From Candidatus Multivoradales bacterium (GTDB lineage: Bacteria; Acidobacteriota; Thermoanaerobaculia; Multivoradales; JAHEKO01), in assembly GCA_965223155.1 (NCBI GenBank), contig CBDCVR010000014.1, forward strand, positions 288,001 to 352,000: DNA of 64,000 bases, written 5' to 3'. The translations under genes and the position numbers were made by a program. The notes under the pieces are model-generated. The model was not told where the DNA came from. It ran no database searches and saw nothing but the letters and a program-made list of their open reading frames with translations. Shown here in pieces: positions 1-64,000 of the stretch (its first letter is position 1; every line of letters begins with the position of its first letter).

Positions 1-829
1 CCTCGCCCGGCAGGAAGCCGCGGGACTTGCGATCGTAGACCGCCATCTCGCCGGGACTCAGCGCTCCGAGCCGGGAAAAGCCCACCAGCTCGAAGGGATC
101 GAGGCTCAAATCGACGCCGCCGGCGAGCGCCACGTCGAGCTGCCCGGCGACCAGGGCGTTGCAGGCGTTCGCGATACTCAACAAGGACGACGCGCAAGCT
201 CCGTCCACTGTGTACCCGCCGCCGCCGAGGCCGAAGTGACCGCAGATACGGCCGGCGATCGTGTTGGCAAGCCCGCCGGCCAAGCTCTCGTCGGTCACCG
301 GCGCGAAAGGCGCCTTGTAGGCTTCCTCCAGACGCTCCAGGAAACGCCGGCCGCGCTCCGTGGGCCAGCCCTCCTCGGCCAGGAGCCCGGCGACCGTGCG
401 CTCCACGAACGGCCAACGCAACCTGAGACTGCTGGCGCGCGATTGGTCCCCGGTAAGTGAGTTCCCCACCACGACGCCAGTGGCCGCCCGCGGCAAGTCC
501 TCCCCGGCCGGGAACCCGGCGTCGCCCAGCGCGTCGGCCGCCACCTCGAGCGCCAGCCAGTGGGCCATATCCGCCGATCGATAGGTCGCCAGGGGCACCC
601 GGAACCGGGCGCGATCGAACTCGTACCCCTCCAAGACCGCGGCGCGCCGAACGTAGAGCGCGTCGCCATCGTCCGGGTCGGAGTTCCAGTAGTCCTCCAG
701 GCGCAGACGGCTCGGGGGAATCGCGCGAAAGGCGCGCCGCTGGCTCAGGACGTTGCGCCACAGCTCCTCCGGACCACCGGCATCCGGATACCGGCACGCC
801 ATGCCGACGATGGCGATCGCCGAGGTCAC
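1..829 (-). CDS. pksE: Enediyne iterative type I PKS, N-terminal KS domain (partial, runs off window start)
   Basis: Manual translation from GTG 829: MTSAIAIVGMACRYPDAGGPEELWRNVLSQRRAFRAIPPSRLRLEDYW...GNSLTGDQSRASSLRLRWP...GYTVDGACASSLL. KS catalytic Cys and PksE-typical motifs. GTGA overlap with the unbU stop. Confidence 0.95.
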   Translation of the reverse strand, partial: MTSAIAIVGMACRYPDAGGPEELWRNVLSQRRAFRAIPPSRLRLEDYWNSDPDDGDALYVRRAAVLEGYEFDRARFRVPLATYRSADMAHWLALEVAADALGDAGFPAGEDLPRAATGVVVGNSLTGDQSRASSLRLRWPFVERTVAGLLAEEGWPTERGRRFLERLEEAYKAPFAPVTDESLAGGLANTIAGRICGHFGLGGGGYTVDGACASSLLSIANACNALVAGQLDVALAGGVDLSLDPFELVGFSRLGALSPGEMAVYDRKSRGFLPGE

Positions 830-1740
830 GGCGCCGACCTTCCAGGTAGCGCCGCCGGAGCGCCTTCGGCCACGGCCGGCGCCTGGACCAGGGCCGCCAC
901 CGATAGCCACAGCCCGCGTCCGCAGCAGACGATCGTCAAGGCGAAGAAGAAGCCGAACACCACATGGCTAGTCATGAGGAGGCCGTAGACCGCCGCCACG
1001 CTGACGCCGAACGCCACCTGGCCCGCCCTGCCTCGTGGCGTGGTCGCGGGGTCGCTCACCATGTAGAAGGAAAAGAGCAGAAAGGCGACCCCGGTAGCCG
1101 GCACCAGACCGGCCGTCCAGGGCATGTCAAACAGGGCTGCCCGCAACAGGGCCTGCACCGCAAAGCCGGAGCCCCACGCCAAGATGAGCACGATCTTCTT
1201 CGTGTACCGGGCATTGAGCAGCGAGCCAGAGACCACGATCACGGCCGGGAGGATCCAGTCGCCGGCGCCACTCAGGTTCTCGGTGAACATGTACGGTGGC
1301 GCGATACCGACCCACGGAAACAGCAGCAGCGTGGCGGTGATGCCGAAGTTCGAAGGATTCAGAAAGTGCCGCTTGGAACCGTTCCAGCCGACGCGCAGCA
1401 CCGCCTTGGAACCGATTGCGACCGCCGAGGCGAAGGCGATCGGCGCCAGTCGCGAGTTTGCGTAGAGCAGCATCGAGACCGCCAACCCCGTGATGTGCGC
1501 CGAGAGCAGGAAATCGACCATGCGCACGACGCCGCCGGCGAAACGGGGCTGGCGGCCCTCGCTCCAGGCACGCGACCACTCGATCAGGAGCTCGAGCAGG
1601 TAGGCGGTTCCTATGCCGACCAGCGGCTGCGCCCAGGACTGTTCGAATCCGAAGACCGTATGGCCGAGGACGTTGAACAGGGTGATAGCGATGGCAAACC
1701 GCCGCAACGCGGCCAACCGGGGATCCGCCCAACCGCTCAT
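826..1740 (-). CDS. unbU: Enediyne biosynthesis membrane protein UnbU/E5 (RnfD-like)
   Basis: MSGWADPRLAALRRFAIAIT...HFLNPSNFGI...MVSDPATTP. Position between unbV and pksE; ATGA coupling to unbV. Confidence 0.93.
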   Translation of the reverse strand: MSGWADPRLAALRRFAIAITLFNVLGHTVFGFEQSWAQPLVGIGTAYLLELLIEWSRAWSEGRQPRFAGGVVRMVDFLLSAHITGLAVSMLLYANSRLAPIAFASAVAIGSKAVLRVGWNGSKRHFLNPSNFGITATLLLFPWVGIAPPYMFTENLSGAGDWILPAVIVVSGSLLNARYTKKIVLILAWGSGFAVQALLRAALFDMPWTAGLVPATGVAFLLFSFYMVSDPATTPRGRAGQVAFGVSVAAVYGLLMTSHVVFGFFFALTIVCCGRGLWLSVAALVQAPAVAEGAPAALPGRSAP

Positions 1741-3719
1741 CCGCGCACCGCCGCTTCCACCAGAGCCGTGCGGCACAGACGCAATCGATGCCTGCCCGGC
1801 GGCAAGCGCAGCCGCTGCGACCGAGGCACGCCGCGCCGGTCGCGCCAAGCCAGCTCGACCTGGACGTTCGGTCTCCCCTGGGAGTCGCCGGCCGGCGGGC
1901 CGAGACCGAAGTGAAGCGCCGGGCTGCGCACACCGGAGTGTCCGCTGCCACCGTCTACCTGGCCGACCAAGACCTTGCCACCCTCCCGGAGCACCCGGGC
2001 GGTAGCGCCCACGGCCGCTCGGCTCGGCGCCTCCGACTCGCAACCGCCCTCCGCAGGACCGGCGGGCAGACGCAGGTCCAGAACGAGCGATCGGCCCGGG
2101 CCGGTCTGGACGTTGCGGTACAGGTAGGAAGGCTCCCATTGGTTGGCGACCGCGAGGTCCAGATCGCCGTCCCCGTCCACGTCTCCGGTCGCGATCCCAC
2201 GGGTGACTTGCTCGCCCCCGAGCCCCACCGCCGGCGCCACGTCCCAGAAGCGCCCGTCGGCCGCCGCCACGAAGAATCCGTTGGCTTCGTGGCCGCTCAG
2301 GTCGTCGCCCTCGCGCAGCCGCGGCCAGCTTCCGGGAAAGCGCAGCATCCAGTCGTTGCCCATCGCCAGCTCATGCAGCTCCGGCCAGCGGTCTACCGAG
2401 CCGCGCACGAAGCCGGTGGCCTGAACCGCTTCCAGCCGCCCGTCGTTGTCGAAGTCTCCGAACCGCGCTTCCCAGGCCCACGAGCTGCGCGACAGGCCCA
2501 ACTCCTCCGAGGCGTCCCGGTACGGAGCGATTCCTCGGGCAAGCCGTTCCGCGAAGCCTCCAGCCCGGCTCAGATAGAGAAAATGACTCTCTTCCAGGGC
2601 GTACTCGGCCGCGATGTTGCTGACGTAGATGTCGAAGAGGCCATCCCCGTTGACGTCCCCGAAGTCGACGCCCATCCCCTTGAACGAATCCCGCCCCAGG
2701 ATCTTGGAGGCCGGAGTGGTCAGGCCGCGCCGTCCTTCCACGAGAGCGAATTTGGGCCGGCCCGGAACCGAGCGATTGTGGAGCAACCGGTCGGGGCCGA
2801 AATCGTTGGCAAAGTAGAGTTCCGGAAGCAAGTCTCCGTCCAGGTCAGCGGCGCCGAGCGCCAGGGTCCAAGCGCGGCCGACGCGACCCGCGAAGGCGTC
2901 CGGCACCTCTTCGAACCTGGGCAGCGAACCCGTCTCGGTGGGCGGCGACCAGAGCAGGAGCCGGTTGCCGCCGCCGTTGGCGGCTCGCGACATCGACTCC
3001 TGCATCCGCGCCGGCTTGCCGCCTTCCCCATCCAGGATTCCCGAGCCATCCTGGAAGTAGTTGCCGAACACCAGATCAGGATGCCCGTCGCCGTCAACGT
3101 CGGCCCGCGCCGCGGCGTTCGTGTACCAGCGCTCGCCATCGGCGGTCAGGGGCATGGCTCGGAAGCCGGCCGCCGCCAGGCCGGCCGAGACCGGCCGCGC
3201 GAAGTAGGCCACCGGCCCGCGGCCCCAGAAGTAGACGAGCAGGTCCAGCCGGCCGTCTTCGTCCAGGTCGCCCGGCAGGCAGCCCATTGGCGCCGTCGTC
3301 TCGGAGAGCGGGCCAGAGCGTTGGGCCACGCCCGGGAGCTCCCGAAGATCCAGTTCGAACGGTTCGTATCGATGCGCGGTCCCGGGCGCCGGCAGAACCG
3401 AGACCGAGTCCGTCCTGGGATCCACCAGACACACATCGTTGTCAAGGCCGTCGCCGTCCAGGTCCGCCAGCGCCACGGCGGCTCCCACCGAGGAAATCCA
3501 GGCCGCGATGTGCTCGAGGTCCGGATGCACCGTCCGAACCGTCCGGGATGGCACCGTCCATCCATCGCCGCTGTCGCCGGCCCGCAAGGGCAGCCGCTCG
3601 AACCGGAAACGCTCCGCCAACGCCGAGCGCTCGGTCTGGGCCAGGCGCGGAAGCCGAACGAAGCCCGCCAGTATCGTGGGCACCAGGATCGCAACGGCGA
3701 CGGGAAGGATTCGCCTCAC
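1737..3719 (-). CDS. unbV: Enediyne biosynthesis protein UnbV/E4 (FG-GAP repeats + ASPIC/UnbV domain)
   Basis: IAAWISSVGAAVALADLDGDGLDNDVCLVDPR, repeated DxDGDG motifs, RWPELHELAMGND, C-terminal QVDGGSGHSG...LHFGLG. In-frame GTG at 3719 with GAAGGAG RBS. Confidence 0.93.
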   Translation of the reverse strand: MRRILPVAVAILVPTILAGFVRLPRLAQTERSALAERFRFERLPLRAGDSGDGWTVPSRTVRTVHPDLEHIAAWISSVGAAVALADLDGDGLDNDVCLVDPRTDSVSVLPAPGTAHRYEPFELDLRELPGVAQRSGPLSETTAPMGCLPGDLDEDGRLDLLVYFWGRGPVAYFARPVSAGLAAAGFRAMPLTADGERWYTNAAARADVDGDGHPDLVFGNYFQDGSGILDGEGGKPARMQESMSRAANGGGNRLLLWSPPTETGSLPRFEEVPDAFAGRVGRAWTLALGAADLDGDLLPELYFANDFGPDRLLHNRSVPGRPKFALVEGRRGLTTPASKILGRDSFKGMGVDFGDVNGDGLFDIYVSNIAAEYALEESHFLYLSRAGGFAERLARGIAPYRDASEELGLSRSSWAWEARFGDFDNDGRLEAVQATGFVRGSVDRWPELHELAMGNDWMLRFPGSWPRLREGDDLSGHEANGFFVAAADGRFWDVAPAVGLGGEQVTRGIATGDVDGDGDLDLAVANQWEPSYLYRNVQTGPGRSLVLDLRLPAGPAEGGCESEAPSRAAVGATARVLREGGKVLVGQVDGGSGHSGVRSPALHFGLGPPAGDSQGRPNVQVELAWRDRRGVPRSQRLRLPPGRHRLRLCRTALVEAAVRG

Positions 3720-3750
3720 CGCGACGGCTCCTTCGGATTCCGCTCGAAGC

Positions 3751-4701
3751 TCATAGCGAAGCCCACCTGACCTCAGGCGCTGCACCGCCCAGACCGGCGC
3801 GCAGCCGCGCCCGCCAGCGCTCGTACCCGGACGGGTCGAGCTCGTCCCGCGGACGGCTCCGCTCGGCCCACTCGGCGGCGCCTGTCCCATCCAGGCCGAC
3901 CAGTGCCTGGCACGCGCTCTCGGTCGCCCACGGAATTCGTCCAGCCTGCCGCCGCGCGGCGGCCGCGAATGCCGATCCTTGAGCCAGGTGAGCGCGGAAT
4001 TGGGCCGCGCACTCGACGAGCACGTCCAGCGCCTCCGGACCGGCGCCTCCGGCGTAGGTCGCCGCCAGCCCGACTCCCGACCAGAGGTCGCCCCGGCGAG
4101 GGAACGCGAACCGATCGATCGTGGCGCTGATGCCCTCGGCATCGGCGCAGTTCGAGAACCAGAGCGACCGGCCCAGTCCCTGATCGAAGGCACGCAGTCC
4201 GTACCCGGTCAGCGAGCGCGGTCTGAGCTGGCGCCCGACCGCCGGTTCAGTTCGGAAATACCCGTGGTGAAATCCGTAGCCATCGAAGGCGAGCCAACGC
4301 AGCATCGGGCGGAGGGTGCGTACGAGCTTGCCCTCGGCCCACCGCACCCGGGCGATCGCCCAGCCAACCCCGACATGGATCAAGTACGCGTAGCGGGGAC
4401 CGAAGCGATCCAGGAACGCCGGTAGGCGGTGAACTCCGCGCGGATCCAAGGCGTCCAGAAGAGCACACGCCATGGCTGCGCCTTCGACCGCAAAGCCAGC
4501 GCTCTCGACATCTTCTTCGAGCTCGCCCAACTCGAGACGTGCTCCGCCGCCAGCCGCCAGGGCGAGGTGGTATCCGGACAGAAAGGCCCGCCCAACGCCC
4601 TCGAGGTGCCCGCGCACAGCCGGATCTCCCATCGCAAACCCGCGCTCTCGAAAAAGCACCGCAGAAGGAGCGATGCGCAGAATTCGGAGCAGTAGCTTCA
4701 C
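3751..4701 (-). CDS. unbL: Enediyne biosynthesis protein UnbL/E3 (DUF1702)
   Basis: GFAVEGAAM, HVGVGWA, DGYGFHHGYF, FDQGLGRSLWF, DLWSGVGLAATYAGG motifs. First gene of the cassette. Confidence 0.93.
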   Translation of the reverse strand: MKLLLRILRIAPSAVLFRERGFAMGDPAVRGHLEGVGRAFLSGYHLALAAGGGARLELGELEEDVESAGFAVEGAAMACALLDALDPRGVHRLPAFLDRFGPRYAYLIHVGVGWAIARVRWAEGKLVRTLRPMLRWLAFDGYGFHHGYFRTEPAVGRQLRPRSLTGYGLRAFDQGLGRSLWFSNCADAEGISATIDRFAFPRRGDLWSGVGLAATYAGGAGPEALDVLVECAAQFRAHLAQGSAFAAAARRQAGRIPWATESACQALVGLDGTGAAEWAERSRPRDELDPSGYERWRARLRAGLGGAAPEVRWASL

Positions 4702-4887
4702 GACGACGTCCAGAGTGTTCCCATCCGAGTCGGTACCCCGTCGTCAGGAACCGCGAGTTGCAAGCGTCCAACACAGGCAGCGAGCCGATCCCTTCGACCT
4801 CGGATCCGACCTTTGGTTTGCTTGATGCCGTCAGTCTAGTGACGCTGCGCGATCCTGGCTCGTCGCCATTTTCGAATTCCAAGTCAC

Positions 4888-4918
4888 TTCTTCGACAGAA
4901 TGCGACAAATTTTTCGAT
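4888..4918 (-). promoter_or_regulatory. Candidate regulator-binding direct repeat upstream of unbL
   Basis: TTCGACAGAA/TGCGACAAAT repeat with 10-bp period in an AT-richer intergenic stretch between the AraC gene and unbL. Confidence 0.3.
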
Positions 4919-5037
4919 CCCGCTCGGCTGCGTCAGCTCGAGGGGAGGTCGAGGGCCGGTTGAGAGTAGGTCCGGCACCGTGCCGGTCGAGAGACTCCGA
5001 CCCAGCGGGTTGGCTACACCGGGTGTGGGAACCGGCC

Positions 5038-5403
5038 CTAGCTCGGCCGGTGACGGTTCTTGAATGAACGAGGCGTCTGGCCAGTGACGCGCTTGAAGGC
5101 GCGCTCGAACGTCCGAAGATCCCGATAGCCCACCGAATAGGCAAGCTCCGTAATGGTCGTATTGCGCTCCCGGATTCTCTGCTTGGCTCGCTCCACGCGC
5201 AAATGGTTGACCCATTGATTGAAAGGAACCCCGGTCTTGGCGCGAAAGAAGCTCGAGAAGTAGGCGGGGGACAAGCCCGCCACCTCGGCAACCTGGGTCA
5301 GCCCGATGTTCCGGTCCAGATTTCGCTCGACGTACTGCTGAACGCGGCTCAACCGTCTGTAGTAGCGAAACGCAGCACGATTGATCCGGCTCTCGTCGAA
5401 CAT
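5038..5403 (-). CDS. Stand-alone AraC-family HTH regulator (MarA/SoxS-like size)
   Basis: LTQVAEVAGLSPAYFSSFFRAKTG...ITELAYSVGYRDLRTFERAFKRVTGQTP; about 121 aa with no sensor domain. Confidence 0.9.
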   Translation of the reverse strand: MFDESRINRAAFRYYRRLSRVQQYVERNLDRNIGLTQVAEVAGLSPAYFSSFFRAKTGVPFNQWVNHLRVERAKQRIRERNTTITELAYSVGYRDLRTFERAFKRVTGQTPRSFKNRHRPS

Positions 5404-5626
5404 CCGGCCCGACACTCCCTCCAAGAAGACTGATCTTTTGAATTGTTACAGGCAAGCTTACACCATTCCGCGCTCGCGCCAACTCCTGATCTCGCACCTT
5501 GAGGATCGGCAAGGCGGGAGAAGCCAGCTCTCTTGCTTCGGCGCTACGGTGGAAGCACCTCACCGCCTAGGAACCTAGCCCGCACTCGGCTGGCCTTTCG
5601 AACACCGACGAAGAAGGAGTCTGACC

Positions 5627-6196
5627 ATGTTTCCAAAACCCGGCATCGACCTCGTCCAGCACGAACTTCGAGTTGACCTCTTTGGCGACCGCGACGGTAA
5701 GGAGGAACGCCTCGAGACGCTCGTGTTCGAAGGGCGCATGCTCCTCGAACGGGGAGGCGCCAGCCGCGACAAGGAAGGGACGCGACGCATCGACTTCCGG
5801 GTCCGCCGCTGGGAGGCGACCGCCTGGAGCGACACCCTCGACGCAGTCGTCACCTATGCCACCGGCGACAACGAGCAGCCGCTCAGCTATATCGTGTCGG
5901 AAGGCGCCGAGTCCGACTATCCCGCGACCCTCACGTTCAACGTCGTCTTCGACGCCTATCTCGACGGAGAGCTGGTCTTCCGGGCTCACGAGGGCCGGCC
6001 GGAAGGCCACGGCTTTCTCGAGATCCCGCCCAGCGGCTACCGCAAGTCGAGCCCGACGATCACCAGTTTCGAGGACACCCTGATCGAGGCCAAGCATCCG
6101 AAGCTGGGCGTCCTGCGCTTCAAGCCGCGCGACTGCAACGACCAGAACAGCGTCACCCTGAAGAGCTTCCCGGACGACAGAGAACGCGCGATCTAG
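5627..6196 (+). CDS. Hypothetical soluble protein (189 aa) divergent from the enediyne cassette
   Basis: Strong GAAGGAG RBS, GC3-biased codons, beta-rich-looking sequence. Family not confidently recognised. Confidence 0.8.
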   Translation: MFPKPGIDLVQHELRVDLFGDRDGKEERLETLVFEGRMLLERGGASRDKEGTRRIDFRVRRWEATAWSDTLDAVVTYATGDNEQPLSYIVSEGAESDYPATLTFNVVFDAYLDGELVFRAHEGRPEGHGFLEIPPSGYRKSSPTITSFEDTLIEAKHPKLGVLRFKPRDCNDQNSVTLKSFPDDRERAI

Positions 6197-6343
6197 ATCT
6201 AGAGGTTCGACCGCCCGGGTCGCGGTCCCGGGGCAACCCACCGCGATCCAGCCGCTTCCGGCTGCGGCGGCCAGATCCTCGCCAGCACCGGGTCGAGTCG
6301 ATGCCGAGGAGGACTCCGGGCAGCGTTGCGCCCGATGGGTTCT

Positions 6344-6775
6344 CTACCTCGGCCCGGCCCCAGCCCCGGCCCCGGCTCGACGGGCCAGCCAGGTCATGAC
6401 CAGCCCCAGGACCACGGTCAGCGGGCCTTCGACCCAGGCCCAGGCCGGAGGCAGGCCGGCCCAAAAAGCCACGGCGGTGAGGAAAACGCCCAAGACACAG
6501 ACCAGTCTGCCCATGAAGCTGATGAGGTCCAGATACCGTTCAACCTCGCGACTGGCGTAGAGAGTCAGAGCGCCTAGAAGCGCGTACACCGCCGAGAGCG
6601 AGCGAGTCAGGTACTCCATCAGCGGCGAGCTCTGGTACGGCTCGAGGCCGAGCGCGTCGTTGGCCGCCGCCATCCAGCCGGTCGGCATGACCGCGGTGAA
6701 GAGCGCCGAGGCCGCGACCACTCCCAGGAGCCGCAAGACCCAGGTCAGAACCTTCCGCGCGGTCGTGGCAAGCAC
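6344..6775 (-). CDS. Hypothetical 4-TM membrane protein
   Basis: Four hydrophobic segments; EYLTRSLSAVYALLG motif. Confidence 0.7.
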   Translation of the reverse strand: MLATTARKVLTWVLRLLGVVAASALFTAVMPTGWMAAANDALGLEPYQSSPLMEYLTRSLSAVYALLGALTLYASREVERYLDLISFMGRLVCVLGVFLTAVAFWAGLPPAWAWVEGPLTVVLGLVMTWLARRAGAGAGAGPR

Positions 6776-7029
6776 GTCGCAACCCTATAAGGCACCGCCG
6801 GACGCCGCAACCGGTGCCCGCCTCTCGAACGGCGGAAGCACCCGCGGCCGAACCGATCCCGGCAGCGACGGAGGGCGGCGGGCCGAGCCACTACTCCTTG
6901 CTAAGCTGTCGCCCCGACGTGAGCCCGACTCTTCCCGCCGGCCTCGAAGCCGCGCACTTTCGCATCGACGGCCTCCTCGGCAACGAAGGCATCGCCAGCG
7001 AGTACGTCCACGTAATCACTCCCGCCGCG

Positions 7030-7313
7030 GAACTCGTGGCCGAGGTTTCGGTCGGCCGGTCTTTGCCTCCGACGGCTCGTTTGTGGGCTTCGATCCCTCC
7101 GGCCGGAATCTCGTGGCACACCTCTACCGCGCCGGCGGGACCAACCTGTGGCTCGTGCCTCTCGACGGCTCGGAGTGGGTCCAACTGACCGACCGCGACC
7201 ACCGCCTCGAAGACTACATCCGAGACGCCGCTTGGAGTCCCGACGGCCAGCAGCTGGTCGTTTCCAAAGACAAGTACCTGAGCGATGCGGTTCTGATCGA
7301 GGGGTTTTCCTAG
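7030..7313 (+). pseudogene. C-terminal fragment of a TolB/PD40 beta-propeller protein
   Basis: TNLWLVPLDGSEWVQLTD...AAWSPDGQQLVVSK...SDAVLIEGFS*; no N-terminal part or credible start. Confidence 0.7.
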
Positions 7314-7407
7314 CCGGGCCGGAGTCGCCGACCGATCCCGGCGACGCCCGCTCTCGGAGCGCGGGAACCGAGAGGCAAGCGAGCGCAAGACCCGTCCGAC
7401 GGGACGG

Positions 7408-8067
7408 CTAGATTTCGCCGTCTTCCAGCAGCGCCGGACGGATCGCCGGTTCGGACAGATGCCGCGTCCGCAGCCCCCAGAACGCGCCGAAGCCGACGAC
7501 CAGCAGGATCTCCCCCAGGAGAAACACCGGGCCGTCGAGCTTGCCGAGCTTTCCCAGGACGGCCAGCGCCGCGCCGGCAATCATGATCGCGGCCGCGATG
7601 GAATACCCCAGAAGCGGCGGCGTCCGCTTGGCCCGGCCGAGCCGCTTCTTGACCCAGGGCAGCACGACGCCGACGGCGACGATACAGCCGAAGAGCACGA
7701 GAGCGGCGGCACCATGGGCCGACCAGAACCCGTCCTTGTCCTCGGGCGTCGGGATGAACGCCACCAAGACCGCCGAGATTCCGGCCACGTTGAGAAGCAT
7801 CGCCTCCCAACCCCGCCAGCCCTTGTACAGGGCCAAGAAAGCAGCGACCGCGCACAGGGTCCCGACGAACACGTTCCTTTGCAGGTCGGCGCCGTGGTAG
7901 TAGGCGCTCAGGGAGTCCTTGAGCGACCCACCGTCGTAGTGAAAACTCGACAAGACCAGTACGACCGGCAGGGCGAACGCCAGGATCGCCGTCAGTCTCG
8001 AGTAGGCAATGTAGGCGCGTACGATGTGATCGTTTGGTGGGCCGCCGGGTCGTCTCGCCATGGTCAC
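7408..8067 (-). CDS. Hypothetical membrane protein (DUF998-like)
   Basis: SLSAYYH, VFVGTLCAVAAFLALYKG, HGAAALVLF; multiple TM helices. Confidence 0.75.
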   Translation of the reverse strand: MTMARRPGGPPNDHIVRAYIAYSRLTAILAFALPVVLVLSSFHYDGGSLKDSLSAYYHGADLQRNVFVGTLCAVAAFLALYKGWRGWEAMLLNVAGISAVLVAFIPTPEDKDGFWSAHGAAALVLFGCIVAVGVVLPWVKKRLGRAKRTPPLLGYSIAAAIMIAGAALAVLGKLGKLDGPVFLLGEILLVVGFGAFWGLRTRHLSEPAIRPALLEDGEI

Positions 8068-8293
8068 GTCCCTCGCTTTCTGGAAGAAATCTTAGGAATC
8101 TCGTGTCCCTAGTCTAGACGGACCCGGCGATCGGCATTTCTCCGAAATCGCCACCCTGCACCGAGCCCAGCTCTTAGGCAGAACCCCAAAAAATTGAAGG
8201 CCCTGTCCGTAAAGCCGCGTCGCCGGCCAAGACCGTCCGTACCCAGCAGTGCCTGCCGCGAAAATCGCGATTGGCCCTCGTGAGAGTGTCCGC

Positions 8294-9358
8294 CTAGTGA
8301 GGGTGTCCGAAGGAGGTCGCCGCCGCGATATCGATATCGGGGTACTTCGCAACGGCCCGGCGCCACATCCGGTTGAGCTCGCGCCGGCGGAACCAGCGGC
8401 CGTCGAGCATCACGCCTTCCAGCTTCTGGAGATTGCCGATGCCCTTGAGAGGATTCCTCCGGACCAGAATCAGATCGGCCTTCTTCCCCGGCTCGACGGT
8501 CCCGTGCTCCCCAGCGACACCCAGCGCCTGAGCCGCGTTCCAGGTGGCTGCCCGCAACACCTCAGCGTCCGACAGCCCGGCTTCCCGGAGGCTCCTCATT
8601 TCTCGGTGGATCGAGAGTCCCGGAATGACCGTATTGACCGGCGCGTCGGTGCCGACCAGCAGCCCCGCACCGGCTTCATGGAGAGCCCGAACGAACTCCC
8701 GCCGGCGCTCGCGTCCCACGGCAAACTCGTCCACCGAGATCTCTTCTCGTTCGATGAGCTCGGCCAGAAGCGGGATTTTGCTGTTGCGCCAGTACCCCAG
8801 AAGGGGTCTGGGCGCCCACCGATAGTCGCGCCGGTCGAGCTGCGCCAGCATTCGATCCTCGGGGCCGACATAGTCCCCCACGATCAGAGTCGGGCAGCTC
8901 CAGATGCCCGATGTGGCGACCTTCTTGGCTAGAGCTTCGACACCTTCCGCTTCGATCGGAATCGACCCGACGACCCGCCGGAACGTCCATCGTCCTCGCC
9001 AGGGGGAGTCCAGCGTCTCCACCGCGGCGGCAAAGCCCAGCAGGTGCTCCATCGAGCGCATGTTCGTCGCCAGCAGTTTTCGAAGGGGATAGTCCGTCGG
9101 CACGTGACCCACGACCGGCAGGCCGAGGCGGCGGCCTTGCTTCAGGAATACGTCGGTGATCTTGCGGCTCAGGTTCGTGTAGATCTTGATGAAGTCGTAC
9201 CCCAGCGCCGCATAGTCCCTGGCGAGCTGCTTGGCTCTCTTCGTCGTCCAGACGGCGAAGTTGTCGCCGATGAGAGGCGGATCCCCGTCGTTGATCCAGC
9301 TCGCAAGAAAGAGGCTCGGGCCCTCCAAGGCGCAAGCAATCAGGGCAAGACCTTCCAT
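8294..9358 (-). pseudogene. Amidohydrolase-family protein, N-terminally truncated
   Basis: GYDFIKIY, VVGHVP, SMEH, LVGTDA, GTVEPGKKADLILV are present. The N-terminal beta-sandwich and HxH metal motif are missing. Confidence 0.75.
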
Positions 9359-9385
9359 CGGAGGGTCTTGCCTTTTTTCTTGCCC

Positions 9386-10408
9386 TCAGACGCCGGCGGC
9401 TTGCGACCTGAGAAAGCGGAATCCGACGAGTCGCCCTTCGTCTTCATCCCAGAGGTGCAGGCGCGCGCACCGGAGACTGCTGCGAATCGTCAAGCGGGTT
9501 ACGTGCTGTAGTTCCGGCACCCGCTGGAAACACTCTTTCAAGCGGTAGTTCGGAATCCGGCTCGCCAGGTGGTGCACGTGGTGGAAGCCGATGTTGCCGG
9601 TGAACCAGTGAAGCATCGGCGGCAGATCGTAAAACGAGCTGCCCTCGAGAGCCGCTCGGTGGAAGCTCCACTCCGGATGCTCCCGCCAGTAGGTGTCCTC
9701 GAACTGATGCTGGACGTAAAAGAGCCAGACGCCGAGCGCACCGCTAATCAGCGTAATGGGTACCTGCACCAAGAGGAACTTGTCGAGCCCGATCAACAGC
9801 CAGGCGGCCACGGTGATGCTCGCCAAGCACAAGTTCGTCCACATCACGCTCCGCCACTCGCGCTTCCAGCTCCGTGGCAGGTCGAGCGGCAGCCGATGCT
9901 TGATAACGAACTGGTAGAGCGGTCCCGCCAGCAGGAGCACCAACGGATTTCGATAAAGCCGGTACTTGAACCGTCCCCAGCGAGAGCGGGCAACGTACTC
10001 CCGGACCGTCAGCGTCGCGATGTCACCGAAGCCGCGCCGATCCAGGTCGCCGGAGGCACCATGATGGGCCGCATGCGTTCGGCGCCAGTACCGATAGGGC
10101 GTGAGAGTCACGACCCCCAGCAGCCCCCCGACGAGATCGTTGGCGACGCGAGAGCGAAAAAACGCCCCGTGCCCGCAGTCGTGCTGAAAGATAAACAGCC
10201 TGGTCAACAGTCCGGCGGCCGGCAGCGCCGCCAAAAGCGTCAGCCAGTAGGGACCCCGCAGGCTCAACAGCATCAGACCCCAGGTCAGCGCAAAAAGGGC
10301 CGCCGTGGACAGGAGCTGAAACCAGGCCTTGCGGTCCACCGGCCGGCTATAGGCCGCGAGAAGCCGGCTCCAGTACTGACTTTCAGCGGCTGGCGTGGGC
10401 TTGTGCAT
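9386..10408 (-). CDS. Membrane fatty acid desaturase (Bacillus Des/DesA-like)
   Basis: His boxes QHDCGHG, HAAHH, HHVHH; FYVQHQFED. Confidence 0.93.
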
Positions 10409-10577
10409 CCGTTCCCTCGTTATCCACCGTCTTCATCAGCGATATCTCCCCCTGAATGAGGCTCAAGAGCAGAGGCCCCTTCTTCGCGTACTTCGAGTCG
10501 CAACGGACACCATGAGCCCCAGGCAACAAGCTTCTCCTCGGCTCGATCCCACTCAGCCTCGCCACGACCCATCGAAC

Positions 10578-10865
10578 CTACCGCATTCTCCGGCTCTGCC
10601 CTCTCAAGAAAGCAAAGATTTCCTGCCACGCTTCTTTACCCGCGCCCGGATTCCGTCCAACGCTCATGCCACCACCGATCGATAGGACCTCCGGGCCCTC
10701 GGTGAAGTCGAACCCGTGCCGAGCGCCGGCATACCGCCGCACCCGGACATCGGCACCGTCAGGCAGTTGGTGCAGGATCCGGTCGCAGCTCTCGGGAGGA
10801 GTGATGTCGCCGGTCTCGCCCAGGAGCGTCAGCACCGGGAGCGGCGAGACCCATGCATCGCGAGT
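10578..10865 (-). pseudogene. C-terminal fragment of a dienelactone hydrolase (paralog of 19189-20028)
   Basis: PVLTLLGETGDITPPESCDRIL...YAGARHGFDFTEGPEVLSIGGGMSVGRNP is near-identical to the full copy; the nucleophile region is absent. Confidence 0.85.
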
Positions 10866-11178
10866 CATGAGCTTGCCTATCCGCCATTTCTTTGAAGAAC
10901 GGGGACCAGAGCTCCTCACGCCGAGCTGGCGCTTGCCACGGATGCTCGGAGACGGTCCGGCCGGCTCTTGGGCCAACCCGTTGACCAGTGTCTAGGGCAG
11001 GTAAGCGCTCGGCGCGCACGCCGTTCGCGAGTCGCGGACCGAACCAGGCCCGTTCGAGCGCCGGTCAGCCGGACTGGCGCCGCGACTGACGCCACGGGCA
11101 TCGCGGCACCGCACCCGACAGAGACAGGTATCCTGCCGCCGTAGCTCTTCTGATCAGCGATTCCGCCATACTAGAAAG

Positions 11179-13155
11179 ATGGAGACCGTAGAGTTCCTCT
11201 CGGAAGCGGTTGCTGTCCTCGCCGCCGCCGTCACGGTGGTGCTGCTCTCCGCCCGGCTGCGCATCCCTCCTGTGGTCGGCTTCCTGATCAGCGGTGTCCT
11301 CATCGGTCCCTCGGGTCTGGCCCTCGTGCCGGAGACCCATGAGGTCGAGGTCTTCGCCGAGATCGGAGTTGTGTTGCTCCTGTTCGTCATCGGGCTCCAG
11401 CTCAGCTCGACCGAGATGCGAACCCTGGGCCGCTCGTTTCTGATTGGCGGCACCCTCCAGTGGGCGCTTACTACCGGGCTCACCATGGGGATCGTCATCG
11501 GCTTCGGGCTGCCACCGGCCAACGCCCTCTTCATCGGCTTCGTGCTCAGCCTGTCGAGTACCGCGGTCGTCCTCAAGGAGTACCAGGAGCGGCGCGAGAC
11601 GACGACGCCTCAGGGCCGGGTGGTACTGGGCGTGCTCCTCTTCCAGGACCTGCTGATCGTGCCGATGATTGCCCTGACCCCGGTCCTGGCGGGCTCCATC
11701 GAGGCTTCCGCCTCGAGCTTGGCCCTGCGCTTCGGCGGCGGGCTGGCAGCGGTGGCTCTGGTCTTCTTCGCCGGCCGCGTCTTGATACGGCGGCTGACGC
11801 GGATGATCGCCGGCACCCGGGTCCGCGAGCTCTTCGTTCTCGGAGCGCTGACCACCTGCCTCGCCATGGCCTGGTTCACGGCGCGTCTCGAGTTCTCCCT
11901 GGCCCTGGGCGCGTTCCTTGCCGGAGTGCTGGTCGCCGAGACCGAGTACAGCCACCAGGTGATCGCCGACATCGGTCCGTTCCGCGATCTGTTCGCCAGC
12001 GTCTTTTTCGTTTCCATCGGCATGCTGGTCGATCTGCGCTTCGCATTGGCCAGCCTGCCGCTTCTCGTCGGCCTGGCCTTGCTGCTCGCCCTTGGCAAGG
12101 CCCTGGTAGCGGTGATGGCGCTCAAGCTCGCCGGCTTTACGATGCGCATCGCCCTCATCTGCGGCATCGGCCTGGCACAGATCGGCGAGTTCTCCTTCGT
12201 CCTCATGGAGGTCGGCCGGGCCAATGGCCTATTGCAGGGGGAGCGGTTTCAGATTCTCCTGGTTGCGGCGGTCCTGACCGTCGCCATGACACCCGTTCTG
12301 GTGCGCGCCGCGCCAGTGGTGAGCGCGCGGGTCGCCGCGCTGGCGGGCCTGCCGAGCCGCGACAAGGACGCGAGCAGCGACCAGGCGTCCTCGGCCCACG
12401 TGGTGGTGGTCGGATACGGCATGAACGGCAGCCTGCTCGCCCGGATCCTGGGAGAGACCCACATCCCGCATCTGGTGGTGGAGCTCGACCCGGAAGCGGA
12501 GCGCCGCGCCCGCGGCGAGGGCGTGCCGGTGCTGTTTGGCGACGCGGCGCAGAAAGAGATCCTGGAGCGGGCCGGGGTCGAACAGGCAAAGATGATCGTC
12601 TTCGCCATCTCCGATTTCACCGCCGTCAGTCGCGCGCTGAAGGCAGTTCGAGAGCTCTCGCCGAACGTCGAGATCCTGGTCCGCACGAGCAAGTTCCGGG
12701 AGATCGAGGCTCTCCGCGCGGCCGGCGCGAATCAGGTCGTGGCCGAGGAGTTCGAGTCGGCGATCGAGATCTTCACGCGCGTGCTGACCGCATACCACGT
12801 ACCGCGTAACGTGATCCGCGCCGAGACACGAGTCCTGCGCGGCGAGGCGTACGAGACGCTACGGAGCGCCCCCCTGGGCCAGGCCTTCGAAGCCGCCCTC
12901 GAGGCTCTAGAGGCCGGAACCACCGACATCTACCGCATCGCGTCTGGAGGTCGCGCGGCCGACCGTACTCTGGGAGAGCTCGACCTGCGGCGGCAGACTG
13001 GGGCCGGCGTCATCGCCGTGGTTCGCGGTGAGCAGTCGCATCCGAATCCGCCTTCCGACCTACGCTTGGAGGCCGGCGACTGTCTGGTCCTGGTGGGCGC
13101 CCACGAAGAGATCGATCGTGCCTTCCAGTTTCTCGACCTGACCGAGATCGCCTGA
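11179..13155 (+). CDS. CPA2 monovalent cation/H+ antiporter (KefB/KefC-like) with TrkA-N and TrkA-C domains
   Basis: LSSTAVV, LLFQD, LAQIGEFSFVL, VVVVGYG, C-terminal RCK_C. Confidence 0.93.
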   Translation: METVEFLSEAVAVLAAAVTVVLLSARLRIPPVVGFLISGVLIGPSGLALVPETHEVEVFAEIGVVLLLFVIGLQLSSTEMRTLGRSFLIGGTLQWALTTGLTMGIVIGFGLPPANALFIGFVLSLSSTAVVLKEYQERRETTTPQGRVVLGVLLFQDLLIVPMIALTPVLAGSIEASASSLALRFGGGLAAVALVFFAGRVLIRRLTRMIAGTRVRELFVLGALTTCLAMAWFTARLEFSLALGAFLAGVLVAETEYSHQVIADIGPFRDLFASVFFVSIGMLVDLRFALASLPLLVGLALLLALGKALVAVMALKLAGFTMRIALICGIGLAQIGEFSFVLMEVGRANGLLQGERFQILLVAAVLTVAMTPVLVRAAPVVSARVAALAGLPSRDKDASSDQASSAHVVVVGYGMNGSLLARILGETHIPHLVVELDPEAERRARGEGVPVLFGDAAQKEILERAGVEQAKMIVFAISDFTAVSRALKAVRELSPNVEILVRTSKFREIEALRAAGANQVVAEEFESAIEIFTRVLTAYHVPRNVIRAETRVLRGEAYETLRSAPLGQAFEAALEALEAGTTDIYRIASGGRAADRTLGELDLRRQTGAGVIAVVRGEQSHPNPPSDLRLEAGDCLVLVGAHEEIDRAFQFLDLTEIA

Positions 13156-13534
13156 GCCACAAGCCGGCTAGAGGCTCGCGCTGCCGGCGCCCTCGGCTTC
13201 ATGGCCCGAATCCTCATCCAGGCCACTCTCCCCCACAGCCGGGCCCGAAGCACCCGAATCCCGCACGAGTTCGAGCGCGTCAACGGCCGCTTCACCCTCT
13301 ACCTCAACGCACTGCCGTCGGTGGGACTGCCCGGCGGCTCCTACCCGCGGCTCACGTTTGCTTGGCTTTCGACCGAAGCGGTGCGGACCCGAAGCCGCGA
13401 GCTCGAGCTCGCTCCCACCTTCTCGAGCTTCATGTACAAGCTCGGGCTGACGCCGATCACGGGCAAGCGGGGTACGACGTCCCGCCTCCGAGATCAGCTC
13501 CACCGACTCTTTTCCGCCACGATCCGCTGCAGCT

Positions 13535-13594
13535 GGGGAAGCGGTGACTGGGTGGGAGGGCGGACGGGAGGGACTCCCTGTCACCGGTTTCCTG
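13535..13594 (+). repeat. Hairpin element H1a in repA copy 1
   Basis: GGAAGCGGTGACTGGG...CCCTGTCACCGGTTTCC arms; loop GGGTGGGAGGGCGGACGGGAGGG. Confidence 0.8.
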
Positions 13595-13658
13595 CGCTGG
13601 CATCGGCTACACCATCGCTCACAAGCACCAGCTTTGGTGGTCGCCCCGAGATCCGGAG

Positions 13659-13720
13659 CGGGAATTCGGGGACTGGCTCGAGAGGGGGCCAGGGAGGACG
13701 TGCCTGTCCCCGAATTCCCG
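13659..13720 (+). repeat. Hairpin element H1b in repA copy 1
   Basis: CGGGAATTCGGGGACTGGC...GCCTGTCCCCGAATTCCCG arms. Confidence 0.85.
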
Positions 13721-13781
13721 GCCGCAGCTCACGGCCGATAGGCATTGCGGGCCGGCCGCAGCGCGATCGCAAATCCGAGAA

Positions 13782-13985
13782 ACTTTTCACCGCAAAGTAC
13801 TTGACATCGAACAATTTCAGGCGCTACGCTCCCTCCATGCCGCGCGCGAGACCGATTGCCTCCGTAGACCGCTTCGGCATCGACATACCGGTTCCGAGCG
13901 GCTCTCTCCTGGAGTCCGGTGGCGAGACATTGTTCCAGGCGAGCCGCGGCGAGTTTTTTTGCCTACTTACTTTGCAATGCAAAGT
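13782..13985 (+). promoter_or_regulatory. Sigma70-like promoter with two operator palindromes upstream of the creD-like gene
   Basis: TTGACA (13801-13806) N18 TACGCT; perfect ACTTTGCA-A-TGCAAAGT (13969-13985) and degenerate ACTTTTCACCGCAAAGT (13782-13798). Confidence 0.55.
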
Positions 13986-14194
13986 CTACGGCAGTCGGAA
14001 TCTCCGTTCGCACCCACCCCTAGAAGGGCCACCATCGCTCAACCGCTCGGCGCGGCCTTCCCCGGCCCATCCATATCGCCGCGGAACGAATGCAGTGCGG
14101 GGAAAAGTCCCGGTCGCACCGGATCGCGGCATCGCCGCGCCCGGCTTCTGTCTCTTCTCTGCTTCTTCACCACCCATTCCCCGGAGCTAACGCC

Positions 14195-15448
14195 ATGACC
14201 GTTCGACACCTCCTCGCCATCTCGATGATCTTCTGCCTTGCCGCGCTCGCCTGGTTCCTGCTCGGCGCTTCCGTGCACTCGCGCACGCGCGAGTCGAGGG
14301 CCGCCGGCACCGGCGACGTCTCGCAACTGTGGGGCGACAAACATGTGCAGCTTGCGCCGAGGCTTTACTCCCTCCGGGAGCGCACCGTCTCCGGCGCGGG
14401 GCCCCTCGGAGATGAGCACAACGGACCGCAAACGCAGCAAGAACGGGTCATCACCGAACGGATCCCGATTCCCCCGGACCACAGCCGCGTGGCGGTCGAC
14501 CTGGCCGTCGACCACCGCAAGCGCGGACTTCTCTGGTTTGACACCTATACGGTCTCGTTTACCGGGAAGTACACGGCGCAGGTCCCCGATGACCCTCAGG
14601 GCCCCCTGTACGCGGGCTTCTCCTTGCCCTCGACCGCGGCGATCTACGACGACTTCTCACTCCAGATCAACGGCGTCGAAACCGCGCTCGATCCAGGCCT
14701 CTCCCACGAGTTGCGCGCTCAACTCAACGCTCAACCGGGACAGAAGGTGATGATCGACGTCCGCTACCGTTCCCGCGGACTCGATACTTGGCGCTACCGC
14801 TTTGCCGACGCAGACGTGGCCCAGGTGCGGGACTTCGAGCTCTCGATGTCGACCGACTTTGCAGCGATCGACTTTCCTCCCGACACCCTCTCGCCGACCG
14901 AAAGCAGCCGCGACGGTGACGGCTGGCGGCTGGCCTGGCGCTTTGAGAATCTGGTTAGCGGCAAGGGGATCGGCATGGATCTCCCAAACCGCATGAATCC
15001 CGGCCCGCTGGTCGGACGAATGACCTTCTTTGCCCCGGTTTCGCTTCTATTCTTCTTCACTGTGCTGGTCATGCTCGGCGCGCTCTCACTCCTGAGGCTC
15101 CACCCGATGCACTACTTCTTCCTGGCCGCCGCCTTCTTTGCCTTTCACCTGCTGATGGCGTACCTCGCCGACCATCTGAGCATCCATTCGGCATTCCTCC
15201 TCTCCGCCGCGGTGAGTCTCGCTCTCGTCTTGAGCTACCTGCGACTCGTCTGCGGCGTGCGCTCGGCGCTGCTGTACGCCGGAACCGCGCAGCTCGTCTA
15301 CCTCTTTCTCTTTAGCTACGCCTTCTTCTTCTCCGGATTCACCGGCTTGGCGATCACGGTTGGAGCGATCCTCACCCTCTTCGTACTGATGCAACTCACC
15401 GGACGACTTGATTGGGACGGCGTCTTCGCCGGGCAGAGGCCAACCTGA
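14195..15448 (+). CDS. Inner membrane CreD-family protein
   Basis: N-terminal TM, RKRGLLWF, LHPMHYFFLAAAFFAFHLLMAYL, C-terminal LMQLTGRLDW. Confidence 0.8.
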   Translation: MTVRHLLAISMIFCLAALAWFLLGASVHSRTRESRAAGTGDVSQLWGDKHVQLAPRLYSLRERTVSGAGPLGDEHNGPQTQQERVITERIPIPPDHSRVAVDLAVDHRKRGLLWFDTYTVSFTGKYTAQVPDDPQGPLYAGFSLPSTAAIYDDFSLQINGVETALDPGLSHELRAQLNAQPGQKVMIDVRYRSRGLDTWRYRFADADVAQVRDFELSMSTDFAAIDFPPDTLSPTESSRDGDGWRLAWRFENLVSGKGIGMDLPNRMNPGPLVGRMTFFAPVSLLFFFTVLVMLGALSLLRLHPMHYFFLAAAFFAFHLLMAYLADHLSIHSAFLLSAAVSLALVLSYLRLVCGVRSALLYAGTAQLVYLFLFSYAFFFSGFTGLAITVGAILTLFVLMQLTGRLDWDGVFAGQRPT

Positions 15449-15601
15449 GGCCAGCCCCCGTGCCCTGGCCCGTGGTCTCCAGCGAAGATGCGGTGGAAGA
15501 TGCGGTGACAGATGAGATGAGTCGGTCGGTCTCCAGCTGGGACACTGTGCCAGTTGGAGATAACCAAGAATCGGCATCAGAGCCGAGAAAGGAGACCGAC
15601 C

Positions 15602-16615
15602 ATGGAGTATCTTGGCATCGATGTTCACTCGAAGTACAGCGAGGTGTGTGGCGTATCAGAAGACGGTGAGGTGACGGTTCGCCGGCGGGTTCCGACGACC
15701 GAGACGGGCCTGCGAAGGTTCTTCGCCAATCGGGAACGCTCGCAGGTGACGCTCGAGAGCGGTCCGGTCACACCCTGGGTCTATCGACTGCTGTCTGAGC
15801 TCGGCCATGAGGTGATGGTGGTCAATCCACGCCGGGTACGTCTGATCGCGGAATCGACCCTGAAGACGGACGGAATCGACGCCGAGATCCTGGCTCGTTT
15901 GAGCCGGTTGGATCTGGGTTTGCTTCGACCAGTCTACCAGCGCACAGGTGAGGCCCAAGAGCTTCGGACGCGTCTTCGGGTCCGAACGAGTCTGGTGAAG
16001 ACCAGGACCTCGCTGATCAACTCCGTACGCGGAACGCTGCGGGCACAGGGCTACCGAGTGCCCTCATGTCCGGCGAAGAGCTTCGTGGCTCGGTACGCGT
16101 CGATGTCGGTCGAAGCCGGCCTGTTGGGAGCGCTCGAACCTCTGGTAACGACAATCGGCGAGCTGACCGATCGGATCCACCATCTCGAAGACGACCTCAT
16201 CTCCGAGTCGAGATCAAACGAGCTGGTCCGTCGGCTGCAGACGGTTCCTGGTGTGGGGCCTCTGGTGAGCCTTGCGTTCGTCGGCTGGATGGATCGTCCG
16301 GATCGGTTCGAGAAAAGCCGCGACGTCGGAGCGTGTCTGGGCTTGAGACCGTCGCTTCGCAGCTCAGGAGGGCATGAGGTCAGGGGCCGGATCACTCGCG
16401 AGGGCGACTCGGAGATGCGCAGACTCTTGGTGCAGGCAGCTCATGCGGCGTTGAACTGTCGCAAAGAGTCGTCACTCAAGAGATGGGCTGAGGGCCTGGT
16501 CGAGAGGCTGGGTAAGGGCAAGGCCGTGGTCGCGCTAGCTAGGAAGATCGCGGTGTTGCTCCACAGGCTGTGGGTGACAGGTGAGAGCTTCCGAGCCTTT
16601 CCCAAGGCAGCGTAG
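15602..16615 (+). CDS. IS110-family DEDD recombinase/transposase
   Basis: YLGIDVH, VTLES, KTDGIDAEILARL, TVPGVG, GLRPSLRSSGG (catalytic Ser), KAVVALARK. Confidence 0.96.
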   Translation: MEYLGIDVHSKYSEVCGVSEDGEVTVRRRVPTTETGLRRFFANRERSQVTLESGPVTPWVYRLLSELGHEVMVVNPRRVRLIAESTLKTDGIDAEILARLSRLDLGLLRPVYQRTGEAQELRTRLRVRTSLVKTRTSLINSVRGTLRAQGYRVPSCPAKSFVARYASMSVEAGLLGALEPLVTTIGELTDRIHHLEDDLISESRSNELVRRLQTVPGVGPLVSLAFVGWMDRPDRFEKSRDVGACLGLRPSLRSSGGHEVRGRITREGDSEMRRLLVQAAHAALNCRKESSLKRWAEGLVERLGKGKAVVALARKIAVLLHRLWVTGESFRAFPKAA

Positions 16616-16649
16616 AAGAGATAACTAGACGACCAACAAGCAAGGACGG

Positions 16650-16800
16650 ATTGAGAGGTTCGATGACTCCGAAAGTATCCTTGGTGGCCCCGACACCGTG
16701 TGACAGATGGGAGCATCGATTCCTAAACGGACGCAAAACTCACCATGCACCGGTTCAAAGAAGAACCCTACAGAGTGCGAATAGAAGCTCGTCCCAAGCC
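16650..16800 (+). ncRNA. Bridge/seek RNA of the IS1111-type element
   Basis: Two stem-internal-loop-stem modules. The first loop carries AGTATCCTT (reverse complement of right flank 16871-16879) and GTGACAG (equal to left flank plus core, 15505-15511). Confidence 0.8.
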
Positions 16801-16965
16801 TCGATCCAAACCTAAGGAAAACTACAAAAAGAAGAAACGAAACTCTTGACGCCAACCGACCGACTCATAGAAGGATACTCATCCTGCCAACGCCCACAGC
16901 CGTTGCTCCCTCCCTCATCCTGCCTCGTCATCGGGCTCCCTGGAGGCCGTTTCAGGACTCCGAGT

Positions 16966-19005
16966 TCAGCCGCCCGATCCGGTCAGACTCTCGTAGGGCG
17001 CGGTCAAGAAAAACTCCAGCGCGGCTTCCGCAAATGGATCGCTTGGACCGTCCCGCACCACACGGATCAGATCCGAGATGGCGTCGAAGGGACGATCCTC
17101 GAGTGCGGCTCCAACGGCCCGGCAAGGCCAGCTAGCTCCAGAGACCGCGTCCGCTTCCTCCTCCGGCGGCTGCCTGAGGATCGCCACCGCTCCGGCGCGG
17201 TCGCCAGCAGCAAGCCGGTCCAGTGCCGAGGAGCACGCGGTCGGCACCTCCGGAGACGACGCCGAGGATTCCGGGCGGGAGCGCAGACGCGCCAAGACCC
17301 CGGCCGGGTCCGTCTCGGGCCAGAGCTGGGCGAGCTCCCGATCGAATTCGAAGAAGCGAAATACGATGGGCCCTTCGAAGAGCTCGGTGCGCGGCACTGG
17401 TCTGCTGTGGTACCTGGCGTAGAGACCGTAGTTCGTCGCCCAGCTTTCGCCGGCGTCGCTTCGCCCCCAGGGATACCCAAGAAACGACCGCAGAGGATAG
17501 GCAAATCGGTCCGGGCTCGGACCGTACCGAAGCCCCACGGAACGCGGCCGGTAGAAGAGCCGAAAGCGCGGATCGCCGGCGAGCTGCCAGTCACCAGGGT
17601 ATTCGGGCTCGAAGGCGCCCGCCGAGTTGTACCAGAGGATGATGTCCGGCCGGCGGTCCAGAACGTAGCGACCGTGGCCACGACGGTGGCCGGAAGCGGC
17701 TCGGGCGTCGTAGGACCCGTGATGGGCGATCACGGCGTCGGTAAGGCCCAGCATGTCGAGGGTCGGAAGCTTCGAAAAATACGGAATGGCACCTGCCGTG
17801 TTGAGTGCGACGAGAGTGTCGGCTGGCTGGCTCGCAGCCAGCCAGCGGCCGACCCGTTCCCCCACTACCGTTAGCCGATCGCCGCTGAAAACCGCGTCGG
17901 CGTCGTAGGCGAGAGCGCTCGCCGCGGCCGACACCACTCCTAGAACCGCAAAGGCGGGCCCTACTCGCGCGGCCCTGGTCCCAACCACCCAGGCGTCGAC
18001 AATCCAGGTTGCAACGACCGCCAGTAGCGGAAGGATCGGAACGTAGAACCGATGAAGCGGCATATCGTCGCCGCCTATCAGGATCGTGTAGGCGACCCAG
18101 CCCGCGGCGGTGGCGCTCACTTCGAGAACTGGGATCCTGGCACCAGCGGGCCCCGGCACCCTGAACCGGCGGAGTCCGAGCACCAGACCCGCGGGTACAG
18201 CGAGCGCGAGCACCGGATGTGCCAGCAGCCAGGCTCCCAGGCCCGATAGCCCATGGAGCCACTCGGAAGCCTCGCCCTCGACCTTGGCGTAGAACGTGTT
18301 CGGAAACGGTCTCCCGTAGTAGCCCATCCGCCACCAGAAGAAGAGCCCAAAGGGAACGGCAAACGACAGGAGCGCTGGGAAATATCTCCGCAGCCCGGCG
18401 CCGGGCTGGCGCACCGCCAAATCCATTCCGGCGAAAGCCAGAATCGAGAGTCCGAAGACCAAAAGACCTTCCGGGCGGGTCATGGCGAGCACAGCGAAGG
18501 TCAGACCGGCAGCCACAATCGCAGCACGACTCCGGGAAGCGAGCAAGAAAACTCCCGTCGCCGTCAGGGCGGTGAAGAGCATCGTCTCCATCGGAACCAC
18601 CGACCAATAGGCGAAGCCGTGAAGCGGCAAGAGCAGCGTCAGCGGCAAAAACCTTCGCCAACCCCGGGTGTCCTCGTCGCCCGTCCCCGCCAGGAGCGAG
18701 GCAACGAAGACAGTCCAGATCGCGGCTCCGAGGGACAAGACCTTGAGCACCAGCACAGGATCCAGTCCCATCCGAATCGCTCCAGCGGCCAGTGCCACGA
18801 GCAGAAAGTTCGTGTAGCCCTCGACGACCTCGCCGGCATTGAACACCACACCGTTCCCCTCGACCCAGTTCTGGGCGTAGCGCAAGCTGATGAAGACGTC
18901 ATCGAGGACGTAGCCGAAGAAGCCGACGGCATATACGGCGAAGAAGACCGTGGCCAGGCCCGCGACAACCCAAACGCCCACGGCTACTCTCGACTCGGAT
19001 TGCAT
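16966..19005 (-). CDS. GT-C-type multi-TM glycosyltransferase (AftB-like)
   Basis: [57 protein letters not shown]. Confidence 0.8.
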
Positions 19006-19188
19006 CGCCCGCGAGCTTACAGGGACGCGCCTGTGCCTAGGAGCCGGTTTGTCGACCAGGACGAGACGCCTCCCGGCCCGACAAAGCGACGGATTCTCGA
19101 TTCGGTTCGATCAAGCGAACTCGCAGCGAACAGGAAGCCTGGTGAAGAGGCCTCCCGGCGCTGTTCACGAACGTCCGAATCGAGCCGA

Positions 19189-20028
19189 TCACGGCATGGG
19201 CGGCTGGGTGCGAGTCTCGGGGAGGGACGCCCGATCAGCACTCAGGAAGGCGAGGAGCTCCTCCCAAGCCAGCTTCCCGGCAGCCGGGTTGCGGCCAACG
19301 GTCATGCCCCCACCGATCGACAGGACCGCCGGCCCCTCCGTGAAGTCAAACCCATGCCGAGCGTCGGCATAGCGCCGCACCTCGACTCTGGCCTCGTCGG
19401 GCAGTTCGGCAAGAATCCGGTCACAGCTTTCGGGTGGCGTGACGTCGTCGGCCTCGCCGAGGAGCACCAGCACCGGGATAGCCGAGAACCATGGTCCGCG
19501 TGAGCCACACGCCGGATAGACGGCTACCGCTCCGGCCACGGCTGGGGCTTGCGCTCCCAGACCCTGCAGCCAGGCCAGGACTCCCGCTCCTCCGTGGGAC
19601 CAGCCAACGACGTAAAGCTTCGAGAGATCCACCTGAGAAAGCGTCGCGGCGAACTCCAAGGACGCGGCGATGTATTCGCCCACTCGCTCGTGCGAGATCT
19701 CACCGCTGCATGTGTTGGCAACCCCCTCGGCGGTCAAGTAGTCGATCAAGACAACGCCGAGACCGCTCTCGCGCAAACGCTCGGCCATGCGCGCGTAGTG
19801 TCGCCGAAAAAGCCGGTCGGCCTCGTCGCCCGGACGGCCCTCGTCGGTGGCCGGCCCCTGCAAAGAGACCCCACTGCAGCCCGGAATCGCCACGATGGTC
19901 GCAAACGGACCGTAACCCTCGGGGAACAAGGTGCGGTGATTGGCAGCAACATCGTCCGAAGTCGGCTGCGCCACCGCTGCGGCCGCGATCAGCACCAGAA
20001 GACCAAGACTTGCCCTCACGACCTTCAT
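19189..20028 (-). CDS. Secreted dienelactone hydrolase-family alpha/beta hydrolase
   Basis: Signal peptide, GWSHGG nucleophile elbow, GEADD, HGFD. Confidence 0.88.
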   Translation of the reverse strand: MKVVRASLGLLVLIAAAAVAQPTSDDVAANHRTLFPEGYGPFATIVAIPGCSGVSLQGPATDEGRPGDEADRLFRRHYARMAERLRESGLGVVLIDYLTAEGVANTCSGEISHERVGEYIAASLEFAATLSQVDLSKLYVVGWSHGGAGVLAWLQGLGAQAPAVAGAVAVYPACGSRGPWFSAIPVLVLLGEADDVTPPESCDRILAELPDEARVEVRRYADARHGFDFTEGPAVLSIGGGMTVGRNPAAGKLAWEELLAFLSADRASLPETRTQPPMP

Positions 20029-20191
20029 GTCCTGACTCCTACCACGATGGAGGCAAAGCAGCGCGGCCACGAGCGCTGGGGTCCTTGAGGTAACCAATGG
20101 GCGATCCATCTGCGAGCCTCCTCGTCTGGTCAGTCAGGTGGCGATCCTCGAGCGTGGCGTTCCTCCTGCAGAACCCTTGTTGCGTTGTCCG

Positions 20192-21688
20192 CTAGCCGCC
20201 GCCGGCGAAGCTTGGAGTCTCCGGAGCTTCGATGGTGGTCTCCCTCTTGGTGATTCCCCTCACGGTGATATGGAGCCAGATGAGACATACCATTGCCACG
20301 ACAAAGAAGAAGACCCAGGTCGTGGTCCAGAGCCCGATACCCTTGAGCAGATAGCCGAAGATGATGGGGCAGAAAAAGCCCCCGAGCCCGCCCAGAACCC
20401 CGACCATCCCTCCAACGACTCCGACCTCGGTGGGGAAATAGTCGGGGATGTACTTGTAGACCGCCGCCTTGCCGATTCCCATGGCGATCCCAATCACGAA
20501 CACCAGCGCGGTGAACACCCAGACGTTGGCCTGGAAGAAGATGTTGGTGACGCCCCTGGCGAGCAGTTGGCGCTTGATGACGGTTTGGCCGACCTCGACC
20601 GCCGGCACGTGCCAGGAACGGATGACCGGCAAGAGGTGGGTCTGGGACTCATCGATCTGCATCGCTTGCTCGGACTCGAGCTCGTAGGTGTCCTCTCCCA
20701 CTCGGATGCTGGTTTCGGACACCGCGGTCACGGTGCCGCTCTTGCGGGCCATGACCCCGCTTCCGGTCGACTCGATCTCCATCTTGGGAAAGAACAGCGC
20801 TGCGCAGCAGAGCGCGGTCGTCCCCAGAATCCAGTACATCACGGTGCGAGCGCCGACCCGATCCGACAGGTAGCCGCCCAGGGCGCGAATCACGCCGGAC
20901 GGCAACGAGAAGATCGAAGTCAGCAGGCCGGCGGTCACGATCGACATCGAGTAGACGTTCACGTAGTACGGCACGAGCCACTGGGCCAGGGCGACGAAGC
21001 CGCCGAAAACCAGGAAGTAGTACAGGCCGAATCGCCAGACGCGCACGTTGCTCAGCGGCCGCAGCATCTCCAGGAAGGTCCGCTGCGAGGCGGCCTCCGG
21101 CTTCCTGTTCCTGGTGAACAGGTAGAAGACGATCGCCATCACGACCAGCGTGGCGGCGTAGTAGACCGGAAGATCTCGCCAGCGCTCCAGGTCCTGGCCT
21201 CCGTTGGTGAGCTTCCTGAGAACCGCGGGCGCTCCCATGACGGTCAGCGCCGCCCCGGCGTTCCCGGCTCCGAAGATGCCCAGGGCCGTGCCCTGGTGCT
21301 CCTTGCGAAACCAGACCGACGAAAACGCGATGCCCACCGCGAACGAGGTTCCGGTGAGGCCGAAGCCCAGGCTCGCGAGCAGGTAGCCGGAATAGGAGTC
21401 AACGTGGCTCAGCAGGTACATCGGAACCGCGCACAGAAGCATCAGCGTCGCGTAGACCGGGCGGCCACCGAAGCGGTCGGTGAGCATGCCCAAGGGCAAT
21501 CTCATGATCGAGCCGGTCAGAACCGGGATACCGATCAGCGTACCCATCTGGGCCGCGTCCCACTCGAAAATCCCGTTCTCGACCAGGAAGGTCACCAGCA
21601 CGCCGTTGAGCATCCAACAGGCGAAGCAGACGGTGAAGGCGATCGTATTGAGAGCGAGTACCTGCCACGCCAGCCTCGTTTCTTTCAT
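20192..21688 (-). CDS. narK: NarK-family nitrate/nitrite MFS transporter with an inserted soluble loop
   Basis: GTSFAVGIAFSSVWF..E.QGTALGIFGAGNAG; FGLYYFLVFGGFVA. Confidence 0.92.
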   Translation of the reverse strand: MKETRLAWQVLALNTIAFTVCFACWMLNGVLVTFLVENGIFEWDAAQMGTLIGIPVLTGSIMRLPLGMLTDRFGGRPVYATLMLLCAVPMYLLSHVDSYSGYLLASLGFGLTGTSFAVGIAFSSVWFRKEHQGTALGIFGAGNAGAALTVMGAPAVLRKLTNGGQDLERWRDLPVYYAATLVVMAIVFYLFTRNRKPEAASQRTFLEMLRPLSNVRVWRFGLYYFLVFGGFVALAQWLVPYYVNVYSMSIVTAGLLTSIFSLPSGVIRALGGYLSDRVGARTVMYWILGTTALCCAALFFPKMEIESTGSGVMARKSGTVTAVSETSIRVGEDTYELESEQAMQIDESQTHLLPVIRSWHVPAVEVGQTVIKRQLLARGVTNIFFQANVWVFTALVFVIGIAMGIGKAAVYKYIPDYFPTEVGVVGGMVGVLGGLGGFFCPIIFGYLLKGIGLWTTTWVFFFVVAMVCLIWLHITVRGITKRETTIEAPETPSFAGGG

Positions 21689-21722
21689 AACGTAATCCGC
21701 TCGCTGGTTTCGCGACCCTCGG

Positions 21723-23360
21723 TCAGCACGAGATCTCCGCGTTCTTGCGGGCGTAGTACCACCAGTTGAGGGCCAGGCAAGTCGCGTAGTACCCGGCGAA
21801 ACCGTAGAGCGCGTTCTGGGGCGTGCCCGCCTGGATCTGGGTGGCGAAGATCTTGGGAATGAGGTAAGCGCCGTACGCCGCGATGGCCGACGTCCAGCCG
21901 AGCACGGGTCCGCGAACGTCTTTCGCGAAGATGACGCCGATCATTCGGAAAGTGGAACCGTTGCCGATGCCCGTGGTCGCGAACAGAACGATGAAGAGCA
22001 GCAGGAAGGCGGGAAAGTACGTCGTCGGCTCGGGCGACGCCATCGCGAGAGAGACGACGTAGCCGGCGCCGATCGTCGACGCGACCATGATGACCGTGTC
22101 CCACTGGGTGACGCGGGCACCTCCCAGCCGGTCCGACAGCCACCCACCCACGGGACGGATGAGCGCTCCCACGCCGGCACCGATCCAGATGAACGCCGCC
22201 GAGCTCAGGCCGGTCGGTTCACCCGCGTGCTCGCCTACGCGGATGACCCCGAACACGTCATCGATCAGTTTCGGAAAGGCGTTCGCGTAACCGATGAATG
22301 AACCGAAGGTCATGACGTAAAGGTAGGTCATGACCCAGTTGTGTTTGAGCTTGAAAATCCCGAACTGCTCCTGGAGGTTCTCGCGCGTCTCCTTTGACGT
22401 CAGATACCGCATGGCGGCCAGGGTGACGGCCACCGCCACGATGACGACGATGAAAGTCTTCAAGACCACCGGGAAGGCGCCCCAAGGCAGGATCAGCAGC
22501 GTGATGCCGGCGGCCGCGCCGACCAGCCCCAGGAGGGTGAGCCAGAGGTACTTGCCGACCGCGGCCGGCGTCGATCCACATTTGTGGAAGGGTAGGTTGT
22601 TCATGAACAGAAACGCCAGGACCACGAGCAGGGCGAGGATCGGCACCCAGACCAGACCGGCGTTCTGAATCCACAGCTGCTTGGCGACGCCATCGGCGGC
22701 GAACTCATAGGGATCGCCGCTCAGGGGTCCGAAGGCGCGGAACGTGATCACCCACGGGATCACGAACTGCATCACGCTCACTCCCAGGTTCCCGAGCCCG
22801 GCGTTCAGCCCCAGCGCAAGCCCCTGCTCGCGCTTCGGGAAGAAGAAGCTGATGTTGGACATCGACGATGCGAAAGCGCCGCCGCCGACGCCGGAAAGCG
22901 CCGCGAGCACGATGAAGACGAGAAACGGCGTCGTGGGGTCACGCAACGCCAGGCCCGTACTCAAGGCCGGCACGATGAGCAGCAGGCTGGTCATGAACTT
23001 CACGTTGCGCCCGCCACAGATCGCGATCATGAACGAGTTGGGGATGCGCAGAGTGGCTCCCGCCAGCCCCGCGACCGCTGGGAGCGTGAACAGCAACGCA
23101 CGGTATTCGAGCCCTTCGTAGGCCTGCCCGGCGTTCATGAAGGTGAAGTTGAAGAGCTCGCCGTCGGAAGCAAAATGGAGTTGCTGGATGTACTTGGCGA
23201 CCATGCCCCAGTAGATCCAGACGGCAAAACCCAGCAGCAGGTTGGGAATCGAGATCCAGAGGTTCCGACGAGCGACGGCCTTGCCCTCGCGATTCCAGAA
23301 GGCGTCGTCTTCGGGATCCCAGTAGTGGGGCCAGGACCGGTCGTGGTTGTCGGATTTCAT
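21723..23360 (-). CDS. narK: NarK-family (NarK2/NarU-like) nitrate/nitrite transporter
   Basis: WDPEDDAFW, GGAFASSMSNISFFFPK, YVMTFGSFIGY, GIGNGSTFRMI. Confidence 0.92.
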   Translation of the reverse strand: MKSDNHDRSWPHYWDPEDDAFWNREGKAVARRNLWISIPNLLLGFAVWIYWGMVAKYIQQLHFASDGELFNFTFMNAGQAYEGLEYRALLFTLPAVAGLAGATLRIPNSFMIAICGGRNVKFMTSLLLIVPALSTGLALRDPTTPFLVFIVLAALSGVGGGAFASSMSNISFFFPKREQGLALGLNAGLGNLGVSVMQFVIPWVITFRAFGPLSGDPYEFAADGVAKQLWIQNAGLVWVPILALLVVLAFLFMNNLPFHKCGSTPAAVGKYLWLTLLGLVGAAAGITLLILPWGAFPVVLKTFIVVIVAVAVTLAAMRYLTSKETRENLQEQFGIFKLKHNWVMTYLYVMTFGSFIGYANAFPKLIDDVFGVIRVGEHAGEPTGLSSAAFIWIGAGVGALIRPVGGWLSDRLGGARVTQWDTVIMVASTIGAGYVVSLAMASPEPTTYFPAFLLLFIVLFATTGIGNGSTFRMIGVIFAKDVRGPVLGWTSAIAAYGAYLIPKIFATQIQAGTPQNALYGFAGYYATCLALNWWYYARKNAEISC

Positions 23361-23475
23361 CTGTTCTCCCCGGGGTCCTCGTGTCGAGCTCGAGACCGGC
23401 CGACTTCGCGTCGCCAGGCTGCCGAAAGCCCCTCTACGATGGCTCGCGCGGCCGGCGGCGACGGGTCGCGCTCCA

Positions 23476-24204
23476 TCAGTTGTTGCTGGGCCGCGCCTTG
23501 CTCCAAGCTGTCCGCGGGTCACGGATCCGCTTGCGGTCCCAGTTCCACAGCACCTGCTGATAGGGCCGTGTGAAGTAGTGCAGCGGCGCGACCACGACGT
23601 GCACCAACCGGGTGAACGGGAACATGAACAGGATGAGAAACGCGCCGATGATGTGCAGCCGGACCAGAAGCGGCAGGGCGATGACCGCTTCGGCGTCGGG
23701 CGTCATGCCGACGAGGGACCAGAGGTAGGGCGACAGGTCCGCCGCGAACCAAGACGAGCCCCACCGATAGGCAACGGCGATCCAGCACCCGAGCACGACC
23801 TGAGCCAATAGCAGCGTCTCGATGACGGCGTCCATCGGGGTGGTGATCGCTCGGATGCGTGCGTTGGTGAAGCGCCGGAACATCAGCGCCAGGAGACTCG
23901 ACAGCACGCTCAATCCGAAAACGAAGGCCGTGACTTCCAGGATCAGAAGACGAACGGGAACGGCGTTCCAGGCGAGAATCGCCCGCGGAAACAAGAAGGC
24001 GACGAGATGGCCTGCGAACAGCACCAGCAGTCCGATGTGAAAGGGCACGCTGCCCCAGAAGAGTTTGTTCCCCTCGAGGAACTGTGAAGAGAGCGATGAC
24101 ACCGTGAACCCTCTCTTCCGGTACCGGTAGACCGTGCCGACCACGAAGACGACGACGGCCATGTACGGAAAGATGACGTAGAGGAAGGTGTCGAGCGTGT
24201 TCAT
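23476..24204 (-). CDS. narI: Respiratory nitrate reductase gamma subunit
   Basis: SSLSSQFLE, FHIG, LHIIGAF, PFTRLVHV. Confidence 0.95.
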   Translation of the reverse strand: MNTLDTFLYVIFPYMAVVVFVVGTVYRYRKRGFTVSSLSSQFLEGNKLFWGSVPFHIGLLVLFAGHLVAFLFPRAILAWNAVPVRLLILEVTAFVFGLSVLSSLLALMFRRFTNARIRAITTPMDAVIETLLLAQVVLGCWIAVAYRWGSSWFAADLSPYLWSLVGMTPDAEAVIALPLLVRLHIIGAFLILFMFPFTRLVHVVVAPLHYFTRPYQQVLWNWDRKRIRDPRTAWSKARPSNN

Positions 24205-24967
24205 GGGTTCCTCCTCACGAGTGCCGGGTGCCCGTGGAGCCGGGGCTCCGCCGCCGGCCGTGCCTGAGTAGCCGGGAGACCCTCGTTCGCTTCTATATCC
24301 AACTCCCGGTCGATGGAGCGTAGAAAGTCGCTCCGGGGCGCCGGCCGCTCGCGCTCGGCGAGACTGAAATCCGCTTCGAGCACAGCCACGACCGCCGCGA
24401 GCGCGTCGCGGAACATGGTGCCTCGCTCGGCGGAAGAGACGATCAGAGTCTTGAAGTGCTTCTCATAGAGCTTGTTGCGCTGCTCCATGCGGCGGCTGTC
24501 GAACTCCTCGATCATCCGCACCAGCGCCGGGTACAGGATCTCTTCGACCAACTCCACGACCAGCTCCTGGTCGGGCCACCGGGCGATCAGGCGCAGAACC
24601 TTGGGCAGGTGATCGGAGAGCTCGGTGCCGGCTTCGATGCCCGCTTCGCGCTGCTCGCGGTTCAGGTTGACCAGAAGCTCGCCGCGCTTGTAGTCGTCCC
24701 CGAACATGATGTAGCCGACGCTCAGAGTGGTGATCGACTGCACGTCGAAGGACCGCGTGAAAATCTCTTGCATCTCGTCGAGGTCTTCGCTGGAGAAACT
24801 CCCGGGTGCCCCCGGCAAGTCACTCGCGAAGCGGCCGAGCTTGTTCTCGGCCAGCGGGTAGCGGTTGCCAAGAGTGTCTCGGACCGCGCGGACCCGAGCC
24901 GGGTAGTCCCTTCCCGGATACTCGAAGAGCTCGGCGAGCAACTCGTAGTGAGCGAGTCTCGACACGC

Positions 24968-24971
<4 letters not shown>
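24201..24971 (-). CDS. narJ: Nitrate reductase molybdenum cofactor chaperone
   Basis: LAELFEYP, FTRSFD, FGDDYKRG, ELSDHLP; GTGA overlap with the narH stop. Confidence 0.9.
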
Positions 24972-26521
<1,550 letters not shown>

Positions 26522-26557
26522 TTCAGCTCTCCCGTCCGTGGGGCGTCGTTGCGTTCG

Positions 26558-29500
26558 TCAAAACACCACCTCGTCCATCCGCTTGACGACGACGTGGGTG
26601 TCGCGGTTGGGAGCGATCGGCCCCCAGTAGTTGAAGCCGTAGGCGAACTGTCCGTAGCCTCCGGCGAGGAAATTGGGTTTGAGATGAATGCGAGTGAGGC
26701 TGTTGTGGCCGCCCGCCCGCTTGCCCCGGACCTGGGACTTCGGAATGCCCACCGTGCGCTCCGGTACGTGGTAGACGATGCACACGCCTTTGGGAATCCG
26801 CGCACTGACACAGGCGCGCGCGGCGTAGACACCGTGGTCGTTGATGACCTCGACCCAGTCGTTGTCCTCGATGCCCAGCTCCGACGCATCGGGCTCGCTC
26901 ATCCAGACCGGCTCGCAGCCTCGCGACAGGGTCAGCATCCGGTGGTTGTCGCCGTAGGTGGAATGGATGTGCCACTTGCCGTGGGGCGTCAGGCAATTGA
27001 GGATCCTCGCCTCGCCATCCTTCAGCGTCTGCTTGAGGTCGCCGTAGGCCTCGGGCTTGGGCGACGGCTTGTAGGTCGGCAGGTTCTCGCCGTAGGCCAG
27101 GTACATCTCGTGGTCGAGATAGAAGTGCTGGCGTCCGGTGAGCGTCCGCCAAGGCACCAGTGCCTCGACGTTGTAGGTGTAGGGGGCGTAGGCGCGCCCG
27201 TCGTGCATGAGGCCCGACCACAGCGGCGAGGTGTTGTACCGGCGCGGCTGGGCCTGCAGGTCCGCGTAGTTGATGCGTACGTCCTTGCTGCCCAGCCCGA
27301 GCTCGGCGAGCTCGAGTCCGGTCCGTTCCCCCGCGTCCTCGTAGGCACGCACATTGAGCACGCCGTTGGTCAGGGAAGACAGATGCAGCACAGCGTTGGC
27401 GGCCCACACGTCTTCCTTCAACGACGGCAAGACGTGGCCGTTGGTGCGCTCCACGGGGAAGTGGTTGGAGGAGATCATCTCGTCGTAGGCGTCGGCGCAG
27501 TGGTAGTGATTGCCGTGAGCGCCCAAGCCCGCGGTGCGAACTCGATCTCCCAGCGTGATGAACTTCTCGTAGAGCTTGGTGTAGTCACGGTCGACGACCG
27601 TGAGGCTGTGGGTCGTCTTGCCGGGCACCGGTTCGCACTCGCCCTGGTACCAGTCCTTGATGACCGACTGGGAGATCTCCCCGGGCGAATCGTGTGCGAT
27701 CGGCGCGGCGACGACGTCCTTTTGCGGCTCGGAGAAATACTGTGCCGCGGCTTCGCTCGTGACCCGGGCCAGCTCACGGAAGATCTCCCAATCCGTCTTC
27801 GACTCCCACACCGGCGCGATAGCGGCTGAGAGCGGATGGATGAAGGAGTGCAAGTCCGTGCTGTTGAGGTCCGCCTTTTCGTACCAGGAGGCCGCGGGCA
27901 GGACGATGTCGGAGTACAGCGCCGACGAGTCCATGCGGAAGTTCAGGTCGACGATGAGATCCATCTTGCCGACCGGCGCGATCTCGTGCCACTTGACCTC
28001 GCGGGTATGGTCCTCGGAGTCTTCGGCGATCGAGTTGTGGTGGGTGCCGAGGTAGTGCTTGAGTGCGTACTCGTGCCCCTTCATGCTGCCCATGATGGCG
28101 TTGCCGCGCCAGATGTACCAGACGCGCGGGAAGTTGTGCTCGGCTTCCGGATCGCTGACCGAGTACCGCAGCTCTCGGCTCTCGAGCTTGTTCATCACGT
28201 ACTGTTCGATGCCGGCGTCGTCGGTCGCGCCGTTGTCGACCGCCTCCCGGCATAGGTCCAAGGTGTTCTTGTCGAACTGCGGATAGAAGGGCATCCATCC
28301 CATGCGTACCGCCTTGTAGATCTGGTCGGCGGTGTGCTGTTGGGTGAGCTCGTTGTCGGGAACAGTGTTGTACTTGGAGAACTGTCCGTCGTAGCGGTAC
28401 TGGCAGGTGTTGATGTAGTGCCAGATGGGGGTCTGCTGCAGTCGAACCGCCGGCTGGTGGTCGCGGCCAAACGCGATTGTGCTCCAGGAGTCCATCGGCG
28501 CCAGCTTCTCCTGGCCGACGTAGTGGTTGAGGCCACCGCCGTTCTTGCCCACGCAGCCGGTGAGCATGAGGGCCATCGCCCCGGCCCTGTACATCAGGTT
28601 GGCGTGGTACCAATGATTGATGCCCGCCCCGATGATGATCATGCACTTGCCACCCGTGGCCTCGGCGGTGCTCGCCCACTCACGGGCGAACTGCAGCACG
28701 GTATCGGAGGCCACGCCGGTGAAGATCTCTTGCCAAGCCGGTGTGTAGGCGGCGTCCTTGTCGCCGTAGTCCTCCGGGTAGTCGCCCGGGAGGCCACGAT
28801 CGACGCCGTACTGCGCCATCGTCAGGTCGTAGACCGTCGTCACCGTGACCGGGCCTTCGGTCGTCTCGACCTGCATCACCGGGACCCCGCGGTAGGCCGT
28901 ACGGTCGAGCCCGAACTCGGTGAATGAGGTCTGGGCGACCTCGTCCGATCGCCCGAGCAGGGTCAGCACCGGGTCGTACGGCTGGTCGTCGACGACGCTC
29001 TCGAGCCGCATGTTCCAGTTGCCCTTCTTCTTGTCCCAGCGCGAGCCCGAGCTGCCTTTGGGAATTACGAACCGGCCGGTCTCAGCGTCGAGATTGACGA
29101 ACTTCCAGTCGCCGTTCGAGATGTCCGAATACTCGGCGAGCTCCGAGGCGCGCAACAGCCTTCCGGGCTTGTAGTGGTCGCCGTCTTTCTCGAGCTTCAC
29201 GAGATACGGGCTGTCCGTGTACCTCTTCGTGTAGTCGATGAAGTAGGGGGTTTGCTTTTCGTGATGGAACTCCTTGAGGATGACGTGGGTGGTCGCCATC
29301 CAGAACGCTCCGTCACTGCCGGCGTGCAGTGGCACCCACTGATCGGCGTACTTGCAGACCTGGCTGAAGTCCGGCGAAAAGACCACGGCCTTGGTGCCGT
29401 TGTGACGAGACTCGGCGAAGAAGTGGCAGTCGGGCGTGCGCGTCATGTTCAAGCACGCGCCCATGTCCGCGATCATCTTGGCGTTGTACCAATCGGCGCT

Positions 29501-30169
29501 CTCGCAGACGTCGGTCTGCTCTCCCCAGATCTCCGGAAAGGCGGTAGGCAGGTCGCAGTACCAGTCGTAGAAGCTCAGGTTGACGCCCCCGAAGAGCTGC
29601 AGAAAGCGCCCGCCGGCCGCGTAGCTGAGCATCGACATCGCCGGAATGGGGCTGAACCCGATCACCCGGTCAGGGCCGTATTCTTCGGCCGTGCTGATGT
29701 TGGCAACGGCCATGATCTCGAGAACCTCGTCCCAACTCGCCCGGCGGAACCCGCCCTTGCCGCGGGCCTGCTGGTAGGCCTTTCGGGCCTCCTTGTCTTC
29801 CTGCAGCGCCTTCCAGGCCTTCATCGGATCGCCGGTCTCGCGCTTCTTGGCGCGGAACGCGTCGATGAGGGCGCTGCGGATCAGCGGGTACTTGATCCGT
29901 AGGGGACTGTAGAGATACCACGAGTAGGAGATCCCGCGCTGGCAGCCGCGGGGCTCGTACGGGGGCAGCTGATCATCCAGTAGCGGGTAGTCGAGCTGCT
30001 GCGTCTCCCAGGTCACGATGCCGTCCTTGACGTGGATCTGCCAGGAGCAACCTCCCGTGCAGTTCACACCGTGGGTGCTGCGGACGACGCGATCGTGCTG
30101 GAAGCGGTTGCGGTAGAACTCCTCCCACTTCCTGGTCTGCGGCGAGATGATGTCTTTGATCCAACCCAT
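26558..30169 (-). CDS. narG: Respiratory nitrate reductase alpha subunit (no Tat signal)
   Basis: [44 protein letters not shown]. Confidence 0.97.
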
Positions 30170-30202
30170 GTGTCTTCTCTCGGCTTGGTTACGGTCGTGG
30201 AT

Positions 30203-30754
30203 TCAAGCGGATTTGATCTGTCGGTCGTAGATTTCCTGGTTCACCGAGTCCTTCTTGCGGCGGCTCCAGATCAGCGTGTAGAGACCCAGCAGGAGCGTCG
30301 AGCCCACGACCCCGGCGCCGAGCATCAAGGGACCGTAGGGTCGACCCCGGTGCCCGGCCTTCTCGGCGTCGGCGCGCTTCAGAAAGGCCACCAGGGCCGC
30401 GACCTCCGTCTTGGTGGGCGGCCGGTCCCGATAGGCCTGCTGCATCGCCGGGAACGGAGCCGTCTCGATCATGACGGCGATCGCCGACTCGCCCAGGCGT
30501 GAAACGGCGTCCGTGAGCTCGCGTGCCAGAGTCCCACCCCCGATGATCGAGTCGTCGGCCACCTCGTGGCAGGTATTGCACGCCGGGCCCCCGCCGGTGA
30601 GCCGCGTCGTGCCCTGGAAGAGCTCGCGGCCCAGAGCGACCTCTTCCTCGGTGATGGCGAGCACTTCCGGCGGCAGGGCCAGCCAGCCGGTGATGACGAT
30701 GCCCGCGACCGTTATGGCCGGGATGAGCGCGGCCCGCTTGGTGAGCTTTGGCAT
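30203..30754 (-). CDS. Membrane-anchored monoheme cytochrome c upstream of narG (NarC-like)
   Basis: Signal/TM segment, CNTCH heme motif, PAM axial Met, C-terminal TM. Confidence 0.88.
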   Translation of the reverse strand: MPKLTKRAALIPAITVAGIVITGWLALPPEVLAITEEEVALGRELFQGTTRLTGGGPACNTCHEVADDSIIGGGTLARELTDAVSRLGESAIAVMIETAPFPAMQQAYRDRPPTKTEVAALVAFLKRADAEKAGHRGRPYGPLMLGAGVVGSTLLLGLYTLIWSRRKKDSVNQEIYDRQIKSA

Positions 30755-31119
30755 GATCTTCAACCTCTCCAATTCGGCAACACCGGTGTCTTTTCGCGAC
30801 CGGCAACAACGACTCAGCGGATACCGCAGCGATAGCCGTTGTATGACACCGCAACAGGACGGCGAGGAACGTCCAAACGGGCGGGCAAGCCCCGCCCGGC
30901 CGGGTAGGATGACCCGGCTCGTCGGGTCGGTGCCGGCGACGACGACCTGTGCGTTCTCTGCCAGGAAGCGGCAGGCCGCGCGGATTGCAACCCAACCTTG
31001 GCTTCCGATCCGGTTAAGATCCGCCCAAGTGCAGCTTCGTCGCCAACGCCCCTTCCCTTGCCCCGCTCAATGGGAACGCGGGTGGTTGTGCCCGGCGGCC
31101 GCCGGGGTCTCTTCCTCGG

Positions 31120-31332
31120 CTAGAGCCCGCTCTCGCGGTCTGACGTTCTGTCCGGCCTCGACCCGGAAAGCGTCGTGCTGGATTCCTCGTCAAGCGAGGT
31201 CGGCGCACCCACGTGGCAGGAAGCACAGCTCGAAGCCCATTGTTTCGCGAACTCGGGCACGGCCTCCGCCCCCCGCGGCATCGCCAGCGCGATGAGGAGC
31301 AAGAGCAGAGCCGTTGTTAGTGATTTGCGCAT
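31120..31332 (-). pseudogene. Truncated exported c-type cytochrome (possibly cytochrome/porin N-terminus)
   Basis: GGAGG RBS then MRKSLTTALLLLLIALAMPRGAEAVPEFAKQWASSCASCH, degenerating shortly after. Confidence 0.65.
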
Positions 31333-31680
31333 CGTTACCCCTCCGTGAGGTTGGTTGTGTCTCAGGTCCGATTTCATGAGCTCCACTGTCGCGGACAGGC
31401 TGTCGTTAAGTCTGAGCAGTACCTGAGGCGACAGCCCGGCACACGACACCTGGCTTGCCAGACTCAAATAGATGGCCATGGCTAGTTCATCCGCCAGGCC
31501 CGGCATGAGCTCCTGTTCGCTTCTCGCTGCGGCCACCTCTTTCGAGAGGACGCCGCGCACGACCTGGCTCAGTTCCCCCAGATCCTCGGGGTTATCGAGC
31601 GGATGGTCGAGACTGCGCACGACCGCGGCCGCGGCGCCAACCACCTCCTTGGTCCAATGATCGAGCTTGCCATCTCGCAT
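31333..31680 (-). CDS. Hypothetical helical protein, reading in frame into the cytochrome fragment
   Basis: First ORF after the sigma54 promoter; no stop before the downstream RBS and ATG. Confidence 0.5.
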
Positions 31681-31711
31681 ACCGGCCTCGTTCCTCTCGA
31701 ACGGTCATGAG

Positions 31712-31727
31712 AGCAACCGCTGTGCCA
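31712..31727 (-). promoter_or_regulatory. Sigma54 -24/-12 promoter
   Basis: Minus strand TGGCAC-AGCGG-TTGCT matches TGGCAC-N5-TTGCW. Confidence 0.8.
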
Positions 31728-31815
31728 GTCTTGGGTGTGGCACCGATAATCCACCCTTTTTCAGTGACTTACCATGCCACCAAGCACAATCTCGAATCGG
31801 GGAACGCACGATTAC

Positions 31816-31864
31816 CTTGCAAGATTGCAAGAGCTCGCAGTGCAGGCTCTTGCAATCCTGCAAG
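31816..31864. promoter_or_regulatory. Enhancer (UAS) pair for the adjacent NtrC-type activator
   Basis: CTTGCAAGATTGCAAG and CTTGCAATCCTGCAAG palindromes about 90-140 bp upstream of the sigma54 site. Confidence 0.65.
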
Positions 31865-31889
31865 AGCGCCGTCAACCGGAGTCCACGGA

Positions 31890-33239
31890 CTACTTGGGGG
31901 AATCGAGTTCCTTGAGCCGTCGGTACAGAGTCGACGGATCGATCCCCATCCGCCGGGCGGCCTCCTCGCGATTCCCATCGGTCGCCGCCAGCACGCGCGC
32001 TATGTGGTGAGCCTCGTAGGCCCGGACGCCCCGGCGAAGATCGTCGGAGCCAGGTGCGAACACCGGCCGGCCGGAAAGCTCGGCAGGAAGATCCTCGAGA
32101 GTCAAGACCTGGCCTTCGGCCAGCAGCATAGCTCGCTCCAAGGTGTTATCGAGCTCGCGAACGTTGCCCGGCCATGGCGCCGCCATCAGCAGTCTCATGG
32201 CTTCGGCATCAACACTTCGAACGTCCCGCCGCAGCCGGTTCCTGAGCCGAGCCATGAGGTGCTCGACCAGCGACGGAATGTCTTCACGCCGCTCGCGAAG
32301 TGAAGGCAGCTGGATTTCGATCACCCGAATTCGGAAATAGAGATCCTGCCGGAAGGCTTGCCGTTCGACCTCGGCTTTCAGATCTCGGTTCGTCGCCGCC
32401 AGAATCCTGACCGGCGTCTCGATCGTTCGAGTACCGCCGACCCGGCTGATGGCACCTTCTTCAATCGCGCGCAACAGCTTGGGCTGGAGGTCCAGCGGCA
32501 TTTCCGAGATCTCGTCCAGAAAGAGCGTTCCCCCCGACGCGATTTCGAAGAGTCCGGGCTTGTCGGTCGTCGCCCCGGTGAACGCTCCCTTGACATGGCC
32601 GAAGAGCTCGCTCTCAATCAGCTCTCTTGGCAGTGCAGCGCAGTTGATGGCCACAAATGGCGCTTCCTCCCCGTACCGCTCGCGGTGAATCGAGCGCGCG
32701 ACCAGCTCCTTGCCCGTGCCCGTGTCCCCGAGGATAAGGACCGGACTCGGAGCCGGGGCGACCTTGCCGATCAGATCCTTCACCTCTTGCATGGCAGGAC
32801 TCGAGCCAACGATCTCGGAGCCGGTATCCGCCGTGGCAACCTGGCGGCGCAGAAACCGAAGCTCGCTTTCGAGTTTCCTCGTCCGCTGAATGCGCCGAAT
32901 CTTTGCGAACAGATCTTCCGGCACCACGGGCTTCAGCAGGTAATCGGCGACGCCCTTGCGGAACGCCTCGACGGCGGTATCGAGCGAGCCGAATGCGGTC
33001 ACCACGATGACTACCGACTCAGGGCTCACGGCGCCCAGCCGGTCGACGAACTCCAGGCCGCCTACGCCCGGCATCACCAGATCGGTCAGCACAATATCCG
33101 GCGGATCCACCTCGACCTTGCGCAGTCCCTCTTCACCGTCGGCTGCGGTCCGGCAGGAGTAACCCTCGGACTTCAGTAGAGTCGCCAGATCCTCCCTGAA
33201 CAGGGCTTCATCGTCGACGATCAGAACCCTCAAGCTCAT
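31890..33239 (-). CDS. Sigma54-dependent response regulator (NtrC/ZraR family)
   Basis: REC domain, GDTGTGKE, ESELFGHVKGAFTGA, WPGNVREL, Fis-type HTH. Confidence 0.95.
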   Translation of the reverse strand: MSLRVLIVDDEALFREDLATLLKSEGYSCRTAADGEEGLRKVEVDPPDIVLTDLVMPGVGGLEFVDRLGAVSPESVVIVVTAFGSLDTAVEAFRKGVADYLLKPVVPEDLFAKIRRIQRTRKLESELRFLRRQVATADTGSEIVGSSPAMQEVKDLIGKVAPAPSPVLILGDTGTGKELVARSIHRERYGEEAPFVAINCAALPRELIESELFGHVKGAFTGATTDKPGLFEIASGGTLFLDEISEMPLDLQPKLLRAIEEGAISRVGGTRTIETPVRILAATNRDLKAEVERQAFRQDLYFRIRVIEIQLPSLRERREDIPSLVEHLMARLRNRLRRDVRSVDAEAMRLLMAAPWPGNVRELDNTLERAMLLAEGQVLTLEDLPAELSGRPVFAPGSDDLRRGVRAYEAHHIARVLAATDGNREEAARRMGIDPSTLYRRLKELDSPK

Positions 33240-35173
33240 GTCCCTTCCGACACCGTCTCGTTGCCTGTCTCCTGGGGAAGAACGACGGCAAATGTGGACC
33301 CGGACCCCTCGGTGCTTTCGACCTCGATCCTGCCACCGTGAGCGTTGACGAGGCTATAGCAGATCGAAAGACCCAGTCCTGTGCCCTTCTGCTTGGTCGT
33401 GAAGAACGGCTCGAAAAGGCGTTCGCGAGCTTCGTCGGAAAGCCCCTCCCCGCGGTCGGTGATCGAAACCCTGACCTGTCCATCGGCGGCTTCAGTGCGC
33501 ACTCTCACATCGCTGCCGTCCGGGCTCGCCTCCGCGGCGTTCAGGAGTAGGTTCAGGAACACCTGGGTAATCTGATCGCGTACGCCTCGAACGCGCGGCG
33601 ACGGATCTGTGAGATCGGTTTGCAGCCGGACTTTCTTAGCGCGCCGATCCAACCGTATGACCTCAAGCACCTCCGTGACCACTCCGTTGACGTCCCAAAC
33701 GGACCAGTCCTGATCTTGAGGACGACTGAACAGCGAGATGCCGTGCACGATCCTGCGGATTCTCTCGATCTGGCCGCGCAGCACGCCGACGCTTTCCTCG
33801 AGGTACTCCGGCTCTGGACGCCGCTCGAGAAGCGCTAGCCGAGCCGCGAGCGACGACAGGGGGTTGCCGATCTCGTGAGCGACGCCTGCGGCCACCTGCC
33901 CGAGGCCGGTGAGCTTGCTGTGATGCATCGCCTCGGCCTCCAAGGCCTTCCGATCGGTGATGTCCTCAATCAACTCGACCACCTGTACGGTTCGGCCTTC
34001 CGCGTCCCGAACCGGGGAAGTCGTATGCCGAAAGTAGCGTAGCCCACCAACCGCCGAGCGTACAGATCTCTCGCTTTCTCCAGATGTGCCGTTCGCGAGC
34101 GTTTCTTCGGCAATGCACTTCCCGCAGCCACCCGGTACTCGATAGAGCGGGCAGTTGCCTTCGAAGTCTTTGCTCTCGACCCCCAACCAGCGCCTGGCTC
34201 GACCCGAGGCCCAGGGGACCGTGAGATCCGGCGCTACGAGCATCATGCCGACCCCGGTCGATTCGACTACCCTTTGTAGGCGTTGGTGCTCCAGCACCAG
34301 GGTCTTTCCCGCCTCTTCGAGCTGAGACTCCCTTCGCCTCAGCCTTTCGGCAATCAGGCTGGTCAGATAGACACTCATCACGAGAAGCGCCAGGAACGGA
34401 ACCACCCTTCCCAGAACGAATATCGCGCTGTGCGCCGCGTGCTCGACTTCGTCGTCCCCATGGGAATGACCGCCGGCAACTTCCTTCGCGTGTGGAAACA
34501 GCTCGTTGGTGAAGTGGGGAAGTACATGCGTGTACTCACCCATCGTCATGATCGAGAACAAACCAGCGGCGGCTAGAGTGAGCAAGAAGGCCTTACGCCG
34601 GGGCAGAAGAATTCCCGCGATGATCGCGTGGAAAATAAAAGCAAAGTAGACCGGATTCTCGATGCCTCCGGAGGCGTTGAGAAACCCCGTCAGGACAATG
34701 AGATCGACAGCTCCCTGGCCCAGAATCTGACGTTCGAAACCTGTTCCGAACTGTGCCCATCGAGAAAACACCACGTTGGCAACGGCGAGTACCGACCACC
34801 ATGCGATCAACATCGGCAAGACCGCGCTGGGCAAGAACCCGCTGATCGGCACTGACCACAGAATCAGTCCTAACGACACGACAACCGCGATCCAGCGCAT
34901 GTGCACGAACCAACGGGCGTGCTGGCGCTGTTCCTCCTCGCGATCGAGCAGTACGGCCAGAGCCGAAGGCGTGGCACCAGCCGGATAGACCCGCATGGAC
35001 TGGCGCATGAGAAGCCAGGCACCGAATCCGGTCGCCAAGAGAATGAGCCCACCTCCAGGAGCCTGCCAGACGGCCATCTCGATGCCGGCGGCAATCAGAA
35101 TCAAACCAACGGGCACTATGACCGTTAGCACGGGCACCCTCCACCGATCCGCAGACATCTGCTCTGTTTTCAC
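33236..35173 (-). CDS. Multi-TM PAS sensor histidine kinase
   Basis: AHEIGNPL, NLLLNA, FEPFFTTK.KGTGLGL; His-rich loop and CPLYRVPGGCGKC motif. Confidence 0.93.
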   Translation of the reverse strand: MKTEQMSADRWRVPVLTVIVPVGLILIAAGIEMAVWQAPGGGLILLATGFGAWLLMRQSMRVYPAGATPSALAVLLDREEEQRQHARWFVHMRWIAVVVSLGLILWSVPISGFLPSAVLPMLIAWWSVLAVANVVFSRWAQFGTGFERQILGQGAVDLIVLTGFLNASGGIENPVYFAFIFHAIIAGILLPRRKAFLLTLAAAGLFSIMTMGEYTHVLPHFTNELFPHAKEVAGGHSHGDDEVEHAAHSAIFVLGRVVPFLALLVMSVYLTSLIAERLRRRESQLEEAGKTLVLEHQRLQRVVESTGVGMMLVAPDLTVPWASGRARRWLGVESKDFEGNCPLYRVPGGCGKCIAEETLANGTSGESERSVRSAVGGLRYFRHTTSPVRDAEGRTVQVVELIEDITDRKALEAEAMHHSKLTGLGQVAAGVAHEIGNPLSSLAARLALLERRPEPEYLEESVGVLRGQIERIRRIVHGISLFSRPQDQDWSVWDVNGVVTEVLEVIRLDRRAKKVRLQTDLTDPSPRVRGVRDQITQVFLNLLLNAAEASPDGSDVRVRTEAADGQVRVSITDRGEGLSDEARERLFEPFFTTKQKGTGLGLSICYSLVNAHGGRIEVESTEGSGSTFAVVLPQETGNETVSEGT

Positions 35174-35198
35174 CTGCGGTGAAGTCTACCTCTGACGC

Positions 35199-35660
35199 TC
35201 AAACTCCCGAGTCTTCACCGATGACAATCGAGGAACCGACGACGACGCACGACTCGCCGATACTTGTCCTGCCGCCGCACTCCCCTGCGGCTCTTGGAGC
35301 CGTGGCGTCTATCGCTCGGCCATCCCCACTGGCCAAGAAGTCCTCGAGGAAAAAGGCCGACAGCTCGGCTCGCCCGGAGAGCCCTGACTTGCGGTAGACC
35401 GCCACGGCGTTCTGGCGCACGGTCCTCTCACTCCGTTCGGTCAAAGCGGCGATCTCTTTGTGGCTCAACCCCTTGAGGAGAAAGAGCGCCGTCTGCCTCT
35501 CGGTCCGCGTCAGACTCCAGTCTGCCAACTGAGCGTCGATCTGCTCCCCGAGGCCAGCCAGGAGCTTCTGTGCCCGGTTTCGCCAGGCGTCTCACTCGCT
35601 CTGCCGGTTCTCGAGGCCAGCGAAGGTCCTTGCTGTTGCAGCCATCTCGCACTCACCTCT
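35199..35660 (-). pseudogene. C-terminal fragment of a LuxR-type HTH regulator
   Basis: WSLTRTERQTALFLLKGLSHKEIAALTERSERTVRQNAVAVYRKSGLSGRAELSAFFLEDFL; 5' part broken. Confidence 0.75.
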
Positions 35661-35712
35661 CTAAGCCGAAGCACCAAACCAGGCTGGCAGTCCCCTAGGG
35701 AGTTTCCCGCGT

Positions 35713-37611
35713 CTAGCCAGTGGTGAGAACTGGAAGAACGAGCCGCGATCCGTCTTCACCCCCGAGCCCGATTCCAAGCACGGCCTCCGGAAATTCGGGA
35801 AGAACCGTGTTATCCCTATCCGCTCCCATTATTGTGACGCGGATGCGGTGGCCGCGGTTGAAGAGGTACGCCGTGGGTAGAAGACCGATTTCAACCTCGT
35901 ACTCCTCACCCGGCACCACCGGCAGGACATCCTCCGCGAACTGCCGGCGCCACAACCGATTGTGCCAGGCCGCTCTAGCCGTCTTCCTCATGGACAGGCG
36001 CAGCTGCCCTTCCGTGACCAAATGCGACCACCCGTGCGGTTCGACCTCCTCCAGCAGCACATAAAAATCACCGTCGCGCGCCGAACTGCTGGTACGAAAC
36101 TCGACGGAGGGATAGCCCACTACGGTTACATCGTCTTCGAGGGGCGGGGTGGTGAAGGTCAACGATTTCATGTCGTTGGGCGTCATGTCTGGGTAGGACA
36201 GGATCCCATCGATGCAGTTGATCCAGCGCGAACCGGTCCCGGTCGTCGTCGTTACGTCGACTGCGAGCGTCTGAACGATCTTCGAGCCAACGGGCTCCCG
36301 GCTCAGAGAGCCGTCGTTGATCGATGCCACGGAGCCGGCTCTTTCGGCGGTCAAGTACCACTCTTGCGGCTCGACGCCAGGCACCGGCCACCGAGGGCTG
36401 CTCTGCCAGGTCCATCGCTCGCCGGGCACGTCGTTGACGGCGTAGTTGATCATCGCGTCGTCGGCAACTCCGTTCTCGATGCCCTTCAGCCAGTAGTCGA
36501 ACCACCGGTGGTGCTCGGCTTCGTTGATGCGCCTCCTCTCGGCGTTGACGGCCGCGGTGTATGGGCCGTGCCCCCACGGCCCGATGGTCAACCGATCGGG
36601 TCCGGGATAGTCCAGCAGCTGCTGGGGAGCCTGGTAGATGAAGGCGTCGTACCAGCCGGTGTAGTGGTAGATCGCCACGCCCGATTCGTTCAACCGGTCG
36701 AGCACGGCTATCGGGCCGTAGTCCGTCCAGTTCCAATCCGCTTGTACCGTGTCCCGGAAGGTTCCCTGGGCGAACGGCCTTTCCGGTTGCCAATTCTCCG
36801 CGCGCTCGGACAGGGCCCTGGCCAGCAACTTGCCGTCTACGTCCTCGTCCACCGGAACCGGGGGGATCTCGAAGTCCAGGGCCCTGACCGCGGCACCCCA
36901 GCGCCGCACGTAGTCGTCTTTGTAGATCCCTCCGTCGTGAAAGATGTCGTAGAGGTCATAGAGGGTGACGTCCGGCACGATGGCGCGGAGGGCCGGATGG
37001 TGCCGGCTGGCCGCCATGTACTGCGTGATGCCGAGATAGGAGCCTCCGAACATCCCGACCTCGTCGGTGCTCCACGGCTGGCCAACGATCCAATCGATCA
37101 CCTCGAAGCAGTCATCGCTTTCTCGGGCCGAAAAGATGCCGTTCTGGCGCCCGAACGAGGCACCGCTGCCTCGGACAGCAACCGACACCACGACGTACCC
37201 ATGAGTTACGAGACGCTGGAGCATCGGGCTCGTGTCCACGGAAGAGAAGACGATGTCTGGCTCAGCCCGACCCTCTCGCTCGGCTCGCATTGGCCCGGTC
37301 GGGTTACGGTGATAGCGAGAGAAGGTGACGATTGCAGGGAAGGCTTCGTCGACTGGTTTGCCGTCGACCGCGGGGCGAACGATGTCCGCCGCCAACCGGA
37401 CGCCGTCGCTCATGGAAACGTACTGGGATTGACGCACCCACTGGTCGAACCGCTTCGGGGAATGACCCGTGTACTCGCCGAAGCGCGAGATCTTCGCGGC
37501 CACCACCGACTGTTGACCAAATCGGGCCGCACTCTCGGGGGGGGCGCTCGGCGCACAGGCTGCGGCGAGCAGCAGAATCCCAAGCAGGCTCACCTTCGGT
37601 ACTTCGCGCAT
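35713..37611 (-). CDS. CocE/NonD-family serine hydrolase, lipoprotein
   Basis: LAAAC lipobox, MSDGVRLAADI, GGSYLG, GWYD, GPWGH, PepX_C-like tail. Confidence 0.9.
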   Translation of the reverse strand: MREVPKVSLLGILLLAAACAPSAPPESAARFGQQSVVAAKISRFGEYTGHSPKRFDQWVRQSQYVSMSDGVRLAADIVRPAVDGKPVDEAFPAIVTFSRYHRNPTGPMRAEREGRAEPDIVFSSVDTSPMLQRLVTHGYVVVSVAVRGSGASFGRQNGIFSARESDDCFEVIDWIVGQPWSTDEVGMFGGSYLGITQYMAASRHHPALRAIVPDVTLYDLYDIFHDGGIYKDDYVRRWGAAVRALDFEIPPVPVDEDVDGKLLARALSERAENWQPERPFAQGTFRDTVQADWNWTDYGPIAVLDRLNESGVAIYHYTGWYDAFIYQAPQQLLDYPGPDRLTIGPWGHGPYTAAVNAERRRINEAEHHRWFDYWLKGIENGVADDAMINYAVNDVPGERWTWQSSPRWPVPGVEPQEWYLTAERAGSVASINDGSLSREPVGSKIVQTLAVDVTTTTGTGSRWINCIDGILSYPDMTPNDMKSLTFTTPPLEDDVTVVGYPSVEFRTSSSARDGDFYVLLEEVEPHGWSHLVTEGQLRLSMRKTARAAWHNRLWRRQFAEDVLPVVPGEEYEVEIGLLPTAYLFNRGHRIRVTIMGADRDNTVLPEFPEAVLGIGLGGEDGSRLVLPVLTTG

Positions 37612-37637
37612 TGGATCTGGTTCCCTTCCTCGATGAT

Positions 37638-38669
37638 CTAGGAGCAACCGAGTGCTTCGAGGCCAAGCTCGGCGAAAGGCTCGACGTACTTGCCAACCTC
37701 GGCAGCCCTCCGACTGGAGGCGTTGCCGTCCACGGCGCGCTTGGCCACTCCCTGAGCGATCGCCGCCAGCCGAAAGAAACTAAAGGCCACGTAGAACTCG
37801 AGGTCTCCGATGTCACCAACACCGGCCAGACGAGCGTAGGCGGCTACGAGCTCTCTTTCCGACGGGATTCCCAGGGCCGCAACGTCCTTCCCCCGCAAGC
37901 CCGACATCTTGCCGACGCCGGCGGGCATGCGTAGCAGCATGCACAGGTACCCGACATCGGCGAACGGGTGCCCGAGGGTCGAGAGCTCCCAATCGAGGAT
38001 CGCGCGGACCTTCGGCGATCGAGCGTCAAAGACCAGGTTGTCGAGACGGAAGTCACCATGGACGAGGGCGAACCGACCGTCGTCGGCCGGCAAGCGCCTT
38101 CCCAGCCGCTCGGTCAGTTCTTCCATGGCACGAAGGCTCTCGATCTCGGAGGCACGGTACTGCCGGCTCCACCGACTGTACTGGCGTTGAAAGTAGTCCC
38201 CGGGCTTACCGAAATCGCCCAAGCCGGCTGCCTCGATGTCGACCTTGTGGAGCTCCGCGAGAACCCGAACCGCCTCTTCGTAGATCGCGCGGCGCCCGCC
38301 GTGACCGACTCCGGGCAAAGCCGCGTCCCAGAAGATCCTGCCGTCGCAGAACTCCATGACGTAGAACATGGAGCCGATGACGCCTCGATCTTCACAAAGG
38401 TAGTGGACGCGCGGCACCGGCACCGCAGTGGCGCCCAGAGCGTCGATCACGCGATACTCGCGATCCACCGCGTGAGCCGAGCGGAGGAGCTCACCCGGCG
38501 GCTGTCGCCGCAGCACATAGGTGCCGGAGCGGGCGTCCAACCTGTAGGTCGGATTGGACTGGCCGTCCGCGAACTTCTCGACCGTCATCGGGCCAAGAAA
38601 GCCGGGCATCCGCGCCTCCAAGTGCCCGCTCAAGGCCTCGAGGTCGAAGGCGAGTTCGCTCTTGGACAA
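37638..38669 (-). CDS. APH-family phosphotransferase (ACAD10/11-associated type)
   Basis: [32 protein letters not shown]. Confidence 0.92.
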
Positions 38670-38678
38670 CCGAATCTC

Positions 38679-39902
38679 CTAAGAGCCGCAGTCCGCAAGC
38701 CTCGCGGCCAGGTTGCGTCCCAACTGCATCATGTGAACCTGATCCGGCCCGTCCGCTAGTCGGATCGACCGGGCAACCGTGTACGCGCGCGCCAGGAAGG
38801 TGTCTTGGCTGACGCCGGCGGCGCCGTGAATCTGAATCGCTCGATCGATCACGTTGCATGCCATCGTCGGCGTGGCGATCTTGCTCATGGCGATCAGATC
38901 CTTGGCGGCCTTGGGGCCGGCCTCGTCGATGCGAGCCGCTGCCTTGAGCGTCAGGAGTCTCGCCTGCTCCACCTCGCAGGCCGACCGAGCGATGTCCTCG
39001 CGCACCGATTGCTGCTTGCTCAGCGGACGCCCGAAGACGACGCGCGAATCGGCCCGCCGGCACATGGCTTCGAGAGCCCGCTGCGCGAGACCGATCGAGC
39101 GCATGCAGTGGTGAATCCGCCCCGGGCCGAGGCGTCCTTGCGCGATCTCGAAGCCGCGGCCTTCACCCAGGAGCATGTTCTCCGCCGGAACCCAAACGTC
39201 GTCGAAGCGTACTTCGCCGTGCCCTTCGGGTGCGCTGTCGAATCCGTAGACTTGCATCGGCCGGACGACGACAACGCCCTCTGTGTCGATCGGCACCAGA
39301 ACCATGGACTGTTGCCGGTAACGGTCTTCGTGCTCCGGATCGGTCTTGCCCATGACGATCAGGATCCTGGTGTGCCGGTTGCACGCGCCGCTGACGTACC
39401 ACTTGCGGCCGTTGATCCGGTAACCGTCGCCATCGCGGACGATCGAGGTCTCGACGTTGGTGGCATCGGAGGAGCCGACCTCCGGTTCGGTCATGGCGAA
39501 ACCCGAGCGAATCTCCCCCTCGAGAAGCGGGATCAACCACTCCCGCTGCTGGTCCTCGTTGCCGTAGCGCGCCAGCACTTCCATGTTTCCGGTGTCCGGC
39601 GCACTGCAATTGAACGCTTCAGAGGCCCAGATCACCCGGCCCATGATCTCGGCCAGGGGTGCGTACTCGAGGGTGGTGAGCCCCGGGCTGAACCTGCCGT
39701 AGGATCTTGGTAGAAACAGGTTCCACAAGCCGGCGGTCTTCGCCTTTGCCTTGATCTCCTGGAGGAGAGCCGGGGGCTCCCAACGATCTCCTTCATCGAG
39801 CTGCTGCCAGAAGACCTCCTCGTTGGGATAGACGAACTCGTCCATGAACGCCTGCAACTCCCGGCGTAGTTCCTGGACTTTAGGACTGTGCTCGAAGTTC
39901 AT
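38679..39902 (-). CDS. Acyl-CoA dehydrogenase (ACAD11/FadE2-like)
   Basis: [47 protein letters not shown]. Confidence 0.95.
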
Positions 39903-39929
39903 CAGCTCTCCTATTCCAGCCTCGCCGCG

Positions 39930-42900
39930 CTACCAGGCATCCACGTAGGGGCGCTTCTTGCCTTCGCGCGCCGAAGGGCCTGGAGTGGCGGCCCAGCCCC
40001 GCATCACCCAATCTCGAGTCTCTGCCGGGTCGATCACGGCGTCGATCTCGAGGTAGCTCGCGGCGTTGATGGCCTCGCCCTGCTCATACATCTCCTCGAC
40101 CAACTCGTCGAAACGCCGCCGCCGCTCTTCCTCATCCGGAATCGCCTCGAGCTCGCGTCGCGCTGCTAGGCGAACCGCCCCTTCGAGACCCATGGAGCCG
40201 AACTCACCGCTAGGCCAGGCGGCCGTTAGCACGGGACGGTGAAAACCACCGGCCGCCATGGCCATCGCGCCAAGACCGTAGCTCTTGCGAAGGACGATCG
40301 TGAAGACCGGCACCGTCAGGCTTGCCGCCGTGAGGAAGATCCTCGACACGTGCCGGACCGCGGCGGCCTTCTCCGACTCCGGTCCGACCATGAATCCAGG
40401 CGTATCGCACAGGGCGACCATCGGCAGGTCGAAGGCGTCACACAGCTGCATGAAGCGAGCGATCTTGTCGCCGGCGTCGGCGTCGATGGCGCCACCCAGG
40501 TGCTGGGGATCGTTCGCGTACAGCCCGAAGGGCTGGCCCTCGATCCGAACCAAGGCGGTCACCGCGTTGGGAGCGAACCGGCGTCGCAGCTCGAGTACCG
40601 AGCCCTCGTCGGCCAGGGCCTCGATCGGCCGCCGGACGTCGTAGGCTTGGAGGCGCCGCTCCGGAATGGCGTGTCGGAGTCGGCGGGGGTCTGGAGCCTG
40701 CCACTCGACCACGTTTCCCTGAAAGTAGGACAGATAGCGCTTTGCCACCGCGACTCCCTCGGCTTCGTCTTCGACCAGGACGTCGATCACTCCGTTCGGC
40801 GCCTGGACGCTCGGCGGTCCGATCTCCCCGGCGTCGAACCTCCCGAGTCCGCCGGCTTCGATCATCGACGGGCCTGCCATGCCCAGGCTCGACGATCTAG
40901 TGGCGATGATGGCGTCGCACACGCCGGCGAGGGCCGCGTTACCTGCGAAGCAATAGCCTCCAACGACCGCGACCGTCGGCACCAGGCCGGACAGCTCGCC
41001 CATCGCTGCGAAGGTGTTGAGATCGAGGCCCGCGACCGCCGGGTAGTCAGTGTCTGACGGACGACCGCCGCCACCTTCCGCCAGGAGCACTAGCGGCAGC
41101 CTCCACTGTTTGGCGAGGCCCAAGAGGCGGTCGGTCTTCTTGTGGCTCATAAAGCCCTGCGTGCCCGCCATGACCGTGAAGTCGTAGGCCAAGACGGCGC
41201 AACGGGAGCGCTCCGCGCCGAAGAGCCGGCCGTTGACGCTCCCCGTCCCGGCAATCAGTCCGTCGGCCGGACTGACCTCGATCAACTTCTCGACCGAGTG
41301 CTTCTGCCGCTGAGCTGCCAGGGCCAGCGCACCGTATTCATTGAAGCTACCCTCGTCCAAAAGATCGGCGAGATTCTCGCGAGCCGTACGCTTGCCCTTC
41401 GCGTGACGCCGCTCCACGGCCTCGGGCCGGTGGGCATCGAGTACTCTCTCGTGGCGCTGCCTCCACTTTGCCAGGTCCGGCCGCACGCGGTCGAGGTCCA
41501 CCTCCCCGCTCGTCGGACTCTGTCCGTCCGCGAAGGCACCGGGCTCGACGATGGCAAGGAGCTGCCCCTCGTCGACGAAACCGCCCGGCTCCTCGGTCAG
41601 AATCTCGACCACGACGCCATCCTGGTCGGCCTCGATCGAATGCTCCATCTTCATCGCCTCGATCCGGGCGATTGTCTGCCCGGCTCGCACCTCGTCGCCG
41701 CGGTGCGCCAACACGACCAACGACCCGCCCACGGGCGCGAAGACGCCGTAGCACCCCGGCGGAACGGGAGCCTCCGTGCGGCGACTCTCCCTTTCCACTC
41801 CGCCTCCAAAGAACAGATCTCCATGGACCCTCTCCGCGACGAGCTCCTCGAGCACGGACTCGACGAAGGACGTCGTCACCTCGTTTCGCCGGACCTCTGA
41901 CCGGTCGAGCAGGTTGAGGAGAACGTTTCGATTGCTCAACACCCCTTCGAGGCGGAGCTCGCGGAGGGCCCGACGGCCCTTGTCGACCGCCGCTAGATAG
42001 TCGCCAGCCGCGACGATCACTTTGCTCGCCAGGCTGTCGTAGTTGGGGTTGACCCGGTAGCCGGCGTAGAGACAGTCGTCGACCCTCACTCCGGGACCGC
42101 TCGGGATCTCGTAAACGGAAACGACTCCGGACGCCGGCCGCGCCGCGCCGCCGGCCCGCAGGTCCTCGAGGTACACGCGAAGCTGCAGGCCGTATCCGCT
42201 TTTCTTCGGAGGCTCCGCCAGTCCCAGCTCGTCAAGCGTCTTGCCGGCCGCCAGCTCGAGCTGTATCTCGACCAGATCGATCCCGGTGATCTGTTCCGTG
42301 ACCGTGTGCTCCACCTGGATCCTGGGGTTGACCTCGAGAAAGTAGTACCGCTCCGGATCGTCTGCGTCGAGTAGAAACTCAAAGGTCCCGAGGCCCGCAT
42401 AGCCGATGTCCGACGCCAGCCGCACGGCGGCGTCGAGAATCGCTTGCCGGGTGGCGGCGTCGATCGTCGGGCTGGGCGCGATCTCGACCAGCTTCTGGTT
42501 GCGCCGCTGAAGCGTGCATTCGCGCTCCCACGCGTGGCAGACGTTGCCGGCAGAGTCCGCCAGGACTTGGACCTCGATATGCCGCGCCCGCGGCACGAAC
42601 TGCTCGACGTAGAGATCCCCGCGTCCGAAAGCGATCTCGGCCTCTCGGCGGCAATCGCGATACGCGGCCTCGATCTCCGAGCGCTCTCTGACGACTCGCA
42701 TGCCGCGGCCGCCGCCGCCGGCGAGCGCCTTGATCATGATCGGCGCTCCGTTTCCATGCCGGTCGAAGAAGTCCTGAACCTCCGACCGCGAACAACTTCG
42801 GTTCAAGCCGTCGACCACAGGCACGCCGCTTTGGGCCGCCAGCCGCCTGGCTTCGGCCTTGTCCCCCAACTTCGCGAGCAGATCCGCGGACGGGCCCGTG

Positions 42901-43208
42901 AACGTGAGTCCGGCCTCGGCGCAGCTGCGGGCAAAGTCGGCGTTCTCGGAAAGCAGACCGTAACCGGGGTGGATCGCATCACATTCCTCGGCCCGAGCAA
43001 CCCCGATCAGGCGGCGAGCGTCGAGGTAGGCGGCAACTCCCCGACCGGACAGGGGAACGGCGTTGCCGCACCGCTTCACATGCAACGACGCCTCGTCGTC
43101 TTCGGCAAAGACCGCCACACTCTCGATGCCCATCGCGGCCGCGGTCCGGGCGATCCGCACCGCGATCTCGCCTCGGTTGGCGATGAGGAGACGCCGAATC
43201 GCGGTCAC
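39930..43208 (-). CDS. Single-chain acyl-CoA carboxylase (BC-BCCP-CT fusion)
   Basis: LIANRGEIA, GGGGRGM, EVNPRIQVEH, EAMKME biotin site, carboxyltransferase DTPGFMVG. Confidence 0.93.
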   Translation of the reverse strand: MTAIRRLLIANRGEIAVRIARTAAAMGIESVAVFAEDDEASLHVKRCGNAVPLSGRGVAAYLDARRLIGVARAEECDAIHPGYGLLSENADFARSCAEAGLTFTGPSADLLAKLGDKAEARRLAAQSGVPVVDGLNRSCSRSEVQDFFDRHGNGAPIMIKALAGGGGRGMRVVRERSEIEAAYRDCRREAEIAFGRGDLYVEQFVPRARHIEVQVLADSAGNVCHAWERECTLQRRNQKLVEIAPSPTIDAATRQAILDAAVRLASDIGYAGLGTFEFLLDADDPERYYFLEVNPRIQVEHTVTEQITGIDLVEIQLELAAGKTLDELGLAEPPKKSGYGLQLRVYLEDLRAGGAARPASGVVSVYEIPSGPGVRVDDCLYAGYRVNPNYDSLASKVIVAAGDYLAAVDKGRRALRELRLEGVLSNRNVLLNLLDRSEVRRNEVTTSFVESVLEELVAERVHGDLFFGGGVERESRRTEAPVPPGCYGVFAPVGGSLVVLAHRGDEVRAGQTIARIEAMKMEHSIEADQDGVVVEILTEEPGGFVDEGQLLAIVEPGAFADGQSPTSGEVDLDRVRPDLAKWRQRHERVLDAHRPEAVERRHAKGKRTARENLADLLDEGSFNEYGALALAAQRQKHSVEKLIEVSPADGLIAGTGSVNGRLFGAERSRCAVLAYDFTVMAGTQGFMSHKKTDRLLGLAKQWRLPLVLLAEGGGGRPSDTDYPAVAGLDLNTFAAMGELSGLVPTVAVVGGYCFAGNAALAGVCDAIIATRSSSLGMAGPSMIEAGGLGRFDAGEIGPPSVQAPNGVIDVLVEDEAEGVAVAKRYLSYFQGNVVEWQAPDPRRLRHAIPERRLQAYDVRRPIEALADEGSVLELRRRFAPNAVTALVRIEGQPFGLYANDPQHLGGAIDADAGDKIARFMQLCDAFDLPMVALCDTPGFMVGPESEKAAAVRHVSRIFLTAASLTVPVFTIVLRKSYGLGAMAMAAGGFHRPVLTAAWPSGEFGSMGLEGAVRLAARRELEAIPDEEERRRRFDELVEEMYEQGEAINAASYLEIDAVIDPAETRDWVMRGWAATPGPSAREGKKRPYVDAW

Positions 43209-44914
43209 TCGAGCAACTTCTCCAGTTCGATCTTGCGGATCTTCCCGGTGGCGGTCATGGGGAGTGCGTCCAGGACTCGGATCTCGGGGACTTTGTAGAT
43301 CGCCATCGACTCGCGGCACCAGGCAACGAGGGACTCCTCCGTTTCCTCGGCCCCGGGCTTGAGAGTAACGAATGCCACCGGGACCTGCCCCTTCTCTTCA
43401 TCCGAGCGGCCGATGACCCCGCACGCCGCGATCGCCGGATGGCGGCCGAAGATGTACTCGATCTCGGTCGGAAAGACGCTGATGCCCTTCACTTTGAGCA
43501 TCTCCTTGCGCCGCCCCAGATACCTGATGAATCCCTCCTCGGTGATCTGGCCGAGATCGCCCGTGCGGAACCAACCATCCGCGAACAGCGTGTCGTTGAG
43601 CTCGGGGCTATTCCAGTAGCCTTTGAGCAGAGTCGGAGATCGCACACAGATCTCCCCCTCCGCACCCTGGGGCAGAAGCTCTCCGGTTTCAAAGTCGGTG
43701 ATCTTGATCTCGGTTCCGGGCACGGGCAGCCCCACGAAGGTGGGGTCGAAGGACAGGTCGTAGTCGTCCGCCTGTAGGCCTCGAGTGAAGGTGTCGCAGG
43801 TGTGAGTCTCGGTCATGCCGTATGCCGTCTCGAACATCGTACTGCCCGTCAACTCGTGCCACCGCCTCCGATAGTCCTTGTTGAGCTTCTTGATGAACGA
43901 AACACAGGGCGTCTCCTCGATCGAGCTCAAGTCATAGTCCGCCACGCGAGGATGGTTGAGAACCTCGTCCACGCTGTCGACCAGCATCACGCATCGGTTG
44001 ACCTTGTAGTGCTGAACGGCTTCGAGATAGGCGTCCGCGTCCCAGCGCGCCAAGAGAACCAGAGTCGCTCCTGAGAACACGGGGAAGAGCAAACCTGTAT
44101 TCTCGCCGGCGATCCAGAACTCGGGCAAGAAGTTCATCTCGACTCGGTCACTCGCTTTGCCATCGAATTCTCCGAAAACGACCGGCAGAAAGGCGGCTAC
44201 CGTCTCCAGGATGTTTCGATGCGTGTGGACGCAGCCCTTGGGCAGGCCGGTGCTGCCACCGGTGTAGTTGAGCGCAGCGACGTCGTCGAGCTCGGGGGCA
44301 TGAGCCTGAGGCTCCGAAGAAGCACCATCCAGCGACTCGAAGAAATCGAGAACTCCGTCGGCCGGCATCGTCTTCGGCAAATCGAAGAGGTCCGGTAGGG
44401 GGAGCGTCGGGTTCGCCGGCTTTAGCTCGCTGACGCTCGTAGACAGGATCGTTTCGATACCGAGATCCCGGCAGACCGGCTGCGCGACGGGCAGCAGAGC
44501 ATCAAAGCAAACGAGGGCTTTGGGTTTGCAGTCGCCGAGTTGATGGCCCAACTCGAACTCCTTTGCCAGCGGACTCACGGGAACATGAATCGCACCGTAC
44601 TTCATGCTCCCCCAGTAGGCGATGTTGAACTGGGGACAGTTCGGCATGAAGAGAGCGACGCCGTCGCCCCGCTCGATACCCAGCTCTCGCAGGAGGTCGG
44701 CGAACCGATTGCTCATCTGATCCAGCTCGCGATAGCTGACGTCGTAGCCGTAGAAGTGGATCGCCGGCTTGTCCGGCTGTTCCGCCGCCCAACCGCTGAG
44801 ATACTCGCTCAGCGGCCGCCGGCCCCTGGGGTACTGAGGCGAGGTCGGTGCTCCCTCGGGCCAGTGGCGGCTCCACAGTTGGCGCAAGTTGTCGAGGTAG
44901 TGCTGTTCACCCAT
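43205..44914 (-). CDS. AMP-dependent acyl-CoA ligase
   Basis: YTGGSTGLPKG, YGMTET, TGDLG, TGKI. Confidence 0.93.
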   Translation of the reverse strand: MGEQHYLDNLRQLWSRHWPEGAPTSPQYPRGRRPLSEYLSGWAAEQPDKPAIHFYGYDVSYRELDQMSNRFADLLRELGIERGDGVALFMPNCPQFNIAYWGSMKYGAIHVPVSPLAKEFELGHQLGDCKPKALVCFDALLPVAQPVCRDLGIETILSTSVSELKPANPTLPLPDLFDLPKTMPADGVLDFFESLDGASSEPQAHAPELDDVAALNYTGGSTGLPKGCVHTHRNILETVAAFLPVVFGEFDGKASDRVEMNFLPEFWIAGENTGLLFPVFSGATLVLLARWDADAYLEAVQHYKVNRCVMLVDSVDEVLNHPRVADYDLSSIEETPCVSFIKKLNKDYRRRWHELTGSTMFETAYGMTETHTCDTFTRGLQADDYDLSFDPTFVGLPVPGTEIKITDFETGELLPQGAEGEICVRSPTLLKGYWNSPELNDTLFADGWFRTGDLGQITEEGFIRYLGRRKEMLKVKGISVFPTEIEYIFGRHPAIAACGVIGRSDEEKGQVPVAFVTLKPGAEETEESLVAWCRESMAIYKVPEIRVLDALPMTATGKIRKIELEKLLE

Positions 44915-45055
44915 CTGCTAAACTCCTATCTGCGACACTTGGACTTCAACTCCACGCCGCCTCCCCGCGATTCGCCGATCCGAGCTGAACGGGAGCAAGA
45001 AAGGCCGCGCATCGCCCCCCCCACCGGCCGGCACAGGGCGAACGGCATTCACACC

Positions 45056-45736
45056 ATGAACATGAGCCTGAGAGAGCGAAAAAAGATCGAGACCCGCCAG
45101 CAGCTTCTGGCGGCGGCCGAAGATCTCTTTGCGCGCAGAAGCTTTGGCGAGGTGACCGTCGACGAGATCGCCGACGTGGCGAATGTGAGCCAGAAGACCT
45201 TCTTCAACTACTTCGCGAGCAAGTCCCAGCTCCTCAAGGAGCTCGTCCTGGACTGGCAGAAGTCTGCGCCTCAATGGGCCGAGGAGGTGGAAACTGAGCC
45301 TACCGGCCGCTCGGCCATCACACCGGCCAACATCGAAGACATTCTCGACTGGGTCGTCCAGCATCGCCGGCTTCTGAAGATGGCGCTCAAGCATACGGAC
45401 TTCTTCGATTTCATCTACGCGTTTGACCGGAACGAAGGTGACGACGAGTACGATTTGTTCTCAAGAATCCGCAAACCACGTCTCGATCGGGTCAAGAAGG
45501 CACAAGAGCGCCGACTCATCCGCGACGACGTTCCGGCACACAGCATCTGCAATCTCTACGATTCCCTACGCATCGAAGTCGTCAAGCGCTGGCTGTACCT
45601 GCCCGACGCCGAGGCGACGCCGACGATCCTCCAAGAGCGCTACTACGAGGCCATCGAGGTGCTCTTCGCGGGGGTCTCCCTGGTCGGGGAGACGATCCCG
45701 GAGGCGCGACCCCGCGCCGCCGTAACGTCGACTTGA
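45056..45736 (+). CDS. TetR-family regulator
   Basis: SLRERKKIETRQQL...VTVDEIADVANVSQKTFFNYF.SK. Confidence 0.92.
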   Translation: MNMSLRERKKIETRQQLLAAAEDLFARRSFGEVTVDEIADVANVSQKTFFNYFASKSQLLKELVLDWQKSAPQWAEEVETEPTGRSAITPANIEDILDWVVQHRRLLKMALKHTDFFDFIYAFDRNEGDDEYDLFSRIRKPRLDRVKKAQERRLIRDDVPAHSICNLYDSLRIEVVKRWLYLPDAEATPTILQERYYEAIEVLFAGVSLVGETIPEARPRAAVTST

Positions 45737-45779
45737 CTGCGGCCCTTTCAACCTCGAATCCAGAGTAGCCGCGGAGCGT

Positions 45780-48326
45780 CTAGTAGCGATAGGTGATCGT
45801 CGCTCCGAACGTCCTCGGCTCGCTCCAGTTCGAGTAGTTCGAGAAAATGCCGTCGTCATTGGTGCTGGTTCGGTAACTCTCGTCGGTGAGATTTCGTCCC
45901 CACAGAGCCAGGCTCCAGTATCCGTCCGTGCCTCGATAGACCTCCGCGAGGACGTTTAGGAGGGCGACGCCGTCCTCTCGTGCATAGGGCTCGTTGCTGA
46001 CAGAGAGGTAGTAGTCGTCTGTCCAGGAGGCGTTCAGGGCCACGGATCCGCCCCACATCTCGGAAAGACTGAAGCTGTGCCGAGCAAAGAGATTCGTGCT
46101 GAGCTGCGGAGCATCGTTCAGCTCATTCCCTACGATGTCGACAACCTCCGCCAGGATATTGGTGACGCCAACGATCACATCCGGATCGGTGAAACCGGAG
46201 TCCGCCACGCCGGTGATCTCTGTGTCGAGGAACCCGAGTCCGACGCCCAGGTTGAAGCCATTCCGTGCGAACCAGCTCAGGTCGAGCTCTGCGCCGAAGC
46301 TCTCGGCGTCACCGAGATTCGTCAGGCCCGAGAAGACCGCGCCACCGCCGGCGGTTGCAGACTGAGCGTTCAGGTTGCCCTGGAAGTCTTCGTAGTCGTA
46401 ACGAAAGATCGATCCGTTGAGACGGACCGAGCCTCCCGCAAGGGTTGACTTGAACCCGGCCTCGACCGCGACATTGGTTTCAGGAGCATAGGCGACGATG
46501 GCGTCCGGGCTAAAGAAGAAGCCGCCGAAGAACCCACCTGACTTGAAGGTTCGACCGACACTCGCGTAAAGCAAGAGGTCGGCGGAGCGTGCGTAGTCCA
46601 AGTTTACCTTGAAGGAGGGCTCGTCCTCGGCGTACTCGGCCTGGGCCCCGACTGCGAGCGGGAAGAGGTTGGTCACCGGGTCATAACCGAGGACCGCTGC
46701 GCAACTCTCGAGATCAAATCCTAACAGCGTACACGTCCAGGCGCCGTCGTTGATCCAGACTCCACCTAAATAATCCTTCTCTTCGGCCGTATACCTGGCA
46801 TCCGCTGTCAGCTTGAGATTGTCCGAGAGCGGAATGGATACTTGACCATAGACCGACCACGCGGTCGTATCTTGGTCGTAGATCATGGTGCCACATCCGG
46901 GGAACACGGCGTAGTCGAAGTACAGATTCGATGGAAACTCGCAATACCGATCCTCCGCGAGCTCGTCCTCGGCGTATACCGCCCCCACCATCCAGTCGAA
47001 CTTGCGGCCGCTCGTCGACAGGAGACGAAATTCCTGCGACCAGGAGCTGATGTCGGAGTCATACTCCGTGATGTAGTTCGGGTCCACGGCGCCGCCGTGC
47101 TGCCGGCCGACGGCGCGGCCAAACGTCTCCCACTCGGCGGGGTTCTGAAAGTCCGCAATGCCCGCCGCCCCCGAGCCGTTTGTGTGAAAGAAATCCATTG
47201 AAGCCACTGAGGAAATCGACACCAGACTGAAGCCGTCCAACTGCCAGCTGAGGTTCAGCGAAGCGGCCGAGAACTCGTCGTCGTTCTTTCTGACCTGCGA
47301 CTCGCCACCCCGGTACCGGCCGTCGGGAGTCAGCCCGTTCGCCGTGATGCAGTTCTCGTCCGGAATGCCGGTCGTCAACACGGCGTCGCAGTACGCCGGC
47401 GTTCCATCGGGATTGAAGGGTACATTCATCGGCGGAGAGCCGAACGGGACCAGCGGCCCCTCCCAGCGTGTGTTGGGATCCAGGTAGCCCTCGAGCTCAG
47501 GGATCCCGACCTCCGAGTTGTCGGTGCCATAGGTAAACCGTAGATCCGCGGTGAACGACTCGGCCGGTGCGAACAAGAACGACAGGCGGGCCTGGTTCTT
47601 GTCCTTGCCGCCCTGGTCCCGATTCAGGAAGGTGTTGCGGAAATAGCCGTCGCTCGATACCCGATCGATCGCGAGCCGGGCAGCCGTTTTGTCGCTCGTC
47701 TGGAAGCCGACCCCGCCGCGCAGATTGAGGGTTCCATAGTTGCCGACATCGGCCGCGACGTTGGCATTGAAACCGTCCAAGACAGGCCGGCGCGAGACCA
47801 GGTTGATCGCCCCCCCAGTGCTGTTGCGTCCGTAAAGACCGCCCTGCGGTCCCCTGAGGATCTCGACGCGCTCCGTATCGAACAAAGAAAAGGCCCCATA
47901 CACCCCGTACGGCTGATAGACATCGTCGACCACCATGGCGGTCGTCGGAGTGTTGTTGGCGTTGTAGTCCTGCAATCCGACGCCCCGGATGACGAAGACC
48001 GGGATGTCGCTGTCGCCCGACACGCTGAGCTCCATATTCGGCACGAACTCGGTCAACTCCCGCGCCTCGGATACGCCAAGAGACTCCAGTTCGTCGCTGC
48101 CCAAAGCCACGATCGAGATGCCGATGTCCTGCGCGCTCTGCTCTCGTTTTTGAGCCGTGACGATGATCTCCTCGGAGATCTTCCCTTCCGATTCGGTCTC
48201 GTTCGCTCCGGTTGACTCCTCTTGCACCTCCTGATCCGACTCCGAGCCGGCTGCATCCTGCGCCGGCACTGCCGTTGCGCAGAAGCAGGCAACTATCGCC
48301 AGGACGAGTGGTCGAGTCTTAGCCAT
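45780..48326 (-). CDS. TonB-dependent outer-membrane receptor
   Basis: Signal peptide, EEIIVTAQKREQ, RVEILRGPQGGLYGRNSTGGAIN, C-terminal PRTFGATITYRY. Confidence 0.95.
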   Translation of the reverse strand: MAKTRPLVLAIVACFCATAVPAQDAAGSESDQEVQEESTGANETESEGKISEEIIVTAQKREQSAQDIGISIVALGSDELESLGVSEARELTEFVPNMELSVSGDSDIPVFVIRGVGLQDYNANNTPTTAMVVDDVYQPYGVYGAFSLFDTERVEILRGPQGGLYGRNSTGGAINLVSRRPVLDGFNANVAADVGNYGTLNLRGGVGFQTSDKTAARLAIDRVSSDGYFRNTFLNRDQGGKDKNQARLSFLFAPAESFTADLRFTYGTDNSEVGIPELEGYLDPNTRWEGPLVPFGSPPMNVPFNPDGTPAYCDAVLTTGIPDENCITANGLTPDGRYRGGESQVRKNDDEFSAASLNLSWQLDGFSLVSISSVASMDFFHTNGSGAAGIADFQNPAEWETFGRAVGRQHGGAVDPNYITEYDSDISSWSQEFRLLSTSGRKFDWMVGAVYAEDELAEDRYCEFPSNLYFDYAVFPGCGTMIYDQDTTAWSVYGQVSIPLSDNLKLTADARYTAEEKDYLGGVWINDGAWTCTLLGFDLESCAAVLGYDPVTNLFPLAVGAQAEYAEDEPSFKVNLDYARSADLLLYASVGRTFKSGGFFGGFFFSPDAIVAYAPETNVAVEAGFKSTLAGGSVRLNGSIFRYDYEDFQGNLNAQSATAGGGAVFSGLTNLGDAESFGAELDLSWFARNGFNLGVGLGFLDTEITGVADSGFTDPDVIVGVTNILAEVVDIVGNELNDAPQLSTNLFARHSFSLSEMWGGSVALNASWTDDYYLSVSNEPYAREDGVALLNVLAEVYRGTDGYWSLALWGRNLTDESYRTSTNDDGIFSNYSNWSEPRTFGATITYRY

Positions 48327-48497
48327 AATGACGTCTCCTTACCTGAGGGCTGTGTTTGTTGCTGGCCAGGCATCTCTTGCTCGGTGCTCCCTGCCAAGCG
48401 CCGGCTCCACTGTCGTCTGACCGGTCGGCCTCCGCCGAGGTGCCCGCCGCTTCGGCTTGCGATTCCACCAAGAGCCGGGCGGACCGTAGCATAAAAA

Positions 48498-48510
48498 TAC
48501 AGCGACTGTA
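48498..48510. promoter_or_regulatory. Candidate TetR operator
   Basis: TACAG-CGA-CTGTA palindrome in an AT-rich patch upstream of the TonB receptor, next to TATGCT (-10-like, minus strand). Confidence 0.45.
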
Positions 48511-48687
48511 AAGTTCTAGTGGACGTAACGGGGCCGGCACCGAGATCAAGAACGGCAACGCGACTCTCGTCGAAGTTGCGTTGCGAAGGATTCGCACGCT
48601 CCGAGCATCTAACGATCCAAAGCATGACCCCGCCCCGCCGACTCGAAGATGTCGACCATCGGCCGGGCAATGCCTGGAGCCCTACGT

Positions 48688-49335
48688 ATGCCATATCGCA
48701 AACTCGCTCTCGTCATCGCTCTCTCGGTCGCCGGATTGGCGCATCCCGCCTTCGCCGACTTACCCGAGAATCGCTGGACCGCAACGGCTAGCGTCGTCGG
48801 CTTGTCACCCGGTGGCGACGACGCGCGCGCGAACCTGCCCGGAGGCGCCGGCCAATTAGGGATCTCTTCCGGTTCCGGTTTCGGTCTGGCACTCGACTAC
48901 CGGTTTTCGGAGCGCTGGGAGGTCGGCTTGTCGATGCGCTCGACCAGCCTCGACTCCCGGTTTCGCCTCGCAGCACCCGGCGGCGACCTGGAGGCGGTTG
49001 ACGCCATGCGTTTCGAACTGTTCGGGCTCCAGGGCAACTACCGCTTCTTCCTCCATAAGAGGTTCGACCTCTATCTCGAAGGGGCAGTCGTGATGAGCAA
49101 GGGTGCCGACCAGATCTTCACCACCGGACCCGACGACCGGGTCAAGCTCACCTTCGACGACGACTTCGGCTACGAGGTGTCCCTCGGCACCGATGTCCGA
49201 CTCACATCGAGCGACCGGTGGATTCTCCGTGGCGGACTAGGCTACCTGGTGACCATCCTGGAGACCGACAGCGGATTCGAAGACGTGAATCTCGACCCCT
49301 GGACGCTACGGATCGGCATCGGGTACCGGTTCTAG
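48688..49335 (+). CDS. OmpW-like outer-membrane beta-barrel protein
   Basis: Signal peptide, alternating beta strands, C-terminal LDPWTLRIGIGYRF. Confidence 0.82.
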   Translation: MPYRKLALVIALSVAGLAHPAFADLPENRWTATASVVGLSPGGDDARANLPGGAGQLGISSGSGFGLALDYRFSERWEVGLSMRSTSLDSRFRLAAPGGDLEAVDAMRFELFGLQGNYRFFLHKRFDLYLEGAVVMSKGADQIFTTGPDDRVKLTFDDDFGYEVSLGTDVRLTSSDRWILRGGLGYLVTILETDSGFEDVNLDPWTLRIGIGYRF

Positions 49336-49359
49336 TGTCCCGTGCGGCACGGGACACTA
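49333..49359. repeat. Perfect 13-bp palindrome, possible collapsed IS/MITE ends
   Basis: TAGTGTCCCGTGC-G-GCACGGGACACTA sits exactly at the ompW stop / czcA-fragment junction. Confidence 0.6.
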
Positions 49360-49740
49360 ATGGTGGTCTATACCGGAGTGGCGCTCGCGGCGGTCGGAGG
49401 CATCCTCGCGCTGTGGCTGTGCGGGATTCCCTTCTCCATCTCGGCGGGGGTTGAGTTTATCGCCCTGTTCGGAGTCGCGGTCTTGAACGGCGTCGTCATG
49501 GTCTCCGCCATCCGCCGCCTGCGAGCGGCGGGCGTAGCGCTCGAGGAGGCCGTGCGTCGAGGATGCGAGGAGCGCCTGCGGCCGGTCCTGATGACCGCCA
49601 TGGCGGCCTCCTTCGGCTTCGTGCCCATGGCGCTCTCTACCTCCGCCGGCGCCAAGGTCCAGCGGCCTCTGGCGACCGTTGTCATCGGGGGCCTGGTCAC
49701 CTCGACCCTGCTGACCCTGGTCGTCCTGCCGACGAAGGCC
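49360..49740 (+). pseudogene. C-terminal fragment of a CzcA/CusA RND efflux pump
   Basis: FSISAGVEFIALFGVAVLNGVVMV...RLRPVLMTA...GAKVQRPLATVVIGGLVTSTLLTLVVLP; only the last ~125 aa. Confidence 0.88.
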
Positions 49741-49746
49741 CGGGCG

Positions 49747-50376
49747 CTAGTCGGGACCAACCGTAGCAAGGACGAGACGGATCGGAAGCAGCCCTGGGAA
49801 CAAGACCTCTTGTTGCACGGTGAAGCCATGGCGACCCACCAGATCTCGCAGAGCGTCGCCTTTAAAGCGAGTGACGACCTGGAAGCCGGTGAGGCCGAGT
49901 AGGCGGGAGACTACGCGCGCCATCGCTGTCTCGCCGTGACAGAAGGTCGGCGCGGCCAGGAGCCCGTCCGTCGCGAGCACTCGCCGCGCCTCATCGAGCG
50001 CCCGCCCCGGATCGGGGAGTAGGTGAAGGAGGTTCGCGATGACGACCGCTTCGAACGAGCGATCCGGGAAAGCCAACTCGAGAGCGTCGGCCTCCTCGAC
50101 GCCAACGTTGGTCAGCCCACTCGCAGCGACGCGCGCCCGCAAGACAGCGAGCATCTCCGGCGAGCTGTCGGTGGCGAGGAGGGCACCTACGGCGGGTGCG
50201 ACTCGATCGGTGACCAGCCCCGTGCCGGCGGCGATCTCCAGAACCCGCCGCGAGCCGTGGATCGACTCAGCAACTCGATCGGCCATGGCACCAAAGTGCC
50301 GGTTCAGGATCAGAGTCGCCCGATCGTAGCGGCGGGAATGTCGCTTCCAATAACGCGCGGCGGTTTCGGCCATCAT
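49747..50376 (-). CDS. Class I SAM-dependent methyltransferase
   Basis: VLEIAAGTG, DSSPEML, ADALEL.FPD.SF, NLLHLL. Confidence 0.9.
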   Translation of the reverse strand: MMAETAARYWKRHSRRYDRATLILNRHFGAMADRVAESIHGSRRVLEIAAGTGLVTDRVAPAVGALLATDSSPEMLAVLRARVAASGLTNVGVEEADALELAFPDRSFEAVVIANLLHLLPDPGRALDEARRVLATDGLLAAPTFCHGETAMARVVSRLLGLTGFQVVTRFKGDALRDLVGRHGFTVQQEVLFPGLLPIRLVLATVGPD

Positions 50377-50517
50377 CCAACTCTAGCCCGCCGGCCGTAG
50401 CCCTGCCCCCGGGGAGCAGCCAATCCGCGGCCTCTGCCGGGAGTGGGATTGCGATCACGGACCTGAAGCCGCGCCGTTTGACACGTGTCTTCGCCGTGAG
50501 TTCCAAGTAATCCCGTT

Positions 50518-50578
50518 GGGTCACCCTAACGGGATGCAGACAACCTACTTGGGTACCCAAACGGGAGAGATCTGGAAC
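50518..50578. mobile_element. Two degenerate att-site remnants
   Basis: GGGTCACCCTAACGGGAT (50518) and GGGTACCCAAACGGGAGAGATCTGGAAC (50551). The last 18 nt of the latter are identical to 50791-50808. Confidence 0.6.
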
Positions 50579-50687
50579 CCCACTTGGCTCGCAACTGTCA
50601 GCCTCTAAGTAGCTGTAGGACAACACTTTAACTTACTACCGCTACCGGCCTCTCTGGATGCGAATTCAGGTCGTACAGTTGTGCGCA

Positions 50688-50796
50688 TGGTGTCCCCAAC
50701 GGGATTTGCTACGAAGCGGAGCGATGCAATCGCTTCGCTGACCTCCGAATCCCGGAGGGGGCAACCCTGCCGAAGGCAGTGGTGTCCCCAACGGGA
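50688..50796. repeat. 109-bp direct repeat, left copy (att - 71-bp hairpin unit - att)
   Basis: Identical to 54982-55090; contains two copies of the tRNA-Glu 3' end TGGTGTCCCCAACGGGA. Confidence 0.92.
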
Positions 50797-50956
50797 GAGA
50801 TCTGGAACACCGTTTTCGCCCAGCTGGAATCCTTTAACTCGCTGAGGGACATGAGCTTAGCCGCTTGAGGCTTTCGCTCTGACGCGTGCTGACAACTGTC
50901 CGCATCGCCTCGGGGAGGTCCTGGAGCGGACCGTTTGGAACACCCCTGCCGGAGCC

Positions 50957-51002
50957 CGGGGACAGGATAGGGAGGGCGGGCGTGAGGGACTTCCTGTCCC
51001 CG
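50957..51002 (+). repeat. Hairpin element H2a
   Basis: CGGGGACAGGA...TCCTGTCCCCG; loop GGGAGGGCGGGCGTGAGGG. Confidence 0.8.
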
Positions 51003-51418
51003 TCTCTCGGCGCCGCACGAAGGCCGCAAAACTCGCTCAAGAAGCGCTCGAGATCGAAGCCGAGGAAGCCCGAGCTGCCGGCGCCCTCGGCTTCATGGCT
51101 CGGATCCTCGTCCAGGCTACTCTCCCCCACAGTCGGCCGAACACGTACGAGTTCGAGCCCGTCAACGGCCGCTTCACGCTGTACATGAGCGCGCCGCCGT
51201 CGGTGGGACTCCCCTACGGCTCCTACCCGCGGCTCGCGCTCGCCTGGCTCTCGACCGAGGCGGTGCGTACTCGAAGCCGAGAGATCGAACTCGGCCCGAC
51301 CTTCTCGACCTTCATGTACAAGCTCGGCCTAACGCCCATAACCGGCAAGCGCGGCACGACGTCACGGCTGCGCGGTCAGCTCCACCGGCTCTTCTCCACC
51401 ACGATCCGCTGCAGCTAT

Positions 51419-51480
51419 CAGGAAAGTGGGGACTGGCATGGGAGGGAGGCCGGGAGGGACTGCCTGTCCCCAGTTTCCTG
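51419..51480 (+). repeat. Hairpin element H2b
   Basis: CAGGAAAGTGGGGACTGGCA...TGCCTGTCCCCAGTTTCCTG; loop GGGAGGGAGGCCGGGAGGG. Confidence 0.85.
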
Positions 51481-51544
51481 TACCGGCGCCGGCTACACCA
51501 TCGCCCACAAGCACCAGCTCTGGTGGTCGCCGCGGGATCCGCAA

Positions 51545-51606
51545 CAGGAATTCGGGGACTGGCTCGGGAATGGGCGAGGGCGGACGTGCCTGTACCCGAA
51601 TTCCTG
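51545..51606 (+). repeat. Hairpin element H2c
   Basis: CAGGAATTCGGGGACTGGC...GCCTGTACCCGAATTCCTG. Confidence 0.85.
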
Positions 51607-51917
51607 CAGCCAAGGGCTCGCCGCTAGCCCTCGACATCTACTCCTGGCTCACCTACCGGATGAGCTACCTGCGGAAGCCTTGCCTCATCCCCTGGGAGGC
51701 ACTCCAGACTCAGTTTGGCGCCGACTACGGACGACTACGGGACTTCAAGAGGAAGTTCCTCGGCCACCTAGAGGACGTGGTGCAGGTTTACCCCGCAGTG
51801 CGCCTCTCCGAGCAGCCGCCGGGTCTCTTGCTCCATGCGTCGCCGACTCATCTTCCTCGGGCCAGAGCCAGTCAGAGCTAGAGGCGCGCGGCCACGACTC
51901 AAACCGTTCTCGCGTCT

Positions 51918-54259
51918 TCAGTGTAAGTGCTGCCCCTCGCCGAACTCAGTCTTGAAAGACTCCCAGCGCTTCTTCAAGTCAGCGAGGAGCTCCCGGAAGT
52001 CCTGCCGCTCACGCAGGACCGCGAAGTGCCGGTCCTGAAGGAACGCCGGATAGTTGGGCAGACCGTCGTTGGCGGCGCGGGTCAGCTCCTGAACGGCACG
52101 CTCACCGTCTCCGATGGTTGCGTAAGCAGCTGCGGCGTAATGGTAGGTGTGGTGGGCGTGGGAAAGGGACGGCCGATCACCCAGTGCAACCTCGAGGCTT
52201 TCAACAGCACGCTTCGACTCGCCTCGCTTCGCCCAGAGCAGAGCCTCACTGACGATCAGCATCGGGTCCTCACCCGCGACTTCCATGCCCCTCTTGATCG
52301 CAGATTCCGCCTTGTCGAGCTCGTCCACATAGAGAAAGGCCGTCGCCAGAAACATGTTGCCGTACAGGTGATTCGGATCTCGGGCCACAGTCTGCTTCAT
52401 GTAGCCGACGGCGGCCAGGGAATCTCCCTTCCAGCCAACCGCTTCCCCCATCAGGAGCAACCCCAGCAGATCGTCGGGTTGAGCTTCCAGCGCCTGGTGT
52501 AGGCAGGAGATGGCCTCATCGAGAAGCCCGACGTGGCCCAGTACGATTGCGCGCCACAGAATTGCATCCGAGGGGCAGGCCGGATGTTCGCAAGCTCTTC
52601 CCAGGTCGCGCAGAGCAGCCGCGTGCTGGAAGCCGTGATCCGGTGACCAGATCAATCGCCCGCGGGCAGTCCAGGCCTCGGGGTCATTGGGATCCAGAGC
52701 AAGGGCGCGCTTGACCGCCTGCGCGGCTTCGTCGAGCCACTTGGGGTCGGGGTCGATGAGAACGCCCATGTTGACGCACGCCGCAGCCAGTCGCGCCCAA
52801 CCACTGGAGAACTGTGGGTCCCGCTTCACACAGTCGCGGAACATCTCAATCGCGGCATTCGTATCCCACTGCGTGTAGCGCAGGAGTCGCTCGTTTGCGC
52901 GCAGGAAGAGCTCGTAGGCATCTGGATCCCGGGTCGGGGATTCGGCGCTCGAGCGGTCACTCTCGGCGACACCCAGACTCATACCGATCTTCTCGGCCAG
53001 TTGATCCTGGAGGTCGAAGAGCTCGTTCATGTGCCCGTCGGCCTTGACGGAGAGAACTGTCGAATCACTGGATGCGTCCCATGCTTGCACCTGGACCCTG
53101 ACATTGGATCCCAGCTTCTGGATGCTTCCCTCGACAACGACCGTCACGTTGAGGTCTCCGGTGACCTGAGTCGGGTCGGTGTCTTGCTCCGCATACCGCA
53201 TGACCGCGCTCGTGGGGCGAACCACGAGTTCCCGGTTCAGACTGAGTCCGTGCGATACGGCCTCGGCGAGGGCGAGAGAGAGAGAAACGCGTCCTCGCTT
53301 TCCCCGGACAGGAGTTTGAAGGGGAGTACGGCCACGGCGAGCCTGTCTGGGGAAACGGCTTGTGTCGGCACCGCTGCGCCGGACCCAGAACCGTCGCGCC
53401 GCAATCGCTTGAGATCAGCGCACAGTCCTGCAGCGCTTTGGTACCGCAGGCAGGCGTCCTTCTCCAGTGCCTTGTTGAGAATGCGCTCGAGCTCGCTCGG
53501 GACCTCGCGATTGAACTCGATCGGAGCGGTCGGTGACCGGTTGAGGATCGCATCGAACACTGCCGCGGACGTATCGCCCTCGAAAGCCCGCTTACCGGTG
53601 AGCATCTCGTACAGCACGACACCCAGCGAGAAGATGTCGGACCTGTGGTCGACCACCTTCCCCAGCGCCTGCTCGGGCGACATGTAGGAGATCGTGCCCA
53701 TCACCGATCCCGGCGTGGTCATTGCCAGCGCGGTCCGCGTCTCGTCATCGGCCCCGACTGCCGAGTCCACTGCAAGCTTGGCGAGGCCAAAATCCAGCAT
53801 CTTCGCGCGCGGTGCCGACGATTCGTCATCGACGATGAAGATATTGGCCGGCTTGAGATCGCGGTGGACGATTCCCTTGCTGTGCGCGGCGACAAGGGCC
53901 TCAGCGATCTGGATTGCGAGATCGACGACAGCTTCAACACCCATCGGCGCGCCGCGGATCTGCTCCAGCAGCGATCGACCTTCCAGCAACTCCATGACAA
54001 TGTACTGTCGACCTTTCCACTCTCCGATGTCGTAGATCGAGCAGATGGCGGGGTGATTGAGAGCCGATACCGCGCGCGCTTCGCGCAGGTGGCGATCTAC
54101 GACGTCTCTGTCTCGCGCCCTCTCTTCAGGAACGAACTTGAGCGCCACGCATCTTCGGAGTCGGGTGTCCTCCGCCTTCCACACAATCCCCATCCCGCCC
54201 TCGCCGATCTTCTCGATCAGACGGTAGTGCAACACTTGTTGTCCAGTCTCGATGGACAC
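51918..54259 (-). pseudogene. Ser/Thr protein kinase + TolB-N-like + TPR protein, split by a 2-nt frameshift
   Basis: Kinase motifs IGEGGMG, HRDLKPAN, DFGLAK, YMSPEQ (53237-54259) and TPR half (51918-53225). Removing one TC of the (TC)6 tract at 53274-53285 joins them. Confidence 0.85.
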
Positions 54260-54406
54260 CTGCCAAGGCTCGCTCTCGAATTGAGGATCCAGTCTATCTC
54301 CCCGGATGCTGAATGGGCCTGCCCGTTCCAGGGCCCGTGGCCCGAACCTAGCGCAACGACTCGAGACGGCGACCGTTCGTCCCGCCTGTAGCCGCTAATC
54401 TCGCGC

Positions 54407-54655
54407 CTACCTTCTCAGAAAAGCGAAGATCTCCTCCCAGGCTTCCTCACCCGCGCTCGGATTCCGGCCAACGGTCATGCCCCCGCCGATCGCCAAAACC
54501 TCCGGCCCCTCGGTGAGGTCGAACCCATGCCGAGCGTCTGCGTAGCGCCGGACCTCGGGCCGTGCCTTGTGGGGCAGACGTTCCAGAATCCTGTCGCAGT
54601 CCTTCGGAGGCGTAATGTCGTCGGCCTCCCCGAGAATCACCAATACCGGGACGCT
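54407..54655 (-). pseudogene. C-terminal fragment of a dienelactone hydrolase (third copy)
   Basis: SVPVLVILGEADDITPPKDCDRIL...HGFDLTEGPEVLAIGGGMTVGRNP. Confidence 0.85.
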
Positions 54656-54704
54656 CGAAGGCGTCGAGCTCGCGCTTGGTGAGGTCCTGGCTCTCTCGGG
54701 GCAT
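54650..54704 (-). pseudogene. Possible N-terminal remnant of an arm-binding tyrosine integrase
   Basis: GGAAGGAG RBS then MPRESQDLTKRELDAFERP, resembling the 'LTKRxIDAL' integrase N-terminus; lies next to att and arm-like repeats. Confidence 0.45.
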
Positions 54705-54857
54705 CCGTGGCTCCTTCCAGGGAAGACGGCCGACACGGAGGTCGGCCGCTACGTCAGGAGTCATTCCTCCTTCGGTGTGAAAAGACGGTCGAGACGGAGC
54801 TCGACCGCTACATCAGGAGGGCTCCTCCATCGGCCACCACAGATGAGTCTAGCCGAA

Positions 54858-54982
54858 AGTGGTAACCATAGTGGTAACCAAAAACTAGCGAGTTAAGCCG
54901 TTTTCTCCGAAACTTGTAGTAGTTACTTCGGGTCCTAACCGCGTACACCATGTCTCGACAAGTCACTCTAATACAGTGACTT
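54858..54982. mobile_element. Island end: arm-type repeats and hairpin adjoining att
   Basis: AGTGGTAACCA x2 (54858, 54870); AAGTCACT-N7-AGTGACTT hairpin (54960-54982) abutting the att core. Confidence 0.6.
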
Positions 54983-55090
54983 GGTGTCCCCAACGGGATT
55001 TGCTACGAAGCGGAGCGATGCAATCGCTTCGCTGACCTCCGAATCCCGGAGGGGGCAACCCTGCCGAAGGCAGTGGTGTCCCCAACGGGA
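54982..55090. repeat. 109-bp direct repeat, right copy, overlapping the tRNA 3' end
   Basis: Identical to 50688-50796. Confidence 0.92.
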
Positions 55091-55151
55091 TTTGAACCCG
55101 TGTTGCCAGCTTGAAAGGCTGGAGTCCTAGGCCAGGCTAGACGATGGGGAC
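55074..55151 (-). tRNA. tRNA-Glu (TTC)
   Basis: GTCCCCATCGTCTAGCCTGGCCTAGGACTCCAGCCTTTCAAGCTGGCAACACGGGTTCAAATCCCGTTGGGGACACCA: cloverleaf, anticodon TTC, encoded CCA. Confidence 0.97.
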
Positions 55152-55285
55152 AGGTAGGCGCCGCGGCGCGACGGCGGGGATGATAGCAGAGTCTTGGGGC
55201 GATCTTCGCGGTCCGTCACGCTCCGCCGGACAAGGGCCGGGCCGGGGCCGGACGAGGGCCGGGCGAGAGCCCGGCAAGAGCTGGG

Positions 55286-56500
55286 TCAGGCGCGCTCGGC
55301 GCCGGCGTGGCGGTAGATCTCGGTGAGGATCCGGAGGTTTCGTCCGCCGGTGTAGAGGTCTTCGAAACGACGGCGTGCGGCGGCGCGGCGAGCCGCCAGG
55401 CCTTGGGGATCGGCGCTCAGGAGACGCACGGCAGCAGCCAGGGCGGTCGGGCTTTCGGGCTCGAAGCGCGCTCCAATCTCGTCGTCCACGAGTTCGGCGA
55501 GAGCCCCGGAATCGGAGGCCACGACCGGCGTGCCCTTGGCGAGGGCTTCGATGATGACTCGCGGGCAGTTCTCGTGGGCGATCGACGGCACGACCAGGCA
55601 GGCCGCCTCACCCATGAGGTCGAGCACCGGGGCCAGGTCGAGCGGCCCCAACACCTCGATGGCCGGATCGGCCTCCGCGGCCGAGCGCACCTCGTCCGCC
55701 AGCGGCCCGTCGCCAACGATCTTGAGGGGCATCCCGGGTGCTCCATCGCGCCAGGCCGCCAGGAGCACTTGCACGCCCTTCGCCGGCACCAACCGCCCGA
55801 CGAAGAGCGCATAGCCCCGGCCACCCGTCCTCGCGTCCGTCCCAGTCCTAGTCTCTGAATCCACACCGGGACCCGAACCGGGGCCGGGATCGGGCGCCAG
55901 GAAGTTGGGCTTGACCGCGATGCGCTCCGCCGGCCAGCCGCCTTCGACGAGCTTGTCCCTCGACGCCTCCGAGAGCGCGATGACGCGATCGACCCTGCGT
56001 CGTATCGTTCCGCGTAGATTATGAATCACCTGCATCGCCCCAACGACGGCACTCTGCACCAGGTTGCCGTGGTAGCAGCGATGCACCACGCTCTGCCAGG
56101 GCAGGGTCTTTCCCAGACAGAGCTCGCAAGGCAAGCCCTCGCGCACGAAGTTGGCATTGGCACACTGCCAGCGGAAGTTGTGGACCGACTGGACCACGGG
56201 CACGCCGCGAGCGCGGGCGACATCGTAGACCGAGGGCGAAAACAGCGGAAAGAGGTTGGTCGCGTGGAACACGTCGGGACGCTCCCGATCCAGCAACCGG
56301 CCCAGCCAGCGGGCGCTCTCCCGATTCCAGATCGAGCCCAGAGCCACGGCGGCGCGCGGTCGCTCCTCGACGTCCCGGTTGCTCATGGTGAAGCGGACGA
56401 CCTCGTGGCCGCCGGCCTCGAGCAGCGCGGCTTCGTCGCGAAAGACCCGGTCTTCCCCGCCAGGCGTGCGGTAGAAGTTGTGGCACAGAAGGATCTTCAT
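55286..56500 (-). CDS. GT4 glycosyltransferase
   Basis: MKILLCHNFYRTPGGED, FVGRL..AKG, PSIAHENCPRVIIEALAKGTPVV. Confidence 0.92.
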   Translation of the reverse strand: MKILLCHNFYRTPGGEDRVFRDEAALLEAGGHEVVRFTMSNRDVEERPRAAVALGSIWNRESARWLGRLLDRERPDVFHATNLFPLFSPSVYDVARARGVPVVQSVHNFRWQCANANFVREGLPCELCLGKTLPWQSVVHRCYHGNLVQSAVVGAMQVIHNLRGTIRRRVDRVIALSEASRDKLVEGGWPAERIAVKPNFLAPDPGPGSGPGVDSETRTGTDARTGGRGYALFVGRLVPAKGVQVLLAAWRDGAPGMPLKIVGDGPLADEVRSAAEADPAIEVLGPLDLAPVLDLMGEAACLVVPSIAHENCPRVIIEALAKGTPVVASDSGALAELVDDEIGARFEPESPTALAAAVRLLSADPQGLAARRAAARRRFEDLYTGGRNLRILTEIYRHAGAERA

Positions 56501-58353
56501 CCGGCCGGTGGCTGGACGGGCCTCTTCCGCGTCTCGCTCCCTTGTGGACCGGCCTGAGCCTCCACCAGCTGACGGTAGGGCCCATGAACCGCCATCAAAC
56601 GCTCGTGGCTCCCCTGCTCAACGACCCGCCCGGCCTCGAGGACGACCAGGTTGTCGGCGTCGCGCACTGTGGCGAGGCGGTGGGCGACGATCAGAACCGT
56701 TCGGGAGCCCCGCATCTCAGCCAGGGCTTCCTGGATCTTGCGCTCGCTTTCGGAATCCAGGTCACTCGTGGCCTCGTCCAGGATCAAGACCTCCGGATCG
56801 CGCAGGATCGCGCGGGCGATCGCAAGGCGCTGGCGCTGCCCCGCCGAGAGCAGCGAGCCGCGCTCGCCAACCACGGTGGCGAGACCTTCCGGCAGCCGGT
56901 CCAGGAACTCGAGTGCGTGGGCCCGGCGGCAGGCCTCGCGCACCTCGTCGAGGTTGGCGTCGGGGCGCCCCAGCCGGATGTTCTCGAGCGCGGTCTCATG
57001 GAACAGGAAGGTGTCCTGAGGCACCATCGCGACCCGCTCGAGCCACTGGGTCCGGTCGATTGCAGCGAGATTCACCCCATCGACCAAGATCCGCCCAGTG
57101 TCGCATGCCAACAGACCCGCCAGCAGGTTGGCGACGGTCGACTTGCCCGAGCCCGACGGACCGACGAGGCCGGTGGTTGTGCCCCGCTCCAGGGCGAACC
57201 CAACCTCGTGAAGTGCCGCCTCGTCGCGCCCACGATAGCGATACGAGACAGCCTCGAAGGTGACCTCCCGCTCCAGGCCGGCGAACGGCACCGCCTCCTC
57301 GCGAACCGGCGGCGGCTCGGCATCGCCCTCCAGGATCTCGAGCAACGAGCCGGCGCTGGGCACGAGCGTCGCCAGCCGTCCCCGCAGATCGGCCACGACC
57401 AAGGCCGGCGTCAGCAGGCGCAGCGCCACGGCCAGAAAGAGCCCCATGAACCCGAGAGAGGCTTCCAGCCGATCCGACAGAACCCAGGTGCTGCCGATCA
57501 TCAGAAGACACAACACAAAGGCGTTGACCGAGACGAAGAGCGGCCGGTTCAGATGAGCCAGGACGCCCTGTCGCCGCGCCGAACGCTCGCGCTCGGACGT
57601 CAACCCGGCGAAGCGCGAGCGAAACCGGTCCTCGAGCTGATAGAGGCGTACCAGGGGCAAGGCCGCCACGGTCTCGAGGCCGAAAGCGTTGAGCCGGGAC
57701 TCGGCCCGGTTAACCCGCCGGCCAGAGGCAACCTGACGCTGCTTGAAGGCCCCACGCACAGCTACCGACGACAATCCGAGGAGACCCACCGCGATCAAGG
57801 TCATCTTCCAGGACACCACCAGCAGCACCGTGAGGTAGACCAGAATCGTGGCCACGTCGACGACGGCCATCGCGGTCATACGGACAACAAGGCCGGCGTC
57901 GGTCGAGTACTTGTTGAGGGCGGTCAAGAGGTGTCCGGCGGGCTCGCCCGCGTGGGCGGTCAGATCGCGCGCCAGAAGGGCGCCGTAGAGCCGTTCACGC
58001 AGCCCGCGCACGACCCCTTCTTCCAGCCACACGGCCGAGATCCGGCTGGCGGCGTAGAGAACGCCGCGGACGATCAGGATCGCCATCAGGATCGCGCCGC
58101 CCATTCGTACCCGACCGGCAAGGGAGCTTCGGCCGGCAAGCTCTAGAAGCTCGGAGACGCCTGGCATCCGGGCAAGCCAGCTCGAGCCTCCCTGGGCCGA
58201 GTCGACGAGCGAGACCACCAGACCGACCCCCAGTCCTTCGGTCAGCGACGCGGCCAGCGAGGTTACGATCACCGCGACCAGCAGGGCGCTTCGTCCGGCG
58301 GTCAGGGTTCGAAGCCAGGATGCCAGACCGACGCTCTTGGTTGCCTCCTCCAT
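56497..58353 (-). CDS. ABC exporter, fused permease/ATPase (MsbA/PglK-like)
   Basis: GPSGSGKST, LSAGQRQRLAIARA, LILDEATS. Confidence 0.93.
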   Translation of the reverse strand: MEEATKSVGLASWLRTLTAGRSALLVAVIVTSLAASLTEGLGVGLVVSLVDSAQGGSSWLARMPGVSELLELAGRSSLAGRVRMGGAILMAILIVRGVLYAASRISAVWLEEGVVRGLRERLYGALLARDLTAHAGEPAGHLLTALNKYSTDAGLVVRMTAMAVVDVATILVYLTVLLVVSWKMTLIAVGLLGLSSVAVRGAFKQRQVASGRRVNRAESRLNAFGLETVAALPLVRLYQLEDRFRSRFAGLTSERERSARRQGVLAHLNRPLFVSVNAFVLCLLMIGSTWVLSDRLEASLGFMGLFLAVALRLLTPALVVADLRGRLATLVPSAGSLLEILEGDAEPPPVREEAVPFAGLEREVTFEAVSYRYRGRDEAALHEVGFALERGTTTGLVGPSGSGKSTVANLLAGLLACDTGRILVDGVNLAAIDRTQWLERVAMVPQDTFLFHETALENIRLGRPDANLDEVREACRRAHALEFLDRLPEGLATVVGERGSLLSAGQRQRLAIARAILRDPEVLILDEATSDLDSESERKIQEALAEMRGSRTVLIVAHRLATVRDADNLVVLEAGRVVEQGSHERLMAVHGPYRQLVEAQAGPQGSETRKRPVQPPAG

Positions 58354-58393
58354 GGATCCCCGCGCACGCTACCAGAGCGCGTTCGAGCCTCGA

Positions 58394-59950
58394 TTAGCTT
58401 CCTAAACCCTTTCCCGCCGCCAGCCGATCGGCCAACCGTAGGGCCAGCGCCAGGAGGGTCAGGGTCGGATTGGCCCAGCCGTAGGTCGGGAAGACCGAGC
58501 TGCCCGCAACGAAGAGATTCTCGAGGTCGTGGACCCGGCAGTCCGCATCCACGACCCCCAGCTCTGGGTCCGAGCTCATCCGGGTCGCTCCCATGTGATG
58601 CTTGCCGGATTGCACCAGATCCCGCCAGCGGCGGCCGCCGCCATCGCCGTCACCGTTGAAGGTCCGGCGCAGCGCGCCGAGGCCGGCTCCGGCGAGTTCC
58701 TCTTCCAGCACTTCGTGAAAGCGGTGAAAGCTCGTCGCATCGGCGTCAACGGCTTGCCAGTGAACGTGCGGCAGCGGCACGCCAAACCGATCGAGCTCGC
58801 CTCCCAGGGTCACGCGATTCCCGGGATTCGGCGCCTGCTCCAGGGCGGTACGAACGATCAGGCGCTCTGGAGGCCGGTGCCGCTCCCGCCGGCGCCGCCA
58901 TAGCATCGAAGCCGTCGCGGGAAGGGCGGGCAGCGCCGGGCCCAGCCGCCGGACAGCGAGCCGCCAGTCCGGCCGCCGCAGGGCCTGGCGGAACTCCCGC
59001 GCCGCCACCACTGAGGCCGCCTCGTACCGGCCTGCCTCCATGTATCCGTACCTGGGGACCAGATAGGCCGCGCAGTTGCCGATGCCTTCGCTCAGAACGA
59101 GTGCCTCCGCCAACGTCAACACCCCATGACCGGTTGACTCGGCGTCCCAAGTGAAGGGGCGCAAGCGCTCGAAGTCGAAGTCTCGAAGCTCGGCCGAGTC
59201 GAGAAACGCGTGATCCATGAAATAGCGTCCTACTTGCTCGCCTCCCAGCCCGGAAACCAAGAGCAGCCTCGGATTCTCGATGCCGCCGGCCGCCAGGACG
59301 AAGGCCGACGCGTGGGCCTCCAGCTTCTGCCGGTCGGGTGTCGCGATCTCGACCGACCCCAGCCGACTGGTGCGGGAAGCACGGTTCAACCGCGTCGCCT
59401 GCGCCCCAAGCAATACGGTCGTGTGCCGGCTCCTCTCTAGAGGATTCCGGAACTGCCGGCCGAAAAGCACCGGCCGGATGTCCACCCAGCGGGGCGCCAG
59501 CCTTGGAACCGCCAGGTCTTCGACGGCGGATCGAGCGGCCCCACGTCCAGCCTCGGCGTCTCCGGCCGGCTCGAAGACCGCGCGGGCCCGCCGGAGGAAC
59601 GGATCGAGCTCCTCCCGTCCGAAAGGCCAGGCGGCCGCCCAATCGGGGCGGCCCCGAAAGTCGGCATCGTCGAGGGGCACCAGGCGGCCGGCCCACTCCC
59701 AACTCGAGCCACCCAGCCCGCGAAACCGGCTCCTGGTGAGTGGATACGCCGGCAGGCCCGACGTCGTGCCTCGATAAAGCTCCTGCTGTTCGGCGGTTGG
59801 ACGCTTGCCACCCCCTTCGAGCAGGAGGACCTCGGCCCCCTGCCGTTCGAGCTCCAGCGCCAGGACGATCCCGGCCATGCCGCCGCCGACGATGCAGACG
59901 TCGGCGCCAAGCCGGGCCGACGGTTCCCCTCTCGACAGATCGTGAATCAC
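58394..59950 (-). CDS. GMC-family FAD oxidoreductase
   Basis: DVCIVGGGMAG, LAAGGIENPRLLL, HHMGATRM, ANPTLT; GTGA overlap. Confidence 0.9.
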   Translation of the reverse strand: MIHDLSRGEPSARLGADVCIVGGGMAGIVLALELERQGAEVLLLEGGGKRPTAEQQELYRGTTSGLPAYPLTRSRFRGLGGSSWEWAGRLVPLDDADFRGRPDWAAAWPFGREELDPFLRRARAVFEPAGDAEAGRGAARSAVEDLAVPRLAPRWVDIRPVLFGRQFRNPLERSRHTTVLLGAQATRLNRASRTSRLGSVEIATPDRQKLEAHASAFVLAAGGIENPRLLLVSGLGGEQVGRYFMDHAFLDSAELRDFDFERLRPFTWDAESTGHGVLTLAEALVLSEGIGNCAAYLVPRYGYMEAGRYEAASVVAAREFRQALRRPDWRLAVRRLGPALPALPATASMLWRRRRERHRPPERLIVRTALEQAPNPGNRVTLGGELDRFGVPLPHVHWQAVDADATSFHRFHEVLEEELAGAGLGALRRTFNGDGDGGGRRWRDLVQSGKHHMGATRMSSDPELGVVDADCRVHDLENLFVAGSSVFPTYGWANPTLTLLALALRLADRLAAGKGLGS

Positions 59951-60801
59951 GGATTCCTCGGACCGAGAACGCTCTCCACCGCCCAACCCGCGGCCCAGCA
60001 GGTGGCACGCAAGAACCGGATCCGGCTCGCCCGCGAAACCGGCGCCCCCAGCAGGCCGCGTAGCGCGCGTCCGCTCAGCCTCGCGGCGCGCCTTGGCATC
60101 CCGGCCTCGGCTACGAACCGGCCGTGCCGCCGGTAGAGGCGTCTTCGAGCCCGACCGTAACCGAACTGTTGCCGGGCGATCCCGGACCCCGTCTGCCGGT
60201 GCCGGTAGTGAACCGCCGCACCTGGCGCGTACCGGACTCGGAATCCCTTGCGGGCCGCCCGAATCGCAAGATCGACGTCCTCGCCTGGACTCATGCCATG
60301 GTGCCACCCGCCCAACTCGTCGAAAACTGCCCGACGAACGGCGAAGTTGCCGCCGCTTACGAACTCGAACGTACCCAGGTACCGGGGCAGCGCGTCCTCC
60401 GGCCAAGGAACGTCCCAACGGCACCAGGACGGATTGAGCTCTTGATCGGAAAGGTAGCCGCCGACGAGATCGGCGGTCTCCAAGGCGCGGACCAACGCCT
60501 TGAGCCATCCCGCCGTGACCCGGTCGTCGGCATCACAGCCCGCGAGCAGAACACCACGAGCTCGAGCAACTCCCAGATTCCTTGCCGCCGCCACCGACCG
60601 GGGTGCGTTCGAGCCGTCCACAAACCGAACCGGAGGCAGCCGGGCCCGCCAGCGCTCGACCCGGGCCATCGAATCGTCGGTCGAGCCGTTGTCAACGACC
60701 ACCAGTTCCCAGCCGCCGCTGTAGGTCTGGGCGGCCAGGGCTTGGAGCTGCGTCTCAATCGTCGCCGCCGCGTCGAGCACTGGCAAGATCACCGAAACCA
60801 T
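59947..60801 (-). CDS. GT2 glycosyltransferase
   Basis: VSVILPV, VVVDNGSTD, AARNLG, CDADD, GEDVDL. Confidence 0.9.
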   Translation of the reverse strand: MVSVILPVLDAAATIETQLQALAAQTYSGGWELVVVDNGSTDDSMARVERWRARLPPVRFVDGSNAPRSVAAARNLGVARARGVLLAGCDADDRVTAGWLKALVRALETADLVGGYLSDQELNPSWCRWDVPWPEDALPRYLGTFEFVSGGNFAVRRAVFDELGGWHHGMSPGEDVDLAIRAARKGFRVRYAPGAAVHYRHRQTGSGIARQQFGYGRARRRLYRRHGRFVAEAGMPRRAARLSGRALRGLLGAPVSRASRIRFLRATCWAAGWAVESVLGPRNP

Positions 60802-60861
60802 CTGGTCCGAGGCACGGCGGTCCGCCGTCCCCGTACGGTCTCCTCCAGGTATCATCACGCC

Positions 60862-62415
60862 TTGTCGCGCCGCGTTCTCGTTTACCTTCTCGACGCCCTC
60901 GAGCCCGACCTGCTCGAGCGCTGGTCGGACGAAGGCTACCTGCCCCAGATCGCACGACTTCGGCGCTCGGCTCGCGAGTTCCGGGTCCAGAACCGGGTCG
61001 ATTTCCTTCCGGATTCTATCTTTGGAGAGCTTCTGACCGGACGCTCGGTGGTTCGTACGGGAGACCTCACCGTCCTCGAGCACCTGCACAGCGGCGAGGC
61101 CACGGCTCGGGAGCCGACCTTTGCCGAGTTGCACGCCCGGCCCTATTTCTGGCGCGCAGCCTGCCGCCAGGGGCACCGGGCGCTGCTCGTCGACTTGCCT
61201 GGCGGCACGATCGACCGGGAGATCGAGGGCTTTCAACTCCAGGAATACGGAATGCACTACGCGCGGTCGAGTCCGGCAACGGTACCGCCCGGCCGGTTGA
61301 ACGCGATTCTTGACGAGTACGGTCCCTATCCAGTCGTCAACGGCGATCTCTACCCACCCAGGCTTGGCGATCTCACCCGGCTGCGAGACGATCTGCTCCG
61401 CGGTGTCGAGATCAAGGAACGACTCTTTCGCTCGTTCCTCGAGACGGAGGACTGGGACCTCGCCATCCTCACCGCCTCCGAGGCACACGTCGCCGGACAC
61501 CGCTTCTGGCATCTCTGGGAAGACGGCCACCCGCTCCAGCCGCCGGGCGTTGGGGACCGGCACAAGAGCTACCTGCGAGAGATCTACCAGGCCATCGATC
61601 GGAGTTTGGAGACAGCCCTCGACCGCGCCGGCGACGACACCGAGGTGCTCGTCTTGGCGACTCACGGCTTTCAGCGCTTTGGCGGTGCCCAGGAGATGAT
61701 GGCCGAGTTCTGCGAGCGGCTCGGCCTCGGCAGCGGCCGGACGCTTCGGCTCAAGCTCTCGGTGCTCGCGCCCCGGAGCCTGAAGCGGGCCATACGCCAT
61801 GTCCTTCCGCAAGACACGATGGACCGGTTCGGACTCGGGCACCACGCCCGGATGCGGGGCTTCGCCGGAGCGGAGGTCCAGGCGATCGCGATCCCGAATC
61901 AGAGAATCGGAGCCTTCCGTCTGAACCTCGGCGGGCGCGAGCCGGAAGGCCGCGTCCAGCCCGGTGCCGAGGCCGAAGGCATCCTGACAAGAATCGAAGA
62001 TGAGGTCCGCCAGCTGCGAGACGTGCGCACCGGCTTGCCGGTCGTCCAGAGCGTAACCAGGGCGAGCGAGGCGTTCGGAAGCGACTATCACCCGAACCTG
62101 CCGGACCTGCTCGTGGACTTTCGGCACGACATCGGACCCATCGACTCCATCGAATCGAAAACCGTTGGCCGTCTCCATCGGCCCAAAGTGCATTTTCGAA
62201 CCGGCGACCACACGTCGAACTCGAGACTCTGGATGCTACGAACCGGGGCGAACGATCCGGCAAGCGCTTCCGCCGCGGCCGGCGCCGGCGCCAACTTGGT
62301 CGAGGACATCGACATCCTCGACATCGCTCCGACCGTCCTCAGCCGGCTGGGCGTCGAGCTGCCCGACGGTCTCGACGGCCGGCCGATCGAGCCGGCCCCA
62401 GTGCCCGGCCGCTAA
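60862..62415 (+). CDS. Alkaline phosphatase / nucleotide pyrophosphatase-superfamily protein
   Basis: RVLVYLLDALEPDLLERW, HVAGHRFWH, THG, TGDH, DIAPTVL. Confidence 0.8.
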   Translation: MSRRVLVYLLDALEPDLLERWSDEGYLPQIARLRRSAREFRVQNRVDFLPDSIFGELLTGRSVVRTGDLTVLEHLHSGEATAREPTFAELHARPYFWRAACRQGHRALLVDLPGGTIDREIEGFQLQEYGMHYARSSPATVPPGRLNAILDEYGPYPVVNGDLYPPRLGDLTRLRDDLLRGVEIKERLFRSFLETEDWDLAILTASEAHVAGHRFWHLWEDGHPLQPPGVGDRHKSYLREIYQAIDRSLETALDRAGDDTEVLVLATHGFQRFGGAQEMMAEFCERLGLGSGRTLRLKLSVLAPRSLKRAIRHVLPQDTMDRFGLGHHARMRGFAGAEVQAIAIPNQRIGAFRLNLGGREPEGRVQPGAEAEGILTRIEDEVRQLRDVRTGLPVVQSVTRASEAFGSDYHPNLPDLLVDFRHDIGPIDSIESKTVGRLHRPKVHFRTGDHTSNSRLWMLRTGANDPASASAAAGAGANLVEDIDILDIAPTVLSRLGVELPDGLDGRPIEPAPVPGR

Positions 62416-63977
62416 CGCACCGACCGGGCATCTCGGCTCTCGTCTCCGCCGAGCGCCGAGCGCACGTGCTCGAAGAACTTCCGGACGCTCAGAACAGCCA
62501 GTCCGACGAAGCTCTCGGCGTCGAAGTAGCGGCGCAGATAGGCGGGGAACCGAATGGCGTTGACAACGCCGGATCGGTCTCGATGCCGCCTCAGATAGCG
62601 CCACAGGATCGTTAGAAGCCGTAGCCGGCTGCGCCGCTCGTGAAACTCGACTCGTTCGAACAACGACGCCCGCCGGCGGCCAGGAAGCGCCTCGGCCGGC
62701 AAGCTGACCTCGAGAGCCTCCTTCAGGAACGTCAGCGTCTCGTCCAACACCAGGCTGAGCCGCGCTTCGGACCCGAGCTTCGCCAGCCGCTGCCAATCGA
62801 TAGCGTGGCTCCGAACCAGGAGCGCGGCGTCGAGCGGCCAGCGGAAGCTCGGCGCCTCGATGTCGGCGACGCCGTGAATCAGCGTTTGGAATAGATGATC
62901 GGTAGCGCACAGCGTGCGCGTCTCGATAACCCCGAACGCCAGCGGCACCGAGCCGTCCCAAAACCAGCGATCCGATGCCGAGCCTTGGTGATCCACCAGC
63001 AGATTCCAGTGCAAGTCGAGCTCGAGCCCCTCTCGGAAGCGAAGAATGGTCGAATGCTTGACCTCCACGTCCCGGTTCAGCGTCTCGGTCGTCTGCCAGC
63101 CGCCGGCCTCGAGCGCGGCCACCGCACGGCAGCGGTCGGGCCAACGCACCAGGAGATCGACATCGGCCATCGGCCGGCAGGCGGGCTCCGGATACGCCAG
63201 CCGGGCCAGGGCGCCACCCTTGTGCACCAGCGCGTCGAGCCCCGCACCACCCAGGCAGTCGAGCGCTTCGGTCAGGTGGCGCTCGTGGATCCGAGCCTGC
63301 ATCCAGCTTCTTCGGTAGGCCGCCTTGGCCGGCTCCGCAAGCAGCCCGCCTGAGCTCGTTTCGAGCCCGACCCCGATGTCCTCGAGCTGCCGGTAGAGGA
63401 ACGGTAGGAGCTGGACTGAGCGCCCATCCAAGGCAATCCCGTCGAGCGCCCGCAGTCGCTCGGCAAGCTCCCCAGCACTCTCGGCCAGGCATGCTCGCAA
63501 GAGCCGCTGGTGGCGCTTGTCGGGCAGGTGCCGCGCCCACGCACAGGCGGCGCCGACGGGCCGGGCGGAAGGATTGGGTGCAACGGCTCCGACCGGCGCT
63601 CCAGGCGCGCCCGGAGCAATCGACCGTGGCCTCTGACCCCGTGCGGCCAACCACCGGCCCAAGCGCCGCCTCCACTGAGACCAGGCGCGACCCCACGATC
63701 CGAAGCCGGCGGGTTCTAGGCCACCCGGCGAACCGCCGGCCGCATCGATCTCGGAATCACCCCCGTACGCCTCCTCGAGAAACTGCCGGCTCGGGAAGCC
63801 GATCCACCACGCCCGCCGCGTGCCCGCAAGCCAGCCCGGAGCCGACCCGAGAAGGCCGGCGATTCCCGGCGGCTCGCTCACCCGCACCTCGCGCCACAGC
63901 TGCTCGAAGTCCCGGCGGGACGTCCGCGCGGCCGTATCCGAGGCGGCCAAAACCGCTTCGGGAACCCCCAGTTCCAA
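62412..63977 (-). CDS. Nucleotidyltransferase-family protein (NTP_transf_5-like) with N-terminal extension
   Basis: HKGGALA...RPMADVDLLV...LDLHW; GGAGG RBS before the TTG start. Confidence 0.8.
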   Translation of the reverse strand: MELGVPEAVLAASDTAARTSRRDFEQLWREVRVSEPPGIAGLLGSAPGWLAGTRRAWWIGFPSRQFLEEAYGGDSEIDAAGGSPGGLEPAGFGSWGRAWSQWRRRLGRWLAARGQRPRSIAPGAPGAPVGAVAPNPSARPVGAACAWARHLPDKRHQRLLRACLAESAGELAERLRALDGIALDGRSVQLLPFLYRQLEDIGVGLETSSGGLLAEPAKAAYRRSWMQARIHERHLTEALDCLGGAGLDALVHKGGALARLAYPEPACRPMADVDLLVRWPDRCRAVAALEAGGWQTTETLNRDVEVKHSTILRFREGLELDLHWNLLVDHQGSASDRWFWDGSVPLAFGVIETRTLCATDHLFQTLIHGVADIEAPSFRWPLDAALLVRSHAIDWQRLAKLGSEARLSLVLDETLTFLKEALEVSLPAEALPGRRRASLFERVEFHERRSRLRLLTILWRYLRRHRDRSGVVNAIRFPAYLRRYFDAESFVGLAVLSVRKFFEHVRSALGGDESRDARSVR

Positions 63978-64000
63978 CGAGCCTCCTAGGAACCGGAGCA

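What the first reader, a model, noticed from the sequence alone, without database searches (positions are those of the whole stretch)
50957..51606. Family of fixed-geometry G-rich hairpin elements found only inside repA genes
Seen: five ~60-nt elements (13535, 13659, 50957, 51419, 51545), all in the same orientation, with consensus GGGGACWGG-(G-tract loop ending GGAC)-CCTGTCCCC. The GGGGAC-to-GTCCCC span is exactly 44 bp in four copies and 43 bp in one. Stems covary (GGTGAC/GTCACC vs GGGGAC/GTCCCC; GGGAATTC/GAATTCCC vs AGGAATTC/GAATTCCT) and four copies keep a T-T mismatch. Loops differ in sequence yet keep G3 tracts, with canonical G-quadruplex patterns in three. I found none outside the two repA copies. 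Two inserts in copy 2 are in frame; the third appears to replace a stretch of RepA (roughly 35 codons by recalled family alignment) and shifts the frame. Inference: a structure-selected REP/recombination-site-like element that preferentially hits, or is scarred into, plasmid-type replication genes. It could be an undescribed way of domesticating or inactivating integrative elements.
Basis: partly seen in the sequence, partly recalled or inferred. Interest (0 to 1): 0.85.

Follow-up and report, generated by a model that had tools for sequence, protein, structure and literature searches.

The report
Palindromic repeats inserted in repA genes
Five 60-base hairpin repeats sit inside two decayed copies of a plasmid-type replication gene; they belong to a small clade-specific family of REP-like selfish palindromes that relatives carry in frame in intact repA genes and between ordinary genes.

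Summary
Five G-rich-loop hairpins lie at the stated places, and they are the only five in this 4.0 Mb genome. Stem covariation is strong: 10 of 19 pairs change on both sides.

- **Family.** The hairpins form a family with subtypes A, B/B', C, D and E. An exact-pattern scan found it only in Thermoanaerobaculia/Acidobacteriota-labelled MAG contigs, one 'uncultured bacterium' contig and one Acidimicrobiia-labelled contig.
- **Not inactivating.** Relatives have intact repA frames carrying one, two or all three hairpins in frame. The inserts fall in low-confidence loops of the predicted fold.
- **Not confined to repA.** Subtype C lies after stop codons of unrelated genes in G030, G029 and a metagenome contig. 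Subtype E forms intergenic clusters in G007.
- **The window's copies are relics.** Copy 1 ends at hairpin C. Copy 2 has an 83-nt deletion right after hairpin C.

Best reading: a REP/RPE-like palindromic element carried along with tRNA-Glu-linked repA cassettes. No transposase link was found. Intragenic in-frame REPs, often in replication and repair genes, are already described (PMC3733652).

The parts
50947..51012 (+). Hairpin subtype A at site 1. It lies in the conserved leader about 95 nt upstream of the ATG that gene callers use for repA copy 2. Core 50958-51001, perfect 10-bp inner stem.
   Evidence: (66.7 bits). Subtype A sits at the same site in intact genes of G002:C90, G067:C95 and G068:C405.
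51417..51482 (+). Hairpin subtype B at site 2, in frame (QESGDWHGREAGRDCLSPVSC). In hairpin-free relatives 24 nt (SDEAEGHA) stand here.
   Evidence: (82.1 bits).
51543..51608 (+). Hairpin subtype C at site 3. One stem pair is broken (GTACCC). An 83-nt deletion and frameshift follow directly.
   Evidence: (73.9 bits).
13532..13596 (+). Hairpin subtype B' at site 2 of repA copy 1. Its core is 43 nt, one base short, so the frame shifts.
   Evidence: (69.3 bits).
13657..13722 (+). Hairpin subtype C at site 3 of repA copy 1. Homology to all other repA genes stops at its 3' foot.
   Evidence: (78.6 bits).
50780..51881 (+). repA cassette copy 2: a 17-nt copy of the tRNA-Glu 3' end, a conserved leader, and a RepA_C gene broken by the deletion at about 51609-51613.
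   Evidence: Pfam RepA_C E 1.8e-11 on the N-terminal half only. The cassette boundaries at 50780 and about 51860 are shared by many loci.
13170..13721 (+). repA copy 1: a 550-nt fragment running from 30 nt before the ATG to site 3. It lies between a KefB-like antiporter gene and unrelated sequence.
   Evidence: (RepA_C E 1.6e-8).
50688..50796 (+). Left copy of a perfect 109-nt direct repeat that brackets the 4.3-kb unit holding repA copy 2.
   Evidence: 100% identity, spacing 4294 nt.
54982..55090 (+). Right copy of the 109-nt direct repeat. It overlaps the 3' end of tRNA-Glu.
55074..55151 (-). tRNA-Glu(TTC). Its 3' end supplies the 17-nt sequence with which every repA cassette begins.

Best explanation
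The five elements belong to a low-copy family of REP/RPE-like palindromic repeats. An exact-pattern scan of public genomes found the family almost only in Thermoanaerobaculia/Acidobacteriota-labelled MAGs.

**Anatomy (shown).** Each copy is about 62 nt: a 15-19 bp stem on a GG[G/T]GAC-W-GG core and a G-tract loop of about 24 nt.

**Where they sit (shown).** Copies entered one subclade of RepA_C genes at a leader site and two loop-coding sites, and a fourth site holds a reversed D copy in one decayed gene. Because only frame-preserving inserts in tolerant loops survive, the inserts are translated as roughly 20-residue excursions. They are then inherited, swapped between paralogues and carried between genomes with the repA cassette. 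That cassette begins with a copy of the tRNA-Glu 3' end and lies beside that tRNA here.

**Elsewhere (shown).** In some relatives the same family occupies the ordinary REP niche, just after stop codons and in intergenic clusters.

**In this genome (shown).** Nothing active is visible. All five copies lie in two decayed repA copies, and the hairpins mark where those copies were truncated or deleted.

**Inferred.**
- The elements spread as non-autonomous mobile DNA.
- A hairpin-recognising enzyme that acts on single-stranded DNA, such as a Y1/HUH transposase, moves them. This is the least supported step.
- The palindromes themselves provoke the adjacent deletions, through slippage or recombination between copies.
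For: **1. One nucleotide-level family, not a peptide.**
- Stems covary while loops keep G tracts.
- Subtype C is read as EFGDWLG... at site 3 and as RNSGTGSG... at site 1.
- It also occurs where nothing is translated.

**2. The same element in unrelated contexts.** Subtype C or C-like copies lie at:
- repA sites 1 and 3;
- the hflX 3' end next to a tRNA (G030:C308);
- between convergent genes (G030:C19, G030:C310);
- other intergenic places (G030:C4, G030:C43, G029:C10, L116).

G007 has 15 E-type copies on 5 contigs, including an array with a 106-nt period.

**3. Empty sites exist.**
- Close repA relatives have 11, 24 and 12 native nt at sites 1, 2 and 3 where others have the hairpin.
- At the two non-repA places I compared (G030:C308 and G030:C19), G022, which belongs to the same genus as G030, has a different hairpin.

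**4. The frame is preserved.**
- L085 reads 369 residues without a stop through A, B' and C.
- Of 27 near-full-length distinct copies, 16 carry hairpins, and 10 of those 16 align in a single frame.
- The AlphaFold2 model (mean pLDDT 81.6) has its only stretches below 50 at residues 126-133 and 164-167. These fall inside inserts B' (113-133) and C (156-175), between strands.

**5. Narrow distribution.**
- An exact-pattern scan of 185,579 species' genomes gave 9 stretches, all with repA or leader homology.
- A metagenome scan gave 18 contigs, 16 of them with such homology at the hairpin.

**6. Precedent.** Intragenic in-frame REPs, several per gene and often in replication and repair genes, are described (PMC3733652: abstract and passages read). 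So are Rickettsia palindromic elements (PMC10969869: passages read).
Against: - **No mobilising enzyme is linked.** 7 Y1_Tnp loci from 6 genomes show no hairpin of this family; the best score is 13 bits.
- **No clean insertion signature.** At all three repA sites native bases are replaced rather than duplicated, and no target-site duplication is visible.
- **Copy-specific outer stems.** The outermost base pairs differ between copies yet stay complementary (GGTTATTCG/CGAATAACC, CGAGATTCG/CGAATCTCG). A simple cut-and-paste element does not predict this.
- **Low copy number.** There are 5 copies here, 16 pattern matches in G007 and about 10 strong matches in G030. Classical REPs run to 100 or more.
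- **In-place maintenance at site 2.** B and B' occur only at site 2, yet differ by three compensated pairs. That suggests the structure is maintained in place, so a function for the repA cassette is not excluded.
- **Conserved loop.** Conserved G tracts in the loop are unusual for a REP.
Confidence: 0.68

Rival explanations
1. The hairpins are working cis-elements of the repA cassette. On the sense transcript or on single-stranded DNA they could act as hairpin/G-quadruplex switches that tune repA translation, mRNA stability or initiation. The intergenic copies in G030 and G007 would then be escapees.
For: - B and B' occur only at site 2 and keep pairing through three two-sided changes inside a coding region.
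- Loop G tracts are conserved across subtypes.
- Site 1 hosts a hairpin of three different kinds, A, C and an unrelated GC hairpin in L065, right after a repeated TTTGGAACACC motif in the leader.
- Most copies have the G-rich strand on the sense strand of the gene they lie in or follow (my count: 11 of 14 places).
Against: - Many closely related intact repA genes have no hairpin at all: 10 of the 11 hairpin-free near-full-length copies are in a single frame.
- Every combination of sites occurs, so none is required.
- The orientation trend is weak.
- Arm-to-arm correction by template switching can keep palindromes paired without selection. This rests on my knowledge of quasipalindrome mutagenesis and was not tested.
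- Contigs from RNA libraries mostly carry hairpin-free relatives and show nothing about processing.
Confidence: 0.17
2. One reading: an element that specifically targets plasmid-type replication genes and so disables or domesticates integrated elements.
For: - 32 of 37 strong matches lie in the repA context.
- Both window copies are broken at a hairpin.
- Leader-plus-hairpin stumps without repA occur in G019:C42 (two) and in L112.
- Hairpin-bearing copies are frame-shifted more often: 6 of 16 against 1 of 11. The sample is small and biased.
Against: - Intact genes carry one to three hairpins in frame.
- The repA copies reduce to about five sites that are inherited with the gene.
- Copies also lie outside repA.
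- No common target sequence is visible at the three empty sites.
Confidence: 0.08
3. The segments are ordinary lineage-specific coding insertions of RepA selected at the protein level, and the hairpin is a by-product.
For: The inserts are in frame, and the GDW.G....CLSP-like peptides recur in 15 of the 120 best database hits.
Against: - The same DNA is read in two frames at two sites.
- It occurs in non-coding DNA.
- Stems covary at the nucleotide level.
- The inserts are predicted to be disordered.
Confidence: 0.03

Closest known systems
Intragenic REPs (GTAG/CGTC-tagged palindromic repeats; Di Nocera et al. 2013, PMC3733652; abstract and passages read)
   Same: - Short palindromes that lie mostly downstream of ORFs.
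- Some are found inside genes, in frame, sometimes twice in one gene, encoding 20-30 residues.
- The paper notes a striking bias of such cases to replication and repair genes.
   Different: - No GTAG or CGTC tag.
- Longer stem (15-19 bp) and a 24-nt G-tract loop.
- Very low copy number.
- The host gene is a plasmid-type initiator on a tRNA-linked cassette, not a chromosomal repair gene.
- The paper's lists of intragenic REPs are in supplementary files that I could not open.
Rickettsia palindromic elements (RPE; Ogata et al. 2000 and 2002, as described in PMC10969869, passages read)
   Same: Palindromic selfish DNA inserted in frame into protein-coding genes and compatible with the fold. The same families also occur between genes.
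   Different: - RPEs are given there as about 150 bp, each with a conserved peptide.
- These elements are about 62 nt, and subtype C is read in two frames.
- The phylum differs (Acidobacteriota).
REP/REPIN-RAYT systems (PMC3116915, PMC3337134, PMC2817692: search listings and abstracts only)
   Same: - Hairpin repeats in post-stop intergenic positions and clusters, with lineage-specific variants.
- A conserved stem mismatch, which I recall as a recognition feature for Y1 transposases.
- One RAYT-like gene in G030:C199 is flanked by another GGGGGACAC-stem REP.
   Different: - No RAYT is flanked by this hairpin.
- No inverted doublets were seen.
- Tens of copies, not hundreds.
Integron attC sites
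   Same: Folded single-strand recombination sites of 60-140 nt with conserved geometry, variable sequence and unpaired bases. Here, rearrangements occur at the hairpin foot.
   Different: - The recalled R'/R'' core (GTTRRRY) is absent.
- No integrase of any tyrosine type lies in the window.
- The copies lie inside a gene, not between cassettes.

Membership tests
REP / REPIN-RAYT | Short hairpin repeat dispersed in extragenic positions, mostly downstream of ORFs | tested here: met
   Met in relatives only: G030 (5 places), G029:C10, L116 and G007 (5 contigs). In this genome all 5 copies are inside repA remnants.
REP / REPIN-RAYT | High copy number (usually more than 100 per genome, per the abstract of PMC2817692) | tested here: not met
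   5 in G000. 16 pattern matches in G007 (74% complete). 38 model matches at E<=0.01 in G030, which count both strands and other hairpins.
REP / REPIN-RAYT | Unpaired GTAG or CGTC tag at one end (PMC3733652 abstract) | tested here: not met
   The bases 5' of the stems are ATTCG, AAGTG/AAGCG or GCCCG in the 23 aligned copies. This was judged by eye.
REP / REPIN-RAYT | A Y1 (RAYT) transposase gene flanked by the same hairpins | tested here: not met
   Y1_Tnp is present in 10 of 10 genomes searched. The 7 loci fetched show no match above 13 bits. Assemblies are fragmented, so absence is not shown.
RPE-like in-frame intragenic palindromes | Palindromic element inside an ORF with the reading frame kept | tested here: met
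   L085 has 369 residues and no stop through A, B' and C. Further examples are L087, L084, L065, L041, L091, L092, L111 and L114 and database proteins P0001-P0007.
RPE-like in-frame intragenic palindromes | Insert lies where the fold tolerates it (loops) | tested here: met
   AlphaFold2 model m62713c5285df has pLDDT below 50 only at 126-133 and 164-167, inside the two inserts and between strands. This is a prediction only.
RPE-like in-frame intragenic palindromes | One conserved peptide per element family | tested here: inconclusive
   B/B' and C at site 3 give similar GDW.G...CLSP peptides. C at site 1 is in another frame, but site 1 may be untranslated, because gene callers start at MARILVQ.
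MITE | Terminal inverted repeats with target-site duplication | tested here: not met
   No duplication is seen. 11, 24 and 12 native nt are replaced at sites 1-3.
Any Rfam family | Match to a curated covariance model | tested here: not met
   Only two chance-level miRNA matches, far below their gathering scores.
RepA_C (PF04796), the host gene | Profile match over the whole domain | tested here: not met
   The window copies match profile positions 2-88 and 2-93 of 181 only. Intact relatives match 2-165. The window copies are broken members.

The most novel reading that the evidence does not exclude
The repA cassette is the vehicle by which this hairpin family moves between genomes. On this reading, hairpins ride in frame inside a horizontally moving replication gene. 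They seed new genome-wide REP-like families where a compatible enzyme exists: the E-type in G007 shares 12+12 stem bases with that genome's own repA B' copy. They also serve as break-and-join points that shuffle what follows the cassette leader, as in leader+hairpin joined to an ECF sigma gene. This would give REP-type repeats, usually held to be inherited vertically, a horizontal route.
Probability: 0.15. Interest if true: 0.65.

Novelty: new variant of a known kind. Interest (0 to 1): 0.4.

Why it matters
In-frame palindromic passengers in genes are known from Rickettsia and from REPs in repair genes. How they get there and why replication genes are favoured is unsettled.

This case offers a compact system for that question:
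- one 1-kb gene with three to four occupied sites;
- every combination of filled and empty sites among close relatives;
- intact and decayed versions;
- sister copies in ordinary REP positions.

It also documents a REP-like family in Acidobacteriota with a G-quadruplex-prone loop. For annotating this genome the message is plain: both repA copies are pseudogenes, and the hairpins are inherited relics.

Tried and rejected
- **RepA-binding half-sites.** I considered that the stems mimic RepA-binding half-sites, because TGTCCCC also occurs in the sequence that starts every cassette. That sequence turned out to be the 3' end of tRNA-Glu, so the idea was dropped.
- **Rfam.** No family matches.
- **Y1/RAYT linkage.** Not found at 7 loci.
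- **Integrase in the window.** None; the nearest lies 31 kb beyond its end.
- **RNA evidence.** Contigs of 4 RNA-library runs laid on 50780-51900 come from relatives 85-95% alike. Most carry the hairpin-free sequence at sites 1 and 2. The 'joints' have native letters between the two sides, so they are other alleles, not processing. The runs are not shown to be transcribed.
- **Target motif or duplication.** None found at the empty sites.
- **Right flank of copy 1 against L116.** Only the hairpin itself is shared.
- **Intactness comparison.** The comparison of hairpin-bearing and hairpin-free copies (6 of 16 against 1 of 11 shifted) rests on loci fetched because they held hairpins, so it is too biased to use.
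- **Tools.** Supplementary files of PMC3733652, which list intragenic REPs, could not be opened.

Full report
**What is there**

The window is G000:C14:288001-352000. The five elements are as described.

- The motif gives 5 matches, against 0.01 expected by chance.
- The spans are 44, 44, 44, 44 and 43 nt.
- A regex scan and a covariance-model scan of the whole 4.0 Mb assembly find no other copy.
- Each folds as a hairpin of about 62 nt: 15-19 bp of stem around a T-T mismatch (A-T in copy A) and a G-tract loop of about 24 nt.

**The host genes**

Both hosts are RepA_C (PF04796) genes that match only the first half of the profile.

- *Copy 1* (13170-13721) is a fragment. Its homology to every other repA ends at the 3' foot of hairpin C.
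- *Copy 2* (50780-51881) has hairpins at three sites, with an 83-nt deletion immediately after the third that shifts the frame.
- The genome has two further repA genes that are intact and hairpin-free.

**The family in relatives**

RepA_C genes are frequent in this bacterial family: 30 of 61 genomes scanned, up to 19 matches in one. The hairpins recur in them.

On 23 copies from 11 genomes:
- 89.2% of cells pair;
- 10 of 19 pairs change on both sides;
- no shuffle of 500 reaches the covariation score;
- slid registers give 32-54% pairing.

Subtypes are tied to sites.

| Subtype | Where found |
|---|---|
| A | Site 1, in the leader |
| B and B' | Site 2 |
| C | Site 1, site 3 and outside repA |
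| D | Once, reversed, near the start codon of a decayed copy |
| E | Intergenic clusters in G007 |

Of the 37 model matches of 55 bits or more in 45 genomes, 32 lie in repA or against its leader, and 5 lie elsewhere.

An exact-pattern scan of one genome for each of 185,579 species gave 9 stretches. Seven are labelled Thermoanaerobaculia or Acidobacteriota, one 'uncultured bacterium' and one, a 2-kb contig, Acidimicrobiia. All 9 carry repA or leader homology. The metagenome scan gave 18 contigs, 16 with such homology at the hairpin.

**The inserts do not kill the gene**

- L085 (G068:C405) reads 369 residues without a stop through A, B' and C.
- Single-frame genes also carry A+B, C+B', C, B, B' or A alone.
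- Among the 120 best of 2229 database homologues, 15 carry the B/B' peptide and 5 the C peptide. All of these are in the closest subclade.
- Hairpin-free close relatives show what stood there before: 11 nt at site 1, 24 nt (SDEAEGHA) at site 2 and 12 nt (RPLW) at site 3. The net gains of 57, 39 and 48 nt are all multiples of three.
- An AlphaFold2 model of the L085 protein (mean pLDDT 81.6) is confident throughout except in the two inserts, which loop out between strands.
- Subtype C is read in different frames at sites 1 and 3, so the conserved object is DNA or RNA, not a peptide.

**They are not confined to repA**

- In G030, C-type copies lie at the 3' end of hflX beside a tRNA, between convergent genes (two places), and in two more intergenic places. 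G029:C10 and metagenome contig L116 add one each, the latter 40 nt past a stop codon.
- At the two non-repA places I compared (G030:C308 and G030:C19), G022, which belongs to the same genus as G030, carries a different GC hairpin. This is the usual turnover seen with REPs.
- G007 has 15 E-type copies on five contigs, including an array with a 106-nt period on both sides of a housekeeping gene. Their stems share 12+12 bases with the B' copy in that genome's own repA.

**Context of the cassette**

- Every repA unit starts sharply with 17 nt identical to the 3' end of tRNA-Glu.
- In the window, a perfect 109-nt direct repeat brackets a 4.3-kb unit next to that tRNA. The unit holds repA copy 2, a split Ser/Thr-kinase-TPR gene and a hydrolase fragment.
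- No integrase lies in the window.
- In G003, which belongs to the same genus as G000, the repA next to the same TPR gene is intact. It carries C at site 1, B at site 2 and nothing at site 3. Hairpin content therefore differs between syntenic copies.

**Rearrangements at hairpins**

- Both window copies are broken at a hairpin.
- In G067:C71 a deletion starts after C at site 1.
- G019:C42 (two places) and L112 have leader plus hairpin with no repA behind it; an ECF sigma gene or a CorA gene comes next.
- G030:C124 shows a B'-C-B' arrangement that looks like recombination between C copies.

**Mechanism**

No mobilising enzyme could be tied to the family.
- Y1_Tnp genes are present in all 10 genomes searched, but none of the 7 loci fetched is flanked by it.
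- One such gene in G030 is flanked by a different GGGGGACAC-stem REP.
- There is no target duplication.
- The outermost stem pairs are copy-specific yet complementary. This fits palindrome extension by template switching, or insertion into small palindromes, better than simple transposition. That point is inference.
- Contigs from RNA libraries were uninformative.

**Comparison with what is known**

- The behaviour matches intragenic in-frame REPs, for which a bias to replication and repair genes and double insertions in one gene are reported (PMC3733652: abstract and passages read).
- It also matches Rickettsia palindromic elements (PMC10969869: passages read).
- It fails the formal REP tests: tag, copy number and RAYT flank.
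- Two full-text searches for a description in Thermoanaerobaculia or Acidobacteria found nothing relevant. One search used 'Thermoanaerobaculia' + 'palindromic'. One search used 'Acidobacteria', 'repetitive extragenic palindromic' and 'RAYT'.

**Verdict**

This is a real, structure-constrained repeat family and a new variant of a known kind. In this genome it survives only as relics in two dead repA copies. Interest is moderate.

Noticed in passing
window 50688-50796 and 54982-55090; tRNA-Glu at 55074-55151 (-): A perfect 109-nt direct repeat brackets a 4.3-kb unit beside tRNA-Glu. The unit holds repA copy 2, a split kinase-TPR gene and a hydrolase fragment. It looks like att-type repeats of an integrated cassette, but there is no integrase within the window.
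   Followed up: partly
L066 (G003:C39:5000-22000) 1168-15875; G002:C90: repA cassettes stand in tandem about 6.8 kb apart. Each is followed on the opposite strand by a large Ser/Thr kinase fused to TPR or PD40 repeats. G002 has 19 RepA_C matches. What these repA-kinase cassettes do is unexplained.
   Followed up: partly
L071 740-765 (G030:C308); many contigs of G004 and G001: A 26-nt stretch around the palindrome GGGGACACCATTCCTTGGTGTCCCC, built from the tRNA-Glu acceptor end and its complement, recurs many times at 96-100% identity in G004 and G001, which belong to the same genus as G000. It is absent from G000.
   Followed up: no
L126 (G030:C199) 1056-1126 and 1796-1846: A Y1_Tnp (RAYT-like) gene is flanked by REPs with a GGGGGACACAAACC stem. 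This is a separate REP family whose stem starts like the one studied here.
   Followed up: partly
G009, G015, G019, G029, G036 (listing): Further palindrome families share the GGACAGG[C/T]AC...GT[A/G]CCTGTCC stem core but have A/T-rich or other loops. The GGACAGG stem may be a common theme of REP-like repeats in this clade.
   Followed up: no
window 11179-13155; L102 3925-4560; L073 7017-7652: The C-terminal part of a KefB-like cation/proton antiporter gene lies next to repA in three genera, in different arrangements. This suggests it travels as cargo with the cassettes.
   Followed up: no
L130 and L135 (G022:C5): At two sites G022 has a GCGGCCGGCGCC...GCCGGCCG hairpin just after the stop codon where G030 has the G-loop hairpin. 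Different repeat families therefore occupy the same niche within one genus.
   Followed up: partly
window 49342-49902: A C-terminal fragment of an RND (CusA/CzcA-like) efflux pump lies upstream of the cassette. The same fragment lies upstream of a repA in G002:C51. The family name is my reading of the translation and was not tested.
   Followed up: no
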